Assembly (NCBI GenBank): GCA_964276515.1
Contig: OZ193910.1
Location: 1-64,000 of the forward strand
DNA: 64,000 bases
Origin: Gordius albopunctatus
Lineage: Eukaryota
Direction of reading: 5' to 3'
The notes beneath the pieces are model-generated. The model was given only the letters and a program-made list of their open reading frames with translations. It ran no database searches and was not told the origin of the DNA. Below are positions 1-64,000 of the stretch, one piece after another (position 1 is the stretch's first letter; every line of letters starts with the position of its first letter). The position numbers and the translations under genes are program-made.

Positions 1-2714
1 AACCCTAACCCTAACCCTAACCCTAACCCTAACCCTAACCCTAACCCTAACCCTACCCTAACCCTAACCCTAACCCTAACCCTAACCCTAACCCTAACCC
101 TAACCCTAACCCTAACCCTAACCCTAACCCTAACCCTAACCCTAACCCTAACCCTAACCCTAACCCTAACCCTAACCCTAACCCAACCCTAACCCTAACC
201 CTAACCCTAACCCTAACCCTAACCCTAACCCTAACCCTAACCCTAACCCTAACCCTAACCCTAACCCTAACCCTAACCCTAACCCTAACCCTAACCCTAA
301 CCCTAACCCTAACCCTAACCCTAACCCTAACCCTAACCCTAACCCTAACCCTAACCCTAACCCTAACCCTAACCCTAACCCTAACCCTAACCCTAACCCT
401 AACCCTAACCCTAACCCTAACCCTAACCCTAACCCTAACCCTAACCCTAACCCTAACCCTAACCCTAACCCTAACCCTAACCCTAACCCTAACCCTAACC
501 CTAACCCTAACCCTAACCCTAACCCTAACCCTAACCCTAACCCTAACCCTAACCCTAACCCTAACCCTAACCCTAACCCTAACCCTAACCCTAACCCTAA
601 CCCTAACCCTAACCCTAACCCTAACCCTAACCCTAACCCTAACCCTAACCCTAACCCTAACCCTAACCCTAACCCTAACCCTAACCCTAACCCTAACCCT
701 AACCCTAACCCTAACCCTAACCCTAACCCTAACCCTAACCCTAACCCTAACCCTAACCCTAACCCTAACCCTAACCCTAACCCTAACCCTAACCCTAACC
801 CTAACCCTAACCCTAACCCTAACCCTAACCCTAACCCTAACCCTAACCCTAACCCTAACCCTAACCCTAACCCTAACCCTAACCCTAACCCTAACCCTAA
901 CCCTAACCCTAACCCTAACCCTAACCCTAACCCTAACCCTAACCCTCCCTAACCCTAACCCTAACCCTAACCCTAACCCTAACCCTAACCCTAACCCTAA
1001 CCCTAACCCTAACCCTAACCCTAACCCTAACCCTAACCCTAACCCTAACCCTAACCCTAACCCTAACCCTAACCCTAACCCTAACCCTAACCCTAACCCT
1101 AACCCTAACCCTAACCCTAACCCTAACCCTAACCCTAACCCTAACCCTAACCCTAACCCTAACCCTAACCCTAACCCTAACCCTAACCCTAACCCTAACC
1201 CTAACCCTAACCCTAACCCTAACCCTAACCCTAACCCTAACCCTAACCCTAACCCTAACCCTAACCCTAACCCTAACCCTAACCCTAACCCTAACCCTAA
1301 CCCTAACCCTAACCCTAACCCTAACCCTAACCCTAACCCTAACCCTAACCTAACCCTAACCCTAACCCTAACCCTAACCCTAACCCTAACCCTAACCCTA
1401 ACCCTAACCCTAACCCTAACCCTAACCCTAACCCTAACCCTAACCCTAACCCTAACCCTAACCCTAACCCTAACCCTAACCCTAACCCTAACCCTAACCC
1501 TAACCCTAACCCTAACCCTAACCCTAACCCTAACCCTAACCCTAACCCTAACCCTAACCCTAACCCTAACCCTAACCCTAACCCTAACCCTAACCCTAAC
1601 CCTAACCCTAACCCTAACCCTAACCCTAACCCTAACCCTAACCCTAACCCTAACCCTAACCCTAACCCTAACCCTAACCCTAACCCTAACCCTAACCCTA
1701 ACCCTAACCCTAACCCTAACCCTAACCCTAACCCTAACCCTAACCCTAACCCTAACCCTAACCCTAACCCTAACCCTAACCCTAACCCTAACCCTAACCC
1801 TAACCCTAACCCTAACCCTAACCCTAACCCTAACCCTAACCCTAACCCTAACCCTAACCCTAACCCTAACCCTAACCCTAACCCTAACCCTAACCCTAAC
1901 CCTAACCCTAACCCTAACCCTAACCCTAACCCTAACCCTAACCCTAACCCTAACCCTAACCCTAACCCTAACCCTAACCCTAACCCTAACCCTAACCCTA
2001 ACCCTAACCCTAACCCTAACCCTAACCCTAACCCTAACCCTAACCCTAACCCTAACCCTAACCCTAACCCTAACCCTAACCCTAACCCTAACCCTAACCC
2101 TAACCCTAACCCTAACCCTAACCCTAACCCTAACCCTAACCCTAACCCTAACCCTAACCCTAACCCTAACCCTAACCCTAACCCTAACCCTAACCCTAAC
2201 CCTAACCCTAACCCTAACCCTAACCCTAACCCTAACCCTAACCCTAACCCTAACCCTAACCCTAACCCTAACCCTAACCCTAACCCTAACCCTAACCCTA
2301 ACCCTAACCCTAACCCTAACCCTAACCCTAACCCTAACCCTAACCCTAACCCTAACCCTAACCCTAACCCTAACCCTAACCCTAACCCTAACCCTAACCC
2401 TAACCCTAACCCTAACCCTAACCCTAACCCTAACCCTAACCCTAACCCTAACCCTAACCCTAACCCTAACCCTAACCCTAACCCTAACCCTAACCCTAAC
2501 CCTAACCCTAACCCTAACCCTAACCCTAACCCTAACCCTAACCCTAACCCTAACCCTAACCCTAACCCTAACCCTAACCCTAACCCTAACCCCTAACCCT
2601 AACCCTAACCCTAACCCTAACCCTAACCCTAACCCTAACCCTAACCCTAACCCTAACCCTAACCCTAACCCTAACCCTAACCCTAACCCTAACCCTAACC
2701 CTAACCCTAACCCT
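1..2714 (-). repeat. Telomeric repeat array (TTAGGG)n, seen here as (CCCTAA)n; left chromosome end
   Basis: Near-perfect CCCTAA tandem array from base 1, with five 1-2 nt variants (~55, ~184, ~946, ~1350, ~2592). Confidence 0.99.
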
Positions 2715-5700
2715 TTTGGAGTTATAGCATTTTGGGGTCCTGTGGACCCCACATATGCTCTCATCTCACGTAATTTTTTTTCATTTTGAAAATTTTTTTT
2801 TGCGAGAATTTTGACTTATATATTAATACAATTAAATTTTTGTATAAAAAATAAATTTTGCATGAGTTTTTAACACAAAAAAACGTTAAAACGGAATTAA
2901 AAAGTTTACCTAGTGAAATAAAACATTACTTTTTTTATCAGCTGTTAATATGAATTCAATTTATTTCAATTGTTTAGACTCAAGCGCGTAGGGAAGGGGG
3001 GGGGGGGGGGGGTTTCGGGTTTGAACCCCCCTCCCCCCCCCCCTCCTCCTGGATATTATTTTTTTTCAAAACACAACACAAAATTATTGATAACCATAAT
3101 TATAATTAATTTAGCTAGTGTCAAGTGCTGCGTTTATATTTATATATATATGTTAAAAAATTAAGTCGACAAGTTAATAAATTTTGAATTTCGGAATTTG
3201 TATTTTTGATTAAAAGCTTCCAAACACAAAAACTGACTAAATTGATTTTTATCCTTTTGTTCTCCTTCAATATTTTTATATTCATAATCTGTCTTTTTAT
3301 AATTTTTTGAAATGTATGATTATATTTATTCGATTAAGTATTTATATAAACTTAAATATTCGAATCGAACTCGAATCTTGAAATTTTTTTCCAAATTCGA
3401 ATCCTTATTTTAATATTCGACGGATCTCGAATCGGATATTTTATTCTCTAAAATTTCGAATACGAAATCCAGAGGCGTAGTAAATGTGATAGATTTGTAC
3501 GGATACGGAGTATAGATGAGTTTTGTAAAAACTATACCCCAAAATAGGAGAATGTAGCAAAAACAAAAAAACGAACCCCAAGTCGGACCTAAGGTGAAGT
3601 CCCTGGTTTCTATAGATTGTTTTAAAAATTCGTGTAAAAATTTATCTTATTAATCTTAAATGTTTTTAATTTATGAAGCGCTACCTGAAAACATTTTTTA
3701 TCTTCAGTTCTATTTGGCTTTTATATTGATTTATAGAACGTATTGTTCTGTATCATCTTTATGATGAAAGCTGACATCTTTATTATATTATTTTTTGTTC
3801 TTATTCCTACCATAAAAAACAAGTAAATACCGGACTTGAAACATTAATTGATAATAATATATAGATATATTTCTACACCATATCCATACAGGTCCACCTA
3901 TACAGTTCTACGTAGTAAGAATAATATATTTTTGACCGCTGTTTTTATATTTTCTGATAAACAAACATTTAATTATTACTATTTAACCTGAATCTAAATA
4001 ACCGTGGAAGGACGCGTTGTGTGGTCCTTATAATATTCACCTTTTAGCAAATAGAGATATCGACATTGGGCCATTTTTTAAAGGTGGTTCCTCGTGTAAA
4101 TGAAAACTTCAACACGAGACCGTCCGTAATTAACGTTATGAGCATTATTATGCTCTTTTCCGTTGTAAAAAACTTCATACCATCTCAGCCCGCTGGTCAT
4201 TTTTTGAATGTAATTCAGGTGCTTTATTTTCAGCCTGGCCTACTTAATATTTGAACCTTAATATTTATTTATTTCATTTTACATGTTGGACAACATGCTT
4301 TCTTTTTCAAGCCGTTTGCACGCAAAAATTTTATTTGCTAGCGGCACTTTTACCGGGATAAAATACATAATTTCGTTAGAGTAGTTTTAGTATCGGATCC
4401 TTTCCTCTCTAAAGAGAAACTTATTAGTTTCATATTTCTTTTTAAGTTGCTTTATTGCCATTTATCAGGACAATTTAAATATAATCACATTTTATTGAAT
4501 TTATCACTACTTTATAAATTTGGACTATATAAATATATTTTATTAAAATTAAATTAATATAAAAACTGTTAAATCTTCAAACTATTTTTTACAAAAAACT
4601 CCTACAGCTGATTGGAACGAATAACAAAATTATTTAAACAAAAATTTATGAGAGCTTTTGAAATAAATTAGAAATGTTTTGTCACTAATATTATCATCAG
4701 TCGTTTTAATTTCTTAATTATCTTTAATAGTCTCCAAATGAAAAATTCTAAATGTAAAAGAAACGTAACTATGCCTTTTTGCGAGCAGAAAATGTATTTA
4801 ATAAAAGTCTTTTTATCTGTTTAATTAAATCTTTCTTTAACCCCACCTTAAAGGCAATATGGCCAGCGATCCTGTCATTTTTATTGTTTAAAGAAATTAA
4901 ACCGTAAGAATTTGTTTAACCCTAGCCCGGAACATAGTCCCAAATCCCTGAATTTGAGGGGATATGATCGAGAGGCTTAATTTGCTATAAATTTAATTTC
5001 GTAGTATTTAATGCGGTTTTGCTTACATAATGTTTGAAACGTAAGTTTATAATTTAACTATATTTTTATTAACCATTGATAGGTGAAGAGACCAAACCTT
5101 GCCTTATTTTTATGTGCATATGATTTTCTATCTTCCTTAGATTTTAAAGCAATTGAATTTATGTTTTTGATTAAAAATGAAGTTGGCCATCTCAAAAGAA
5201 AATTCATTAATTAATAAAAAGATTTACACAATTTATTAAAATAAAAAAATTAAAGTCCTATAATGATCTATCCATATAATGTGTTTTGTGTAAGCCCTTG
5301 TTACTGCGTTTTCTTTTTTCGCTAATAACTCCTAATCTACCGATTGCCACCAAATTTGGCCAGATAACTGCCTTAGCATCCTAGATGGTTTTGATAGCTG
5401 TAACCCTGTTTTCTGGTGGTGTTAACTGCCATCTAGCGGACGAGAGATACAACACATCTATACTTATTTATCGTTATGGTGCTAGCCCTGAAAGCTTTTC
5501 CACTATTGATTTATCATTTGTGTCTCAATTTGTTAGTCAACTACGCCCATTTTTTTACAATATATAAGCCTGTGACAAATAAATATTCTAAGTACCTTAA
5601 AACATTATCATTTTCTTGAATAAAAATAACGCGCGCTTTTACAAAGATTCCCTTATTTTGTATTTTTTTGTATTTTTTGGAAAGTTCGGTTATTAATATT

Positions 5701-5999
5701 ACAAGTACAAAAACATTACCCTGTCGTTAAGATAATAAATTCTGACAATGTTTAATCGACAGACACAAAATGAAGTGCTATTAACTATTATTCATAGAGA
5801 ATAATGATTCGAGAGCACAAAGAAAATCATTTTTAAAATCCCGCCAATTACTCCATCAATACATCGTACTATGTATGGCAAAATTAAATCGTAAAATCAG
5901 AGCAACTTCGCTAAGAATATGTTAAATAGGACACTTTTTTTTTGATAAAAAGTTTATTAATATATGGCTAATTATAATACGGTAAAAACAAATTTAGTA

Positions 6000-6560
6000 T
6001 ATTAAAAAAATTAAATAAGAGCGTTAAATATCTAATATATCTTCATCTTCCTCTTTCACCGAAGGACAAGAATCCAAAAAATATTTATAGTTGAATTTTG
6101 CGATTGAAATCGCTATTGATTGTTTTCGTAGAAATGCGAGAGAATATTTAGAAGGAGGAGATCGTCTGCCTATTTCTGTAAAAATGGCTAATGCCATTTT
6201 CCCATAAGAGCCGAAACAGGATGAAACTATGGGGATAAAAATACTTGAGTTTAAAAGGGCCTTGTATTTTGTTAATTTGCGCCCCTCGGCGAGGACCATT
6301 GGATCATAATTGAGATTTGAAGACGCAAACAAATCAATGGATGTAAAGTTCCATTTTAAGAATAGACAGTTTTCGCAAGGCACAAGTGAGGAGCCATCAG
6401 GGCGCATTCGACCCTCAAGAGAAGGGTCTGACGGCTCAAGAATGGAGGCGACTTCAGCCTTTTTAAGGGCTGACTGGATGATGGAGTTGACTTTAGAGTG
6501 TCGTATGTGTCTGAATTTGAATGATTAGAGTATTACAGATGTCCAAACTTATTGTTTGGA
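6000..6560 (-). mobile_element. 3' fragment of a CRE-like (restriction-like endonuclease) non-LTR retrotransposon
   Basis: ORF 6024..6407 reads RPDG.SLVP...KWNFT.ID...AE.RK..KY...FIPI...FGSYG, the REL endonuclease signature. It is preceded in frame by RHSKVNSII...LEP. Confidence 0.75.
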
Positions 6561-6599
6561 CAATAGCCCATAAAAATCGCTCAAAGTTCTTAATTGGTC

Positions 6600-7295
6600 A
6601 TCGCAATATTTGCGAGGAATTCTTTTACCTTTTGGTAACGCAATATTAATGACCGGTGCTCCCAAGATCCAACCTTGCAGACGAAATCAATGCCTGTCTA
6701 AAATATTCTATTTTGTTGCCTTATGTCAAAACATTCCATCTACCAACTAATATGCCTGTAGTTTTACAAAATCATCATGCAGGTGAGATATTCACCAATG
6801 AATTGCTAGAAATTTAAGGAGGGAACTGTGCTAGTTGATATATGCTCAGGACGGATTTCTTTTCCTACCAACTTCTGCGATTTTATTCCGTCTTAAAATG
6901 CTTTAGATGAGAATGTGTTTTATTTTAACGCCCATTATCATGATCGACTTTGGCTCTGCGAATGGTTTATTCTCGCCCCCAAGAATAGAGACGTCCACGA
7001 GCTTATCAATCTCATTCTGTCTGACATTCAAGTCAATCCAATTTCTTACAAGTCGGTTGATACTATGGTCCTTGTTATTGATGACACTGTTAATAAAATA
7101 ATCCAATCCAAATTTTTTAATTCACCTGATCTGGCAGGGATACCACCTCACTTTCTTCATTTGAAAAGTTGTGTACCGATTATCATAAAACTCAATATCA
7201 GTCAGCCAAACCATTGCAATGGTTTAGGTCTAGTTGTTAAACGCTTGATGTGCAACGTTAAAACCACAATTTTGACGTCACCTGTGCATTTTTAA
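6600..7295 (+). pseudogene. Degenerate Helitron PIF1-helicase fragment
   Basis: Broken-frame peptides VLPRSNLADEINACLKYSIL...LPTNM (~6655-6755) and FFNSPDLAGIPPHFLHLK..VPII..LNI..P..CNG..LVV match conserved Helitron helicase blocks. Confidence 0.8.
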
Positions 7296-8180
7296 ATTTT
7301 ATATCTCCATAAAAGGTAGAGTTGTATATTCCTTTATTTTAACTTAATTATCTGCTAATATAAATATGTTTATAGCAAAAACTTCCCGAACTACCAGACC
7401 AATCTTCCAGCTTTATTCTTATCCAAATTAATTTGATAAAAATTTAAGCAAAAATATATTTTAACATCTCTCAGGTAAACTTAAACCCGTATATACAATC
7501 AAACTATTAATAAATCTATGGGCGTAGCCAGCGGGAAGTGAGTAGCGGCTGCCCCCTCTAAATCCGACTTTGTTTTAAATTTATTAAAATTATGGTCGAA
7601 TTTTCAAGAAACTAACATTTTACCCCTCCTTAAATCGTTATTGCCCCCTCTAATTTCAATGCTGGCTACACCTACGAATATACAATTAGTCTAGCCTTAA
7701 ATTATAAATACACTTGCTGGTCTAAACGTATTATATATATTATTTTTCTTAATTTATAATTTTTGAGGATCATTTTATACTGATTTTTATTATAATCAAG
7801 CCTCACCTATAACACCTTCATCTGACTAAAATTTTACAAGGTATAACTACAATATATAACTATATTTCTCATTTTTTCCTCATGCATAAATATTTCTCTT
7901 TAAAAATACTCGCGTAATTTTGTATTATTTCTAATTAATTCTGATATCAACCAAGTATTGCAAAAGCCTTCGTTTACCAAATTTAAACGATATTTTTTCA
8001 TATTTTCGATTTTAGGGTATGACATTACACTATTATAAACGCTGTACTAAAATATTTTCTCTACATTGTCGAACATTATCATTGACTTTTATACACCAGT
8101 GGTTTATAACGTTTTGTCACCCAATCATGCATAAATTTTCATATAAGTTCTGTTAACTCATGCTAATTTAAATAATAAAA

Positions 8181-8217
8181 GACTAAGTCAAAGCACCGCT
8201 TGACCGGGCACAGCTAG
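8181..8217 (+). mobile_element. Helitron 3' terminus (GC-rich subterminal motif plus CTAG)
   Basis: gactaagtcaaagcaccgcttgaccgggcacagCTAG-t. A related terminus occurs on the minus strand at 26744..26780. Confidence 0.6.
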
Positions 8218-9022
8218 TTTATAAATAGGAACATTAAATTATAGTTCTAAATTCTCTGTTACTTTGAAATAGTACTATTTGATGATTGCAAAGCTTTTCT
8301 GCATTATATGATTATATTTTAATTAAATCTTAAACAAGTATAATAATAATTGAATAATTTACTAGCAAATTATTATGCAAAGTTATCGAATATACTCAAA
8401 AACTCCTGGGATGATAAACTTCAAAACATTTATCATTAATACATAAAAATGCGATAAATGAAATAGAGATTTGTTATACATGATTTTCAACTTTAAAAAA
8501 AGTTAAATCATTGACCACCTTTCAAAAAGTATGATACCTTAAAATAAATAAGTTTAAAATAGTTTTTGATTACAAACAGAAGCCTTAGTTGTATATTTAA
8601 ATCAAAACTAGTAAAGATTTTGAAGTAAAATTTGAGAATATTTGTTCAAGCATGATTAATAATCAAATATATTTGTTTTAAATCTATTTTCTAGAGGCTT
8701 TAAAAAATAGGATGCCTTAAAAAATTTTTTGATTTTTTGAATGATAATAATTTTTATAAAAATATGAATTAGTAAAGATTTCATAAATTTTAAGAGGATT
8801 TTTATTTTAAAATAAGATAATTAAAAAAAAAGATTTAATAATCATGGATTTCTAAATTTCTTAACCTATATATTACTTTCGCCCGAATTCCCCAACTAAT
8901 TTTATTTTAATATAAACAGAATAATATCTTTGTTTTTTAAAACGTTTTTAATATCTTATATTATACCCCTATAGAAACCTAAATTCATCCATTTTAATAT
9001 TTGACCATATTATCATTCATAG

Positions 9023-9139
9023 CGTGTCAGGAGCAAAGTGAATGTGAGAACTTAAATGCAACTTATAGATGTATCTGTTTCGCAAATGATTGCCAATGCT
9101 ACCTTAAGGAAGATACTCTGGACTCGGAATTCGAATTTA
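9023..9139 (+). CDS. Exon A of a Cys-rich EB/EGF-like module repeat gene (first visible exon)
   Basis: AG at 9021-22 and GT at 9140-41; 117 nt, phase 1-1; encodes CQEQSECENLNATYRCICFANDCQCYLKEDTLDSEFEF. Confidence 0.75.
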
Positions 9140-9539
9140 GTAACAAAATTATTAATTATATCAGAAATGAGATCACTATAGATTAGTTTAACACTGATAA
9201 CAACATCCATAATACATTACATTTTTTACAAATTATTCTCTAGATTTTTCCTCTAAATTCCCTGGAGAAAGCTGTACTCAGGACGAAGATTGTGTATTTC
9301 ATATATGTCATAAAAGAAAAATGTGTTTATGTGAGGATGGCTATGGTCTTTTCGGTAGAAAATGTATTCCAGGTATTTTAAAATTAATTTGACACTGCTA
9401 AACTTTACATATAAATCCTTTCTTACATAATTCAATTAGCTGATTTTGTTTAAACCCCCGTCTCTGTCTGTTTATAAGTCGATAATTATCGATTAAAAAA
9501 TTTTATTTGTACATTTATTTATTTATTTGATATCTATTC

Positions 9540-10122
9540 CTCTTCTTTTTTATCAGTTATTTGGTCCCATATTGGTGGGATTTGTTTTGATAAGTTTCTT
9601 CGATCTTGACCGGGTGAGTGCCATGTTTTGACTAATCTCTTTAGTTTCCATAACCTTATCGACTTGCCCTTTACACGTGACACGGGGTCGTCCTCTTCCT
9701 CTCTTACCCGGTACCTCCATGTCCAGTATTTTTTGATTTACGTCATCCATATCCCTTCTTAGTATATGCCCATACCACCTTAGCCGATTTTCGCTAATCA
9801 TGTCCGCCATAGGTTGAATACCCATTTTTGTCATGAGAAAGTCATTCGTCATATGGTCGAGCTTAGTATACCCCAAGCTCTACCGTATCATTCTCATCTT
9901 TTTGGCCTGTAATAGCTTTAATTCCGTGGTGTTTAATGCCCATGTTTCACTTCCATAGAGTAACACCGGTCTTACGATGGATTTGTAAGCTTTGCTCTTC
10001 AACCATATTGTCATTTTCTTGTCGCACATTACACCGGATATACTTCGCCATTTAAGCCATCCTTTTTGGATCCGGGCATTGACTTCCGTTGCGCAACCTC
10101 CCTCGTAGCATCGAGCCGAGGT
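9540..10122 (-). mobile_element. 5'-truncated RTE-clade LINE copy
   Basis: Nearly identical to the 3' end of the 30771..33849 copy (RLRWYGHILRR...GKRGRGRPR), with a (GAA)-type tail. Confidence 0.95.
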
Positions 10123-11393
10123 ATGTTATATAATTCGCGGTTACCAGACACTAGCCGAAGAACCACAATTTAAAAATAGTGTCTTTCTTTTGTAAAGATG
10201 GCAAGATAGCTCTGTATGTAAAAACGGAATTACCCGGCATAATTGGAAAGCCCTATATGATCCTATTTACAACAATCACAGCTATATAAAAAAGAAATTC
10301 GTTATAAAACTTTATATATCAAGCAATATATCCCTTAATATCTATCCACTGATTTCGCATTAAGACATACTACATTTTAAACATGAAGATTTACACCTCA
10401 ACACATCTCTCCATTAATATTCAACATATATATAAGCGGTTCAAATACTTTCAAGATTTATTCAATCCTATATAACCAATACAAAGTTTATTTTTTATTA
10501 AATGATGTTGATAATATAAACTAAATGATGTATACTCAAAAGGCTCTGCAAAATTTAGCCATTGTACAACTCAAATTAGTTTGTTTTTGCATTAATTTTA
10601 AGTTTAAAGAATAATATACTTTAAATAACAAAATAACTTTTCAATATTTTCCAATTGATCTACATCACATTTATTTCTTTATCCTTACTCCTTAGCAAGA
10701 CTATTATAGTAGTATATTTAAATACAATCTTTTTATACCAATTATATCTTATGAAATCCCAATACAACTTGTATGAAAGAAATCTGCTATTCAGGCAATA
10801 CCCAACTATATATTCTTACCAATAAACCATGATCTTCCCTAGATAAATGGTTTAATATTTTTGAAACAGATTATCAAAATTTGAGAAATATACAATTTTA
10901 TGTTTCATATTATCTTTTATTTATGCAATATAAAATTTTAGTGTGCTCATTTATGAACTCCCTAATCTCACCTTAAAGGGTTAAATTTATATTGCATAAC
11001 AACCTTTTACCTTTGCTGTATACCACTTAAATCTGAGAATAAACAAACTTATGTTATTGCATAAAGGTAGTGATGTTGATTTGCTCCAGTGAGCATTGCT
11101 CACTGTGATCTCTGCCCCCTCACAAGCACTGTGTATCCTACTCTACTCATGAGTAGGATACAGTATCACATGAAAATGCTCGAGAGGCAGAGGGGTAGTA
11201 GCAAAAAGTAACTCATGTATAGAGCTGTGTGTCTGAGCAGCAGTAAATGTTTACTAACCGATTTAATATGAGCAAATTCTATGAGCAGCACTTTATCTAA
11301 ACTGCTCATAGCATCTCATCTATTATAATAATTAACGCGTGCCATGCAATAAAGCAACTTATTCTTTTGTTCAACAATAATTATGGCTATTTG

Positions 11394-11646
11394 AATAGGC
11401 GTAAGTAGGATTTCCTCCAGGGGGGGGGAGGGGGTTAAAAATTTTAAGTTCAAATTTTTTTGTAACTATTTTTTTGATCAATGTTTTGTCTCCTAAAAGT
11501 TTAAAGTGACATTGGCGTAAAAATATAAAAATACTAAAAGTAAAATTCTATCGTATATTTTTTTTAATATACAATGTAAAAATTATATAAATTGAACATC
11601 ATGGGAGGGGTTCTAACCGGAAAACCACCCCCTGCCTACGCCAATG
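11394..11646. mobile_element. hAT-type MITE with an 8-bp TSD
   Basis: Imperfect TIRs aataggcgtaagtagg / cctgcctacgccaatg, flanked by the exact direct repeat GCTATTTG (11386..11393 and 11647..11654). Confidence 0.85.
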
Positions 11647-12929
11647 GCTATTTGTTATGAATTTACATTTTTTCAGGCGAATATTTTTTCCAATTTTCTT
11701 TATTAATGGCTAAAATTTGCTTAATGCTATTAAAATTTATTTTATATACATGCCAATAATTTTGGTAATAATTTTTTTGACAATTTTAATATGGTTTAAC
11801 TTTATATTTTATTGTTTTTAAGAACATGTGTCAATGTTACAATTTTATTAAAGGTGCGAACTAACTTCTTTCGATTTTCATTATATATATCTAAAATAAT
11901 TTTTAAAATTTATTTTTCATAAATGATAAAATTACATTTTATTGTATTAATATTTTTTTTGACATTCTTAATATTACTTAATGTTTCTAAATTTATATTT
12001 AATAATATTTTTAGTCCAGGTCACAATGCAAAGTTTTATAAAAAGTGGGAAATTTCGCTTTATAGAATATTCTTTATATATGGCTAAAATATGCTTAATG
12101 ATAATGATATTAAAATTTATTTTTTATACATGCCAAAAATATGTTTTATTGTTTTAAATATAAATTTTTGAATATTCTGTCTCACCCAACTACTAATAAA
12201 TTCTTTGACATTTTTAATATGGGTTTTTAAGCCAGGTTACAATGTAATAGTTTTATTAGAGGTGTGAATTTATTTTTTGGTAAAAGATTTTGAAATTTAT
12301 TGTTTAAAACATGGCAAAAATATTTTTATTTTATTTACATATTTTTGATTTGGATGTTTTATATCTGTTTTTAGTTCAAATTAAAGTATTGACACCAAAT
12401 CAGCATTATTTTATTAAATTCCACCAAATAGACACATAAATTATTACAACTGATATTATGTTAAATTAACATTTCCCCAAGACTTTACACGCATAAGAGA
12501 GATAGGGAAGAGGGGATCGGCGATATGTCACATAAGACATAAGTAATTAACACATTAGCTGAGCAGATTAATTGCGATATGTCACATAATTAATTAAAAC
12601 ATTCGTTGAGCAAAAGGGATGAGCAACTTGCTATCAGCAATTGCTCGCACAAAACTACTTTTATTTAAAGTTGTTCATCCCGCCTCATTCCTTCTGCTTG
12701 AGTTTGTATATTTGCTGTTACAACTTAACCTCTTAAGCATTTTACCCCCCGACAGAGCTTATGCGTCCAAGCACATATGTTAGCTATTATGATCCGTTCA
12801 AGTTGGAACATAATAGCAACTTTACATCTCTACATAAAGGCATAATATCAATATAACACATACCCTGTAAATCTCAATCTTGCACGTTTAAAATTCTTAT
12901 TAGTCTTTATTTGTCATCTTACACCCATA

Positions 12930-14300
12930 GTAGCATCTCTATGCCCTACATGTAAGGGAAACATTTGTTTAAAGAAAAAAAAATTTTTTGTCCCATGGCC
13001 CATATCAGCTAAATGCCCTTCTTCTGGTAAGCTGGCTCCCCCAAACATAATATGTCCTCCTACAGCACTAGAAATTCAATATAATAATAATATTGACATT
13101 ATACCTAACTCTAATACATTCCCAGCTACCCCTAATAATGTTTATTACAGTGTTGAGCCTCTGGATTCAACATGGAGTAAAGTCCTTATCATCTCTAAAA
13201 TAATATGCAAAGCAATCAAGCATAATTTATCCCCATATCTAATGCCTCATCAGTTAGAACTCGGTGTTAAAGGGGGATGTGAAATAGCTACGCATGCTGC
13301 TAGATTGACCCTTGAAAATCTACCGCCCAGCGAGTCTTTTATAAAATTAGACTTTCAAAATGCCTTTAACAACCAAAATAGAAATTCTTTTATTAACAAT
13401 TTCATCGATGCTTTTCCCCAATATGTCAACTATATTCTTTTAAGTTATGACACCCCGTCTATTTTTAAATTTGGACAATTTTTGATTGATTGAGCTGAGG
13501 GCATTTAAGAGGGGACCCCCCTAACTTAACCTATCATTAAACGCGACAAAATGCGTTGACATTCTTTTATACGCCTTGAGAAGGACGAGTTATTTTTACT
13601 AGTTTCTGCAATAGGCTATCCTAAATGCTTAAGAAAGTTATCTCGATAATAACCTTAAAAATTTAAAATGTAAAAATAAAATTTTTAAGCTTATGCCCGC
13701 CCACCGCGCATTTTATATTTTGAAAAACTACTTTAATATAGCCAAAATATTATTTTGCTTCCGATCCACAAGCGAATTTTTGCATACACATATTTTACAT
13801 AATTTCGAAACCCACATGAAATCTGTCATCTAATCCACCCTGAACTTATCATTCGATACTAACACCTGGCTAAAAGCCACATTACCAACAAAATCTGGGT
13901 GTCTGGGTATTTGTTCACCAAGCTCCTTATCCTTGGCCTCATTTATATCGTCCCACTTATCCTCAAAATCCATCGTCGCCAAACTAATCTCATACTTCCT
14001 CGGTGAAACATTTATGCAGGCTCTATCCCTTTGGAATTTAAATGTTCCACCAGAGGGCTCACCACCACAAACACCAAATCAAAAGGATTGGGATGCATGT
14101 TTGGTTTCGCGCTCCGTTGCTTATCTCCTTTCGAGCTGCGACACCAAACATAATTACAACCTTAGATCTTTGGTGTTTGATAAATCTGGACATGAATGGC
14201 TAAAGGCTTTTCCTAGCAAGTTCTCCAATATGATGTTAGAGGATTGCGAGCTATCCTACAGAATTAATTCTATTATCGAGTCATCCCTTCTTAGAAAGGC
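12930..14300 (+). mobile_element. Degenerate, internally deleted CRE-like non-LTR retrotransposon
   Basis: N-terminal CPTCK...HGP...CPSSG zinc finger, RT motifs PHQLELGVKGGCE...KLDFQNAFN, and LPTKSGCLGI / QKDWD blocks; frameshifts and stops present. Confidence 0.8.
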
Positions 14301-14611
14301 ACAGAGAGAGCTTTGTTATATGTATAGCACAGCAAAATGTGCCGTATATTGCGCAGAACAGCGTATTGTTGACGATAGTAACCGACTAAGACCCCTTAGT
14401 AGATATCTATTGGCACACCCCAGTCTCTGTGACAAATTAATGTACTAATAGTTGGTTGGCATGGCACTACGACTACATTTTAGGTTATCAAAAATATTAT
14501 TATTTTAAGCACACCAAAATATTGTTTTGGCACAAGCCTCTAGTTTCTAGTTGATTTCACATGTTTTCTGCACATAATGTCTTGCGCATTTTAACTTCAT
14601 CTATATATTAG

Positions 14612-14746
14612 GTACTCTTGGAAATCTATGTCAATCAAATCCCGAATGTCCACTGTTTGGATATTGTGCCGGAGATCGTGGTCATCGATGTATTTGTCAG
14701 CATGGATTTTACCAAAAACATAATGATAATAGAACGTGCCATTTTC
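14612..14746 (+). CDS. Exon B of the Cys-rich module gene
   Basis: AG at 14610-11 and GTATGT at 14747; 135 nt, phase 1-1; encodes TLGNLCQSNPECPLFGYCAGDRGHRCICQHGFYQKHNDNRTCHF. Confidence 0.85.
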
Positions 14747-15649
14747 GTATGTGATTTTTATTTTTTTAAGGATATTTGTAGCTACTATTTAAAAAAGAAA
14801 ACTTACAATGTATAAATCCTATTTGATTTTTTTAGATGCATAACTTTAAATAGGTAAAAATTTGTTTTAATAAATAGTGCTAAGCAGAGGCGTAGCTAGC
14901 CTTTTTGCCTTTATGGAGCCGAGCTTGTCAAACCATAGGCGTAGGTAGGGGTGGGGACAAAATATTTTTACTTCACTATCCTTTAAAAATTAAAAAAAAT
15001 ATGTTTTGCCCCCCCCCCTCCCAAACCCAAAACCTGAATACGACCACGGGTCAAACGCACATAAAAAATTTTTGCCTCATAAACCTTGGACAAACTTAAA
15101 AATGCGCTACTACTTTGTACATTTTTCCTAATAACATTACACTGGTATGTCTCATACCCGAATGTTTTTAGGGCATAAAATAAATAAAACTTATTCATAC
15201 ATAAAACGAAGTAATGTAGTTGAAAGAATATGGAAAATTTAACTTGGTATAATAAGTTTTTGTATAAATGAATTGTAAGGGCACAAAGGGGAACTGGGAT
15301 ATTGAAAAGGAATCTTTGACATTTTAAAAAATAATACAAATAGTTAAAAAACTATATAACAAAGTTTTTATAAGCGTTATTAACAATTGTTTAAATTCAG
15401 GAATTTGTTATTAATATTCTAATAAAGGGGAAAAAATGGTGTACAAACTATTTTTTGGAAAATCATATATGCATGTGGTACATAAAAATATGCAAGATAT
15501 GTTAAACAAAGCATGTGAAATTGACAAATAAATTGAATCTACGATTTAATATTCGTAAATTTAATAATATTTTAATATATTTTGAAACTGTTAAAAAATT
15601 TAAAACAAGTTTAAAAGCACAGATAACTTTTCATTAAATATTAAACTTT

Positions 15650-15960
15650 GTCTTTTAATAGTAGTTCATTACGCCTTTTACTCGATCTTGCAAATGAATT
15701 TAAAATATCATCCGGGGGAATAGCATCTATAAAATCATGTTTTAAGCTCAATAAAGCTAAGGAAGATAACCTATCCTATCTTGTCCAATTGTGGAACGAA
15801 GATAAGTTTTAATCCCTTTTAGCAATGAGAACGATCTTTCGCATGAACATGAAGTTATTGGGATAGTTAAAATTATTTTAATCAAAATAATAAAATTTTG
15901 AAACACTATTGGGAGCAAAAATAAGTGAACAAATTTCATTGCATTCTATTTTATTCGAAG
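15650..15960 (-). pseudogene. hAT transposase C-terminal dimerisation domain remnant
   Basis: ILTIPITSCSCERSFSLLKGIKTYLRSTIGQDR. hAT-like termini CAGAGGCGTAG and CATAGGCGTAG lie at ~14885 and ~14934. Confidence 0.8.
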
Positions 15961-16399
15961 GTAAAGAATTATAATATATTACATAATTTTTTGACATTAT
16001 TATTTCGGCATCTTTCAGTTTTAATTCATAATGGTTAATTACTTCTGATAAAATAGATTTATCGTAAAAAAAGGGATGAAGGGTTTAAACCTTACAAAGG
16101 ACTTGTATAAACTACAATTAATTTACAAGAATATTATGTGTAATTCTGCTATTATTCTATTGATGTTAGGATAATATAAATCAATTTTGAAATCATTTAA
16201 TGAATTGGTAGATTCACAAGAGTAAAAAGTATCATACTTTTTGGTTTTTTAATACGTTTAGAAGGTAATAAACAATCTTACGCCTTATTATAAAGAATTT
16301 GATAGTGATCCTCATTTCTACTATCATTTAAAGTTAACATTAGGCTATTAACCGTTGAAATTGCATCTATTAACCAACAAATATTTGGGCTTTATATTA

Positions 16400-17200
16400 C
16401 AATTAAAAGTTTTATTCAAAAATAAATCGGGCGGGGGAGGGGAGTCAAGATTTTCAGACGTAAAGAGAAACGCTGTATAACTCATTTCAGCAATGATTGG
16501 TGCAAGCAGTTCTATCAAATTGGTCATAGTTAATTTTAAAATGAAAATGGTTTGTTGTACAAAAACCTAAGAGTTCTTTAAATATATTTTTGGTAAAAGG
16601 AGGCTTACTGATTATGTCACAAAGTTTTAAACAGTACTATGTGCCATAATCTAAAGAAATGGTTGTAAATATTGGTTGGACATCAAAATTTATGAGTTAG
16701 GAGGAAGTTGGCCGTGAGCAGGTTTTTGAAGTGTTAATGAGATCTATTTCGTTTTCAAGATTTATGGGGAAAAGGTGTAAGGGTAAAATAATAGTAATAA
16801 GAGATAATACTGACTTATGCTAAAGTTTGAAGAATTATGACGATACTATTAGTCTTAGTGGAATTAAGGCTTTATGAATTATGAGTAGTAGATTTGTTGG
16901 GTGTGGAAAGTGGAAGGTCTTAGCTTCCAATGTAAAACATTGCTTATTTTCTTATTTTTTTAAATGTAATAAACAATTTTGTAAATTTATTCTCAACAGT
17001 TGTAAGAATTGATTTTAATTCACTAAATGATTTAATAAAAAGCTGGTACATTTTTATGTTGGAATCACCTATATACATAACCACAAATTGTCCACCTTTG
17101 TCAGCCTTGCGTATTATTATTGAGTACTATTATAGTCTATTCCTTTTTAATTTTAAACTTACTTTATTTAAACAAGCACTCATGGAAAGCGTTACATAAG
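16400..17200 (-). mobile_element. Degenerate Penelope-like element RT fragment
   Basis: The minus strand gives IIIRKADKGGQFVVM (~17075-17120) and IHKALIPLRLIVS (~16845-16885), matching PLE RT motifs ADKG and KIHK..PLRPIVS. Boundaries are approximate. Confidence 0.65.
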
Positions 17201-19218
17201 AAAAATGCTAATGAGTTTTTTAAGTGTGTATAATCAACTAATTAATATGTTAATAAACCTGATTAGTGTGGGAAGAACTTCATGTTTATAACTGCCAAGA
17301 CAAAATATAGGTCCAAAATTAAAAAAATTAGTTTGAATTCGATGAATTTAGTTTAATAGATTCAAATAAAATTATATTTATTTTTTGAAAGTTAGCTCCT
17401 AAATTCACACTACTTTATCGTTAAAATTATATAAGGTTGCTATTTATTTAAAATTGAATGGAATAGGTTTGTAATGTAAAGACAAAAAATTGATATTACC
17501 TATTATTTATTTTCTTAATATTCTTTCGGAATTTAAGTTTTTTTATTTGAAATTTATATAGATACGACTAATTATGTTTTAAATATATTATGTGTAAAGT
17601 ATAATTTATTAATGTTATTAAATGTGAATAAAAAAATTTCATAATGCTTAGTAATTTGTACTCATTTTATTCAATTTGTTAAGATTTTTAAAGGTTAAGA
17701 TTAAGTTTTTTATGCCCAAATTGTAAATAAAAAGTTCTTAATTTTTTAAATATAATTTTAGTAGTTCTTGAAAAGATTTTCGGTTTTTTTTGCACTTATG
17801 ATGAGTTTTTTTGAAAATGAATTTTAGAATTTTCATTGTTTAAAACTAAAAGTCTTGTTTTAAAAATGTTTATTGGGTAGTATACCTAGAGATCTCTATA
17901 ATATATTTATTAATCATCATAAGTTATTAATTTATGTTTGTAAATTCATAAAAAATTATGTTTATATTAAGTACCTAATTTTAATATAACTATTTTGAAA
18001 TGAAACAAAATAATGATTAAGGTTTTGATGAAGTTAGTTTTTTTCAATTGCACAGTAAAATTCTTAACAATGTAATAATTGTTTTTTATTTTAATTATTG
18101 TTTTTTTTATTAAAAAGGAATAACATTTTAAAAAAGGTAATATTAACAAATGTTCCAAACCTCCATTTTAGTGCCCCATCAATAAATATACAAAAAGAGT
18201 ATGATTAAAGGATTTTTAGTTAGCTTGTGACGGTCGACCTCTTCGCCGACTAATACTACTAACATTACGTCTTCTATAGCTGGCTTGCATAGTTTAAGCT
18301 TTATTAAACTCCTAAGCTATAAGGCCTAAACGAAGCTGGGTTACAACCTTTATTTACTTTGGGGGGATAAATTGGCAAATCTATGATCCAAGATTAGGAT
18401 TTTTATAAACTCACTGAATTAGCAGTAAGATATATTTCATTACATTCCTTTGAAACTACATTAACACTAACTTTTCTAACCCTAAAATTTAGATACCTGA
18501 TTTTTTCCCTTTTTATCTTTCACCATTCTTCCATTAATATTATTATTGTTTGTGAAACCAGATCCGTAAATTATTTACTCCCTTAAATCTGGCCAATTTT
18601 TTACACATTTTTTTGTTCTGATTCCGAAATGGTCAAAAATTAGACGATTTCAGTTGCATTATCTTAAAAAAAACGGCGAAGCCATTAATATATTCAGAGC
18701 TCTTATAGATAATTGTAAAATTGAAATAAAGGAAATTTGAAAGATTATTTGTTAATTTTAGTGAAACTGTGATGTACGATAGGAATCACATAACTACGAC
18801 TATATTACTCATTAATTTGCTAGCATGTTCAAAAGATCATGGCAAAAGACTGGTTAAGCTACATGGCTTGTTAATAAAATTCTTTATTATAGCTAATTTT
18901 ATGTAATTTATAAATTTTATTTAAATGGCATCAAAATGCAATCACTTTTGTATATAGTTACCAATTTTTTACGAGTTCCTGTTATTACATTAAATCATAT
19001 TTTACATAAAGCTCGCTTAATATATGCATATATAAATTTCTCAGCCACTCACGCGTTTAAAAATGTGAGGCACAATTTAAACCGCGGGTTTTAACTAAAG
19101 CGTAATATAGCCAACTTAGCTAGTGCTACATAAATTTTAACACTTTCCATTTTTCCTTTTCAATTTTCTTAAACATTAATGTTGAATCTTTCATACGGTC
19201 ATATTTTGCTTTATTAAG

Positions 19219-19341
19219 AGAACTACCTAGGTGAGTGGTGTGAAGTTGACGACGGTTGCGCAGGATTTTCACATTGTAAAAACAATATATGCCAATGTAA
19301 TTATGCTCTCCAGTACAAAAATAAGTTGCACTGCTTAAAAA
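19219..19341 (+). CDS. Exon C of the Cys-rich module gene
   Basis: AG at 19217-18 and GTAATC at 19342; 123 nt, phase 1-1; encodes NYLGEWCEVDDGCAGFSHCKNNICQCNYALQYKNKLHCLK. Confidence 0.85.
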
Positions 19342-19424
19342 GTAATCTTTACATTATAACCTATTGCTTACAATTGATAAAATCCCTCAGTTTATATTTT
19401 ATAAAATATTACTCGATAATTTAG

Positions 19425-19541
19425 AAAAAAAGCTGAAGGAAACTTGCCAAAGTAATGAGCAATGCCAGACTAACGTTTGCTCCGATCAAAAATGCGTTTG
19501 TCCTTATGGGTACTTGGATGATAATATACGGTGTCTCAAAA
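19425..19541 (+). CDS. Exon D of the Cys-rich module gene
   Basis: 83-nt upstream intron; AG at 19423-24 and GTAAAG at 19542; 117 nt; encodes KKLKETCQSNEQCQTNVCSDQKCVCPYGYLDDNIRCLK. Confidence 0.85.
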
Positions 19542-21913
19542 GTAAAGAGCTCACGACAAATTATTATAAATATGATCCCATAGGTACAACTAATGGTTGA
19601 GCCAAACTATTTTCTATAAAACAAATTTTGTGGCTTAATGCTCCAAGTACCAAACAAAAATTTATTAAGAAATAGCCGACCTCTAAATCAAAAGGGTATC
19701 ACCTGAAGTTACACAGGGAGACTTATAAATAGGCGAGCTTAAAATTTTATTGAATGACTAAGATAAATAGAAGTTAAATATATAGAAACTATTTTTTAAG
19801 GAAACAATTAGGACAATGACCGTGAATGAATGTGAGGTCTGACATTGCAGTATAAACATAGATCATGGTTTTTTTGCTGCATACAACGCAGCCCCCTTGA
19901 CTTCACATTTATCCTAAATGACTATCTACGGTGTCTCTATATATACTAAATCTAGGATTAAAAGTCTATTTAAAAATTTGACCGTATTTGGAAAAATTAT
20001 TTGGACAATAACTGCAGAGTTTAATGATTTCTTTGACGACACAATAGGGATGCCAGATTTACATAAGCGATACCCAATACAAATTATGGGAGAATATGAA
20101 GTTTTGTCAAGACTTCCAAAATTTTATATCTGTATAAAGCAAAAAATCGTTTTTCTAACGAACTATAACAATATTAATTCGCGATAAAAACACAACATAA
20201 TCGACATATCGCTAGCTGAGAATTGGAGTGCTCTATCTCCACAAAATTCCCAACTGAGATAATTGAGTTCAAAGTTTGAAATGCTATAAAATCTAAACTT
20301 ATTATTCATATGATTTGAAATAAGTTTGATAGTGTAAAGTATTAGCATTTATATTATTTTAGCAAAAAATATGAATTTTTTCTTTTATTTCATAAAAAAT
20401 TGATTTTTTAAATTTCAGATAGAGCAAAGTTGTAAATCTTTTGCGATTTTATTTAGCTACTTTGCTCTATCTGCATTTTTAACCATTACTTTAATAATAA
20501 AATAAATATGAGATTCAACTAGTTATATATTATAATAATTATATTCCTTTAATTGCTCCTCAAATTTATTCAATATTATAAAAAATTATGGTAATTTGGG
20601 GTTGTGTAAATTAAGGTAAACTATGAGATTTTTTAAATATCTTTGAGTATATAATTAAATTTCTAAAAAAATCATAATGATTTATATCCTTTATATAGCT
20701 AAAATATTTAATGAGAGCAATTTGTAGCAATCATACTATTTACAACAAATACTATTAATTTATAAATTATAAAATAAATGATAAATACAAAAGAATTTCT
20801 AGTAGAAGTACAATCAATTATATCTATTTTTATATAAATATTTCTTTTAAAAATTTAACTCTTGACGATTTTGAATAATCTTAAATATTCTCTTTTAAAA
20901 ATTTAATTTTTTTCCTATTTCTTGCAAACTTTGTTTTGGCCATAACAATCATTTTTTTCGATGCACAATAATGAATAAAGCCTATAATTAATATATTACT
21001 AATCATTTATACAAATTTTGACTGTAGTCTAATTTTAACGATAATTTAAAATTTTTTGATTTGTCACCTTGAAACTTATACTAGTTATGGCTATATTTTT
21101 ATATTAATTCTACTTATCTTCACCCGACAAAGTTCTTATTTATCAATGTTTGACATACAACAATGTGAAAAGTAATTGAAGAGATATTATTCGAATTAAA
21201 ATTTAAAAGCAGACGATTTATTCACGTGATTAAATCAGCGCTTGCGATTGGGTAATTGCTGATAGTGCAAACCAATTCTTAAAAATATAGATATTCGCGA
21301 TTTTAGCCAAATAAGAGCCTTAATAGCGAAGCCAAAAAAATTTTTCCACATTTTTTAAAAGGTTTATGATAGAATATATATAAATCTACCAAATAGCACT
21401 TTTACTTTAAAGTTTTCAAAAATTTAATATAGAAAATCATCGGCAAATATACACGTTAATTTAAATTTATTTTATTGAAAATGCATATATTAAAAGATTA
21501 CTAATTGCGTTTGTATAAAAATCCATTCATTTTTTGCCACCAAATTTGGATTAATATGGAAATTAGAAACTTTATTTGCATATCATGTAAGTTATGTTTT
21601 TAGGCAAATATTGTTTGAGGGAAGAATGAAATATCATGAGTAGGATGATGACTTAAATGGTTGTGTTTAATTAGTGTTCACAAAAAGTTGGGGAAGGAAA
21701 AAATAGACGATATAAAGTGTTTGGGCGAATATTGTAGACAGATACCTTTTCCAATTTCATTTTTATAAGTTATCGTGACACAAATTTTAAATAAAAAAGC
21801 CGGCTTGGAATTTAAATCATTATAGAAATTTAAAAAGGATCCAAACAAAGCATATTTTTCTTGAAGTTTTTTAATGAATAAATTAAATATAAAATCATTA
21901 ATGAGCTATTAAA

Positions 21914-21965
21914 AACACTACCTACGACGGTCTCAAGTCCGTTGGCAAAAAGTAGAGGGTTGGCG
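21914..21965 (+). ncRNA. Twister ribozyme core (3' cleavage product) at the RTE 5' end
   Basis: AACACTACC-TAC-GACGG-TCTCAAGT-CCGT-TGGC-AAAAAGTA-GAG-GG follows the twister layout (AACACUGCC..GCCGGUCCCAAGCCCGG..AAAAGUGGAGGG). Confidence 0.75.
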
Positions 21966-24900
21966 TCAGGTCGGAAACTGGCTATAAAAACCAACTCCAT
22001 AATCAGATAGTTTCAAACAAGATTTTACAAGGAAAGGCTAGGGCGTCCTCCACAAGCGACGCGCACTGCATACCCCGCCTGTGCAATGTGAAAAATACAC
22101 TAGGATTACTGCCTAACTCACAACGAAGGCGGTTAAGGAAACTAGTTAAAGAATACGCATTACGTGCTGGAATGTTGGAACGTTGACGGGGAAGAGCATC
22201 GAGGTCGCACAAATGCAGAAGAAAGGTACAGATCGTCTGTCTACAAGAGACGAAGTGGAACAGAACAAAAGCTCTAGAATTAGGAGAAGGATACAGGCTT
22301 TTCTACAGTGGGTTACCAAATCGTAGAAACGTGGTCGGTATCGTTCTAAGCGAATCATCCTAGGAAAAGGTGGTAAGTCAAGCGTTGTTCCGACAGGCTA
22401 ATGTAGGTGAAGATTGCAGATCAAGGGGGCCTTCTAACCGTTATGTGCGCGTATGCCCCCCCCCCCCAAATCGGATGTTTGGAATCAGAGAAAGACATAT
22501 TCTTCGATTTATTGGAAAAGGATATACAAGGAATAGGACAGGAAGAAAGGCTAATTATTGAGACAGATTTCAACGCTCACGTTAGAAAGATCGCCTCGGG
22601 TATGAACGCAATCATGGAGGCTATGAGCATGGTCTGAAGAACAAAGAAGGGAAAAAATTTCTCCAAGTATCCCAGGCATATGACATGGCGATCGTTAACA
22701 CCTATTTTCAAAAGCGCGAAGATAATATTGTGACCTATAGAAGTGGGAAGCATTTTAGTCAAATCGACTATTTGCTTATACGGCGAAAGGACTTATATAG
22801 CATAAAGGATTGCAAAGCAATACCGGGAGAAAAAATCGCCAGGCAACATCGTCCCCTTGTTATGGATCTTGGCAGAAGAGTATTTCCCGAAAGAAGAAAG
22901 GTCTATGAACCTCGGATTTGATACGAAAGGCTAAAGGATACGTCAACAAACAAAGAATACCAGCAAAAAGCCTGCTCACTTATGGGTGCAAGGAAGTTGC
23001 AAAGGGACATAGACGACGATTGGGAGACGATATCTAAGGTCATTAAGGAAACATCGATTCGTGTTCTAGGACAGACCAAAGGAGGCAAAGCTATGAATAG
23101 GGAACTATGGTGGTGTGATCAATCGGTTAAAGATTTCATCGAAAGAAAGATGTATATAGACGGTGGCATAAATCAAAAAACTCAGAGGATTATCAAGAGT
23201 ACAGGTAGGCAAAGAGGGCCGCAAAAAAGGCCGTTGCAAAAGCGAAGAATGCCGCAACTGGATCATAAAGGGGGAGGTAGGCTTATGTACCAATTGGCCA
23301 AGATAAGGGAGAAGAAAAGACGCGATGTCGGAGTTCTTAAAATAGTCAAAAGCGAGAAGGGTAAAACCTTATTCAAGCCGAAAGAAGTGACGGAAAGGAT
23401 ATTTTAAGAAACTTATGAATATAGCAAATGACAAGGATTCCCTTTCCGAAATTGATCCAAATATAAGTATGGTAAAACTCTTTCAGGAGGACAAAGTTAG
23501 GACACAAATGAACAATATGCAAAAAGGAAAAGCAAATGGCCCAGATGGAATACCTATGGAAGCATTGCTCGGATGTCGTGAAGATACAGTCACCACCATG
23601 ACGAACCTCTTTAACAAGATATTGGTAGAAGAGCGAATACCTAATCAATGGAGAGCAAGCACGATTATACCCTTATTTAAAGGCAAACTAGACCCTCAGG
23701 ACTGCGGAAATTACAGAGGTATTAAGCTAACCTGCCACTCTTTGAAGCTTATGGAAAGAATCTTAGTAACAAGGCTTTAAAACCAGGTGGAAATATCGGC
23801 TAATCAATTCGGATTCGTCGCCGGCAAATCCACAATCGACCCAATCTTCGCCCTAAGACAAATTATGGATAAGTATGGTGAAAAGAGGAAAGACCTACAT
23901 ATGGTTTTTATCCACTTGGAGAAAGCTTATGACACGGTCCCTCGCGATTTAATATGGTGGTGCCTGAGGAAACAAAATATCCCTGACGCATATATACGGC
24001 TTATGAAAAATATCTATGAAGCCTCAAACTCTTGCGTTACGACGACAGTTGGAGACTCTAAACCTTTTTGGGTTAATATTGGATTACATCAAGGCTCTGC
24101 TTTAAGTCCCTTTTTATTTAATACAATTATAGACACGATAACGAGGGACTTTCAAAAGCCATCGCCATGGTGTATGCTATATGCCGATGATATAATACTA
24201 TGCGAGAAAACAAAGGAGAAAGTATTCGAAGAAGCCGAAAAGTGGTCAAAGCGCTTAGCTGGATATGGGTTAAAGGTCAACGATTGAAAAACGGTATACA
24301 TGGAAATAAACGGTACAAGCACCCCATCGCTGGATGACCACCTAAAGTACCCAAAAGTAGACAGGTTTACTTACCTCGGCTCGATGCTACATCAAGAGGG
24401 AGGTTGCACAACGGAAGTCAATTCCCCGATCCATAAAGGAGCCGCTTAAATGACGAAGTATATCTGGTGTAATGTGCGACAAGAAAATGTCAATATGGTT
24501 CAAGAACAAAGCTTACAAATCCATCGTAAGACCTATGTTACTCTATGGAAGTGAAACATGGGCATTAAACACCACGGAAGGAAAGCTATTACAAGCCACA
24601 GAGATGAGAATGATACGGTGGAGCCTGGGGTATACTAAGCTCTACCATATGACGAATGACTTTCTCATGACAAAAATGGGTATTCAATCTATGGCGGACA
24701 TGATTAACGAAAATCTGCTAAGTTGGTATGGGCATATACTAAGGAGGGATACGGATAACGTAAATCGAAAAGTACTGGACATGGAGGTACCGGGGAATAT
24801 AGGAAGAGGACGACCCCGTGTCACGTGGAAAGGGCAAGTGGATAAAGTTATGGAAACTAAAGAGATTAGTCAAGACATGGCACTCACCCGGTCAAGATGG

Positions 24901-24966
24901 ATGAAACTTATCAAAACAAACCCCACCAATGGGGGACCAAATAACTGATAAAGAAGAAGAAGAAGA
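21914..24966 (+). mobile_element. Full-length but decayed RTE-clade LINE (APE + RT), intronic
   Basis: APE motifs (CWNVGTL, DFNAHV, SQIDYLL) and RT motifs (NYRGIKL, GLHQGSALSP, YADD) are spread over several frames; (GAA)n tail at ~24952-24966. Confidence 0.95.
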
Positions 24967-25232
24967 ATGACTAAAATAAACTTGGACTGTGAAAATAAAT
25001 TTAAACATTTATAAGCAAGGCTTTCGTATTTCCTGTTCTGATAAAAATCCGTAAATGTTTTTTCGAATTTCTAGTAGTAAAAGATCACCAAATGCAAAAT
25101 CGTTTTTCCTAGAAAACTTTGAAAAGCCTGAACATTTTGTTAGTCTTATTGTCTTTTAAAATAAGTGTTGAGCCTTCAAGTACAGTTTTTATTTCACTAA
25201 TAACATATATGAATTTTTCAAGCATTAGAGAC

Positions 25233-26545
25233 TAGAGACCTGCAACGGGCCTGTTTGGGTCACCAGCCCGTTATAAAAATTAAAAAGCCGAGGCCCGGCC
25301 CGGGCCCGGCTCGCTAATTAATTGCAAAGCCCGAACCCGGTCCGGGCCCATATACAAAAATTTTTAATTTGCTAATTTCTGTTAAATTTAAGTTTTTTTT
25401 ATTCAAATATTACAAATATTAATAAAAATCATGGAAAAATAATAAATCATCAATTATTTCCGGTCTCAAACGAGTTCTTCTTTCTTCGATCAATCGACCT
25501 GCAGTTGAAAAATTTCTTTCACTAGTGGCACTTATGGCAGGAATACATAAAACTTTATATGCCAAATGAGATAGTTTTGGATACCTAATTTAAGGTTGAA
25601 TTGATATTAATAACATTCGCTTTTTTGGCTTTCCATCATTTAATAATATCAAAACATTCACGATCTACATATTCCTCAAGATATTGATTAAATTAACTTG
25701 TTGACGAAGGTATGCCTTCATTATTCTCCCATTCCGAAAATACGCATTTAGATTTTTTAGCTAAAATATTACTAAAATTTTGTCTTAAAATTTAAAATCT
25801 TAGATTGAGACATACTTTTGTCATTTTCTAAATTCTCGGAAGAACTAACAGATTGAGTAAAATCATCGCGATCTATAAGACTTTTTATTTCTTCATAAGT
25901 CTCCCTTTTCTCTTGAGTAGTAGCCATTTTCATGTGTGTAAATTTGGGATGAAGCGCCGTAGCCATTCTATGCAAGGAATGGATGGTATTTTTTTGATTA
26001 ATCAATTCTTTAATTTTATTTTTAATATTTTCAATTTGATTGTCCGAAAATCCATCATTTTCCATCATATTAATTAATTTTAATTTCCATAAAAATACAT
26101 AAGGCATAGTAGATTTTGAGTCCGCCTCTAATTGTGTGCTTGCTTCTTTGAATGGCCTCAATAACTCAATATTAATCTTGAAATTTTATTTACTTACTCT
26201 TAAGTTTGTAACTAGAAGGATAATGTAGTTTAATCCTTTCCTCTATAGTGGCTAATGAATATCTATTTGAAATTTGAATTGCGTCGTAGTTTTGTAAATG
26301 AATGAATAAAGGAGGAAATTCAAATGTATTTTCATTGTCAATTTTAATAAAAAAAATTTATTACCTAAAAAAAATTAGACAAAAATCAATTTAGAAAAAA
26401 AGTTTAACACATCTTTGTTTTTACTTTGAATTTCTAGTATAATAAAAAATTAAACTATTTTGCAATGGGCTTTTCAGTTTAATCTAAGCTCGGGCCGAGC
26501 CCATTAGCGAATTGAACGGCCCGTCCAGGCCCGGCCCGTTTATTT
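25233..26545 (-). mobile_element. Internally deleted hAT DNA transposon
   Basis: Terminus TAGAGACCTGCAACGGGC, GGCCCG subterminal repeats at both ends, and minus-strand peptides RPFKEASTQLEA...ATALHPKF and YPKLSHLAYKVLCIPAISATSERNFSTAG. Confidence 0.85.
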
Positions 26546-28374
26546 TTTTTAACCTCATGGTTCTAAACACGAATGAATAGAGTTTCATAGTTTTACCTAG
26601 CTAAACCGTATATAATTCTTTTTAATCCTTTTAATTATGAGAGGCGTTCCATTTTTGATTTATTATAAACAAAATTACACGTAGATAAAAAAATAGCGCG
26701 AAAAGAATGAATGTTCAGCGTATTTATTAATTATTATCTAAAACTAGCTGAGCCCGGCCAAGCGTTGCTTTGGCTCAGCCTTCAATTTAGTATTAATTGC
26801 TTTTTTAAATATAGGATATATGATTAAAAGGGAATGGAAATATAGGAAAAATAATATTGCACTTTTGCGTACTTTAACAAAATGAATTTTCAAATTAAAA
26901 TTGTAACTTGAGATTTTCTTTTAAAAGCTTTTTTAAAATATGGAGTACACAGAGCTGGAATTAAATAAGGCATAACTGCTTACAAACATATAAAGCATAT
27001 ATTAACATTAAGGTAGGCGGTAAATTTATTTTATAACTCTAAGCAAAATAGGTCTATTTAAAGATGCTAGTGGCTATGAATCAGTGGTAAGATTTGTTTA
27101 AATTCTACCCAAACACGGCCCTGTCCATTTTTTAAATTGAATTGCCCACCCAGACTCGTCTAACTCCTCTAAATCTCCATTCGGCGATGCCCAAATCATA
27201 AGAGCTTACTGACCCGAAATAATGTACTGGGCTCAAATTTATGGGATGATAAATTATTCCAGCCACCATAAAAAAGCATCATATTATTCAAAACACCAGA
27301 TACATACAAGCAAAAAGGGTTACATAAAGATTTCACACGTTTTTACGAATAGCCAGTCTTTTAATAAAGGGTCAAAGGGCTACAGTTTTTAAAAAAGACT
27401 TGTAAGTGGGTGGTTGCAAAATGATCACTTCTCAAGTATTTAACATATATTTATTATATTTTTAAGGGAATTTTTATTCAATATCTGTTTTTGAATGCTT
27501 TTTCACATTATACAATCAAAATTAAAAGTCACAATATAATAATCGAAAACAAATTGTAAAAACTCGTATTAAGTTGTAATTACCCGCCGCGAGCCTATCG
27601 GAATAGTTAAATTATCACAGTTGCCCGGTTGGACAGCCCTGCCCACAAACCGTAGGCATAATTTACTTAGTGGTATTCCATGTCAAATGGATTATAAAAA
27701 AAAGCCTTATATGGCCAACGCCCTCAGATTATTCCGAAATTTGATTAGAATGAAGAAACTATTTTTATGATCGAATTCTAAGAGTTTTAGCTAATTTGCA
27801 TCATTAATTTTTAGTAAAGAAATCGGTCATGACCCATAATAAAACTTTTTTACTATTCATCGTTCATATAAAAAATCTTGTTGCAATGACAGCTAAAACA
27901 TGTCTCCATATTAAAATATTTAACAACATACAAAAATACTTTTGTGGGTCATTTAATAATGGCTGAAATAGTCAAACAATAACTTTTAAGAATGAACGCC
28001 TTTAAAGCAAATGTAAAAAATTTAAATGAAAATTCTAGTTGGGCGACCATTAGAAAATTGTTAAAAATCAAGATATGTATATTTATAAATTTTGGCACCA
28101 ATATGACCACAAAATTATATCATTCCTAGTAAAGCAGCAACCTTATATTAAAAGTATTAATTATAATAATAATTGCGTTATGACTTAGAATTATTACCAC
28201 CCACCACCCACCTTCCCCCCAATTCCTCTATTCCCCATTATTTAAAATCATTTAGATAATGTATAATTACATTTTATTAACTTTAATAAATTATAAGTTA
28301 GGTAAGATATAGTGTAAAATTGTTTTGTATGGCTCACAGAAGAGTTTATACTGTTAAACTATCAATCCTGCCCC

Positions 28375-28679
28375 CATGGGCATAGCCAGGATGGGATTTA
28401 GAGGTGGGCAATAATGATTTAGGGAAAAGCAAAATGATAATTTTCAGTAAATTTAGCCATAATTTTTTTATTTTTTAATTTTTTTCGATTAAATTAAACT
28501 ATAAACAACTAACTATAAAAATGATATGCGAGGTAAACATTCGAAAATTGCGATAGCGTTGAAATGGCAAATAATGATTCCGATTCTCTGTTTAATGAAA
28601 AAAGTTTGCCTGTTGTCAAGGGTATTCTAATAAAATATTATAGAATTTTCCTCCCTGGCACCCCCTGTTTACGGCCATG
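28375..28679. mobile_element. hAT-type MITE
   Basis: TIRs catgggcatagccagg / cctgtttacggccatg; 8-bp TSD CCTGCCCC / CCTACCCC. Related ends occur at ~7517-7676, ~41730 and ~59767. Confidence 0.75.
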
Positions 28680-28845
28680 CCTACCCCCTTAATTGCAGTT
28701 TTTTGATATAAAGCCAAAATTTGTAAAATATCAGTTGATGTGTGATCCCTGCACAAGGTGAAAGGCTTTGAAGGAAAAATTATAAAGCAAGAGATAGTTT
28801 CATTATATAAATCCTAAAGTAAAACTTTGAAGCATTGAATATTGA

Positions 28846-30130
28846 TCGCTATGCAATTTATGGGCTCACTTTCCATTTTCCCAAGTAACGCACCGAAGTG
28901 TACCGCACCGTCATGTCACGGACCGAACGTGTCACGCACCAAATGTGTAACGCGACCGCATCTACACACGCTTAACGCTTTTGCCTCTCTAGATATGGGG
29001 TTCGATACCCGGAGCGGCCAAAAATTTTTTTATTTTTTAAATAAAATTAATTATTGTTCCTGTTAATAACATTGATAATATGGGTTAATGGCCGTGCTTA
29101 TGCCTCCCCAGATGTGAGGTTAAAATCACGGAGAGGCCAAAAACATTTTTTTAAATTAATATATTACTCTTGTTACTACCATTGATAATATGACTTTTTG
29201 GCCGTCCGCTGGCTGTTGACCAATGAAAAAATGACCATTGGCCAAATTGTGAAACAAAATTTTTTTTTCGTTTTTTTTGACTCTTATGTATTAATAGACT
29301 ACTCATGGTACGGACCAATGAAAAAAAATGACCATTGGCCAAAGTTTTAATCAATTTATTTTTCGTTGTTTTACTCTTATGTGTTTATATCAACTTTTAA
29401 CGTTACCTGGCTGCTGACCCATTGAAAAAATGACCACTGGCCAAAGTGTGAATCGAAATTTTTTTTCAGTTTTTTGGCTAACATTGATTTATAGACCATC
29501 TGTTGGTAGTCAACAATGGAAAAAAATGATCATTGGCCAAAATGTGAATCGAATTTTTTTTCGTTTTATTTGGCTAACATTGATTTATAGACGGTCTCTT
29601 GGTACTGATCAATGGAACAATTTAGCACATGTAAATTTTTTGAAATATTCTTATGATACCTTGACATTTTTAGATGCGCGGTCGTAACAGGGAATAGCGG
29701 AGCTATTGCATCGCTATTGTACACTTTAAATTTAATTTTTTTTTCATTACTCTCCATATATAATATGCCTATTCATTTCGCTTAGGAATTTATGGGTTTT
29801 ATGCGAATTTCCTTAACGCTAAGATTATCTAATCAATAAAGCCTTTCTAAGCACGTGACTAGGCACAATACTTCCATACATACATCCATATTATTTTAAT
29901 TGCAATACCTTTTGTCAGTTATATTAATTGTTATGCAATCATGACGATTCCTACATAAATTGCATAGCAAATAAGCTTTGTTTATAGGAAGTATAAAAGA
30001 GTAATCGATGTGTATAAGGATTTGAAGTAAAGATACGTGAAGCATGGACTGGCCTAAGCTAAACGGTGGTCTGGGGGCGGAGCATCCAGGTAACGGGGGT
30101 TTGGGGGCGAAGCCCCCAGTTACGCATTTT
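28846..30130 (+). mobile_element. Non-autonomous Helentron/DINE-1-like element (copy 1)
   Basis: Subterminal inverted repeats GCTATGCAATTTATG (28848) / CATAAATTGCATAGC (29954), short GCACCG-type repeats, central ~97-bp tandem repeats, and a 3' hairpin TGGGGGC-GAA-GCCCCCA (30102..30118). Confidence 0.65.
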
Positions 30131-30788
30131 CTTAATTAATTATACCACATTGATTATGATATATATTTGAATATGAAAATAGGTAACCAAATTATGAATT
30201 AAATAGATAAATGGTATATGAATGCAATTCAGGTATTTAAATTGGGATAGGCAGGAGGGGAGGCTGTCCTCCCTAAATCCGGAAATTTGTAAAAAGCATT
30301 ATTTTGCTCCCCTCTAGTTGCAATAATTCTGGCTACACCCAGCCCAACCCATGAAGCAACCATGCATTGAAAGATTAAAAAATAGTTCCCAAATGGTAAA
30401 CGTTAGAGGGCCATTAATTTTATATTTAGAATATGGTAATGTTATTCAGATATCATTTTACTACTTGCCACTGGCTTATATATGGTAAAGCGGGCTTAGT
30501 TTAACCTAAAGTTGAAGCAAAATTAGAGCAATAATGAAACATTTTTGAAGGTAACATTGTACGATATTTTGACTTAATTAAAGGCTACTTGCTGCTCAAT
30601 TACTCCGGGCCTAGGCTATTTTATAAATAATAGTAGGTCCGGATTGAAAAGATTGTATAAAATAGTAAACTCAGCATCGGATTATAATCAATCGGCCAGA
30701 TAATGTGCCTTATGACATAGGCCGCCGCACTGCCCAAATTTTTTGGCATCAACATTCAATTAAAGCGATCTCTTCTTCTTCTTCTTTA

Positions 30789-33765
30789 TCAGTTATTTGG
30801 TCCCACATTGGTGGGGTTTGTTTTGATAAGTTTCTTCCATCTTGACCGGGTTAGTGCCATGTCTTGACGAATCTCTTTAATTTCCATAACTTTATCGACT
30901 TGCCTTTTCCACGTGACACGGGGTCGTCCTCTTCCTCTCTTCCCCGGTATTTTCATGTCTAGCACTTTTCGATTTACGTCATCCGGGTCCCTTCTTAGTA
31001 TATGCCCATACCACCTTAGCCGATTTTCGTTAATCATGTCCGCCATAGGTTGAATACCCATTTTTGTCATGAGAAAGTCATTCGTCATATGGTCGAGCTT
31101 AGTATACCCCAAGCTCCACCGTATCATTCTCATCTCCGTGGCTTGTAATAACTTTACTTCAGTGGTGTTTAATGCCCATGTTTCACTTCCATAGAGTAAC
31201 ACCGGTCTTACGATGGATTTGTAAGCTTTGCTCTTCAACCATATTGGCATTTTCTTGTCGCACATTACACCGGATATACTTCGCCATTTAAGCCATCCTT
31301 TTTGAATCCGGGCATTGATTTCAGTTGCGCAACCTCCCTCTTGATGTAGCATAGAGCCGAGGTAATTAAACCTGTCTACTTTTGGGTATTTTAGGTGATC
31401 ATCCAGCGATGGGGTGCTTGTACCGTTCATTTCCGTGTATACCGTTTTTCGATCGTTGACCTTTAAACCATATCCAGCTAAGCACTTTGACCACTTTTCT
31501 GCTTCTTCGAATACCTTCTCCCTTGTTTCCTCGCATAGTACTATATCATCGGCATATAGCATACACCATGGCGATAACTTTTGAAAGTCCCTCATTATCG
31601 TGTCTATAATTATATTAAATAAAAAGGGACTTAAAGCAGAGCCTTGATGTAATCCAATATTAACCCGAAAAGGTTTAGAGTCTCCAACTGTCGTCCTAAC
31701 GCAAGAGTTTGAGGCTTCATAGATATTTTTCATAAGCCGTATATATGCGTCAGGTATATTTTGTTTCCTCAGGCACCACCATATTAAATCGCGGGGGACC
31801 GTGTCATAAGCTTTCTCCAAGTCGATAAAAACCATATGTAGATCTTTCCTCTTTTCACCATACTTATCCATCATTTGTCTTAGGGCGAAGATTGGGTCGA
31901 TTGTGGATTTGCCGGCCACGAATCCGAATTGATTAGCCGATATTTTCACCTCTTTTCTCAGCCTTGTTACTAAGATCCTTTCCAAAAGCTTCAAGGAGTG
32001 GCAAGTTAGCTTGATACCTCTGTAATTGCCGCAGTCCTGAGGGTCTCCTTTCCCTTTGAATAAGGGTATAATCGTGCTTGCTCTCCATTGATTAGGGATT
32101 CGCTCTTCTACCAATATCTTGTTAAGGAGGTTCGTCATGATGATGACTCCTTCTTCACGACATCCGAGCAATGCTTCCATAGGTATTCCATCTGGGCCAT
32201 TTGCTTTTCCTTTTTGCATCTTGTTCATTTGTGTCCTAACTTCATCCTTCTGAAAGAGTTCGACCATACTTATATTTGGCTCAATTTCGGGAAGGGAATC
32301 CTTGTCATTTGCAATATTCATAAGTTTCTTAAAATATCCTTTCCACCTTTCCATCACTTCCTTCGGCTTGAATAAGGTTTGACCCTTCTCGCTTTTGACT
32401 ATTTTAAGAACTCCGACATCTCGACTTTTCTTCTCCCTTATCTTGGCCAATTTGTACATAAGCCTATCGCCCCCTTTATGATCCAGTTTGTTTGCCATCT
32501 CGGTGTACGCAGCATTCTTCGCTTTTGCAACGGCCTTTTTTGCGGACCTCTTTGCGTCCCTGTACTCTTGATAATCCTCCGACATTTTTGATTTATGCCA
32601 CCGTCTATATAGATTTTTCTTTATTTCGATGAAATCTTTAACCGATTGATCCCACCACCATAGTTCCCTATTCATAGCTTTGCCTCCTTTGGTCTGTCCT
32701 AGAACACGAATCGCTGTTTCCTTAATGTCCTTAGATAGCATTTCCCAATCTTCGTCTACGTCCCTTTGCAACTTCCTTGCACCCAAGAGTGAGGAGGCAT
32801 TTTGATGGTATTCTTCGTTCGCCGACGTATTCTTTAGCCTTTCGTATCGAATTCGAGGTTCATATACCTTTCTTCTTTCGGGAAATACTCTTCTGTCAAG
32901 ATCCATAACAAGGGGACGATGTTGCCTGGCGATTTCTTCTCCCGGTATTACTTTGCAATCTTTGATACTCCATAAGTCCTTTCGCCGTATAAGCAAATAG
33001 TCGATTTGACTAAAATGCTTCCCACTTCTATTGGTCACAATATGATCTTCGCGCTTTTGAAAATAGGTGTTAACGATCGCCATGTCATATGCTTGGGATA
33101 CTTGGAGAAGTTTTTCCCCTTCTTTGTTCTTCAGATCATGCCCATAGCCTCCATGATTGCGTTCATACCCGAGGCGATCTTTCCCAAACATTGAAATCGG
33201 CCCCAATAATTAGTCTTTCTTCCTGTCGGATTCCTTGTATTTCCTTTTTCAATGATTCGAAGAATATGTCTTTCTCTGATTCCGAACACCTAATTTGGGG
33301 AGAATACGCGCACATAACGGTTAGGAGGCCCCCTTGATCCGCAATCTTTACCCACATTAGCCTGTCGGAACAACGTTTGACTTCCACCAGCTTGTCCTTG
33401 AACGATTCGCTTAGAACGATACCGACCCCGTTTCTACGATTTGGTGACCCACTGTAGAAAAGCTTGTATCCTTCTCCTAATTCCCGAGCTTTCGTTCCGT
33501 TCCACCTCGTCTCTTGTAGGCAGGCGATGTGTACCTTTCTTCTTTTTAACATCTGTGCGACCTCGATGCTCTTCCCCGTCAACGTTCCCACATTCCAACA
33601 CGTAATTCGCATTCTTTCCACAACTAGTTTCCTTAACCGCCTTCGTTGTGAGTTGGGCAGTAACCCTAGTGTATTTTTCACATTGCACGGGCGGGGTATG
33701 CAGTGCGCGTCGTTTTTGGAGGACGCCCTAGCCTTTTCTTGTAAAATCTCGTTTGAAACTATCAT
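30789..33765 (-). pseudogene. RTE APE-RT polyprotein with a single frameshift
   Basis: GADFN(AH)VGKDRLG is disrupted relative to the plus-strand copy; the rest is open. Confidence 0.9.
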
Positions 33766-33805
33766 AAATTTTGGAGTTGATTTTTATAGCCGGTTTCCGA
33801 CCTGA

Positions 33806-33849
33806 CGCCAACCCTCCACTTTTAGCACACGGACTTGGGACCGTCGTAG
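33806..33849 (-). ncRNA. Twister ribozyme core, 5'-truncated
   Basis: The minus strand reads CTACGACGG-TCCCAAGT-CCGT-GTGCT-AAAAGTG-GAG-GG-TTGGCG. Confidence 0.7.
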
Positions 33850-34507
33850 CCACCTATAAATTTGGTATACATCTGGGTTTGGGCATTGATCAAAATTTTT
33901 TTGTGCCAACGTTCTTGCAATGACGTCGTTATTCTTTTTTGAATAAATCCTATTTTTTCATAGATTTTATAACGATATGGGGATTTAAATTAAAAGCATT
34001 GCACCAGTAGCCCTGTCATTCACTTATGAACCACAATTTATAAATTAGAGACTTTTAGAGATATTATCAAAGACATAAAGGCATAGTTTAAACTAGGTCA
34101 AGTATTGCAGCCTATCCTTACCCTATTTCATTTTGCTTGTTCCGAGATAGATGGTTAAAAAAACCCAAGCTCTTATAGTTTCGAAGTGCGGTTTTTATAA
34201 TAAGAGCCATGGATTCATTCATAAATATGGGATTAGTAGCGATATTCACAAATTTTTCTAAACCTAAAACAAACATCCAAAAATATCCAAAATGATAAAT
34301 TCATTAAAATTGATGTTTTTAGCAGCTTTGCCAGAAAATAATTCAAAAACTTGTATATTCGTGTGTTTACCGTGAAACTCTACAAGAATCAGCAAACAGT
34401 TTGCCTGTTAATTTTTAAGTTTATTATTTGCTGACAAATGGATTTAACTTATTTAATTATAATGAATTAATCACTATTTTTGCAAAATGTTTTTCGTGTC
34501 CTTCTAG

Positions 34508-34636
34508 ATATATTCAATTCTACCTGTGAATCAAATAGCGATTGTGCATCAAGAAACTTTACAGTGTGCGATATAAAGAGAAAATTATGTGCATGCAACT
34601 TCAACACCTACCGAATAGATGAGTTCTGCGTTGCAA
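34508..34636 (+). CDS. Exon E of the Cys-rich module gene
   Basis: CTTCTAG acceptor and GTAAAC donor; 129 nt, phase 1-1; encodes IFNSTCESNSDCASRNFTVCDIKRKLCACNFNTYRIDEFCVA. Confidence 0.85.
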
Positions 34637-34809
34637 GTAAACATCTATTTGCGTTATTTCAATAATTATTTATTTTTACTTTGTATCAGATGCACTATTC
34701 TATGCATTGAGCAGGAGTCGCATTTATTAAACAAAAAATTTATTATTTAGATTTTGTTTATTTGATGTAGAAGCATTAAGAGGCGAACTATAAAAATGGA
34801 AAATATATA

Positions 34810-37800
34810 AAATATAAAAGCGAGTAAGAAACAAAATAAATAAATCATAATTCAAATGCGCCGCATGCAACATCCGTTAAAAGCGTCCAGATGTTGGCCA
34901 GAGATTTTAAATTATACTTTGAGAACAAAATACCTTGTTTAACGTTTAAGCAAAAAGCTGGTGGAATATTTAAAGACCGCGCAGCGCCCTCTAATTTCTT
35001 TAAAAAGTTTAATGGCGGCTGTTCTAAATGTCCTAGAGCATGAGGCAACAATAGAGTTATAAATATTTGAAGGTAGGAGTACCTGGTATTTGGCCGTTTT
35101 ACGAGCTTTGGCGAGGGTCAGAGCACTGCAATTTGTTGAACGGGGCGAATATGTCTATACAAGTTAAATCCCATTTAAATGGTAGACCACATTGCCAAGG
35201 CATCGTGGTAGAGCCGACGGATCGCATCCTTACTTCCAACGAACGGTCTAAAGGCTCTAAAATGGACGGAGTATTGAACGAGCATTTAATATTTTGTTCC
35301 TGTTAAATTTATTGAAAAGGCTGTGTATCAGGTGTCTTGAGTAAAGCTGTCAAATTTTATATTAGATACGAACTACTATTTTTTTAAAAGTAACTAGTTC
35401 CCAGTTCATTTTGGAAAAGGCAAAATAGTTCCAGTTCTTTATTCAAAATTTACAAAAATAACTAGTTCAAGCTCAAAGTTCAGTTCATTTTTTAAAATAT
35501 ATATTTATAGAATTTTAATTCGATCCGAAGGGTTTTCAAAAAATTTTTTATCTAATCCAAAATCAGTTTTTGAATATAAGTTTGACCGCAATTTTAAAAT
35601 TAAAATTGTATCAATCAAATTTTTATGGTGATTAAGTTTAAGTAAAAAAACTTAATATTGTTTATTTTATACTCTAAAATTCTATCCGACTAAAATAAAA
35701 TGTTGATCGATCTACTCCAATCCATTTTCGAACAGATTAATTTGATCCGTGCACACCTCTAATATGAACTAATTTTTTAACATAAATAAAGATTTTTTCC
35801 TTATGGATAAAACTTTAAAAATTTATCTTCTTAAGTAAATTTGGAAAAAAATTTTTAATCGATAGAAGTTTATTTCCTAATAATTAAGTATGTTGTATAT
35901 TAGAAATAGTTATTTATTTAGCTTGATATTTTTCTATATACCAAGCTTTTTTCAACATAACTAAATCAGCTATATAATTTTTAAAAAAAATTCGATATGT
36001 AAAACTTTTATTTTTCATTTCAAACAATATGATATATATAATTACAATTGATTATAGAAATCAGGGGGAAGTAAATGGGAATTAGACCTAACTTAATTAT
36101 TATTTTCAAAATTATCTTTTAATAAAGAAAAACGTTTATCCCCAAAGATAAGTTGTCCTTAATTGAAAAGCCATTTAACAGGAGCTTTGGATGGAAGGCA
36201 AACGTTATAGTTAATAAAAATTTGTTTTAAATGTGGAAATTGGTTATATATATCAAATGAGGTATTTTTGAGTTTTATCATCTGGCCTTAATTGAATTTT
36301 TATTAGACGATACGAATTTAAAATAATCTTCCATCGAAGGTTAACGTTATGATTTAGGTAGATGAGAACATGCTTATCATTCCAATTATACAATTCAGAG
36401 GAAATATTAGATTTACCCTCAATATCATCTTTACTAATTACAGGCGCATATAAATCATATAAATCAGACTAATGTTTCTTTATTGACAATAATACAGACT
36501 CGATTGTTGTTGTTGTTTTCTATCATATCAAAAATGCGCGCGTAATAAATCTTTCTTGTTTATAAAACAATTATAATCGGCTTATAAATTCATTTTAAAT
36601 AATAATTTTTGTGATGAACTAGTTTATTTTTATTGTAAAGTTTAATTTCAAGTTCAAAATTATAAAAAAAATAACTAATTCAAGCTCAAATCTAAAAAAC
36701 CGAACTAGTTGAAGTTCATTGGTCAAATTGTTCCGTTCTAAGATCGGAAAAAAGTGAACTAGTTCAAAATAAATAGTTCTTAACAGCTCTAGTATTGAGT
36801 AGACGTCTACCTGCTGGAAGCAGTTGCGGAAAGAAAATACTTTAGAATAGGGAATTCCCAGTCTAAGGGCGATGGAATATTATAGCTCAGGGTCCTTTAA
36901 TCTCAATCAAGAAGTTGAACTAGGATAAGCTTCTAGCCATTCGTGACCCAATCTGTCAAAAACAAAAGATTTTAGCCTGAAGTGCTCGTGGGCGTCGCTG
37001 CTGAATAAGAGGTAATCAACGGGGCGCAATACGAAGCCGCCATCCCCATCCTTTCATCCTGAGATTGAGACGTTTGCAGACAAACATGTAAAGCGAGGAC
37101 AAAAGATGGGTCATATCTTGGTGTAATTAATCAGTCGATGAAAACAGGGGGGAGATTTATAGGAAGAGATGAAGGCCGACGATTAGATTGAGGCAGCTAG
37201 GCATGGCTAAGCCGCCTACTTTAGTGGGTAATAAGGCTTGGAGCCAAGAGGGAGTGCTGAATTTAATGGTGAGGATTGTTTGCAGAGAACTTATCTTAAA
37301 GCTATCGTAATTTTTTACAATATCAGGAACCAGAAAAGCGATGAAGAAGCAAAACAGTGTTGAATTCTAGATTGAAATATATCTCCATTTGACTTTTAAA
37401 AAGGTTTAAAAATGGGAAATACGTCGTATTCGGGCTGAATATCTCGCATTTGGTGATATTCAATTTTGGGTTTATGACGGCTTCATTATCTCACCCGACC
37501 CCACCCGAAAGCGTTTTTATTAAATAAAAAATAATCATTTTTTAATATTTTACCTTTCGTGATTCAACTTTAAATTGAATATTTAACTATATCTTTATGT
37601 AGTTAAATTTATAATTTACTCTATAGACTATAAACAATAATAAATACTCATTTGTTAAAATATTTTACCTTTCGTGATTCAGCTTTAAATTTAAATTTGC
37701 CTCCAAATTAAACGAATTAAATAAATAGGAAAGGAAATTGATTCTATGAATGATTGATTATAATTAGTTATAAAATTCGATATTTTTTTACAAAAATTAT

Positions 37801-38330
37801 AGATAATAGCATTAATTTAACAAATACTACGTTTCGTTCATTTTGTAATGTAAGATTCATATCCTTTGAGTCCCCGACTCTATAAATCCAACCCGACCCG
37901 AATGCATTCTAAAATTTTCAACCCGTACCCGACCCGATCGGGTTTCGGGTAACCCGTGCAGGCCTCTAGGTAGGGACTCGTTCTGAGGAGGGGATGTAAG
38001 ATATGAACTGATGGTATAAATCGAGGGAAGAGGGAGCAATTTATTTATTTTTCGAAAATTTGTTTGGCAATCTGCTTGGCAGTGTGAGAAATTTGAGGTG
38101 GTTTGTGTTGGGGAATATTTTTAAAACTTTATCAATATTGAAATTCAATATTAAGCCTAATATTTTTGTACAAATTTTTTTCATCGGGTCTTATGGCATA
38201 TACTGTATGATAAGTGAGTCTGAAATTTTTATCCCAATCAGTGAGATTTATAAGATGGAAGTTATAAGATAAGAACTATTTAGTGGCCGGCCGAGCACCT
38301 CTAAGAATTCTTGAGATGGTGCTGGGAAAG
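34810..38330 (-). mobile_element. Degenerate CRE-like non-LTR element interrupted by MITEs
   Basis: Minus-strand LPTKVGGLA (~37205-37230) and LEPLDR...RIRSVGSTTMPW...LKWDLTCID (~35150-35260) resemble the fragments at 6000-6560 and 13850-14300. Confidence 0.65.
35342..36791. mobile_element. Non-autonomous hAT element
   Basis: TIRs TAAAGCTGTCAA / TTAACAGCTCTA, GAACTAGTTC subterminal repeats, and an 8-bp TSD GTCTTGAG / GTATTGAG. Confidence 0.8.
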
Positions 38331-38628
38331 GTTAAGCTAAAAATGAATCACTCTAAGAATAGTCCCGTTTTCTTTGCCAAAACACTACCTAAACTTAACT
38401 TAAATCAATGCTACCTTATTGACTACATTCAATATGAAATTAAGTCAAAGACTGATGATTGATGGGTGGCTTATTAATTTTGTTGAATGTATTTATATGA
38501 TTAACATAAATCATCGTATTTGATAAAAAATTTTAAATGCACGCGACGTTTCTTATAAATGTAAAATTTTCAATTTATTATTTCTTAATAAAAAACAAAG
38601 AATGCTATAATTTTTATTCAATGATTAG

Positions 38629-38745
38629 AAAAGAGATTGGGTGCTAATTGCAATGAAAGTTATGAATGCAAGTCCGATTTTTGTGATGGAAATACATGTC
38701 GATGCAGAATTGGCCATTACTTAGAAAAAGATCAGTGTCTAGTTG
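38629..38745 (+). CDS. Exon F of the Cys-rich module gene
   Basis: AG at 38627-28 and GT at 38746; 117 nt; encodes KRLGANCNESYECKSDFCDGNTCRCRIGHYLEKDQCLV. Confidence 0.85.
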
Positions 38746-38788
38746 GTATTCTTTTGCTTATAAAAGCTATTTTAAAATAATTGTCAAG

Positions 38789-38920
38789 GAAAAAAACCTG
38801 GATCTGTGTGTTCCAAAGATGATGAATGTCAAAGTTTCACAAAACATAGTTCCTGCGTTAATTTCCTCTGTCAATGTACTCCAATGTTCCACCTCGAGAA
38901 GAAAAGCTTTTGCGTTCCAG
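38789..38920 (+). CDS. Exon G of the Cys-rich module gene
   Basis: 43-nt upstream intron; CAG|GTATCA donor; 132 nt; encodes KKPGSVCSKDDECQSFTKHSSCVNFLCQCTPMFHLEKKSFCVP. Confidence 0.85.
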
Positions 38921-40620
38921 GTATCATTTTAAATAACCAATTAGAGATTTTTAGTTGCTGAAATTTGCGTTAGATATTTCATAAAACTTAATCATAGGCT
39001 ATAAAGTTATGATTTAAATTTATATTATATTGAATAATATAGGTGTGTTTATACCTAGCGCAGACTATATTTTAACGTGCATATATTAACCGTTTTAAAT
39101 AGATTTCTCATATCGATAACATCGTTATATAAATTAAAACTCTGCGCATTGTAAATGTTACCATTTTATAGAAACATATAATAAATTTTATTAGCCTTTT
39201 CCTTCGTATATTTAATTAGCGTTTAGAATTTTTAAAATAAGACAATCAGATATTTTAAGTACAAAATATCGCCTGCAAGATTATCAAAGAAATTTCATTC
39301 ACAGATTCTATGATGAACGCTTTAGTAATGGATCAAGCGGTGCGGGGTAAATTCTAGGGTATTTAATTTTCATCATTAAAAATGGCACCGTGGGACATTT
39401 TCCCTAGAAAACTACCGTTTTTCCTGGGAAACTTCCCCAGGGAAAAATATTTTTTCCTTAGTGAAAATTCCCTTAAATAATATATACTTTTGAATATTAA
39501 TTTTGTTTTTTATATCATCCTCTAATTATTCTAATAATATAATATATCATTTTTACCTCTTGGAAAATGTGGATTTATATCTTCGCTTCTTTAGGCTTTT
39601 AAAAATTTATATCTTTGAAGATTTTATTGTTATACACCTTGATTTAGATTGAACTAAACTTTGTTTTAAATCACCACATAGCTACATTCGATCGCTTTTG
39701 TGGCACTAATTAGGCTTGTTTTGAAATTAATGTAAGATTATAGCTAAAAGCTAACTTCTCATGCACAGTTAATATGTTGCAAAATTAAACTATTTAAAGA
39801 TCATAATGAGATAGCCTTACTTTTGGATTAGATTGTGTGTGAGTTTTATTATCTAATTTTATCGAACAACGCATTGCCACGATACATCTAAGCATTAATG
39901 CAGTTTTTAGCAATCACTTAAAATGAATCATATAAAACCGTAAAAGAATTTGTATTAACTCTGTTCGTCACCAAGAAAAACATAATATATATTTATTTCT
40001 TAAAATTGATATAAGAGCAATCTCCAACGTCTCCTTAGATTTGAGTGAGAGAGTACTTTGTTATCAGGCAAAAGATCGTCACAATGGAAATCGGCGTTAA
40101 ATTCAACCCGATTTCCATGCACACGGATCAATGCCATCCCTTTAGTGCTATAGCGCCTTTTTATATCTCTATGTTTAGTCCTGTATGTAATTTTTTGTAT
40201 ACCATTCAATAAAACATTACTATTAATTAAAAAATAAACATTTTGATTGACACCGTTAGTTAATTAACCTAAAAAGTGTCTAATTTTTTGAATATATTAA
40301 CATAAGATTACACTTTATTACACTTTATTAAAAACTACATATAACCAATCCCAGCAGAGCCTATGTACTGACCTAATTTGAACTAACCTTAAAAGTTTTT
40401 TGATATTAAGCTCTTGTGTGACAAAACTTCTACATAATATTATGTTTATGTAAATGTAATATTTTAAATAATATAAATAAAAGAGGGTCAAGATGAGAAT
40501 CTAACTTATGTATCCATATAAGACAGATTCCCCAATCGAAAACATCTTTTAATAGTTTATTAATAAATTATCATAATCTCTTTCAATTCCAAAGTTGAAT
40601 TATTAAAAAAAATCGTGTCA

Positions 40621-41395
40621 TCTAATATATAAAATTCTCGTGTCACGGTGTTTGTAGTTAAACTCCTCCGAAACTGCTTGATCGATTTTTATGAAAATTT
40701 CTGCGAATGTTTGGTACGTCAAAGAATAGGTTTAAAACTTTTTTTAAACCTCTAAATGATAAGACATTCGATTTGTTTTATACGTTTTAACACTTAATAA
40801 TATGTCAATCATAAGCAAATTCATGACGTCGTCAGTAATTTGATTTATATGTTTTGACACTCAATTAAGAGAATAAATTATTTTGCTAAGTTTTTTTAAA
40901 ATATTTTTTAGTCATGTATGTAATTTTTTGTATACCATTTAATAAATTTATAAAATTATTTTAACAAAAAAAGGACTTAATTCATTTTTTGCTCCGTAGA
41001 ATAAACAAATGCTCATTAGAATAATTAAATGCTCAGTAAATAATTTAATGTTTAGTAATTTAATTATATGTTCAGTATAAAATTCATTTGTTTAGTTTTT
41101 TATTCAAATTTTGCTCAGTAATTTTTTTATTTATGTTAAGTAATTACGAATTCGTTTTTAAAATAAAAACCTAAAGGCAGATTCTAACCCAAAATTTTTA
41201 AGTAAGAGTCTCTGGTATTACCCATGGAGTCAAAATGCTCGTCTAAAAAGTGGTCTAATTTTGTTAACATGTTAATAAAAATAAATTTTATTTTATAAAA
41301 CTACTTTCTCTTTTGCGCTCATTTTGAATAATTATATACTTTAATACTCGATTAAGATATAAATAGGTTATACTGGCAGACAAAGTGTACCGGAA
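40621..41395 (+). mobile_element. Non-autonomous Helitron-like element (5' end clear)
   Basis: a|TCTAATATATAAAATTCTCGTGTCACGGTGTTTGT...AACTCCTCCGAAAC...GATCGATTTTTATGAAA is typical of invertebrate Helitron 5' ends. The 3' end is uncertain. Confidence 0.55.
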
Positions 41396-42289
41396 GGAAA
41401 TTTTAAATGATATATAAAAGCCCCGCGGGCCGGGCTTGGACGGGCTTCTGCTTAAAAATAAAACAACGGGGCGGGCCTGGACGGGCCGATATATAATGTA
41501 ACAGACTCGCGCCGGGCCTAGTTATTCATAAGGCCCGTTAAAATCCCGTTAAAAAATTAATTAGATTTAGTATAAAAGAAGATATTTTTATAATTTTCTA
41601 ATTTGTAATTATTTTATGTATATATTAAATTAACGAGGAAAGTTAAATTTTGTTTCCATCCTAGTTCATTAATTCATCAATAGCTCAACCCGTATTATAA
41701 ATGTTAAAGGTAATTTATACACGTGATCCCATGGGCGGAGCCAATATAAATTAGAGGGGCGCAGTTTAAATAGGGCAAAAAATGTTCTTTTTATCAGGAA
41801 TTTTTGGATTTGGAGGTGTACAGCTGCCCATATTTGCCTCCCCATTTATACCCTCTAGCAATATTGAGTGAATTAATTTAATATTATTTAAAAATATTTT
41901 TTATTTAAATTGCTATGCAATTTATGGGCTCTCTTTTGGTTATCCGTCCTGCCCTGTCCAACTTGTAATTTTAGCAATAATTGCCGTGGAAACTTATACG
42001 GATTTTTAATGGGCCTGGACTTATGATTTTGTGAAAGACTTCTTTTATTTAGCTGACCGCTGATTGGCTTTACTGTTTTCGACCTCGCCCAAGCTCAAAT
42101 TCCATTATTGTTTTTGTGCCTGACTGATCACCCTTATTAATGAACTTATTTTGGCAATTTGTCTAGGTTGTTAATTTATAACGGATGATTGCGAAACTGG
42201 CTAAATAATTCCCTGCAAATTAATGCTCACCGTTGTTAACTTCTACTTTATCTGACCCCGGCCAAATGCCAAAATTTATATAGTCAAAG

Positions 42290-42515
42290 AATTTTCAGCT
42301 TTGTCTATGTGAATTGCCAAATGATTGTGAAAATGGTTTAAAGGCAAATGCAATTGTCCATTGCTTTTTGAGCAATATATCTGCACGCATATGGTTCTGT
42401 TGGCAATTAAACTTAAATTTTGCCAAGCACCTAAAGAAGCCAAAGTGTGCTTATAGGGCAAAAAAGAAAGCGAGGCAGACCCTCAAAGGCTAAATCAGCC
42501 TTTATTTTACTAATG
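42290..42515 (+). pseudogene. SWIM zinc-finger C-terminus of a MULE-like transposase
   Basis: GKCNCPLLFEQYICTHMVLLAIKLKFCQAPKEAK / GQKRKRGRPSKAKSAF (CxC...CxH plus an AT-hook-like GRP), frameshifted. Confidence 0.7.
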
Positions 42516-43059
42516 GTAAGTTTAGATTATTTGACACTGATTATATAACCAGTTTTAGGTTTTTGAAATGAAAGTTGTCTCCAGCGAAATTTGTCTTCTA
42601 TTATTATGTATTTGCATTTGTAAATATTTGTGATTACATTCAAATAAAAATTTTATATTTTACCTTTATAAAGTTTAAGATTGATAACTCTCAATAAAAT
42701 TTCCAAAAAAATACATTATAAACATGGGCATATTACAATTTAAGGAGAGAAAGGCAGAGCATTTTGGAATGAAATATAGGTCATTACTTTTCATAGCTTT
42801 TCTAATTTGTCATTTATTTATTTGAAGGGAAAAAAGGGAGGACTTAAAGGGAAAAAATTCAAGACACTAAGATACATTTTAACTGATAAAAATTTAACAA
42901 TCAGGTCTCCAAATCTGTTTAACTCGCCAAAATAAAAAAACTATTTTAATTTAGAAAAACTCGATTTAACTTTATTTTTGAAAATATTTTTGTATTATTA
43001 AACTTACAAAATTCTTATAAATCATACAGCTTAAAAATTTAAAATAATCCAAACTTTTA

Positions 43060-43940
43060 TTTTAATTGTTTAGTCTCATCAAGGTTTTTTTTATTCCACG
43101 TATGTTAATCTCTGAACCCCTATGCCCAACTTGTAAGCGACGAATATGCCTTGATAAACACAATTGTTTCTGGATTCATGGCCCAGTGTCTTCAAGATGC
43201 CCTTCTTCAGGCAAATTACCTCCACCCTGCTTACCAATTCCACCCATGGAGGCTCCCCTATTGCCAATCCCTAGCCCCGTCATCCCCCCATCCTTACAAT
43301 GCTCCCCATTAATTAATCAACCGCCTGACTCATTTTGGAGCAATTCTTTTTTAACAAATCAGTTTCCTAATACTATCTCTGGTATTCCAAGAGGAGTCAG
43401 AGCTTCCATCCAACAATCTCTGCTAAATATATTCACATCTATTATCAAAAACCTTTATAACTTAACTAATTGGGAAAACTTTTTAAATTCCCATATTATA
43501 TCTTTTATGTTAGGGAACCTAATAAACATAATTTATCAAATCTTATCAAGGAATCCCTTCTTTTAATACTGATGATCCCATTACTTGCACAAGTAAAACA
43601 AAACCCTTTCCACTGGACAATTAACCAAACAGCCAAGCACATTTCAAATAAAATCCATAATTTCAACCCAAAAAGTGCCCTTACAGCTTTTTATGATAAC
43701 AACTCAATTGCCCCTTGTTGCCCTGACTCTTATAGGGAGCTTAATCGAAAACACCCAGCAGCATCATCAGCCAGTAAATACCCCACATCTCCATCATCAA
43801 TAGTGCTCGAGTCTTCAGACATCCGTGAAGCCCTTAACTCCTTTCCTTTGGACTCCGCAGCCGGACTCGACGGATGGCGCCCAGTATATCTACAAGATTT
43901 ACTCAACTTAATACAAAGTTTTTTATTCTCCAAATAAAAT
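43060..43940 (+). mobile_element. 5' fragment of a CRE-like non-LTR element
   Basis: CPTCKRRICL...HGP...CPSSG zinc finger and the pre-RT motif LN.KHP...ALNSFP..SAAGLDGWRP. Confidence 0.8.
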
Positions 43941-44239
43941 TAACCGAATGCTTTTTAATTGCTATGGTATCAGCAACTATTTTTGAACCTTAATGTTATA
44001 TTTCCTTATCCAACCCAACCTTAAAGTTTAAATTTTTTGTCTAAAATGTATATTTTAACCAAAAACAAGTTACATCTATGAGCAGTACAAAAAATACATA
44101 TTGGTAAAATATAATAACTATACCATTAATGTCTAAAAGAGAGGTTTTAAGTTGTATGGTACAATAAGACTTTTTAATTGCTGCCTGAGTAAGATGGGAG
44201 TGGAAATTTTAGATTTCGGTTAACATTTTCCGATTTATT

Positions 44240-45620
44240 AATAAAACATGGCCTATTTATCGAGGGAATCGGAGCATGAAGCAAAAACAAAGATGGAGAT
44301 AATGATACCAAAAGGGTGTAATCTCTTGTCTTTTATGCCCTTTTGCTGTGCTAATAGGGGCGTAAATGAGAAGAAGCAAATACGTCAATCGAAGTAAAAT
44401 CCTATTTGAGGGATAGTTCATTTTGCTAGTGGAATGAAAAAGGGTTGTTAGGGCGCATCCTACCTTCCAGCAAAGGATTCGAAGTCTCAAGGTTCGAAGT
44501 TTTTGCCATTTTAAGGCCAGTTTAGATTAAAAATTTGCTTTGTTGTGCCTATCATATTTAAATTTGTTTGCAAGACAGTGTAGAGGGTGCCTGGCCTGGC
44601 ATATTCGTCTACTAGAAGAGTAAGAACTTCGACAAGAAAATTTTAGTGTAACAAATTAAGTTTAAAAATTAAACCTTCGACAGGTTTAAAAGAGGATATA
44701 AAAGCAGCTAGCGATATTACTGCTAGGGGGACGAATTCCCATTTCTCCTGATTTCGCTAGTAAGGTAGCTTAAATTCAGTTGTTGGTATTAAATTTTAGT
44801 TTAAAATTTTCTAGAATAAAAGTTTTGATAGTCTTTATACGACTTTAAAACGTCTGGGTGTAAAAATACACCTGATGAGCAGAAACAATGATTAATTCTT
44901 GAAATGGTAAAATAGTTTTTTATTTTGTAAAAAGAGTGATGTGCGAGCAGGCACTTTAAGAGTTACCTTTTAGATTATAAATTTCGAAATTTTATGAAGA
45001 AATTTATAAGATATTTTTATAGCCATGACCCATGGGTAATCACAAAAGGGATAATTTTTTCTTTCTATAATTAACAAAGTTTTTAAAAAAGAAAAGTAGA
45101 TTGTATTTGTGACCTGAAAATTTTTACAAACTGCAGTTTAATTAAAAATTAAGATGGCTGGCTGCCTAACAGCTGCATTTAAATGCAAAGCTGATTTGAT
45201 CAGAGCTGAGCTAGACGGATAAGCAGGGTTATATGATTTTTGCACAGCATTTAAGATATAATTGGGCAATAAAGACTTGAGATGTCAATGTGTCTCGCTT
45301 TTTGATGGCGATAAATTTCGCACCTAATAAAAAAAGGATGAATTCTTGAAAAAATCCTTCACAGATGGAATTCAAAAGTTCCATTTTTAAATTATTTTAA
45401 TTTATTTGAATGTATTATGGGCGCCATTGGTGAAGTCCGCCTGCGGAGTTTAAATAAAAGAGTTATGGGCTTCACCGATGTCTGAAAACTCAAAAATGAT
45501 AGAGATGTAGGCCCAAAAAAATGAGTTAAGGTTTCATGAATGTCTTAAGACCCAAGCACTATAGATGATAGATGTAGGGTATTTACTGGCTGAGGATGCG
45601 TTTGATGTTATGCATAGTTT
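44240..45620 (-). mobile_element. Degenerate CRE-like RT fragment
   Basis: Reverse-complement similarity to 43750-43900 (SAGGL...WRP) and to 13600-13950. Confidence 0.65.
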
Positions 45621-48439
45621 CAGAAGATACCAAGGTCAGATCAGCTGTATCATTTATTTTTCCTTTTTAAGGATATATCGCAACCAAGGCACTCTTAGCG
45701 TCTATTTGCCTCATTTTCTCTCACTGCACTATTTGCACCTTCTTCACAAGTTTGACTTGATCGGGATCTTCATGTTTGGCTCGCTTAACCAATCTGCACA
45801 CCATTTATTTCTCCTCCTCGTCTTTACGCCTTTTAGCCATTAAATCTATTTCCTCTAAACACAAATGGAGCTTTAACATCTGATACCATCTTATATTCAG
45901 GTCCCATTTTGTGAGAATCTTTCCGTTGTTCTGCGACCAAAGATTTTGAAAGAATAACCTTCAGCTCAAAGGCATGGCACAAAAAGCCATAAACTTAAGA
46001 ACTAACTTTTGATATTCCTCTTTATTGAATCATGGTCAATTTTGCTGTGGGAAGGGAAAGTTTCGTCTTGGCATGAAACAATTCAATCAAATTTTGAAAA
46101 GCAGCAAAAATACGTTGCTCTTCTTTCAATTGATTGACTCCAGCTGCGCCTTCCCATTTTTGATGTGTCGTGATCTCTCAGGAGCGAAGATGGAGGTCCC
46201 AACAGGAACCCGTTTCCGTTGACGCTAATATCGCTGCGTTTATCGGATTGTAAAGTTAAACCACCTTCCACATGACGGGGTAATTGATGGCTAACTTTAT
46301 TCGACCCAATAACTGCGGAGGTGTCAAAATAACTTTGGGTTGCATGGCTATTAGGTCGAAGATTGAAGTGGTCTTTTGTTAATAATTAGCCATTTTTAGT
46401 CTGTCCACAGTCATCAAAGGCTCGATGGTGAATTAAGATAGTTGAATCGATTGACTGCAGGAGTGGCATTTCCCTGACCTTGCTCACAATACTTCGTTGT
46501 TCTTTATTAAGCTCGTTTTTTTGCTTTAAAATTTAAATTATAAAGTGGTATAACTTAATAGATTGTGCATTTAGATTATTCAAATCTTTGTGCTTAATTT
46601 GAGTCTTTTCCGTCTATTTTTTACCATATCTTTATTAACCATTGAGAGAATAGACAAAATTTAGGCTAGGCTATTTTTTATTTGTTCAAATAAAAAGTAA
46701 AGGATTAATAATAATTTTTATTATATTCGGTTAACACTCTTATTTAGAAAAAATAACTGATTCATTAAAACACAAAATTTGAAGCTTCAAAAATCATCAA
46801 TCTTGAACGATGTATATTTTTTGCAAAATCGTCATCAATTTTATGCTAAAAACTTTATATTATAGTTATTTCTTATTTATAATCTATAATTCATCAGGTG
46901 AGCTATTGTTGAATTCTTTATATGAATGCCGGCAAAGATTAAACTGTCTATCCTTTACTTCTTTATATGGCGCATAAATTTTTTAAATCAATTAATTTGC
47001 ATTTTTTACAAGTCCTATTACGAAACTTAAGCATCCAAGACAAAAAAATTATTCGTTAGCCTAAGAGGTCATATGACCCAGGCGGTTCTAAATTTTTCCA
47101 AAATTTAATTACTACAACAATCCGTTGTAACTTTTTGTCAAGCTATTTACAAATTATGCTCACCTAGTATTTTTATGATAAATAAAGTTTTGGGTCATAT
47201 TGTTTTTTAAAAAGAAGCAATGGAAAAAGGAGGATATTTTAGTAGTTCTCCTCCCTAAGAAATATCAAATTTTAGTCGAAGCTTTCTCATTTTCAACGGT
47301 GTCTAGTTAATTCCCTTGTTTAAAGTATTGTATTTCAGTAAGATTCTTTAAGCTAGTTCCCTTAATCAACTTTGCAAACATTTATCGACTTAAAAATTAA
47401 ATTTGCATACATTAAACCCATAGATTTTTAAAATAGAATTCATTACCTTTTAAATTAAGATACTATATATAATAAAACTTTATCCTTATGTTTATGTGGT
47501 CTATATCATCAAGTTATGGGATACAATACGACTTGCGTTTTCAGTGTTAAAATTGATTTAAATGAACTGATCTCGTATACGAAGCAAGAACAAATCACCT
47601 GGTACGACCTTTCAAAAAATGTTGAAAATCAAGTAAGTAGATTTGTTTACTATTTCAATTAATTGCACGTGTTATAAATTCCTAATAAAGTAGGTTTAGA
47701 TATGCTGATTCCTATGTTTTTAATTGCTATGCAATTTATGGGCTCGATTTCGGTGATATGTGTCCCTTCAAGTAGCGCCCCGTCCTCTGCAGTCCTCTCT
47801 TTAACTCCACTTACGGAGGGTTTATTATGGTTAAGACTTAAGGAGATAGTAAAAAACTTATGCTAATGGATAAGACGCTTGGCTCCCCCATATGATTCGC
47901 TACATACCGCTAGTTGCCTTAAATTTTTCCACCTCGCCGGAGTCGAAATTCCAATTTAATTTTTAAGCCCCCCCCCCCCCCAACTTATTCTTTCAAAAAA
48001 GTGGCAATATGTCTAGATTATTGTGTTATAACAGATAATTGCACAATTCGCTATATAATTCCCTACGAATTTATAATGACCGTTGCTTACATAAAAGTTT
48101 CCCGATCCGGACACCAGGCCAAGATCCAACTTTATTTTATTTTTGCCAATTACATTGTAAATAACTTTTGAATCTCGTCCAACATTTAATTTGTCTGACT
48201 CTAGACAGAGGCTAGATTCTATATTTATTATTGGGCCCGCAGCTTTTGGACATTTTGATACCAATGCAGCATATAAAATAATTTCCCTTAAAAAATAAAA
48301 TGCTGATTTTACTTCCGAAGACCAACCATCATTTTGTCTGAGCCTCACTTGATTATTAGTTTAATGACTGTTCCCGGGCCAAGGACCAATTTTTCTTTTT
48401 TATAACCTCAAATTATTCTCTTGCTAAGCTGTAACAAAA

Positions 48440-49915
48440 ATACTTGCAAGTGGAATGATGGCTGGTGAGTGGAGGGAGTCCTATGTTAAACCAATCTATA
48501 AAATGAAGGGAGATGTACAAGAATCCAATAATTATTGGGGCATAAAGTTAACAAGTCACTTAAAGAAGGTGTGGAAATAGGTTCTAGAAGCTAGATTTAA
48601 AAAATAATCTCAATAGATGACGAAAATATAGGTTAATGCCTGGAAAGTCAACTTTATGTGCAATATTGTCTCAGGGAACTTATAGAGCTTTATAGGGAAA
48701 AACAAAAGGATCTTCAAATGGGTTTCATCTTTAGAAAGCTTTCGATAAAGTGTCAAGGCAGTTGATACAGGATAGCCTGACAGTGTACCCGACGCTTATA
48801 TAATGTTAATAAAAGATATGTATAGAAACGCAAATACCAAAGTATGGACATCCAGTGGTATTAAATGAATTCAGTCTAAATGTCAGTGTGCATTTGGAAT
48901 TAGCACAGCAGATAAAAGTGCGGATGGATCGAATTGAAAGCAATAACCTTATGGTCAATCGAGATCGGGAAGTGAATACAAAGAAACAGACCTGCAAATT
49001 GATAAAATTAAATGGTTCCGGCTACTAAAATTGAAAGTTATTTACAATGATCAAATAATTGAACGGCTGCAAATAGATGATCAGCATAATACTAACGATA
49101 TGTGGAATAACATAGCTAACACGGTACGAGCGAGATGCGTTCTAGAAGAAGGTAAACCAGGTATAAAAAAGATAAGTACATATGGTGGTGGAACGAAGAC
49201 GTTTTACGCCTAGTCAAGTTGAAATCAAAGCTTTACAAATTATGGACAGGCTACGTAAATGAACAAACACGATTGGAATATGTGAAAGCTAAAAACAAAG
49301 TAAAACGTTGTATAGCTAGTCGGGAAGTGAATAAAAAAAACACCTGTAAATGATAACTGGTGTTCAAGTAGTAGGAATGATTTTAAATATCTTGGTTCTA
49401 ATCTAAGGTAAAATGTGATGGGGTGTGAAAAGTGAAATTAAAACGACAGGCTGGCTAAAGTTCATGTAGTTGAGTGTCGTACTATGTGTCAATCACACAC
49501 CATTTAAAATAAAAGGACGGTTATATAACACCGTTATTGTGCCCCCTGTATTGTATGGAGCGGACATGGGCAATTAAGGCAAATGAAGAACAAAGTTTGG
49601 CAAAAATGGAGATGCGAATGCTAAGATGGATCTTGGGAATTAGCAAGAATGACCTTATAAGGAATTAAGACATAAGGGATAAACTAAATGCAGTTCCGAT
49701 TCAAAGAAAGTTGGTCATATGAAGATTGAGATGGTATAGCCATTTGGATAGACAGGACGAAAGTCACCTGGCAAATCTTATCAAGAAAGTGCAAGTCGAA
49801 GGTAAGCGAAAGAGAGGGAGGCCTAACATAAGATTGATATGTGAGCAGGTACGAACTAAAGCTAAGCTGGTTTAAGTGTATACGTGGAGAAACTACTTGA
49901 AGGAGCTGACCACTA
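48440..49915 (+). mobile_element. Old, rearranged RTE-clade LINE of a second family
   Basis: Remnants W..S...PIYK.KGDVQE..NYWGIKL, EMRMLRWILG, RLRWYSH and GKRKRGRP, with many stops. Confidence 0.8.
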
Positions 49916-50129
49916 AGTGTGACAAACAGCTATGGGGAAATATTAACACGCTATTGATCCTTTAACTGCAATCGTTTAATAATTTCATCGATATAAATAT
50001 CTTTCAAGTTTGGTAGCTGGAACCATTATATTTTCCCATTAAGTCTCTTTAGCTTTTGTGTTTTGGCTTACAGATGGCATATTCCATCACAACATGTTTG
50101 TGTTATGCTACAATAGCCTCACCAAGTAT

Positions 50130-50570
50130 AACCTTACAATCCATTCGTACGAGCTTAAAATGTCTGGTTGTAAATATGCACCAGATGAGCCGAAACAATG
50201 ATCAATTTTTGAAATTTTGAAATAGTTTTTAATTATGTAAAAAGATTGATGTGCGGGCAAGCATTTTAAAATTTCCGTTTTAGATTTTAAAATTTCGAGG
50301 TTCTTATTAGAAAACTTTAAAGAGATTTTTCACCGCCAATGGGTAATCCGAAAAGAGATAAGTTTTTTCTCTCTAATAAAATTTTTTTAAAAAAATCGGA
50401 AAGTCAATTGTGTTGGGGGCCTGAAAGATTTTAGATTTTTCCAAATTTAAATTGAGATTTAGAGTGGGTTCAAATTTTTCGATAATTATAATGGCTCTAC
50501 TAATCTCTTCCGGTCGGCCACATAGGGTGGCGTCGTCGAGATACCAAACTATTATTCCCAAGTTAAATTT
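50130..50570 (-). mobile_element. CRE-like RT fragment
   Basis: IVWYLDDATLCG...LNLNLEKS; similar to 44830-45120. Confidence 0.75.
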
Positions 50571-51819
50571 TACTCATTCCTTTATATAACGATTATTAGG
50601 GATGTTGATTAATAAATGTAAGCTATAAAAGCACGGCAATGCTTCCTCATAAATCGTTTCAATTGGTTGTAGAGCCCCGGACGCATAAACTATTAACTTT
50701 CATTCTCATTGTTAAAGTTTTGCATCAAGCCTCTGAGGCGTTCATTACAGCCCCTACTTTTTTAACCCTAATTTTATCTATGCTAGCGCCAATGCTGTAA
50801 ATAAGTTTTTATCCCCCATTCGTTTATTGTATTTCCTGGCCTTCCCTAAATGCCATGTTTATCTTTAATTATTTTTCAAGGGCAATTCTTTTTAAAATCT
50901 TGTGAAATATTAATAAGAATTAATCCTTAAAATGAATGACTTCACGACGTTCTTGGTTATTAGTTGTTTCCACTCTCACATACCGGACTTAATTTCAGTA
51001 TGCCTTCCTTGCTATTTCTAAAACTTTAATTATATTATTAGCTCGGAAATTAATTTTGGTGGTGGACATAAAATTCATTTTTGCAGCGGTGCGTTTTTTT
51101 TCTTCGGTATCTCCTGCCACCAATATATAGACGATGTACGCTGCCACCCTCTAATCCTTCCAGGATTTGCTACATAATCTTTTATAAGATGGCAGCAGAG
51201 TAGTTAAGTCCGAAATGCATGGGCTTGACCTTAGTTATTCCTTTGTGTAGTGAATTTATAGGACACCGGCTCATTCATCGACATACCTTAAGTTGCATGT
51301 AGGCTTTAGCGAAATCTATTTTTTCAAACCAAAATTGTAAGACGAGTAAAATATAATAGATCATCGAGTTTTAAAACAATACTCGATTCATGGAAATATT
51401 TATTAATTGTAAAGCGATTTCTTAAAAAAATAAAAATACACAAAAAATTAAAGTGTACTTTTATTCACTTGCGGGGGGGGGGCAAAAATTGATTCTGCAA
51501 AAAAATGGGGTTTGTAAAGAATAAGAGGTAAACACAAATGGTATTTAATTTAGGCTTATGATTTAATATTTTTTTTACCCACAATTAAAAAAATTATAAT
51601 GATATTAATTGCTATGCAATTTATGGGCTCACTTTATATTTGTTTTAATTGCTATGCAATTTATGGGCTCGCTTTCCATTTTCCGAATGTCTTGTCACGC
51701 ACCGAATGTCACGCACCGAATGTCACGCACCGAATGTCTTGTTTAACTAGTTTTTGGGTTCGAAACCCGTGGATTTCTTTGACTATTATGATTGTTCCTG
51801 TTACTACCAATGCTTTTAA

Positions 51820-54560
51820 ACCTTTTTGGCGGTCCGCTGGCTGCTGACCGATGGAAAAAATGACTATTGCCCAAAATGTGAATCGAAATTATTTTTTTCG
51901 TTTTTTTTGGCTAACATTGACAATTACCCTATGCCCTCCCCTAACAGAGCCTATGCCTCTACTGATATGGGTCCCTGTGCCCCCCCCCTACATTATGCCT
52001 ATCCAGATCTGTGGTTCGATTTCCGTAGAGGCCAAAAAATTTAAAAAAATTTTTTTTATTTTTTTACCATTGATAATGTGACTTTTTGGCCGTCCGCTAG
52101 CTACTGACCACTGGAAAAAAATGACCATTGGCCAAAGTGTGAATCGAAATTTTTTTTCCGGTTTTTTTGACTCTTATGATTGTTCCTGTTAATAACATTG
52201 ATAATATGGCGTTTTGGTCCTCCGCTTGCTACTAACCAATGAAAAAAATGACCATTGGCCAAAGTGAACATCAAAAAATTTTTTTTCGTTTTTTTGGCTA
52301 ACATTGACTTATAGAGTATCTGTTGGTACTGACCAATGGAAAAAAATGATCATTGGCCAAAGTGTGGATCGAAATTTTTTGTTCGTTTGTTTTTGACTCG
52401 TATGTATTTATAGCCCGTCTCTTGGTACTGACCAATGGAAAAAATGACCATTGGCTAAATTGTGATTTAAAATTTTTTTTTCGTTTTTTTTGACTCGTAT
52501 GTATTTATAGATAGTCTCTCGGTACGGATCAATGGAAAAAAATGACCATTCGCCAAATTGTGATTCGAAATTTTTTTTTCGTTTTTTTGACTAGCATGTA
52601 TTTATAAACCGTCTCTTGGTAGTGACCAATGAAAAAGAATGAACATTGGCCATATTGCTTAAGTAAAGGCTAAAATTTCAAAATGCTCCTCCCAAAATAA
52701 TTATTTTCGTTTTTGAATAGATTAACGTTGATAATTACCCTATGCCCTCCCCTACAAGTGCCTATTTTTAGATTAAATTAATATTTTGTTCTTGTTGATA
52801 TTTGTTAAATTTTCTATAATATATTGATTTTCTATTATTGTTTCATTTTATTATATAATAAACATAAATAAAACACATCTTTATTATTTCATTATCTATA
52901 TAAATAACATAAAAACTTCTTTTATTTTAAATGGTAGCTTGGTAAGAGTGGTTATAGCAACGGCTTACTGACTTGGAGGTTGGGAATCGAGACCCGGAGA
53001 AACCATAATTTTTTTTTTAATTAAATTAATATTATGTTCTTGTTAATACCATGGATAATATGACTTTCTGACCTTCCGCTGGCTACTGACCAATTAAAAA
53101 AATGACCATTGTTCAAATAAATCGAAATTTTTCGTTTTTGAATAGGTTAACATTGATAAATTGCCCTATGCTCTCCCCTACAAGTGCCTATGCTTCTACT
53201 GATATGGGTCCCTGTGCTCCTACAAAGGCTTATGCATCTATTTAATGTGGTTTCGAATTCCGGCGAGGGCAATTTTTTTTTAATTAGATGGAAAATTTGT
53301 AGAAACATTTTGCATATAACGACCATAAATTGCATAGCAAATATGTTACGTTTATACGGAGTATAGATGAGTCGTCCCCCCTTCCCTTCCCCCCTTCCCT
53401 TCTCCCCTCCCCCTTCCCACGAGGGCCGAAGGCCCGAGTATGTCTTGCTACCGAATGTCTTGTCACGCTGTTTACTTTCATTATTAATTGCTATTATTAA
53501 TTTAACTAGTTTTTGGGTTCGAATCCCGGGTTTTTTTGACTCTTATGATTGTTCTTGTTACTACCATTGATAATAAGACTTTTTGGCCGTCCGTTGGATT
53601 TTGACCGATGAAAAAAATGACCATTGGCCAAAATGTGAGTCCAAGTTTTTTTTCGCTTTTTTTACTATTATGATTGTTCCTGTTACTATCAATGCTATTA
53701 TGACTTTTTGGCCGTCCGCTGACTGCTGACCGATGGAAAAATGACCATTGGCCAAATAAATCGAAATTATTTTTTCGTTGAATTGGGTAATAACATTGAT
53801 AATTACCCTATGCCCTCCACTATAAGGGCCTATGCCTCTACTGATATGGGTCCTTGTGCCCCTACAAAAGCCTATGCCTCTATTAATGTTGGATCGAATC
53901 CCGGCGAACGTTCTGAATTGCTTGTTGGAATCCCGGAGAGGCAAAATTTTTATTTTTTTTTAAATAAAATTAATATTTTGTTCTTGTTAATACCATTGAT
54001 AATATGAATTTTTGACCGTGCCCTGGCTACTGACCGATGATAAAAATGACCATTGGCCAAAATGTGAATCGAATTTTTTTTTTTTTTGAATTGGTTAACA
54101 TTGATAATTACCCTATGCCACCTGATATGGGTCCCTGTGCCCCTACAAAAGCCTATGGCTCTATTAATGTGGGTTCGAATCCCGCCTAACGTTCTGAATT
54201 GCTATTTCGAATCCCGGAGAAGCAAAATTTTTATTTTTTTTAATTAAATTAATTTATTGTTCTTGTTAATACCATTGATAATATGACTTTCTGACCGTGT
54301 TCTGGCTACTGACCAATGAAAAAAATGACCATTGGCCAAAATGTGAATCGAAAGTTTTTTTTCATTTTTTTTGACTCGTGTGTATTTATAGAACGTCTCT
54401 TGGTACTGACCAATGGAAAAAAATAACCATTGGCCAAACTGTGATTCGAAATTTTTTTTCGTTTTTTTGACTCGTATGTATTTATAGACCGTCTCTTGTT
54501 ACTTACCGATAAAAAAATGACCATTGGCCATATTATTTTTAAGTGAAGGCTAAAATTTCA
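51820..54560. repeat. Complex tandem array of ~97-130-bp hairpin units interleaved with tRNA B-box modules
   Basis: Recurrent TGACCAATGGAAAAAATGACCATTGGCCAAA.TGTGAATCGAAA units and CCTATGCCTCTA...GGGTTCGAATCCCGG modules. The same units occur at 29200-29620 and 58650-58860. Confidence 0.9.
52933..53005 (+). pseudogene. tRNA-derived (tRNA-like) sequence
   Basis: 73 nt with an A-box-like TGGTAAGAGTGG, a degenerate T-arm GGGAATCGAGACCC, a partial acceptor stem GGT..CT/AG..ACC, and a downstream T-run. Confidence 0.55.
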
Positions 54561-56303
54561 AAATGCTTCTCCCAAAACCATTATAAAATGCTGATTTTTA
54601 AAATTAGTGGGCAACTGCCCCCCCCTCTACCTCTCCTAGATATTCCCAGGCAAGGGGGTAAATTTTACCCCTGGCCGCCCTGGGAACCTACAGCTAAAAT
54701 TTGGATGCTTAATTAAGTAACAACACAAAATAATTTCTTAAATTCTTGTCCTTTAAATTATCACATAGAATTTCACAATATAAATATTGATTTTCTATTA
54801 TTGTTTCATTTTATTATATAATATATTAAAATCTTTTAAAAGGTCAAATAAATTTTTTAATAACCTCGTTTTTATATTTTGCATTATATTATCCGGAATT
54901 TTAAATAAAGCTTGTAGTAATTGTTTATCTACAAAATATTCAATTTTCTTTCCCGCTCAAACATTAATTTCCTTAGTAAAGGCCTAATCAATGATATTTA
55001 AAGATTATCTCACTTTTATATAATTATAATAATAATATTTAGCTCAATACTTTGGCAAATTTCGCCATTATTTTAATAAATTTTAGAAAATTTTTGGATT
55101 TAGAGGAAAACAGCCGCCCCTTTCTGTCTCCCTTAACTATACCCATCAATGAAATATAGGAAATTTACAACAAATGTTGAAATTTTAATAAAAAAATTGA
55201 TTTAATATCTATAAGAGTTCCAAAATCAATAAATTAACATCTCCCCTCCCTCCCTCCCTCCTTCCCCCCTATAAAATCAATGGTTTTCCAAGCACGGGTA
55301 ATATATCCTTGCATAGAGGTATGGGTGGGGGGTAGGGGGTTGCACGATATTTTCCATATCTTATTTATGGCGTTTGAATCAATAGAATTGGATAGCAATT
55401 AATAACCTCTCTCCCCTCCCCCTGTAAAATCCATACGTCATTATTGTATTAGGGGCAGGAGTGGAGGAGATGGAGAAAGGGAGAGAGAGAAGGGTTAGTA
55501 TTATTAATTTATGTGCTTTAAGATCAGCCGCTGTGGAAAAAAATAATAATAGCGTCGCACTTATAGGGATTGGAAATTTATTTTCGCCTAACTAACAGGG
55601 AAAGTAGAAAAATAAAGAATTAACTGTGAGAAACAAAATTATGTTATCTGATCTAAATAATTAATGTTAAAATTAAAATTTCCTATGAAGATTTAGGGTA
55701 AACCTTTACTGTTGCTCTTGATCTAGTCTAGGGACATTTTGAAAACAAGGATCCCCAAGTAGACTAAATTTATATCTTAATGTTGGTACAATTATGATAC
55801 TGCCATATAAATAAGCAACTTACACAACTCTCATGTATTATCTTCTTAACCTTCCATCAATTACCGTATCTCATCTCTGTAACACCAGTGTAGAATATAG
55901 AACGATGATCCGAAGTTTGCATCTCCAAAATATTTAAAGATCACCCTTTTGCCCATTTATAAAACTTTTGCCTCTCTCCTATTCAAAATCTTGGCTAGGC
56001 CCAATTTGATCACTGTTTTCAAAATTATTGATATAAAATCCAAAAATGTGTGATGTTCTTAAAGTCCTGTACGTCGCCCGAAGCCCGATCGGGATCGAGA
56101 GGGTTCCCCAAATATTTTATAATTTTTTTGCGGCCCCCCATTTTTTCATAATAATTTATATTTGTTAAATTATCTATAATATATTGATTTTCTATTATGG
56201 TTTCATTTTATTATATAATAAAAAAACACAACTTTATTATTTCATTATCTATATAAATAACAAAAACTTCTACCATTCAAAAAATTATTTTCATTATTTA
56301 AAT

Positions 56304-56377
56304 ACCAGCAGGGTGTGAGTGGTTAAAGCGAACGGCTTGTAAACAGGAGGCAACGAGTTAGAATCCCAGAGAGGACA
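56304..56377 (+). pseudogene. Second tRNA-like copy abutting the RT element
   Basis: GTGTGAGTGGTTAAAGC...CGGCTTGTAA...GGAGG...GAGTTAGAATCCC, with the same ~130-bp AT-rich upstream flank as the 52933 copy. Confidence 0.5.
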
Positions 56378-56553
56378 AAAATGCGATATATGTATATCAA
56401 AAATATGGTAGAATTATTCACGCGAGAAATTAACACACCGACGAGGGGCAAGGGTTCAGTAAGCGCCGAGTGGGGAAACGATGAAGAGTAAAAGAGGGGT
56501 GCTGAATTATACTATGTTTCTTAGACTCTTTTACGGTATTCCAGTTTTGCAAA

Positions 56554-58473
56554 CTAGTTGGTGTTCTGGCCGTGTGTGAAGTTCGAGCGTGTCCAATGGA
56601 TTATGTTGCCCAGTTGGAAGTCGTCGAAAAAGCTTTCGCGGGAGGGTGCATCGGCTGGATTGTTGTCCGTTGAGACCCATTCCAGGTTCTGCTTGATTTT
56701 GATCATGTTGTCCAAGCCCATTACCTCGCATATCTTGGTGAACGCGTACTCCAGGTGTGGTGCGTGTGCACTGCCCTTCTTTATGATGTAGAACGCGGTA
56801 CGAGAATCCGTCAAGATCTTGGGGTTGAGGTGTGGAGTGTCTACTGCTGCTTTGATGAAGGCCAAGGGTATGGCAACCAGCTCGAGTAGGTTGATGGTGG
56901 GGATGAGGTCGTGAACTGCGAAGATGGCAAGCGCATCACTTTTGGCAATAGAGAGGACGGAGCCTCTGTAAAAAATACCAATATGTGTGAGTGAAGCATC
57001 TCCAGCAGTGAACCCGTTCGTGTCGTAGCGCATGCGGAAAGGTGTTGAGAGGTGTCGTTGGACCATGAGAATTTTTCGGACAACCCATTCTGTCCGGAAT
57101 TCGATAGGGTCAGTGGCTAGTAACATGTTGTAGGCTGGGGAAATGAATTTCGACCATCCCGTGAGTATGTAAACGTAGTGTGTGAGAATGCCCAAACATG
57201 TCTGAGTTACTAGCGGGTGTGGCTTGACACCTTCCATGAGGAAGTGGTTGAGGATCTGCGTGGCTGCATCGATCTTTTTAACGAATTTAGAGTTGATTTT
57301 GAGTGTACGAGTTTCCAAGTCCACGTGGATACCTAAATAATCCATCCTAGTGCGTGGAACCAGGCATGATTTGGCCTTGTTGATAGTCAGATTCCAACAT
57401 TTGGCTAGGTATAAGAACCTTCTAGTATCAGCCAACACCAGGGTGGAGGATGAGCCATAGATCAGAATATCATCTAAGTAAACATTGTATTTGGATTTTG
57501 TAATCGCCTTCTTGCATAAGTCCAGCATGATTTGTTGGAGGACGAATGGGGAGAAGCTTGCTCCCATTGGTAGTACTTTGTAAGCGTACTTACGTCTCCG
57601 ATATCGAAAACCAAAGAATTTAGCAACATCCGGAGCCAGGGGAATCGAAAAGAAAGCTGCTTTCATGTCAATTTTCGTCATGAATTTGGCTTCGGAGAGT
57701 GATGATGCGATAAGTGGGATAGATTTAAGTGAAAAAGGGTATTTCACAAAGTTTTTGGAAATCTGGGAGAGGTCCGCGATGAGACGGGGGGAACCATCAC
57801 TTTTAGGGATAAAGTACATGGGTGATGGAATAGTCCCCGGATTCTCCCTGACGATATTGGACAGTATGATTTCGTCCACAAGCGGTTTGTGTTCGCGAGG
57901 GATTGCTTTGACGTATCGGGGGATGTGATACCGACCATAATTATTGACAATGGCCTTGCGAGACAATTTTGGTTTAAATCCAAACTTTGCTACCCGTAAT
58001 GTGAAGGGGCTTTGCTTCCAGTGTGGTCTTAGAATGGAAGTACGGATGGAAAGTGGTTGGTCAAAATTGACGAATGAGGATAACGGATGAGTTGGGAATA
58101 GGGGAATATTGGACGGCTCGCTGATGATTGGTGGGCCTTCGCCATCCAGACCCACCTCCGTCCATTGTGATGAGAGTAGTCCCGGCACATTGGTATGCTC
58201 AGGTAGCGACGTGCTAAAAGGGTGTGGCAACTCTTCTAGCTCCGGGCCATCGTCGGGAGAGATGGAGTTGATAGCGATGCTCCTGGCAATGGCAGTATAA
58301 TTTATGAGCCATGTTGGAGCATTTCCATCCCTCACCGACCTCGGCGGGTTAACACCACTGCCGAGGGTCGCCGCTACCGTCCTAACATAATTACGTTCTC
58401 TCCGCCCGAGGCGGAGGCGGCCCTTTGGGTTTAGGGCCTTTCTTCCTTTGACCATATCTCGTGTCAGGCGCAC
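56554..58473 (-). CDS. Intact RT-RNase H polymerase, hepadnavirus-like/DIRS-related
   Basis: 639-codon ORF (first ATG at 58455). RT motifs FIPKSDGSPRLIADLSQISK, KIDMKAAFFSIPL, LPMGASFSPFVL, YLDD, INKAKS, YLGI; RNase H motifs GDAS, INLLELVA, LTDS, NPADAPSR. Confidence 0.92.
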   Translation of the reverse strand: MRLTRDMVKGRKALNPKGRLRLGRRERNYVRTVAATLGSGVNPPRSVRDGNAPTWLINYTAIARSIAINSISPDDGPELEELPHPFSTSLPEHTNVPGLLSSQWTEVGLDGEGPPIISEPSNIPLFPTHPLSSFVNFDQPLSIRTSILRPHWKQSPFTLRVAKFGFKPKLSRKAIVNNYGRYHIPRYVKAIPREHKPLVDEIILSNIVRENPGTIPSPMYFIPKSDGSPRLIADLSQISKNFVKYPFSLKSIPLIASSLSEAKFMTKIDMKAAFFSIPLAPDVAKFFGFRYRRRKYAYKVLPMGASFSPFVLQQIMLDLCKKAITKSKYNVYLDDILIYGSSSTLVLADTRRFLYLAKCWNLTINKAKSCLVPRTRMDYLGIHVDLETRTLKINSKFVKKIDAATQILNHFLMEGVKPHPLVTQTCLGILTHYVYILTGWSKFISPAYNMLLATDPIEFRTEWVVRKILMVQRHLSTPFRMRYDTNGFTAGDASLTHIGIFYRGSVLSIAKSDALAIFAVHDLIPTINLLELVAIPLAFIKAAVDTPHLNPKILTDSRTAFYIIKKGSAHAPHLEYAFTKICEVMGLDNMIKIKQNLEWVSTDNNPADAPSRESFFDDFQLGNIIHWTRSNFTHGQNTN

Positions 58474-58649
58474 GAAAAAGCTGAACAGGCTCGGTGTATT
58501 GGCCCATTCCCATCTTTTCTGCCCAGTCTTTTGATTTACCGGTTACTGCCTGCCATCCATAGTATGAGGCCATGGCCAGCGTCCTGACTCGGTCAGAAAA
58601 TTTATCTACCGTTTTGTTGAAGTCTTCGATTGATTCCCCCATGCTGAGT
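58391..58649 (-). CDS. Gag/core-like ORF, probably 5'-truncated, overlapping the pol ORF
   Basis: MGESIEDFNKTVDKFSDRVRTLAMASYYGW...RYGQRKKGPKPKGPPPPRAERT (ATG at 58642). It overlaps pol in another frame; sequence above 58650 belongs to the tandem repeat. Confidence 0.6.
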
Positions 58650-61600
58650 GCCGTCCGCTGGGTACTAATCAATGAAAAAAAGACCATTGGCCGCATTATG
58701 AATCTAAATTTTTTTTCGTTTTTGAATAGGTTAACATTAATAATTACCTTAAGCCCTCCCCTACAAGGGCGTATGCCTCTACTGATATGGGTCCCTGTGC
58801 CCCTATAAAGGCTTATGCTTCTACTGATGTGGGTTCGAATCCCGGAGAGGGCATTTTTTTAATTAAATTGAAAATTTGTATAAATAATTAACTAATAATT
58901 TTGCATTTAATACCCCCCTATAGGCATTCTCGCGCCTTTCCACCTTTCTCGCCCATAAATTGCATAGAAAATATGCTACGTTTATACGCAGTATAGATGA
59001 GTCGTTTGCCCTTCCCTTCCCCCCTCCCCCTTCTCACGAGGGCCGAAGGCCCAAGTTTATATTTTTGCATAGGCCAGGGGTCAATAAGAGCTCACAGTCA
59101 CAACCATTGCCAGCAGTAGTAGTAGAAGTAGTAGTAGTAGGAAGAGTGTGACCCACCAACTTGCCGAAAACCAAATTCAATGTCCCATGGTTAAAAAATG
59201 TTCACCAATTAGAAAATTTAGCAGACCAAAAAGGGCTATTAATCATTCGATTTCAAATTTAAGTTGAAATTAAGGTTTTAATGTCCCAAGTAAATTCGGC
59301 AAGATGGTTTTCGGTGAAATGATATAGGACACCCTAGACTTTAATTCATAATACTAAAAAAAAGGAGGTTGACCTCAGGTCAGAGGCAATTTTTAATTTA
59401 ATAATTAATTGTGCTAGGATTAAAATTATTTTTTTTAATTTATTTATCTCCCCTTTATTTACAAATCCAATCTATTAAATCGAATTTTAACCGATTAATT
59501 TGCAGTTAATAACTTTTTTAAAACGCCAAAATCAATGTTTTTGGCAACTTAGCCATTAAATATTATTTCGTTAACTTGCTTATAAGGAAAACTAAAAATA
59601 TTTATCTTCGCCGTAAAAGATTGTAGCAGAATCTACATATTATATTTATCATCGAATTTATTGTTTTAAGTTGAGGTTAGGGTAATAAAGTTTAGGCGAA
59701 TTGGTTTTGAATTATACAGAGCCATACTTGCGATCAGAATGAATCTGACAGATTAGATGAATGGTCATGGGCGTAGCCAGGGCCCCTAAATGAAGAAAAA
59801 AAATTTCAATGCAGGAACCCTTAAAAATTACAAAAAAATAGATTTTGCCCCCCCCCCCCTGATTGAACTTTTAAGCGTTTCGCGCTGCCCCCGCCCCCTA
59901 AAAAAAGCGCACAAATTATACCAATAATAACGATTCATTCCATGTGTATATCAATGTAATGTGTTTAGCTTAAACGTGTTATTTATAATTGGATTTTTCT
60001 TAAATATACTGATAGTTTTAAATTGTATAAAGATTACTCTAATCTATTTTGATTTAAGGCCGTTTGTGCCCTATTTATAATTAATAAGATTTCAGAACCA
60101 CTTAAATATTTTAAAATCCGCTACAGAGCTTATTTGTCCGCCCACAGCAGACCCATTTAAATTATCTATTTAAAAACCAGCCCCGTGCCCGTGCTTATTT
60201 ATAATTCGGTTTACATTTTGAATAGGGGCTAATTTAAATGGATTAAAAATTGTGGGATAAATGAACAGTTGACCTTAAAGCATATACTATTTTATATAAT
60301 CCATTCATACAAAAGATAGACAAAAAAGACCTGCATACAATATATTTGCATATACTTTTGTGTTAAGCTAAAGGGTTATAAAAGGTACGAAGGTGAAAAC
60401 TATTTTTGTCAAATATTGAAACTTTTTCTTATATTTATAACTAAATATAAATATTCATGATGGTATTTTGCAAGGTTGATAAAATCTACATGAAAATATT
60501 TGCCAATGAATTTATATCAGTTGCCCTATTTGAAAGCCCATATGAAGGAATATTGCAGGGTTATATATATCTTCGTGATATTTTTGAAGATGTCTCCCTA
60601 AATTTGACAAACTATTTGTTTGACAAACTTATTATTCTGACCCCCATAATCATGCATATAGAGCCGGACCAGATTAAAATTGAGGCCATCCAAGGTACTA
60701 TCAATATATTTTAACTTCAATGTTTAATAGGAGTTTGCGTCAAATTTAACCAAGATAATAGAATTCTCAAATTTTCCATTTCTATGCTTTTTATTATTGT
60801 GGCAATATGTGTTTTACTTGGAGCGCTTTACATTCAAGTTAAAGGTATTTAAAATTATTGATATTTTTAGGGAAGAATGTTTATTTGTGTCATAACTTGT
60901 TATACTTAAAAACACTTACCTTTTTAATGTAATTTATCTTTAGTATTATTACATAATATACTCATAGAATATTAAATTCAATAGAATCGGTAAATAAATA
61001 AGTATTGCAGAAAAATTTATTACGTGTCATCAGGCTTTTGAGCGAGGTCATAATAGAGGGCGCGAATACATTTTTAACCATATTATAAACTTCAATATAA
61101 AGATGTTCTATAGTGTTTCCATCTCATTTCGTCTCAATGTCGAGAGCAAAATCTTATCTCTTCTCGGCTGAGATTATGAAAATCACGATATTATCTTATC
61201 GGAAATATTATTTTAACTTCTCTTGACTTTTAAAAAAATTAAACTGAATAAATATTTCTCCTCTTTTATTGATATTATAAGTGTTATGGAAAGTTTAATA
61301 GCATTTATAATCATGAGAAGCATTAATACACAAAAATTATAAATATTTAGCGCAACATCTCAATAATAATATAAAGATATGAACTAATATAACATTTTAT
61401 ATTAAAAATGAAAATTAAAAAACTATAAATTTGAAATAAAGACCATTTAATATTATATTTCTAGCAAATTATAACATTTGTGTCTGTCAAATATAAATAG
61501 ACTTAGAAAATATACTCTAATATTTACTTAATTACATATTTGGGCAAATTGTGACCCTTTATTGGCTAAAGCCTCAAAGTAGACCTTAACATATTTAAGG

Positions 61601-62031
61601 CAAACGTTAGTCCATTTAAATTATCATCATCAATTATAGCACATAGAGTTTTTTATAAACTACAAAGTGCGAGTGTACACTATTTGTAATAATTTTATTA
61701 TTTACAGAATGGATATCAGTTGCACATATTAGAAAGTTATAAAAACAACAATAAAAGTAGCAATATTATTAAAATAAGGTTTTAAGTTATCAATTAACGT
61801 ACACGTAATATATTTTATACCAATCATGATATTCAAAATTGTATTGCAATTAATTACATTTCAATTCGAATTAATTTTGCCATTAAATAGTTAATCATCT
61901 ATTAATATAAGTTCGTGTATTTATTTTATATTGCACAATTGTCACATTTATAAAAATTTTAGAAAATTCAAATGCACCTACTAACCCACTCTATAATTTG
62001 GAAAGTAATGCATAGGAAAAAACAATGGAGA

Positions 62032-62879
62032 AATGTAATATTTGTATTAACGAAAGATACATCGTATTATTATATTGTTATGTTCGGTATTCCTAGTGCA
62101 TACAATTTGTATATTGAACATATGACCTAATTTGAATAAACATTTAAATTGAGTACGCTATATTCTGACGCGACCGACAGGATCTAAGAAGATCATGGAA
62201 TCTATTCCTAGCTACAACCCTTCAGATAAGATAGAATCATATTTGTTCACATTAGATCATATATTCAAAGCTAGGAACATTACGGATCTAAATAAAAAAG
62301 CAAACACACTGATTCTGGCATATATGGGCCAAAGCAATATTGAAAAGATTAGATCTTATTTATATCCTAAGGATATTACCATCCTCACCTATAAGGAATT
62401 AATTGATGCAATCAAGAAAGTTTTTCAAATTAAAAGAACAATATTCAAAAACAGGTTAAATTTTATAAGATGTATTAAACAGGAGGGAGAAGAAATAAAG
62501 GACTATGCTAATAGACTTAAGACAATAGCAGAAGAATGTAATTTTGCTACTAACCTAGATGAACATCTCAGGCACCAGATGTTACACAGGATCCAAAACA
62601 AAACAGATTCCAATGGCAATACAATAACATTTGAAGAGATATACAAGATAGCTGAAGCCATGGAGTTGGCCAAGAAAGAAGTCATAACTTACGAAATTGA
62701 TGCTATAAATCCAAGGTATAAGCCAAAAACTAAACAACAACATTATGGGAAACAACAACATCACAATTGTTCTAGGTGTGGCAAACATCATGAACCAAAG
62801 AAATTCTCAGCGTTTTACAAACTATGTTTTATCTGTCAGAAAAAGGGTCATTTTTCAAAATTCTGCCACACAAGAAATG
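62032..62879 (+). mobile_element. Ty3/Gypsy 5' fragment: LTR end, PBS and gag
   Basis: PBS-like TG(A/G)CGCGACCGACAGGAT at ~62166. Gag ORF 62195..62890 has Q.EGE.I.DY..RL...A..CNF and two zinc knuckles (CSRCG..H, CFICQKKGHFSKFC). Confidence 0.85.
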
Positions 62880-63339
62880 TATTGTCTTAAGTCTATTAGC
62901 ATAGTCCTTTATTTCTTCTCCCTCCTGTTTAATACATCTTATAAAATTTAACCTGTTTTTGAATATTGTTCTTTTAATTTGAAAAACTTTCTTGATTGCA
63001 TCAATTAATTCCTTATAGGTGAGGATGGTAATATCCTTAGGATATAAATAAGATCTAATCTTTTCAATATTGCTTTGGCCCATATATGCCAGAATCAGTG
63101 TGTTTGCTTTTTTATTTAGATCCGTAATGTTCCTAGCTTTGAATATATTATCTAATGTGAACAAATATGATTCTATCTTATCTGAAGGGTTTAAGCTAGG
63201 AATAGATTCCATGATCTTCTTAGATCCTGTCGGTCGCGCCAGAATATAGCGTACTCAATTTAAAAGTTTATTCAAAATAGTTTATATGTCCCATATACAA
63301 ATTGTATGCACTATCTTTCGTTAATACAAATATTACATT
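62880..63339 (-). repeat. Inverted duplicate of the Gypsy LTR end, PBS and gag 5' half
   Basis: Reverse complement of ~62032..62527. ORF 62829..63212 repeats the gag N-terminus with two amino-acid changes. Confidence 0.92.
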
Positions 63340-64000
63340 ATTCACATATTGTAGCTATTTAGGAGGTTTACTATTAGTTGAAGCATATCTAGAAAACTGA
63401 TGATTTAATCTATTAATGTGTCATCCAATACTAAATTATACTCTTGAAATCGTTAGGCAGGCACAAATGACGCTAGGGTGCTCAATTTCGAGCCACTTTA
63501 GCTTAACTTGTTTAACTATTCAAACTTGAATAATATTAGCTAAGCCCAAAATTTTGTAATATTTAATAATGTTATGGATACAAATATGTGATAAATATAT
63601 AATTAAATTACTCACATACCTCAGGGGTCATTACTTAAGGAAATGGACTGAAATAGCCAAATTTTCAATTTTTTGCAAAAATATATCACATTTACTGCAC
63701 TTGGGTGCTTTTTATCAAATAGATTCCAATCGGATTGATTTTGCAAATTAAGATATACAAAAACTTACTAAAAATTACAAATAAATAGCCGAGATCTCGC
63801 CGAAAAAATCTCGTATCGTCTTTCTCGACATTAAAATTCTTGTGTCTCGTGTCGTCTCGGTTTTTCGACCGAGATTTATATCAGTTTTTTCGGAAAATGT
63901 TCTATCAAATCTTAATAAATTACAGTTTCATATTTTCCACCTAACTTATTTTTTCTCAGTTCTTGTTAACTAATTTTCCTCAATATTCCTCAAAAATAGT

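Follow-up and report, generated by a model that had tools for sequence, protein, structure and literature searches.

A reverse transcriptase–RNase H segment interrupts a HINE/DINE-1-like repeat in Gordius albopunctatus

Introduction

The first 64,000 nucleotides of contig OZ193910.1 of the Gordius albopunctatus assembly GCA_964276515.1 (the whole stretch analysed here, hereafter the window) contain an unbroken reverse transcriptase (RT)–RNase H frame embedded in non-coding repeats, which raises the question of how a retroelement without an integrase came to lie there. The original prediction, made from the DNA letters, held that the RT element is carried as cargo inside a rolling-circle-type (Helentron/DINE-like) element, or else that it inserts preferentially into a tRNA-derived repeat. 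We find that an integrase-less RT does lie within a HINE/DINE-1-like element, whereas cargo carriage and preferential insertion are unsupported so far, because a single insertion with a target deletion is seen, exact RT contigs stand at about the depth of unique flank, and the host repeat makes up ~11% of the window. A literature search, mostly of titles and of open papers, returned no title dealing with this RT family or with the mobilisation of an RT element by Helentrons.

Results

The RT segment interrupts a host repeat that is present here in two adjacent copies, both on the forward strand. Copy A (51600..53442) carries left subterminal inverted repeats (subTIRs) at 51606 and 51646, a right subTIR at 53323 and a hairpin at 53423, its subTIRs being complementary at 20 of 21 positions. 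Copy B (53443..59060) comprises a microsatellite remnant, central tandem repeats, a right subTIR (58951..58973, forward strand) that is 91% complementary over 23 nt to 51606-51628 and 51646-51668, and the 3′ hairpin GGGCCGAAGGCCC (59040..59052, forward strand), a stem-loop found after the right subTIR in both copies (at 53423 and 59040). The element had been predicted to start at 53440; this boundary had to be given up, as the stretch begins within the microsatellite and no left subTIR occurs between 51666 and 59060, the nearest being those at 51606 and 51646. The microsatellite of the host repeat is represented by GTCACGC units at 51694, 51708, 51722, 53462 and 28931, the central tandem repeats fall into families D1-D9 with no coding capacity, and the repeat ends lie in T-rich surroundings. 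With the telomere and the RT left out, the host repeat accounts for 10.8% of the window. The two copies align as a colinear chain of seven blocks, in which copy A has no RT segment at the corresponding site. Copy B contains a second extra stretch (54585..56154; 1,570 bp), non-coding and with no frame above 70 codons, in place of which copy A has ~90 bp. Elsewhere in the window, a Pif1 2B fragment at 6897-7295 is the sole candidate trace of an autonomous Helentron partner.

The RT segment itself (56382..58649, reverse strand; 2,268 bp, with ~1 base of uncertainty in the junction positions) has a GC content of 48%, against ~30% in its surroundings. The segment has no terminal direct or inverted repeats, the 170 bp 3′ of the RT stop codon contain no split repeats, and neither segment end shows a structured RNA (z 0.49 and 0.22). 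Rfam gave six matches at E ≤ 5, each far below its gathering score. On the left, the segment meets at 56381 the end of an A/B-box-like module (56272..56381, forward strand) homologous to 52921-53007 in copy A; on the right, it joins GCCGTCCGCTG at 58650, where the same repeat unit continues (58650..58900, forward strand), its homolog in copy A being 53072-53320 (85%). Both junctions were correctly placed in internal repeats by the original prediction, but they are not independent contacts, as both belong to one unit, and GCCGTCCGCTG is part of the central repeat unit rather than of the terminal hairpin to which it had been assigned. In all five intact units checked, 50-68 bp separate the module end from a G/ACC(G/T)T motif, and this linker is absent at the RT site. 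Taken with the colinear, empty neighbouring copy, this spacing in intact units makes the RT segment a single insertion that replaced ~60 bp, its two junctions marking successive positions within one repeat unit. Joints from 54530 to ~58705, considered as empty alleles, were rejected, as they merely reflect repeat units. The noted lack of a visible target-site duplication was borne out, with no common direct word of at least six bases in the 141-bp windows at both junctions, and the right subTIR and the hairpin, placed ~300-400 bp past the junction, lie 301 and 390 bp from 58650.

The reading that we favour, with a probability of roughly 0.6, is that an RT–RNase H piece replaced ~60 bp of a HINE/DINE-1-like unit as a one-off paste during repair of a double-strand break. 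A 2.3-kb piece of an integrase-less, likely HEART-like retroelement would have taken the place of ~60 bp of one central repeat unit. The substrate may have been linear cDNA or an element fragment, probably cut at its 5′ side at least, because the upstream frame runs into the junction, and its ends would have been sealed in by end-joining at 0-1 base of homology; the abundance of the host repeat presumably explains why it was hit. Accessible portions of PMC6071206 describe such low-homology junctions and truncated ends for hepadnaviral linear DNA at breaks. The 662-codon frame is unbroken, and the insertion may therefore be too recent to have given rise to copies. A repair-type junction is indistinguishable from filler-DNA capture by a rolling-circle element.

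The RT–RNase H frame (56554..58542, reverse strand) has its first ATG at 58452, from which 632 aa are encoded. It comprises, in order, a disordered N-terminal region of ~125 aa (residues 26-126 have pLDDT <50 in the predicted structure), an RT with YLDD, and an RNase H-like domain with DAS, LLE, TDS and NPADAPSR, and stops 27 aa past this domain, with all catalytic acids present. RVT_1 is the sole Pfam match of the segment; the family matches neither PF00242 (terminal protein) nor PF00336, the latter being unmatched by the protein of the segment and by all three scanned Gordionus proteins. The frame contains no methyltransferase, integrase or recombinase domain, and across all six frames of the segment, of which a single one exceeds 134 codons, no integrase or recombinase frame was found. 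An 85-aa upstream frame (58391..58648, reverse strand) overlaps the start of the RT frame and comprises a predicted helix (modelled as a single helix, pTM 0.34) and a basic, proline-rich tail. It is likely cut off at the junction, because it is open right up to that point. No homolog was found among 181 proteins, 32 candidates and Pfam, nor by an Atlas search, in which the best score was only 0.77.

The only close relatives of the RT are five proteins of the horsehair worm Gordionus (XP_065317776.1, XP_065315139.1, CAK9296137/8.1 and LOC135924076, annotated as uncharacterised), which are 36-44% identical to it and form one clade with support 1.0; the three that reach RNase H resemble it in being RT–RNase H only. 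No relatives were found in viral contigs (3 pattern matches) or metagenome contigs (155 pattern matches). In trees built with proxy proteins rather than authentic HEART or Blubervirales reference sequences, the RT groups with methyltransferase-less RT–RNase H proteins (support 0.898; 0.915 with RNase H and 0.816 with RT plus RNase H), four of these 15 proteins scoring above the Pfam threshold for hepadnaviral RNase H; RT alone has no settled placement in a 39-protein tree, and identity to the aligned tree neighbours is only 22-27%. All six family members carry the hepadna-like pattern of RT motifs and none the DIRS pattern; NPAD.PSR occurs in three of the six, and DATP is absent, with DAS instead. 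Judged from these comparisons, the family is likely HEART-like, a putative member of a poorly known group of relatives of hepatitis B-type polymerases. Gypsy/Ty3 elements, which give the best PDB sequence matches, were rejected, as the segment has no protease, integrase or LTR and falls in a separate clade. LTR elements including Troyka/Kuafuortervirus, characterised by LTRs, an integrase and a 3-6 bp duplication in the available text of PMC12440569 and PMC11673190, were also rejected, as none of these features is present at the segment.

It is rather unlikely that the segment, nested in the same one-off manner, is instead a truncated tyrosine-recombinase (YR) retrotransposon, with a VIPER-like order of gag, YR and RT/RH or of PAT/Ngaro type, whose recombinase and terminal repeats were lost when it inserted. 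The upstream frame cut at the junction would imply missing 5′ genes, and VIPER/TATE elements end in RT/RH, their RNase H also grouping with hepadnaviruses, according to excerpts of PMC6681497. The best Atlas feature matches (0.97 and 0.96) are to clusters without a name, in which the few labelled proteins come from Euglenozoa. In hhalign, the family aligns with DIRS proteins along RT and RNase H with a score of 363, against 422 for its tree neighbours, a contrast that is partly circular because these neighbours were chosen from the RT tree. The top Foldseek match, A0A3S9H6R8 (634 aa, TM 0.54), cannot weigh DIRS against HEART, because it is unnamed and the library consists of viral proteins only. 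A truncated YR element is, however, at odds with the RT motif patterns and with the lack of a methyltransferase tail, 11-90 aa following the last RNase H motif in four family members versus at least 149 in 16 DIRS proteins; the 85-aa frame, without a Pfam family, and the lack of split repeats past the stop codon also speak against it.

Returning to the favoured repair paste, the RT–host composite shows no sign of copying, because exact RT sequence stands at about unique-flank depth and the other family copies are only 86-91% alike. In public contig set X2, two exact RT contigs (330 and 584 nt, 0 differences) have depths of 174.8 and 167.9 versus 175.8 for unique flank, and in X1 exact RT contigs reach 444-651 versus a flank of 391 (1.1-1.7 times), where contig depth does not equal copy number and either set may be the source of the assembly. 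The other RT-family contigs listed differ at 9-14% of letters, and no near-identical second copy is among the contigs listed. These data bear on an ancestral capture of the RT in a HINE-like repeat followed by rolling-circle spread, with the 86-91% copies as older members, which we consider unlikely. Sequence capture is described for Helitron-class elements in accessible parts of PMC4067079 and PMC7492417, the RT lies between cis ends, of which the right one is intact and the left subTIRs are those at 51606 and 51646, and summed depth is level over the left junction in organism A (44,610 and 41,704 on either side in X1; 7,796 and 7,003 in X2), as expected of a shared junction; the host repeat alone could account for this level depth, because organism B shows high depth over the module but not over the RT end (69,326 versus 189). 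Positions 55724-55919, within copy B's second extra stretch, look multi-copy (one contig of depth 867, or ~5 times the flank in X2), so that enlarged versions of the region may travel. In X2, however, summed depth varies widely along the RT, from 1.5 to 80 times that of the flank, which does not resemble copies of a single unit; in addition, copy B lacks its own left subTIR, and an internal 3′ end lies at 53442. The only other host–RT contact seen, a joint from 59065 to 58307 in one contig each of X1 and X2, connects the 3′ end of the host repeat with the middle part of RT-family sequence; it differs from the junctions of the segment and is weak, with 31 letters on its short side. The 24 loose ends (of 1,713) and 15 joints (of 121) that were listed include none at 56381 or 58650, which carries no weight either way. 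In principle, the composite bounded by the left subTIR (51606) and the hairpin (59040) could be mobilised in trans, with no sign that this has occurred.

As to the module at the left junction, ARAGORN reports 0 genes in the window, Rfam gives no tRNA match for the module at E ≤ 5, and its folding does not exceed that of shuffled sequences (z 0.64 and −0.18); tRNA identity was rejected, and only a resemblance of motifs is left of the predicted tRNA-like character. Some retrotransposons prefer RNA polymerase III genes, and the left junction lies directly at the 3′ end of the module, but a retroelement preference for this site is very improbable, given a module not recognised as a tRNA, no integrase, endonuclease or recombinase to target with, a 50-68 bp loss without duplication, unlike an enzyme-made targeted insertion, and no element in any of the five listed intact units.

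Discussion

The nesting by itself is ordinary: some is expected by chance because the host repeat fills ~11% of the window, and 1-4 chance nestings are expected for an assumed 40 family copies and a host share of 3-11%. The RT family is not ordinary, with an unbroken frame, all catalytic acids, multiple copies, Gordionus relatives and one insertion readable against an empty repeat. If its placement holds, junction counts across the family would show how integrase-less relatives of hepadnaviral polymerases enter chromosomes. We regard it as improbable that a hepadnavirus-related, integrase-less family of horsehair-worm-like animals rides in non-autonomous Helentrons, its diverged copies sharing the 56381/58650 junctions; if true, shared Helentron junctions would constitute a new mobilisation route for HEART-type elements.

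The host repeat resembles the non-autonomous Helentrons HINE/DINE-1 in being non-coding, in its subTIRs, the microsatellite after its left end, central tandem repeats, 3′ stem-loop, T-rich surroundings and clustered copies. It differs in that its subTIRs are ~21 bp long and lie ~70-80 bp from the hairpin, whereas those of mite HINEs are 12-15 bp long and 38-60 bp from the end in available portions of PMC4067079 and PMC7492417. With the DIRS order (VIPER/TATE, PAT, Ngaro, DIRS1), the RT segment shares a related RT–RNase H, an overlapping upstream frame and the lack of a DDE integrase, but it has no recombinase, methyltransferase, or inverted or split repeats, perhaps because this copy is truncated. 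HEART retroelements are named in PMC12691608, PMC12440569 and PMC11551314; in excerpts of PMC12440569 their mobilisation is called unresolved, and the few samples available are said often to carry mutations at conserved RT residues. The present family is like them an invertebrate genomic RT with hepadnavirus-like motifs, and among its closest neighbours in the trees are a protein from a damselfly and others with a hepadnaviral-type RNase H, whereas the RNase H of the family has DAS rather than DATP and its closest relatives are nematomorph ("Gordi-" and "Nematomorph-" have 0 occurrences in ten supplements of PMC12691608). From the Blubervirales (hepadna-, nackedna- and proto-nackednaviruses) the family differs as a diverged, multi-copy chromosomal one without a terminal protein, with DAS where their RNase H has DATP, and the segment offers only the 85-aa fragment without homolog beside their core protein. 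Yet it shares with them an RT–RNase H without protease or integrase, the D[FL]S and PMG...SPF.LQ motifs of the Blubervirales compared, and a basic-tailed frame overlapping the polymerase start, and among named matches HBV P has the highest TM-scores when scaled to query length (0.49 and 0.47).

Insertion site of the RT segment

The RT segment, a reverse-transcriptase stretch without integrase on the minus strand (56382-58649), has a GC content of 48% and lies inside copy B of an abundant non-coding repeat. At the left junction the host sequence stops at the tail, GGACAAAAA, of an A/B-box-like module, and at the right junction it restarts at GCCGTCC; the distance between the two in each of the five intact units checked is 50, 57, 63, 66 and 68 bp, respectively. 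Copies A and B of the host repeat are colinear, chained in seven blocks, and the block preceding the RT segment (52795-52920 in A, 56155-56271 in B), the module (52921-53007 and 56272-56381) and the block following it (53072-53439 and 58651-59056) keep the same order in both. Together with the 50-68 bp linker, this colinearity identifies copy A as an empty paralogue and shows that the RT segment replaces one linker of ~60 bp. No target-site duplication or terminal repeat was found at the ends of the RT segment, and homology at its junctions is at most one base. The observation behind the original prediction, an RT element nested without duplication in a Helentron/DINE-like repeat and abutting a tRNA-like module, is largely right. 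The left junction does fall at the module tail, yet the module is “tRNA-like” by box-like motifs only, and copy B shows no left subterminal inverted repeat (subTIR) within the 53440-59060 range assigned to the element.

Anatomy of the host repeat

The window has copies of the host repeat at 28840-30010, 51600-53442 (A) and 53443-59060 (B), with left subTIRs at 51606, 51646 and 28846, right subTIRs at 53323 (A) and 58951 (B), a GGGCCGAAGGCCC hairpin at 53423 (A) and 59040 (B), a GTCACGC microsatellite and central tandem repeats. This anatomy is that of HINE/DINE-1 elements as described in PMC4067079 and PMC7492417, except that the host repeat has longer subTIRs than the elements described there. 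Copy B begins in the microsatellite, immediately after the 3' end of copy A. The presence of two left subTIRs, separated by 40 bp, and of two right ends (53442 and 59060) suggests that copy A is nested within copy B at its left end, or that the two form a tandem pair. Lone left subTIRs of the family at 41908 and 47720, followed by unrelated sequence, are perhaps other subfamilies. A second extra stretch in copy B (54585-56154) corresponds to ~90 bp in copy A; it is a non-coding mosaic that includes a high-copy piece (near 55060-55106) recurring at 7555-7604 and 41799-41842. Within it, 55724-55919 is represented by a single contig at ~5x flank depth in X2, a public sequencing run, with 5 differences from the window, and has the look of multi-copy sequence.

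The surrounding window (GC content ~30%) opens with a (CCCTAA)n telomere array (1-2750) and is a chromosome end, subtelomeric DNA from an animal. LINE sequence, likely of RTE type, occupies 30789-33783 (minus strand) and 22586-24948 (plus strand). The LINE has an unbroken frame of 806 codons next to an endonuclease-like frame of 206 codons; its paralogue on the opposite strand is decayed, and another fragment lies at 9553-9879. A Pif1 helicase 2B fragment (6897-7295, plus strand; PF21530, E 1e-5) is a possible Helitron/Helentron remnant. A tandemly duplicated gag-like frame with a zinc knuckle lies at 62153-62890 and 62829-63254 (PNMA, E 4e-5), and decayed frames resembling another non-LTR retrotransposon lie at 12846-14448 and 43066-43937 (weak RVT_1, E 0.11).

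Copy number and origin of the nesting

Seven public runs contain the window or part of it; two share about half of its words, and four were read as contigs. Either X1 or X2, two of these runs, is perhaps the source of the assembly. The X2 contigs that match the RT exactly (330 and 584 nt) stand at depths of 174.8 and 167.9, compared with 175.8 for a contig that extends from the 3' end of copy B into unique flank; the exact RT pieces in X1 have depths of 444-651 against 391 for the flank. Eight other RT contigs among those listed for X1 and X2 differ in 9-14% of letters. The window copy therefore looks single, in a multi-copy, diverged family. Summed contig depth, which is not copy number, is irregular along the RT segment (1.5 to 80x flank in X2), peaking near both ends; at 58042-58524 and 56432-56592 it stands far above the middle, a pattern that internally deleted derivatives would produce.

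The lack of an integrating enzyme, the ragged ends, the missing duplication and the small target loss fit a mechanism in which the RT segment would have been captured by end-joining at a double-strand break; comparable capture of hepadnaviral linear DNA is described in PMC6071206. Given that the host repeat makes up 10.8% of the window, at least one such nesting is expected by chance if the family numbers tens of copies, under assumed values for copy number and genome-wide share. The same junction could also result if the host element captured filler DNA while moving, and a single locus does not distinguish this from end-joining at a break. In organism A, one of the organisms that the runs represent, depth stays level from one side of the left junction to the other, which agrees with a junction shared across diverged copies; however, the host module alone also explains level depth, as organism B, which likewise has RT-related sequence, shows. 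Among the contig ends and joints viewed (24 of 1,713 loose ends, 15 of 121 joints), neither RT junction is listed; a weak, 31-letter joint between 59065 (host 3' end) and 58307 (RT-family sequence), a contact unlike the window's, appears in a single contig of X1 and a single contig of X2. Repetition is what divides cargo from accident, and none is seen for the window copy. The proposal that the RT element is carried as cargo, or targets the repeat, is unproven, and a one-off insertion is the likelier interpretation.

The RT protein and its relatives

The minus strand encodes an unbroken 662-codon frame matching RVT_1 (E 9.8e-23), with no second Pfam domain at E<=1. The frame runs on into an RNase H-like domain with its acidic motifs, and the stop follows 27 residues later; the AlphaFold2 model has a mean pLDDT of 75, with the first 125 residues disordered. 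Every other frame in the segment is 134 codons or shorter. An 85-aa frame, open up to the junction, overlaps the start of the RT frame, and no homolog of it was found. A search of 1.84 billion representatives gave only 4 proteins that reach E 1e-30, the best three being Gordionus (Nematomorpha) proteins (38-44%). Further searches added Gordionus members, and close relatives come from Gordionus only, which makes it likely that the host animal is related to Gordionus.

FastTree was run on the 221 of 243 proteins that align over at least 125 RT residues (189 columns). It places the window protein in one clade with five Gordionus proteins (support 1.0); this clade lies in a group with 15 other proteins (0.898), distinct from both Gypsy and the methyltransferase-bearing DIRS proteins. 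PF00336, the hepadnaviral polymerase C-terminal family, matches 7 of these 15 neighbours at E<=0.05 (4 above its cut-off) and 3 of 35 DIRS controls. Ten neighbours were looked up: one is a damselfly protein, the others unnamed or “hypothetical”. With a 39-protein set, the family groups with 12 of 13 such neighbours in the RNase H tree (0.915) and with 11 of 13 in the RT plus RNase H tree (0.816); the RT-only tree does not separate its position. Seven unnamed metagenomic RT-RNase H proteins (P0116, P0063, P0109, P0146, P0035, P0148 and P0040; contigs of 1.4-9.6 kb) have a hepadnaviral-type RNase H without methyltransferase and are possibly unrecognised HEART-like diversity.

All six family members carry the RT motifs D[FLY]S, LP[MQ]G and [SA]P[FYW].[LM]Q; of 35 DIRS controls, 4 have the first, 4 the second and none the third. 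The pattern recurs in hepadna- and nackednavirus rows within the PMC12691608 supplements. A hepadnavirus-like placement is weakened because the family itself gives no PF00336 match, carries DAS where the viruses have DATP and lacks a terminal protein, and because the VIPER RNase H likewise clusters with hepadnaviruses (PMC6681497). The locus is of value as an intact integrase-less RT family whose insertion site can be read; the family is apparently undescribed, and the 2018 HEART paper may already cover such elements. Judged by likeness to the proxy proteins that stand in these trees in place of authentic HEART, VIPER and viral sequences, the RT segment probably works like an integrase-less, HEART-type element.

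Follow-up and report, generated by a model that had tools for sequence, protein, structure and literature searches.

What kind of genetic element carries the open gene for a reverse transcriptase (RT) plus RNase H found at positions 56382–58649 of the window, i.e., of the whole stretch of 64,000 nt analysed here? An earlier note had proposed either a hepadnavirus-like retroelement of the HEART type or an endogenised non-enveloped pararetrovirus. Annotation of the cassette led to the following features:

58542..56554, minus strand: P ORF from stop to stop, 662 amino acids, no internal stops
56554..58455, minus strand: P ORF from its first ATG (58455), 633 amino acids, RT and RNase H
58391..58642, minus strand: ORF1, 83 amino acids, overlapping the first 65 nt of P
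58123..58455, minus strand: P residues 1–111, a basic start followed by a Pro/Ser-rich part, predicted unstructured (pLDDT <50)
57844..58122, minus strand: helical pre-RT segment, about residues 112–204, based on structure model and sequence comparison
57322..57810, minus strand: RT core (Pfam RVT_1, 81.4 bits, E 1e-22), with motifs KIDMK (residue 261) and YLDD (residue 326, position 57480)
56638..57003, minus strand: RNase H, its acidic residues lying within GDAS (485), LLEL (523), TDSR (549), and NPADAP (599)
56381..56553, minus strand: 3' non-coding tail, 173 nt

The frame of P proved to be uninterrupted, as described before, but not 639 codons long, since the first ATG gives 633 amino acids and 639 would need a GTG at 58473. 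It has a higher GC content (0.483) than its flanks (0.306 at 54500–56300 and 0.292 at 59200–61000), and its stop lies 27 amino acids past the last RNase H motif. The other transposable element ORFs of the window are broken, as claimed, but an RTE element at 30789–33783 keeps an open frame of 806 amino acids; the endonuclease part of this RTE sits in a different frame. ORF1, located upstream of P, was absent from the earlier note. All motifs quoted there sit at their expected places, and the active sites of RT and RNase H are intact by sequence in this copy. An AlphaFold model of P, built with 132 sequences, revealed a mean pLDDT of 79.5 and a pTM of 0.77, and Foldseek searches against viral and PDB libraries identified its fold as that of an LTR-type RT-RNase H. 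In a PDB sequence search, only Ty3, foamy, and HIV RTs were found among the 60 listed of 206 hits.

A Pfam search with P matched RVT_1 only and revealed no protease, integrase, methylase, or terminal protein. Comparison of four C-terminal DIRS parts (two with the HSTR motif) with the whole 64,000-nt window via tblastn resulted in one weak match (E 0.14 at 44455), so that a tyrosine recombinase is absent in this copy. As claimed before, this copy harbors no integrase, recombinase, LTR, or ITR, and no ITR/ICR or split direct repeats were found in it. Flanking sequence was available for a single copy, and the absence of a recombinase applies to this copy, not to the whole family. Within the cassette, whose ends may be cut, there was no direct or inverted repeat of more than 10 nt and no significant fold among five segments (best z -1.6). 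The 3' tail revealed no AATAAA, TATAAA, or stable fold, an Rfam search gave a single chance match (E 0.17), and no tRNA gene was called.

The limits of the cassette were confirmed as those of a stretch interrupting a repeat that is found uninterrupted at 52783–53200. The repeat features needed for this comparison are:

56108..56380, plus strand: left part of the host repeat, an AT-rich module and a tRNA-like A-box/B-box segment (56305–56380), not belonging to the RT cassette
58650..59060, plus strand: right part of the HINE-like repeat, with central unit, 3' subterminal inverted repeat (subTIR, 58954), and terminal hairpin (59038–59053)
51606..53440, plus strand: cassette-free HINE-like copy serving as empty-site comparator, with 5' subTIR (51609/51649), 14-nt microsatellite (51693), 97-bp tandem units, 3' subTIR (53324), and hairpin (53421)

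The left part aligns to 52783–53032, an identity of about 90% was measured over 126 columns, and the right part reached a summed depth of up to c. 1e6 compared to c. 170 for single-copy contigs. Like HINE/DINE-1 non-autonomous Helentrons, as described in PMC7492417, the flanking repeat displays 5' and 3' subTIRs, a microsatellite, central tandem repeats, and a 3' palindrome, and the cassette-free copy has the same layout. Unlike them, it contains tRNA-like B-box segments, and this unit also harbors the 2.27-kb RT cassette. The insertion stands in place of about 65 nt normally found in the repeat, and it is not accompanied by a target duplication. A second junction, joining the hairpin end of the repeat (59065) to cassette position 58307, was detected in both sequencing runs.

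These two runs, belonging to one study, yielded contigs that differ by 13–20% from this copy over up to 1,164 nt without gaps. For P, 30 of the 41 listed differences were synonymous (23.5% by chance), and for ORF1 this held for five of six in its own frame and 0–1 of six in the other two; the lists comprise the best-supported 40 of c. 780 and of c. 530 differences, scored against this copy, and are not independent events. Since diverged copies differ mostly synonymously in P and ORF1, the family has replicated under selection, and its diverged copies are under purifying selection. Many diverged and deleted copies exist, and zero-difference contigs showed a depth of 168–175, equal to that of the flank (176, run X1). 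Positions 56439–56515 were common to far more host contigs than 56362–56438, and the depth falls roughly sevenfold about 115 nt past the stop of P, which suggests that many copies end there. By a rough measure, both terminal regions were better covered than the RT core. One diverged subfamily reached about 12 times the single-copy depth in run X2 and 4–5 times in X1, a weak signal, and no head-to-tail joint appeared among 15 listed of 29 short assembled contigs.

Based on this, two explanations can be weighed. The cassette might be a passenger spread mainly by the surrounding rolling-circle HINE-like repeat, given its position within such a unit, the second junction in both runs, and the capture of sequence by Helitron-type elements described in PMC7492417. 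Passive copying, however, would not yield such an excess of synonymous differences at this divergence, and repeats of the HINE-like family cover about 4.3 of the 64 kb, so that chance adjacency is likely; we regard the passenger explanation as improbable. An assembly artefact, a contaminant, or a domesticated single-copy RT gene appears less probable still. Among the contigs listed, none bridges either cassette-repeat junction, and both runs come from one study that may be the source of the assembly, but the zero-difference contigs match the flank depth, relatives lie on chromosome-scale Gordionus sequences, and the many diverged and deleted copies argue against artefact and domesticated gene alike. 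Contigs, depth, and the Gordionus chromosomes indicate an endogenous, multi-copy element of an invertebrate genome; judging from the relatives alone, the host is likely a horsehair worm (Nematomorpha).

A search among 1.84 billion representative proteins identified three closest relatives of P (38, 40, and 44% identical; E 4e-93, 3e-65, and 2e-55; next best 2e-34), all from the horsehair worm Gordionus and located on sequences of 64–94 Mb. The relatives in Gordionus sp. m RMFG-2023 (LOC135926043, LOC135924019, CAK9296138) are annotated as uncharacterised host proteins, and the two longer ones among them (P0085, P0086) end with RNase H and lack the methylase domain. P and the Gordionus proteins formed a clade with support of 100/100. 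In addition, about 20 unnamed methylase-less RT-RNase H proteins were found, mostly on contigs of 2–4 kb; three of them (P0118, P0164, P0201) and also P0172 score above the Pfam threshold set for the C-terminus of the hepadnaviral polymerase. This suggests that the radiation on the hepadnavirus side is much larger than described. Scans with class motifs resulted in 59 loci, 18 with a profile match, and the methylase-less type was represented by L040, L064, and L085 only; searches for related loci revealed none for P0172 in metagenomes and none for A1 in viral contigs. RT patterns of nackednaviruses and proto-nackednaviruses gave one and six matches in viral contigs of 5–44 kb, which we took as chance. 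For P0085, the top feature clusters of the Atlas (three members each) were mostly from Euglenozoa where known, with hepadnavirus P at rank 20. A literature search covering sources other than subscription journals found no such elements in Nematomorpha, and the word 'hepadna' occurs zero times in a 2024 nematomorph genome preprint. The screen of 5,500 genomes in PMC12691608 may have met these elements already.

In all five trees, the RT-RNase H of the cassette was placed on the hepadnavirus side and outside DIRS/Ngaro, as the earlier note had inferred; these trees contained no true HEART, nackednavirus, proto-nackednavirus, VIPER, or TATE sequences, and their DIRS/Ngaro labels were based on domain content and motifs instead of curated naming. 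A clade of the horsehair-worm proteins, 11 methylase-less proteins, and hepadnaviruses was supported by 96/96 in the RT and RNase H tree (46 rows), 99/97 in the RT-only tree, and SH-aLRT values of 95 (76 rows) and 96 (48 rows, a quick tree). The post-RT half, with 13 methylase-less proteins, gave the same grouping (92/88). Of the 76 rows, 30 were left out of the careful trees, namely six with long branches, a single fragment, and others that were redundant; 32 were left out of the post-RT tree. Hepadnaviruses sit on a long branch in these trees. Placing the horsehair-worm clade with DIRS and Ngaro was rejected, though modestly (p-AU 0.031), and an exclusive grouping of the horsehair-worm clade with hepadnaviruses was not rejected (p-AU 0.16). 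The sister group, P0172/P0223/P0233, had a support of only 88–90.

By raw similarity, P is closer to DIRS than to hepadnaviruses, with profile scores of 235.5 for the 11 methylase-less proteins, 220.9 for 30 DIRS, and 49.5 for nine hepadnaviruses. Its pre-RT region had rightly been called DIRS-like, as a helical segment of this sort also precedes the RT in DIRS and in the methylase-less relatives. P also shares YLDD, DAS, IN..KS, and the length of the RNase H with DIRS/PAT/Ngaro; unlike these, this copy has no methylase, recombinase, ITR/ICR, or split repeats and falls outside them in the trees. A methylase-like domain after RNase H is frequent, not universal, in DIRS/PAT.

ORF1 has a Pro/Lys/Arg-rich C-terminus and starts 187 nt before P and only 6 nt from the flanking repeat, which begins just beyond it and has possibly cut its 5' end. 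It had no Pfam match, none of 32 candidates among longer proteins was a homolog, and none was found in 4,610 local sequences. Against a core HMM built from 10 hepadnavirus core ORFs or fragments, the possibly 5'-truncated ORF1 scored 0.0 bits. A likeness to an 'A..GW..V' motif of DIRS gag was not confirmed by comparison. In the metagenomic locus L064, a short ORF likewise overlaps the start of P, and 1 kb of upstream sequence shows no recombinase by Pfam. We infer an RNA-binding, gag- or core-like role for ORF1.

The main rival explanation holds that the cassette is a truncated tyrosine-recombinase retrotransposon of the VIPER (gag-YR-RT/RH) or Ngaro type (YR downstream), which lost its recombinase and split repeats at the HINE-like cut. 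In VIPER, split direct repeats accompany a gag-like ORF, a YR ORF, and an RT/RH ORF, and the VIPER RNase H groups with hepadnaviruses (PMC6681497), a trait by which VIPER/TATE resemble this element. The Euglenozoa clusters nearest to P0085, the DIRS-like features of P, the repeat adjoining both ends, and the roughly better coverage of the terminal regions, as expected from non-autonomous derivatives, point in the same direction. On the other hand, in this copy, which may be cut at its 5' end, a selected ORF of 83 amino acids with no recombinase match lies directly upstream of P, unlike the arrangement described for VIPER, and the same short-ORF layout is found in L064. Moreover, Ngaro-like and DIRS rows fall outside the clade, and the sevenfold drop in depth suggests, without proving it, that many copies end past the stop. 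Altogether, we judge truncation of this kind to be unlikely.

Whether the motifs have hepadnaviral states, as had been claimed, was answered only in part. D[FL]S..S[KR] was present in 3/3 proteins of the horsehair-worm clade and 9/9 hepadnaviruses but in 0/63 others, and SP[FYW].[LM] in 3/3 and 9/9 compared to 0/30 DIRS. GDAS and YLDD, however, are the states of DIRS/Ty3, and DIRS/Ngaro likewise carry PMG and NPAD.PSR, while YMDD, P[KR][FY]..PN, and FRK.PMG were each found in 0/3 of the clade (9/9, 9/9, and 8/9 hepadnaviruses). A classification by motifs alone was dropped, since several states are common to DIRS, and since L048, a methylase-bearing DIRS protein, contains an identical LPMGASFSPF string although its place in the tree is with DIRS. 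A terminal-protein fold at the N-terminus of P, suggested for checking before, was not recovered: an HMM from 11 hepadnaviruses gave no positive score on P (training-set controls 267–281 bits), PF00242 is absent, and residues 1–111 are predicted unstructured. PF00336 did not match the RNase H of P either.

These results bear on the proposal of an endogenised non-enveloped hepadna-like DNA virus, in which selection would have acted in a circulating virus. It would suit the tree position, the short basic ORF that, like core, overlaps P, the missing integration enzyme, a GC content above that of the host, the depth of the diverged subfamily in X2 (a weak point), and the viral Foldseek matches (best an unnamed 634-aa protein with TM 0.50; HBV P at rank 8), but Foldseek fails to tell hepadnavirus P apart from the RTs of retro- and caulimoviruses. 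TP, DR1/DR2, and epsilon are all present in proto-nackednaviruses, and RTPV, too, has no core (PMC12691608). With terminal protein, core match, and YMDD missing, and no direct repeats found in a copy whose ends may be cut, the element is not a virus of the hepadnavirus order by our analysis, and the pararetrovirus option of the earlier note becomes improbable. Like Blubervirales, it encodes RT and RNase H in a single ORF that lacks protease and integrase and closes with a short tail after RNase H, and it has the D[FL]S..S[KR] and SP[FW].L states and an upstream ORF overlapping P. Unlike them, it is multi-copy in the chromosome and has no terminal protein, core, surface ORF, or YMDD; DR1/DR2 and an epsilon-like fold were not found in this copy.

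HEART elements, hepadnavirus-like retroelements, were reportedly described by Gong and Han in 2018. In a model put forward in PMC12691608, hepatitis B viruses derive from an escaped invertebrate HEART retroelement. According to PMC12440569, HEART samples are few and often mutated at conserved residues, and their mobilisation is described as unresolved. HEART and the element of this study have in common an RT that lies in invertebrate chromosomes and branches on the hepadnavirus side, outside DIRS and Ortervirales. Tick HEART rows (PMC12691608, data sets S4 and S6) resemble P0172/P0223/P0233 by eye (W.H[IL]D, P...F.LP). In comparison, seven tick HEART RTs carry the catalytic motif [HY][LI]DN and LPFG, while YLDD, LPMG, and D[FL]S..SK are found in this element, whose RNase H is intact and whose upstream ORF is under selection. 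Its host phylum is likely new for HEART.

Taken together, the reading towards which we lean, with some reserve, is a new HEART-grade lineage, a multi-copy retroelement likely copied through an RNA intermediate by its own RT-RNase H and likely entering chromosomes via host repair or capture, given that integrase, recombinase, and terminal repeats are all lacking in this copy. One transcript would give ORF1 and P, and the basic tail of ORF1 may bind or package RNA. Priming would start from an RNA primer or from the free 3' end of a DNA, not from a protein as in hepadnaviruses, given the predicted disorder of the P N-terminus, and the cDNA would become attached at sites of breakage or be acquired by the abundant rolling-circle repeat. 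Several points speak against this HEART-grade reading, among them that ORF1 lies so close to the repeat that a cut may have removed the 5' end together with a recombinase, and that the hepadnavirus-grouping RNase H is shared by VIPER (PMC6681497), P itself being closer to DIRS by raw similarity. A bolder version, which we consider doubtful, would see an autonomous, living two-ORF class that lacks integrase, recombinase, and terminal protein alike, replicating as free DNA and entering by repair or Helentron capture. The horsehair-worm clade would then be among the closest non-viral relatives of Blubervirales, representing a stage before the terminal protein, and the 11–20 unnamed metagenomic proteins would form its wider radiation, so far undescribed.

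The element is likely a member of a group of jumping genes that has received little study and stands near the point from which hepatitis B viruses arose. The intact copy, the second selected ORF, the diverged copies, and the Gordionus relatives make priming and insertion without integrase or recombinase testable, and the same element family makes the origin of the terminal protein testable.

The window begins with a telomeric (AACCCT)n array (1-2714, 453 units) and has a GC content of about 33%, and thus represents a eukaryotic chromosome end. The RT element studied here forms a 2.27-kb cassette on the minus strand (about 56382-58649), and the following features were annotated:

56554..58455, minus strand: P, the ORF for RT plus RNase H
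58642..58391, minus strand: ORF1, 83 aa, overlapping the start of P, with a Pro/Lys/Arg-rich C-terminal tail
51606-54584, 28839-30002, 41900-41936, 47718-47751, 56108-56380 and 58650-59060: HINE/Helentron-like repeat (HINE, non-autonomous Helentron), about 4.3 kb of the window
56305-56380 and 52935-53005: tRNA-like segment (A-box/B-box) within the repeat, antisense just past the cassette 3' tail in the filled unit
30789-33783, minus strand: near-complete RTE-type LINE, 806-aa RT frame, endonuclease part in a different frame
62032-63339: zinc-knuckle-bearing fragment of a Ty3-type gag, present as a long inverted duplication (434-nt arms, 98%)

A broken relative of the LINE was found at 22922-24948.

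P is open from 58542 to 56554 (662 aa from stop to stop) and encodes 633 aa from its first ATG at 58455. The earlier note had rightly described an uninterrupted ORF more GC-rich than its flanks (0.483 vs. about 0.30), while its length of 639 codons would need a GTG at 58473 and ORF1 had been overlooked. RVT_1 was the sole Pfam match of P, and the acidic residues of RT and RNase H were complete. In an AlphaFold model based on 132 sequences (mean pLDDT 79.5), residues 1-111 had a pLDDT below 50 and were followed by a pre-RT segment of helices, the RT, the thumb and the RNase H; Foldseek matches comprised retro-, caulimo-, Ty3 and hepadnaviral RTs with no family clearly ahead.

A word-indexed search with P resulted in best identities of only 21-30%, with DIRS-type proteins at the top. 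An exhaustive search revealed three clear relatives (38, 40 and 44% identity, E 4e-93 to 2e-55), all of them uncharacterised and from the horsehair worm Gordionus sp. m RMFG-2023, followed by a fourth match (E 2e-34). On the strength of these relatives, the window probably comes from a nematomorph. About 20 further unnamed matches carried RT, RNase H and a short tail without a methylase, mostly on contigs of 2-4 kb; of these methylase-less proteins, 11 grouped with hepadnaviruses (P0090, P0095, P0102, P0118, P0164, P0172, P0175, P0201, P0203, P0223, P0233). The cut-off of PF00336 (hepadnaviral polymerase C-terminus) was passed by four scanned methylase-less proteins (P0118, P0164, P0172, P0201) and by one DIRS protein (P0147, 23.5 bits); P of the window scored below it. 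At locus L040 (357-3479), a methylase-less RT fragment is truncated beside other sequence and followed by an unassigned 269-aa ORF without a Pfam match, which may be virus-capsid-like. At locus L085 (1576-2139), 183 nt from the 3' end of the RT gene of P0102 are present as an inverted duplication (98%).

For the trees, a motif scan gave 22 loci, 21 of which supplied hepadnavirus P proteins; Ty3 served as outgroup, and group labels were assigned in the present analysis. The window P and its Gordionus relatives formed a worm clade (100/100), which was joined with the hepadnaviruses, whose branch is long, and the 11 methylase-less proteins in a careful RT+RNase H tree of 46 rows (96/96), with RT alone (99/97) and with all 76 rows (SH-aLRT 95); the post-RT half yielded 92/88 for a slightly wider hepadna-side set. 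Placing the worm clade with DIRS and Ngaro was rejected (p-AU 0.031), while placing it solely with hepadnaviruses was not (p-AU 0.16), which does not itself demonstrate that clade. These trees, of the kind called for in the earlier note, put the element on the hepadnavirus side, outside DIRS, with poorly resolved branching within that group; a sister group P0172/P0223/P0233 of the worm clade reached a bootstrap of only 88-90. The rows included no true HEART (hepadnavirus-like retroelement), nackednavirus, proto-nackednavirus, VIPER or TATE.

Only part of the hepadna-type motif set claimed earlier was distinctive. D[FL]S..S[KR] was shared by the worm (3/3) and hepadnavirus (9/9) rows and absent from the others (0/63), and SP[FYW].[LM] occurred in 3/3 worm, 9/9 hepadnavirus and 0/30 DIRS rows. 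PMG was also present in Ngaro-like (3/3) and DIRS (4/30) rows and NPAD.PSR in 5/30 DIRS rows, and DAS and YLDD of P are DIRS/Ty3 states (hepadnaviruses: DAT 8/9, YMDD 9/9). Locus L048 has an identical LPMGASFSPF and a methylase-like tail, yet is DIRS by grouping. Profile scores of P (methylase-less 11, 235.5; DIRS 30, 220.9; Ty3, 118.1; Ngaro-like, 70.0; hepadna, 49.5) indicate that it retains many ancestral DIRS-like states. The element is not a canonical DIRS.

As the earlier note had stated, no recombinase was found, here in the whole window. The main rival explanation is a cut-down recombinase retrotransposon: the RNase H of VIPER likewise groups with hepadnaviruses (PMC6681497), and Atlas features indicate clusters of Euglenozoa. 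Against this rival, P is preceded by an ORF that is short and no recombinase, as in the relative L064.

Regarding the hepadna-side reading, an HMM of the terminal protein (TP) from 11 hepadnaviruses scored positively neither in the six reading frames of 54-60 kb nor in any of 22 relatives (three controls, all training sequences, 267-281 bits), so that with the low pLDDT of residues 1-111 the TP fold sought at the N-terminus of P was not recovered. A core HMM yielded 0.0 bits on ORF1, the cassette contained no repeat longer than 10 nt, and five cassette segments showed no significant fold. Since proto-nackednaviruses carry TP, DR1/DR2 and epsilon (PMC12691608), the element lies outside Blubervirales, and the endogenised pararetrovirus considered earlier was not supported. 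It resembles HEART as described in citing papers.

The repeat around the cassette is very abundant (depth up to about 1e6). Its 5' subterminal inverted repeat, microsatellite, 97-bp tandem units, 3' subTIR and terminal hairpin match the HINE layout in PMC7492417. Internal tandem units measured 96-97, 125 and 279 bp, accompanied by tRNA-like B-box segments. Compared with a cassette-free unit (52783-53200), in which the tRNA-like A-box/B-box segment also occurs, about 65 nt between this segment and the next unit are swapped for the 2.27 kb; no target duplication is visible in the sequence at the cassette. The neighbouring 55600-56100 is non-coding and moderately repeated, with a depth profile resembling that of the cassette and no ORF of 80 aa.

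Copies were examined in two runs of one study, X1 and X2, from which the assembly may derive. In X1, contigs with zero differences had a depth of 168-175 (flank 176), so that the window copy has the behaviour of single-copy nuclear DNA. Further contigs differed by 13-20%, one of them over an ungapped 1,164 nt, and internal skips were present in several. Over the RT core, summed depth was some 8-25 times that of a single copy, and it was greater towards both ends; this is not a copy number. A diverged subfamily (56946-58267) reached a contig depth of 5,477-5,637 in X2, where a single copy has about 440-650, and of 696-844 in X1 (about 170), a gap that may reflect differing copy numbers, free DNA or a bias of the libraries. 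A second junction, which links cassette position 58307 to the end of the hairpin, was present in both runs, and a form in X2 joins 56126 to 58708; neither cassette-repeat junction was bridged by any contig among the matches listed. In P, 31 of the 41 listed differences were at third positions and 30/41 were synonymous (23.5% expected; the binomial p of 3e-11 assumes independence, which fails), and in ORF1 5/6 were synonymous (remaining two frames, 1 and 0), indicating purifying selection on both ORFs during copy divergence.

The cassette would be transcribed into one RNA, with ORF1 as a putative RNA-binding partner and P reverse-transcribing with a non-protein primer, and chromosomal entry may have occurred through repair or capture. 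Altogether, the cassette is real and intact and belongs to a new lineage of hepadna-side retroelements in invertebrates.
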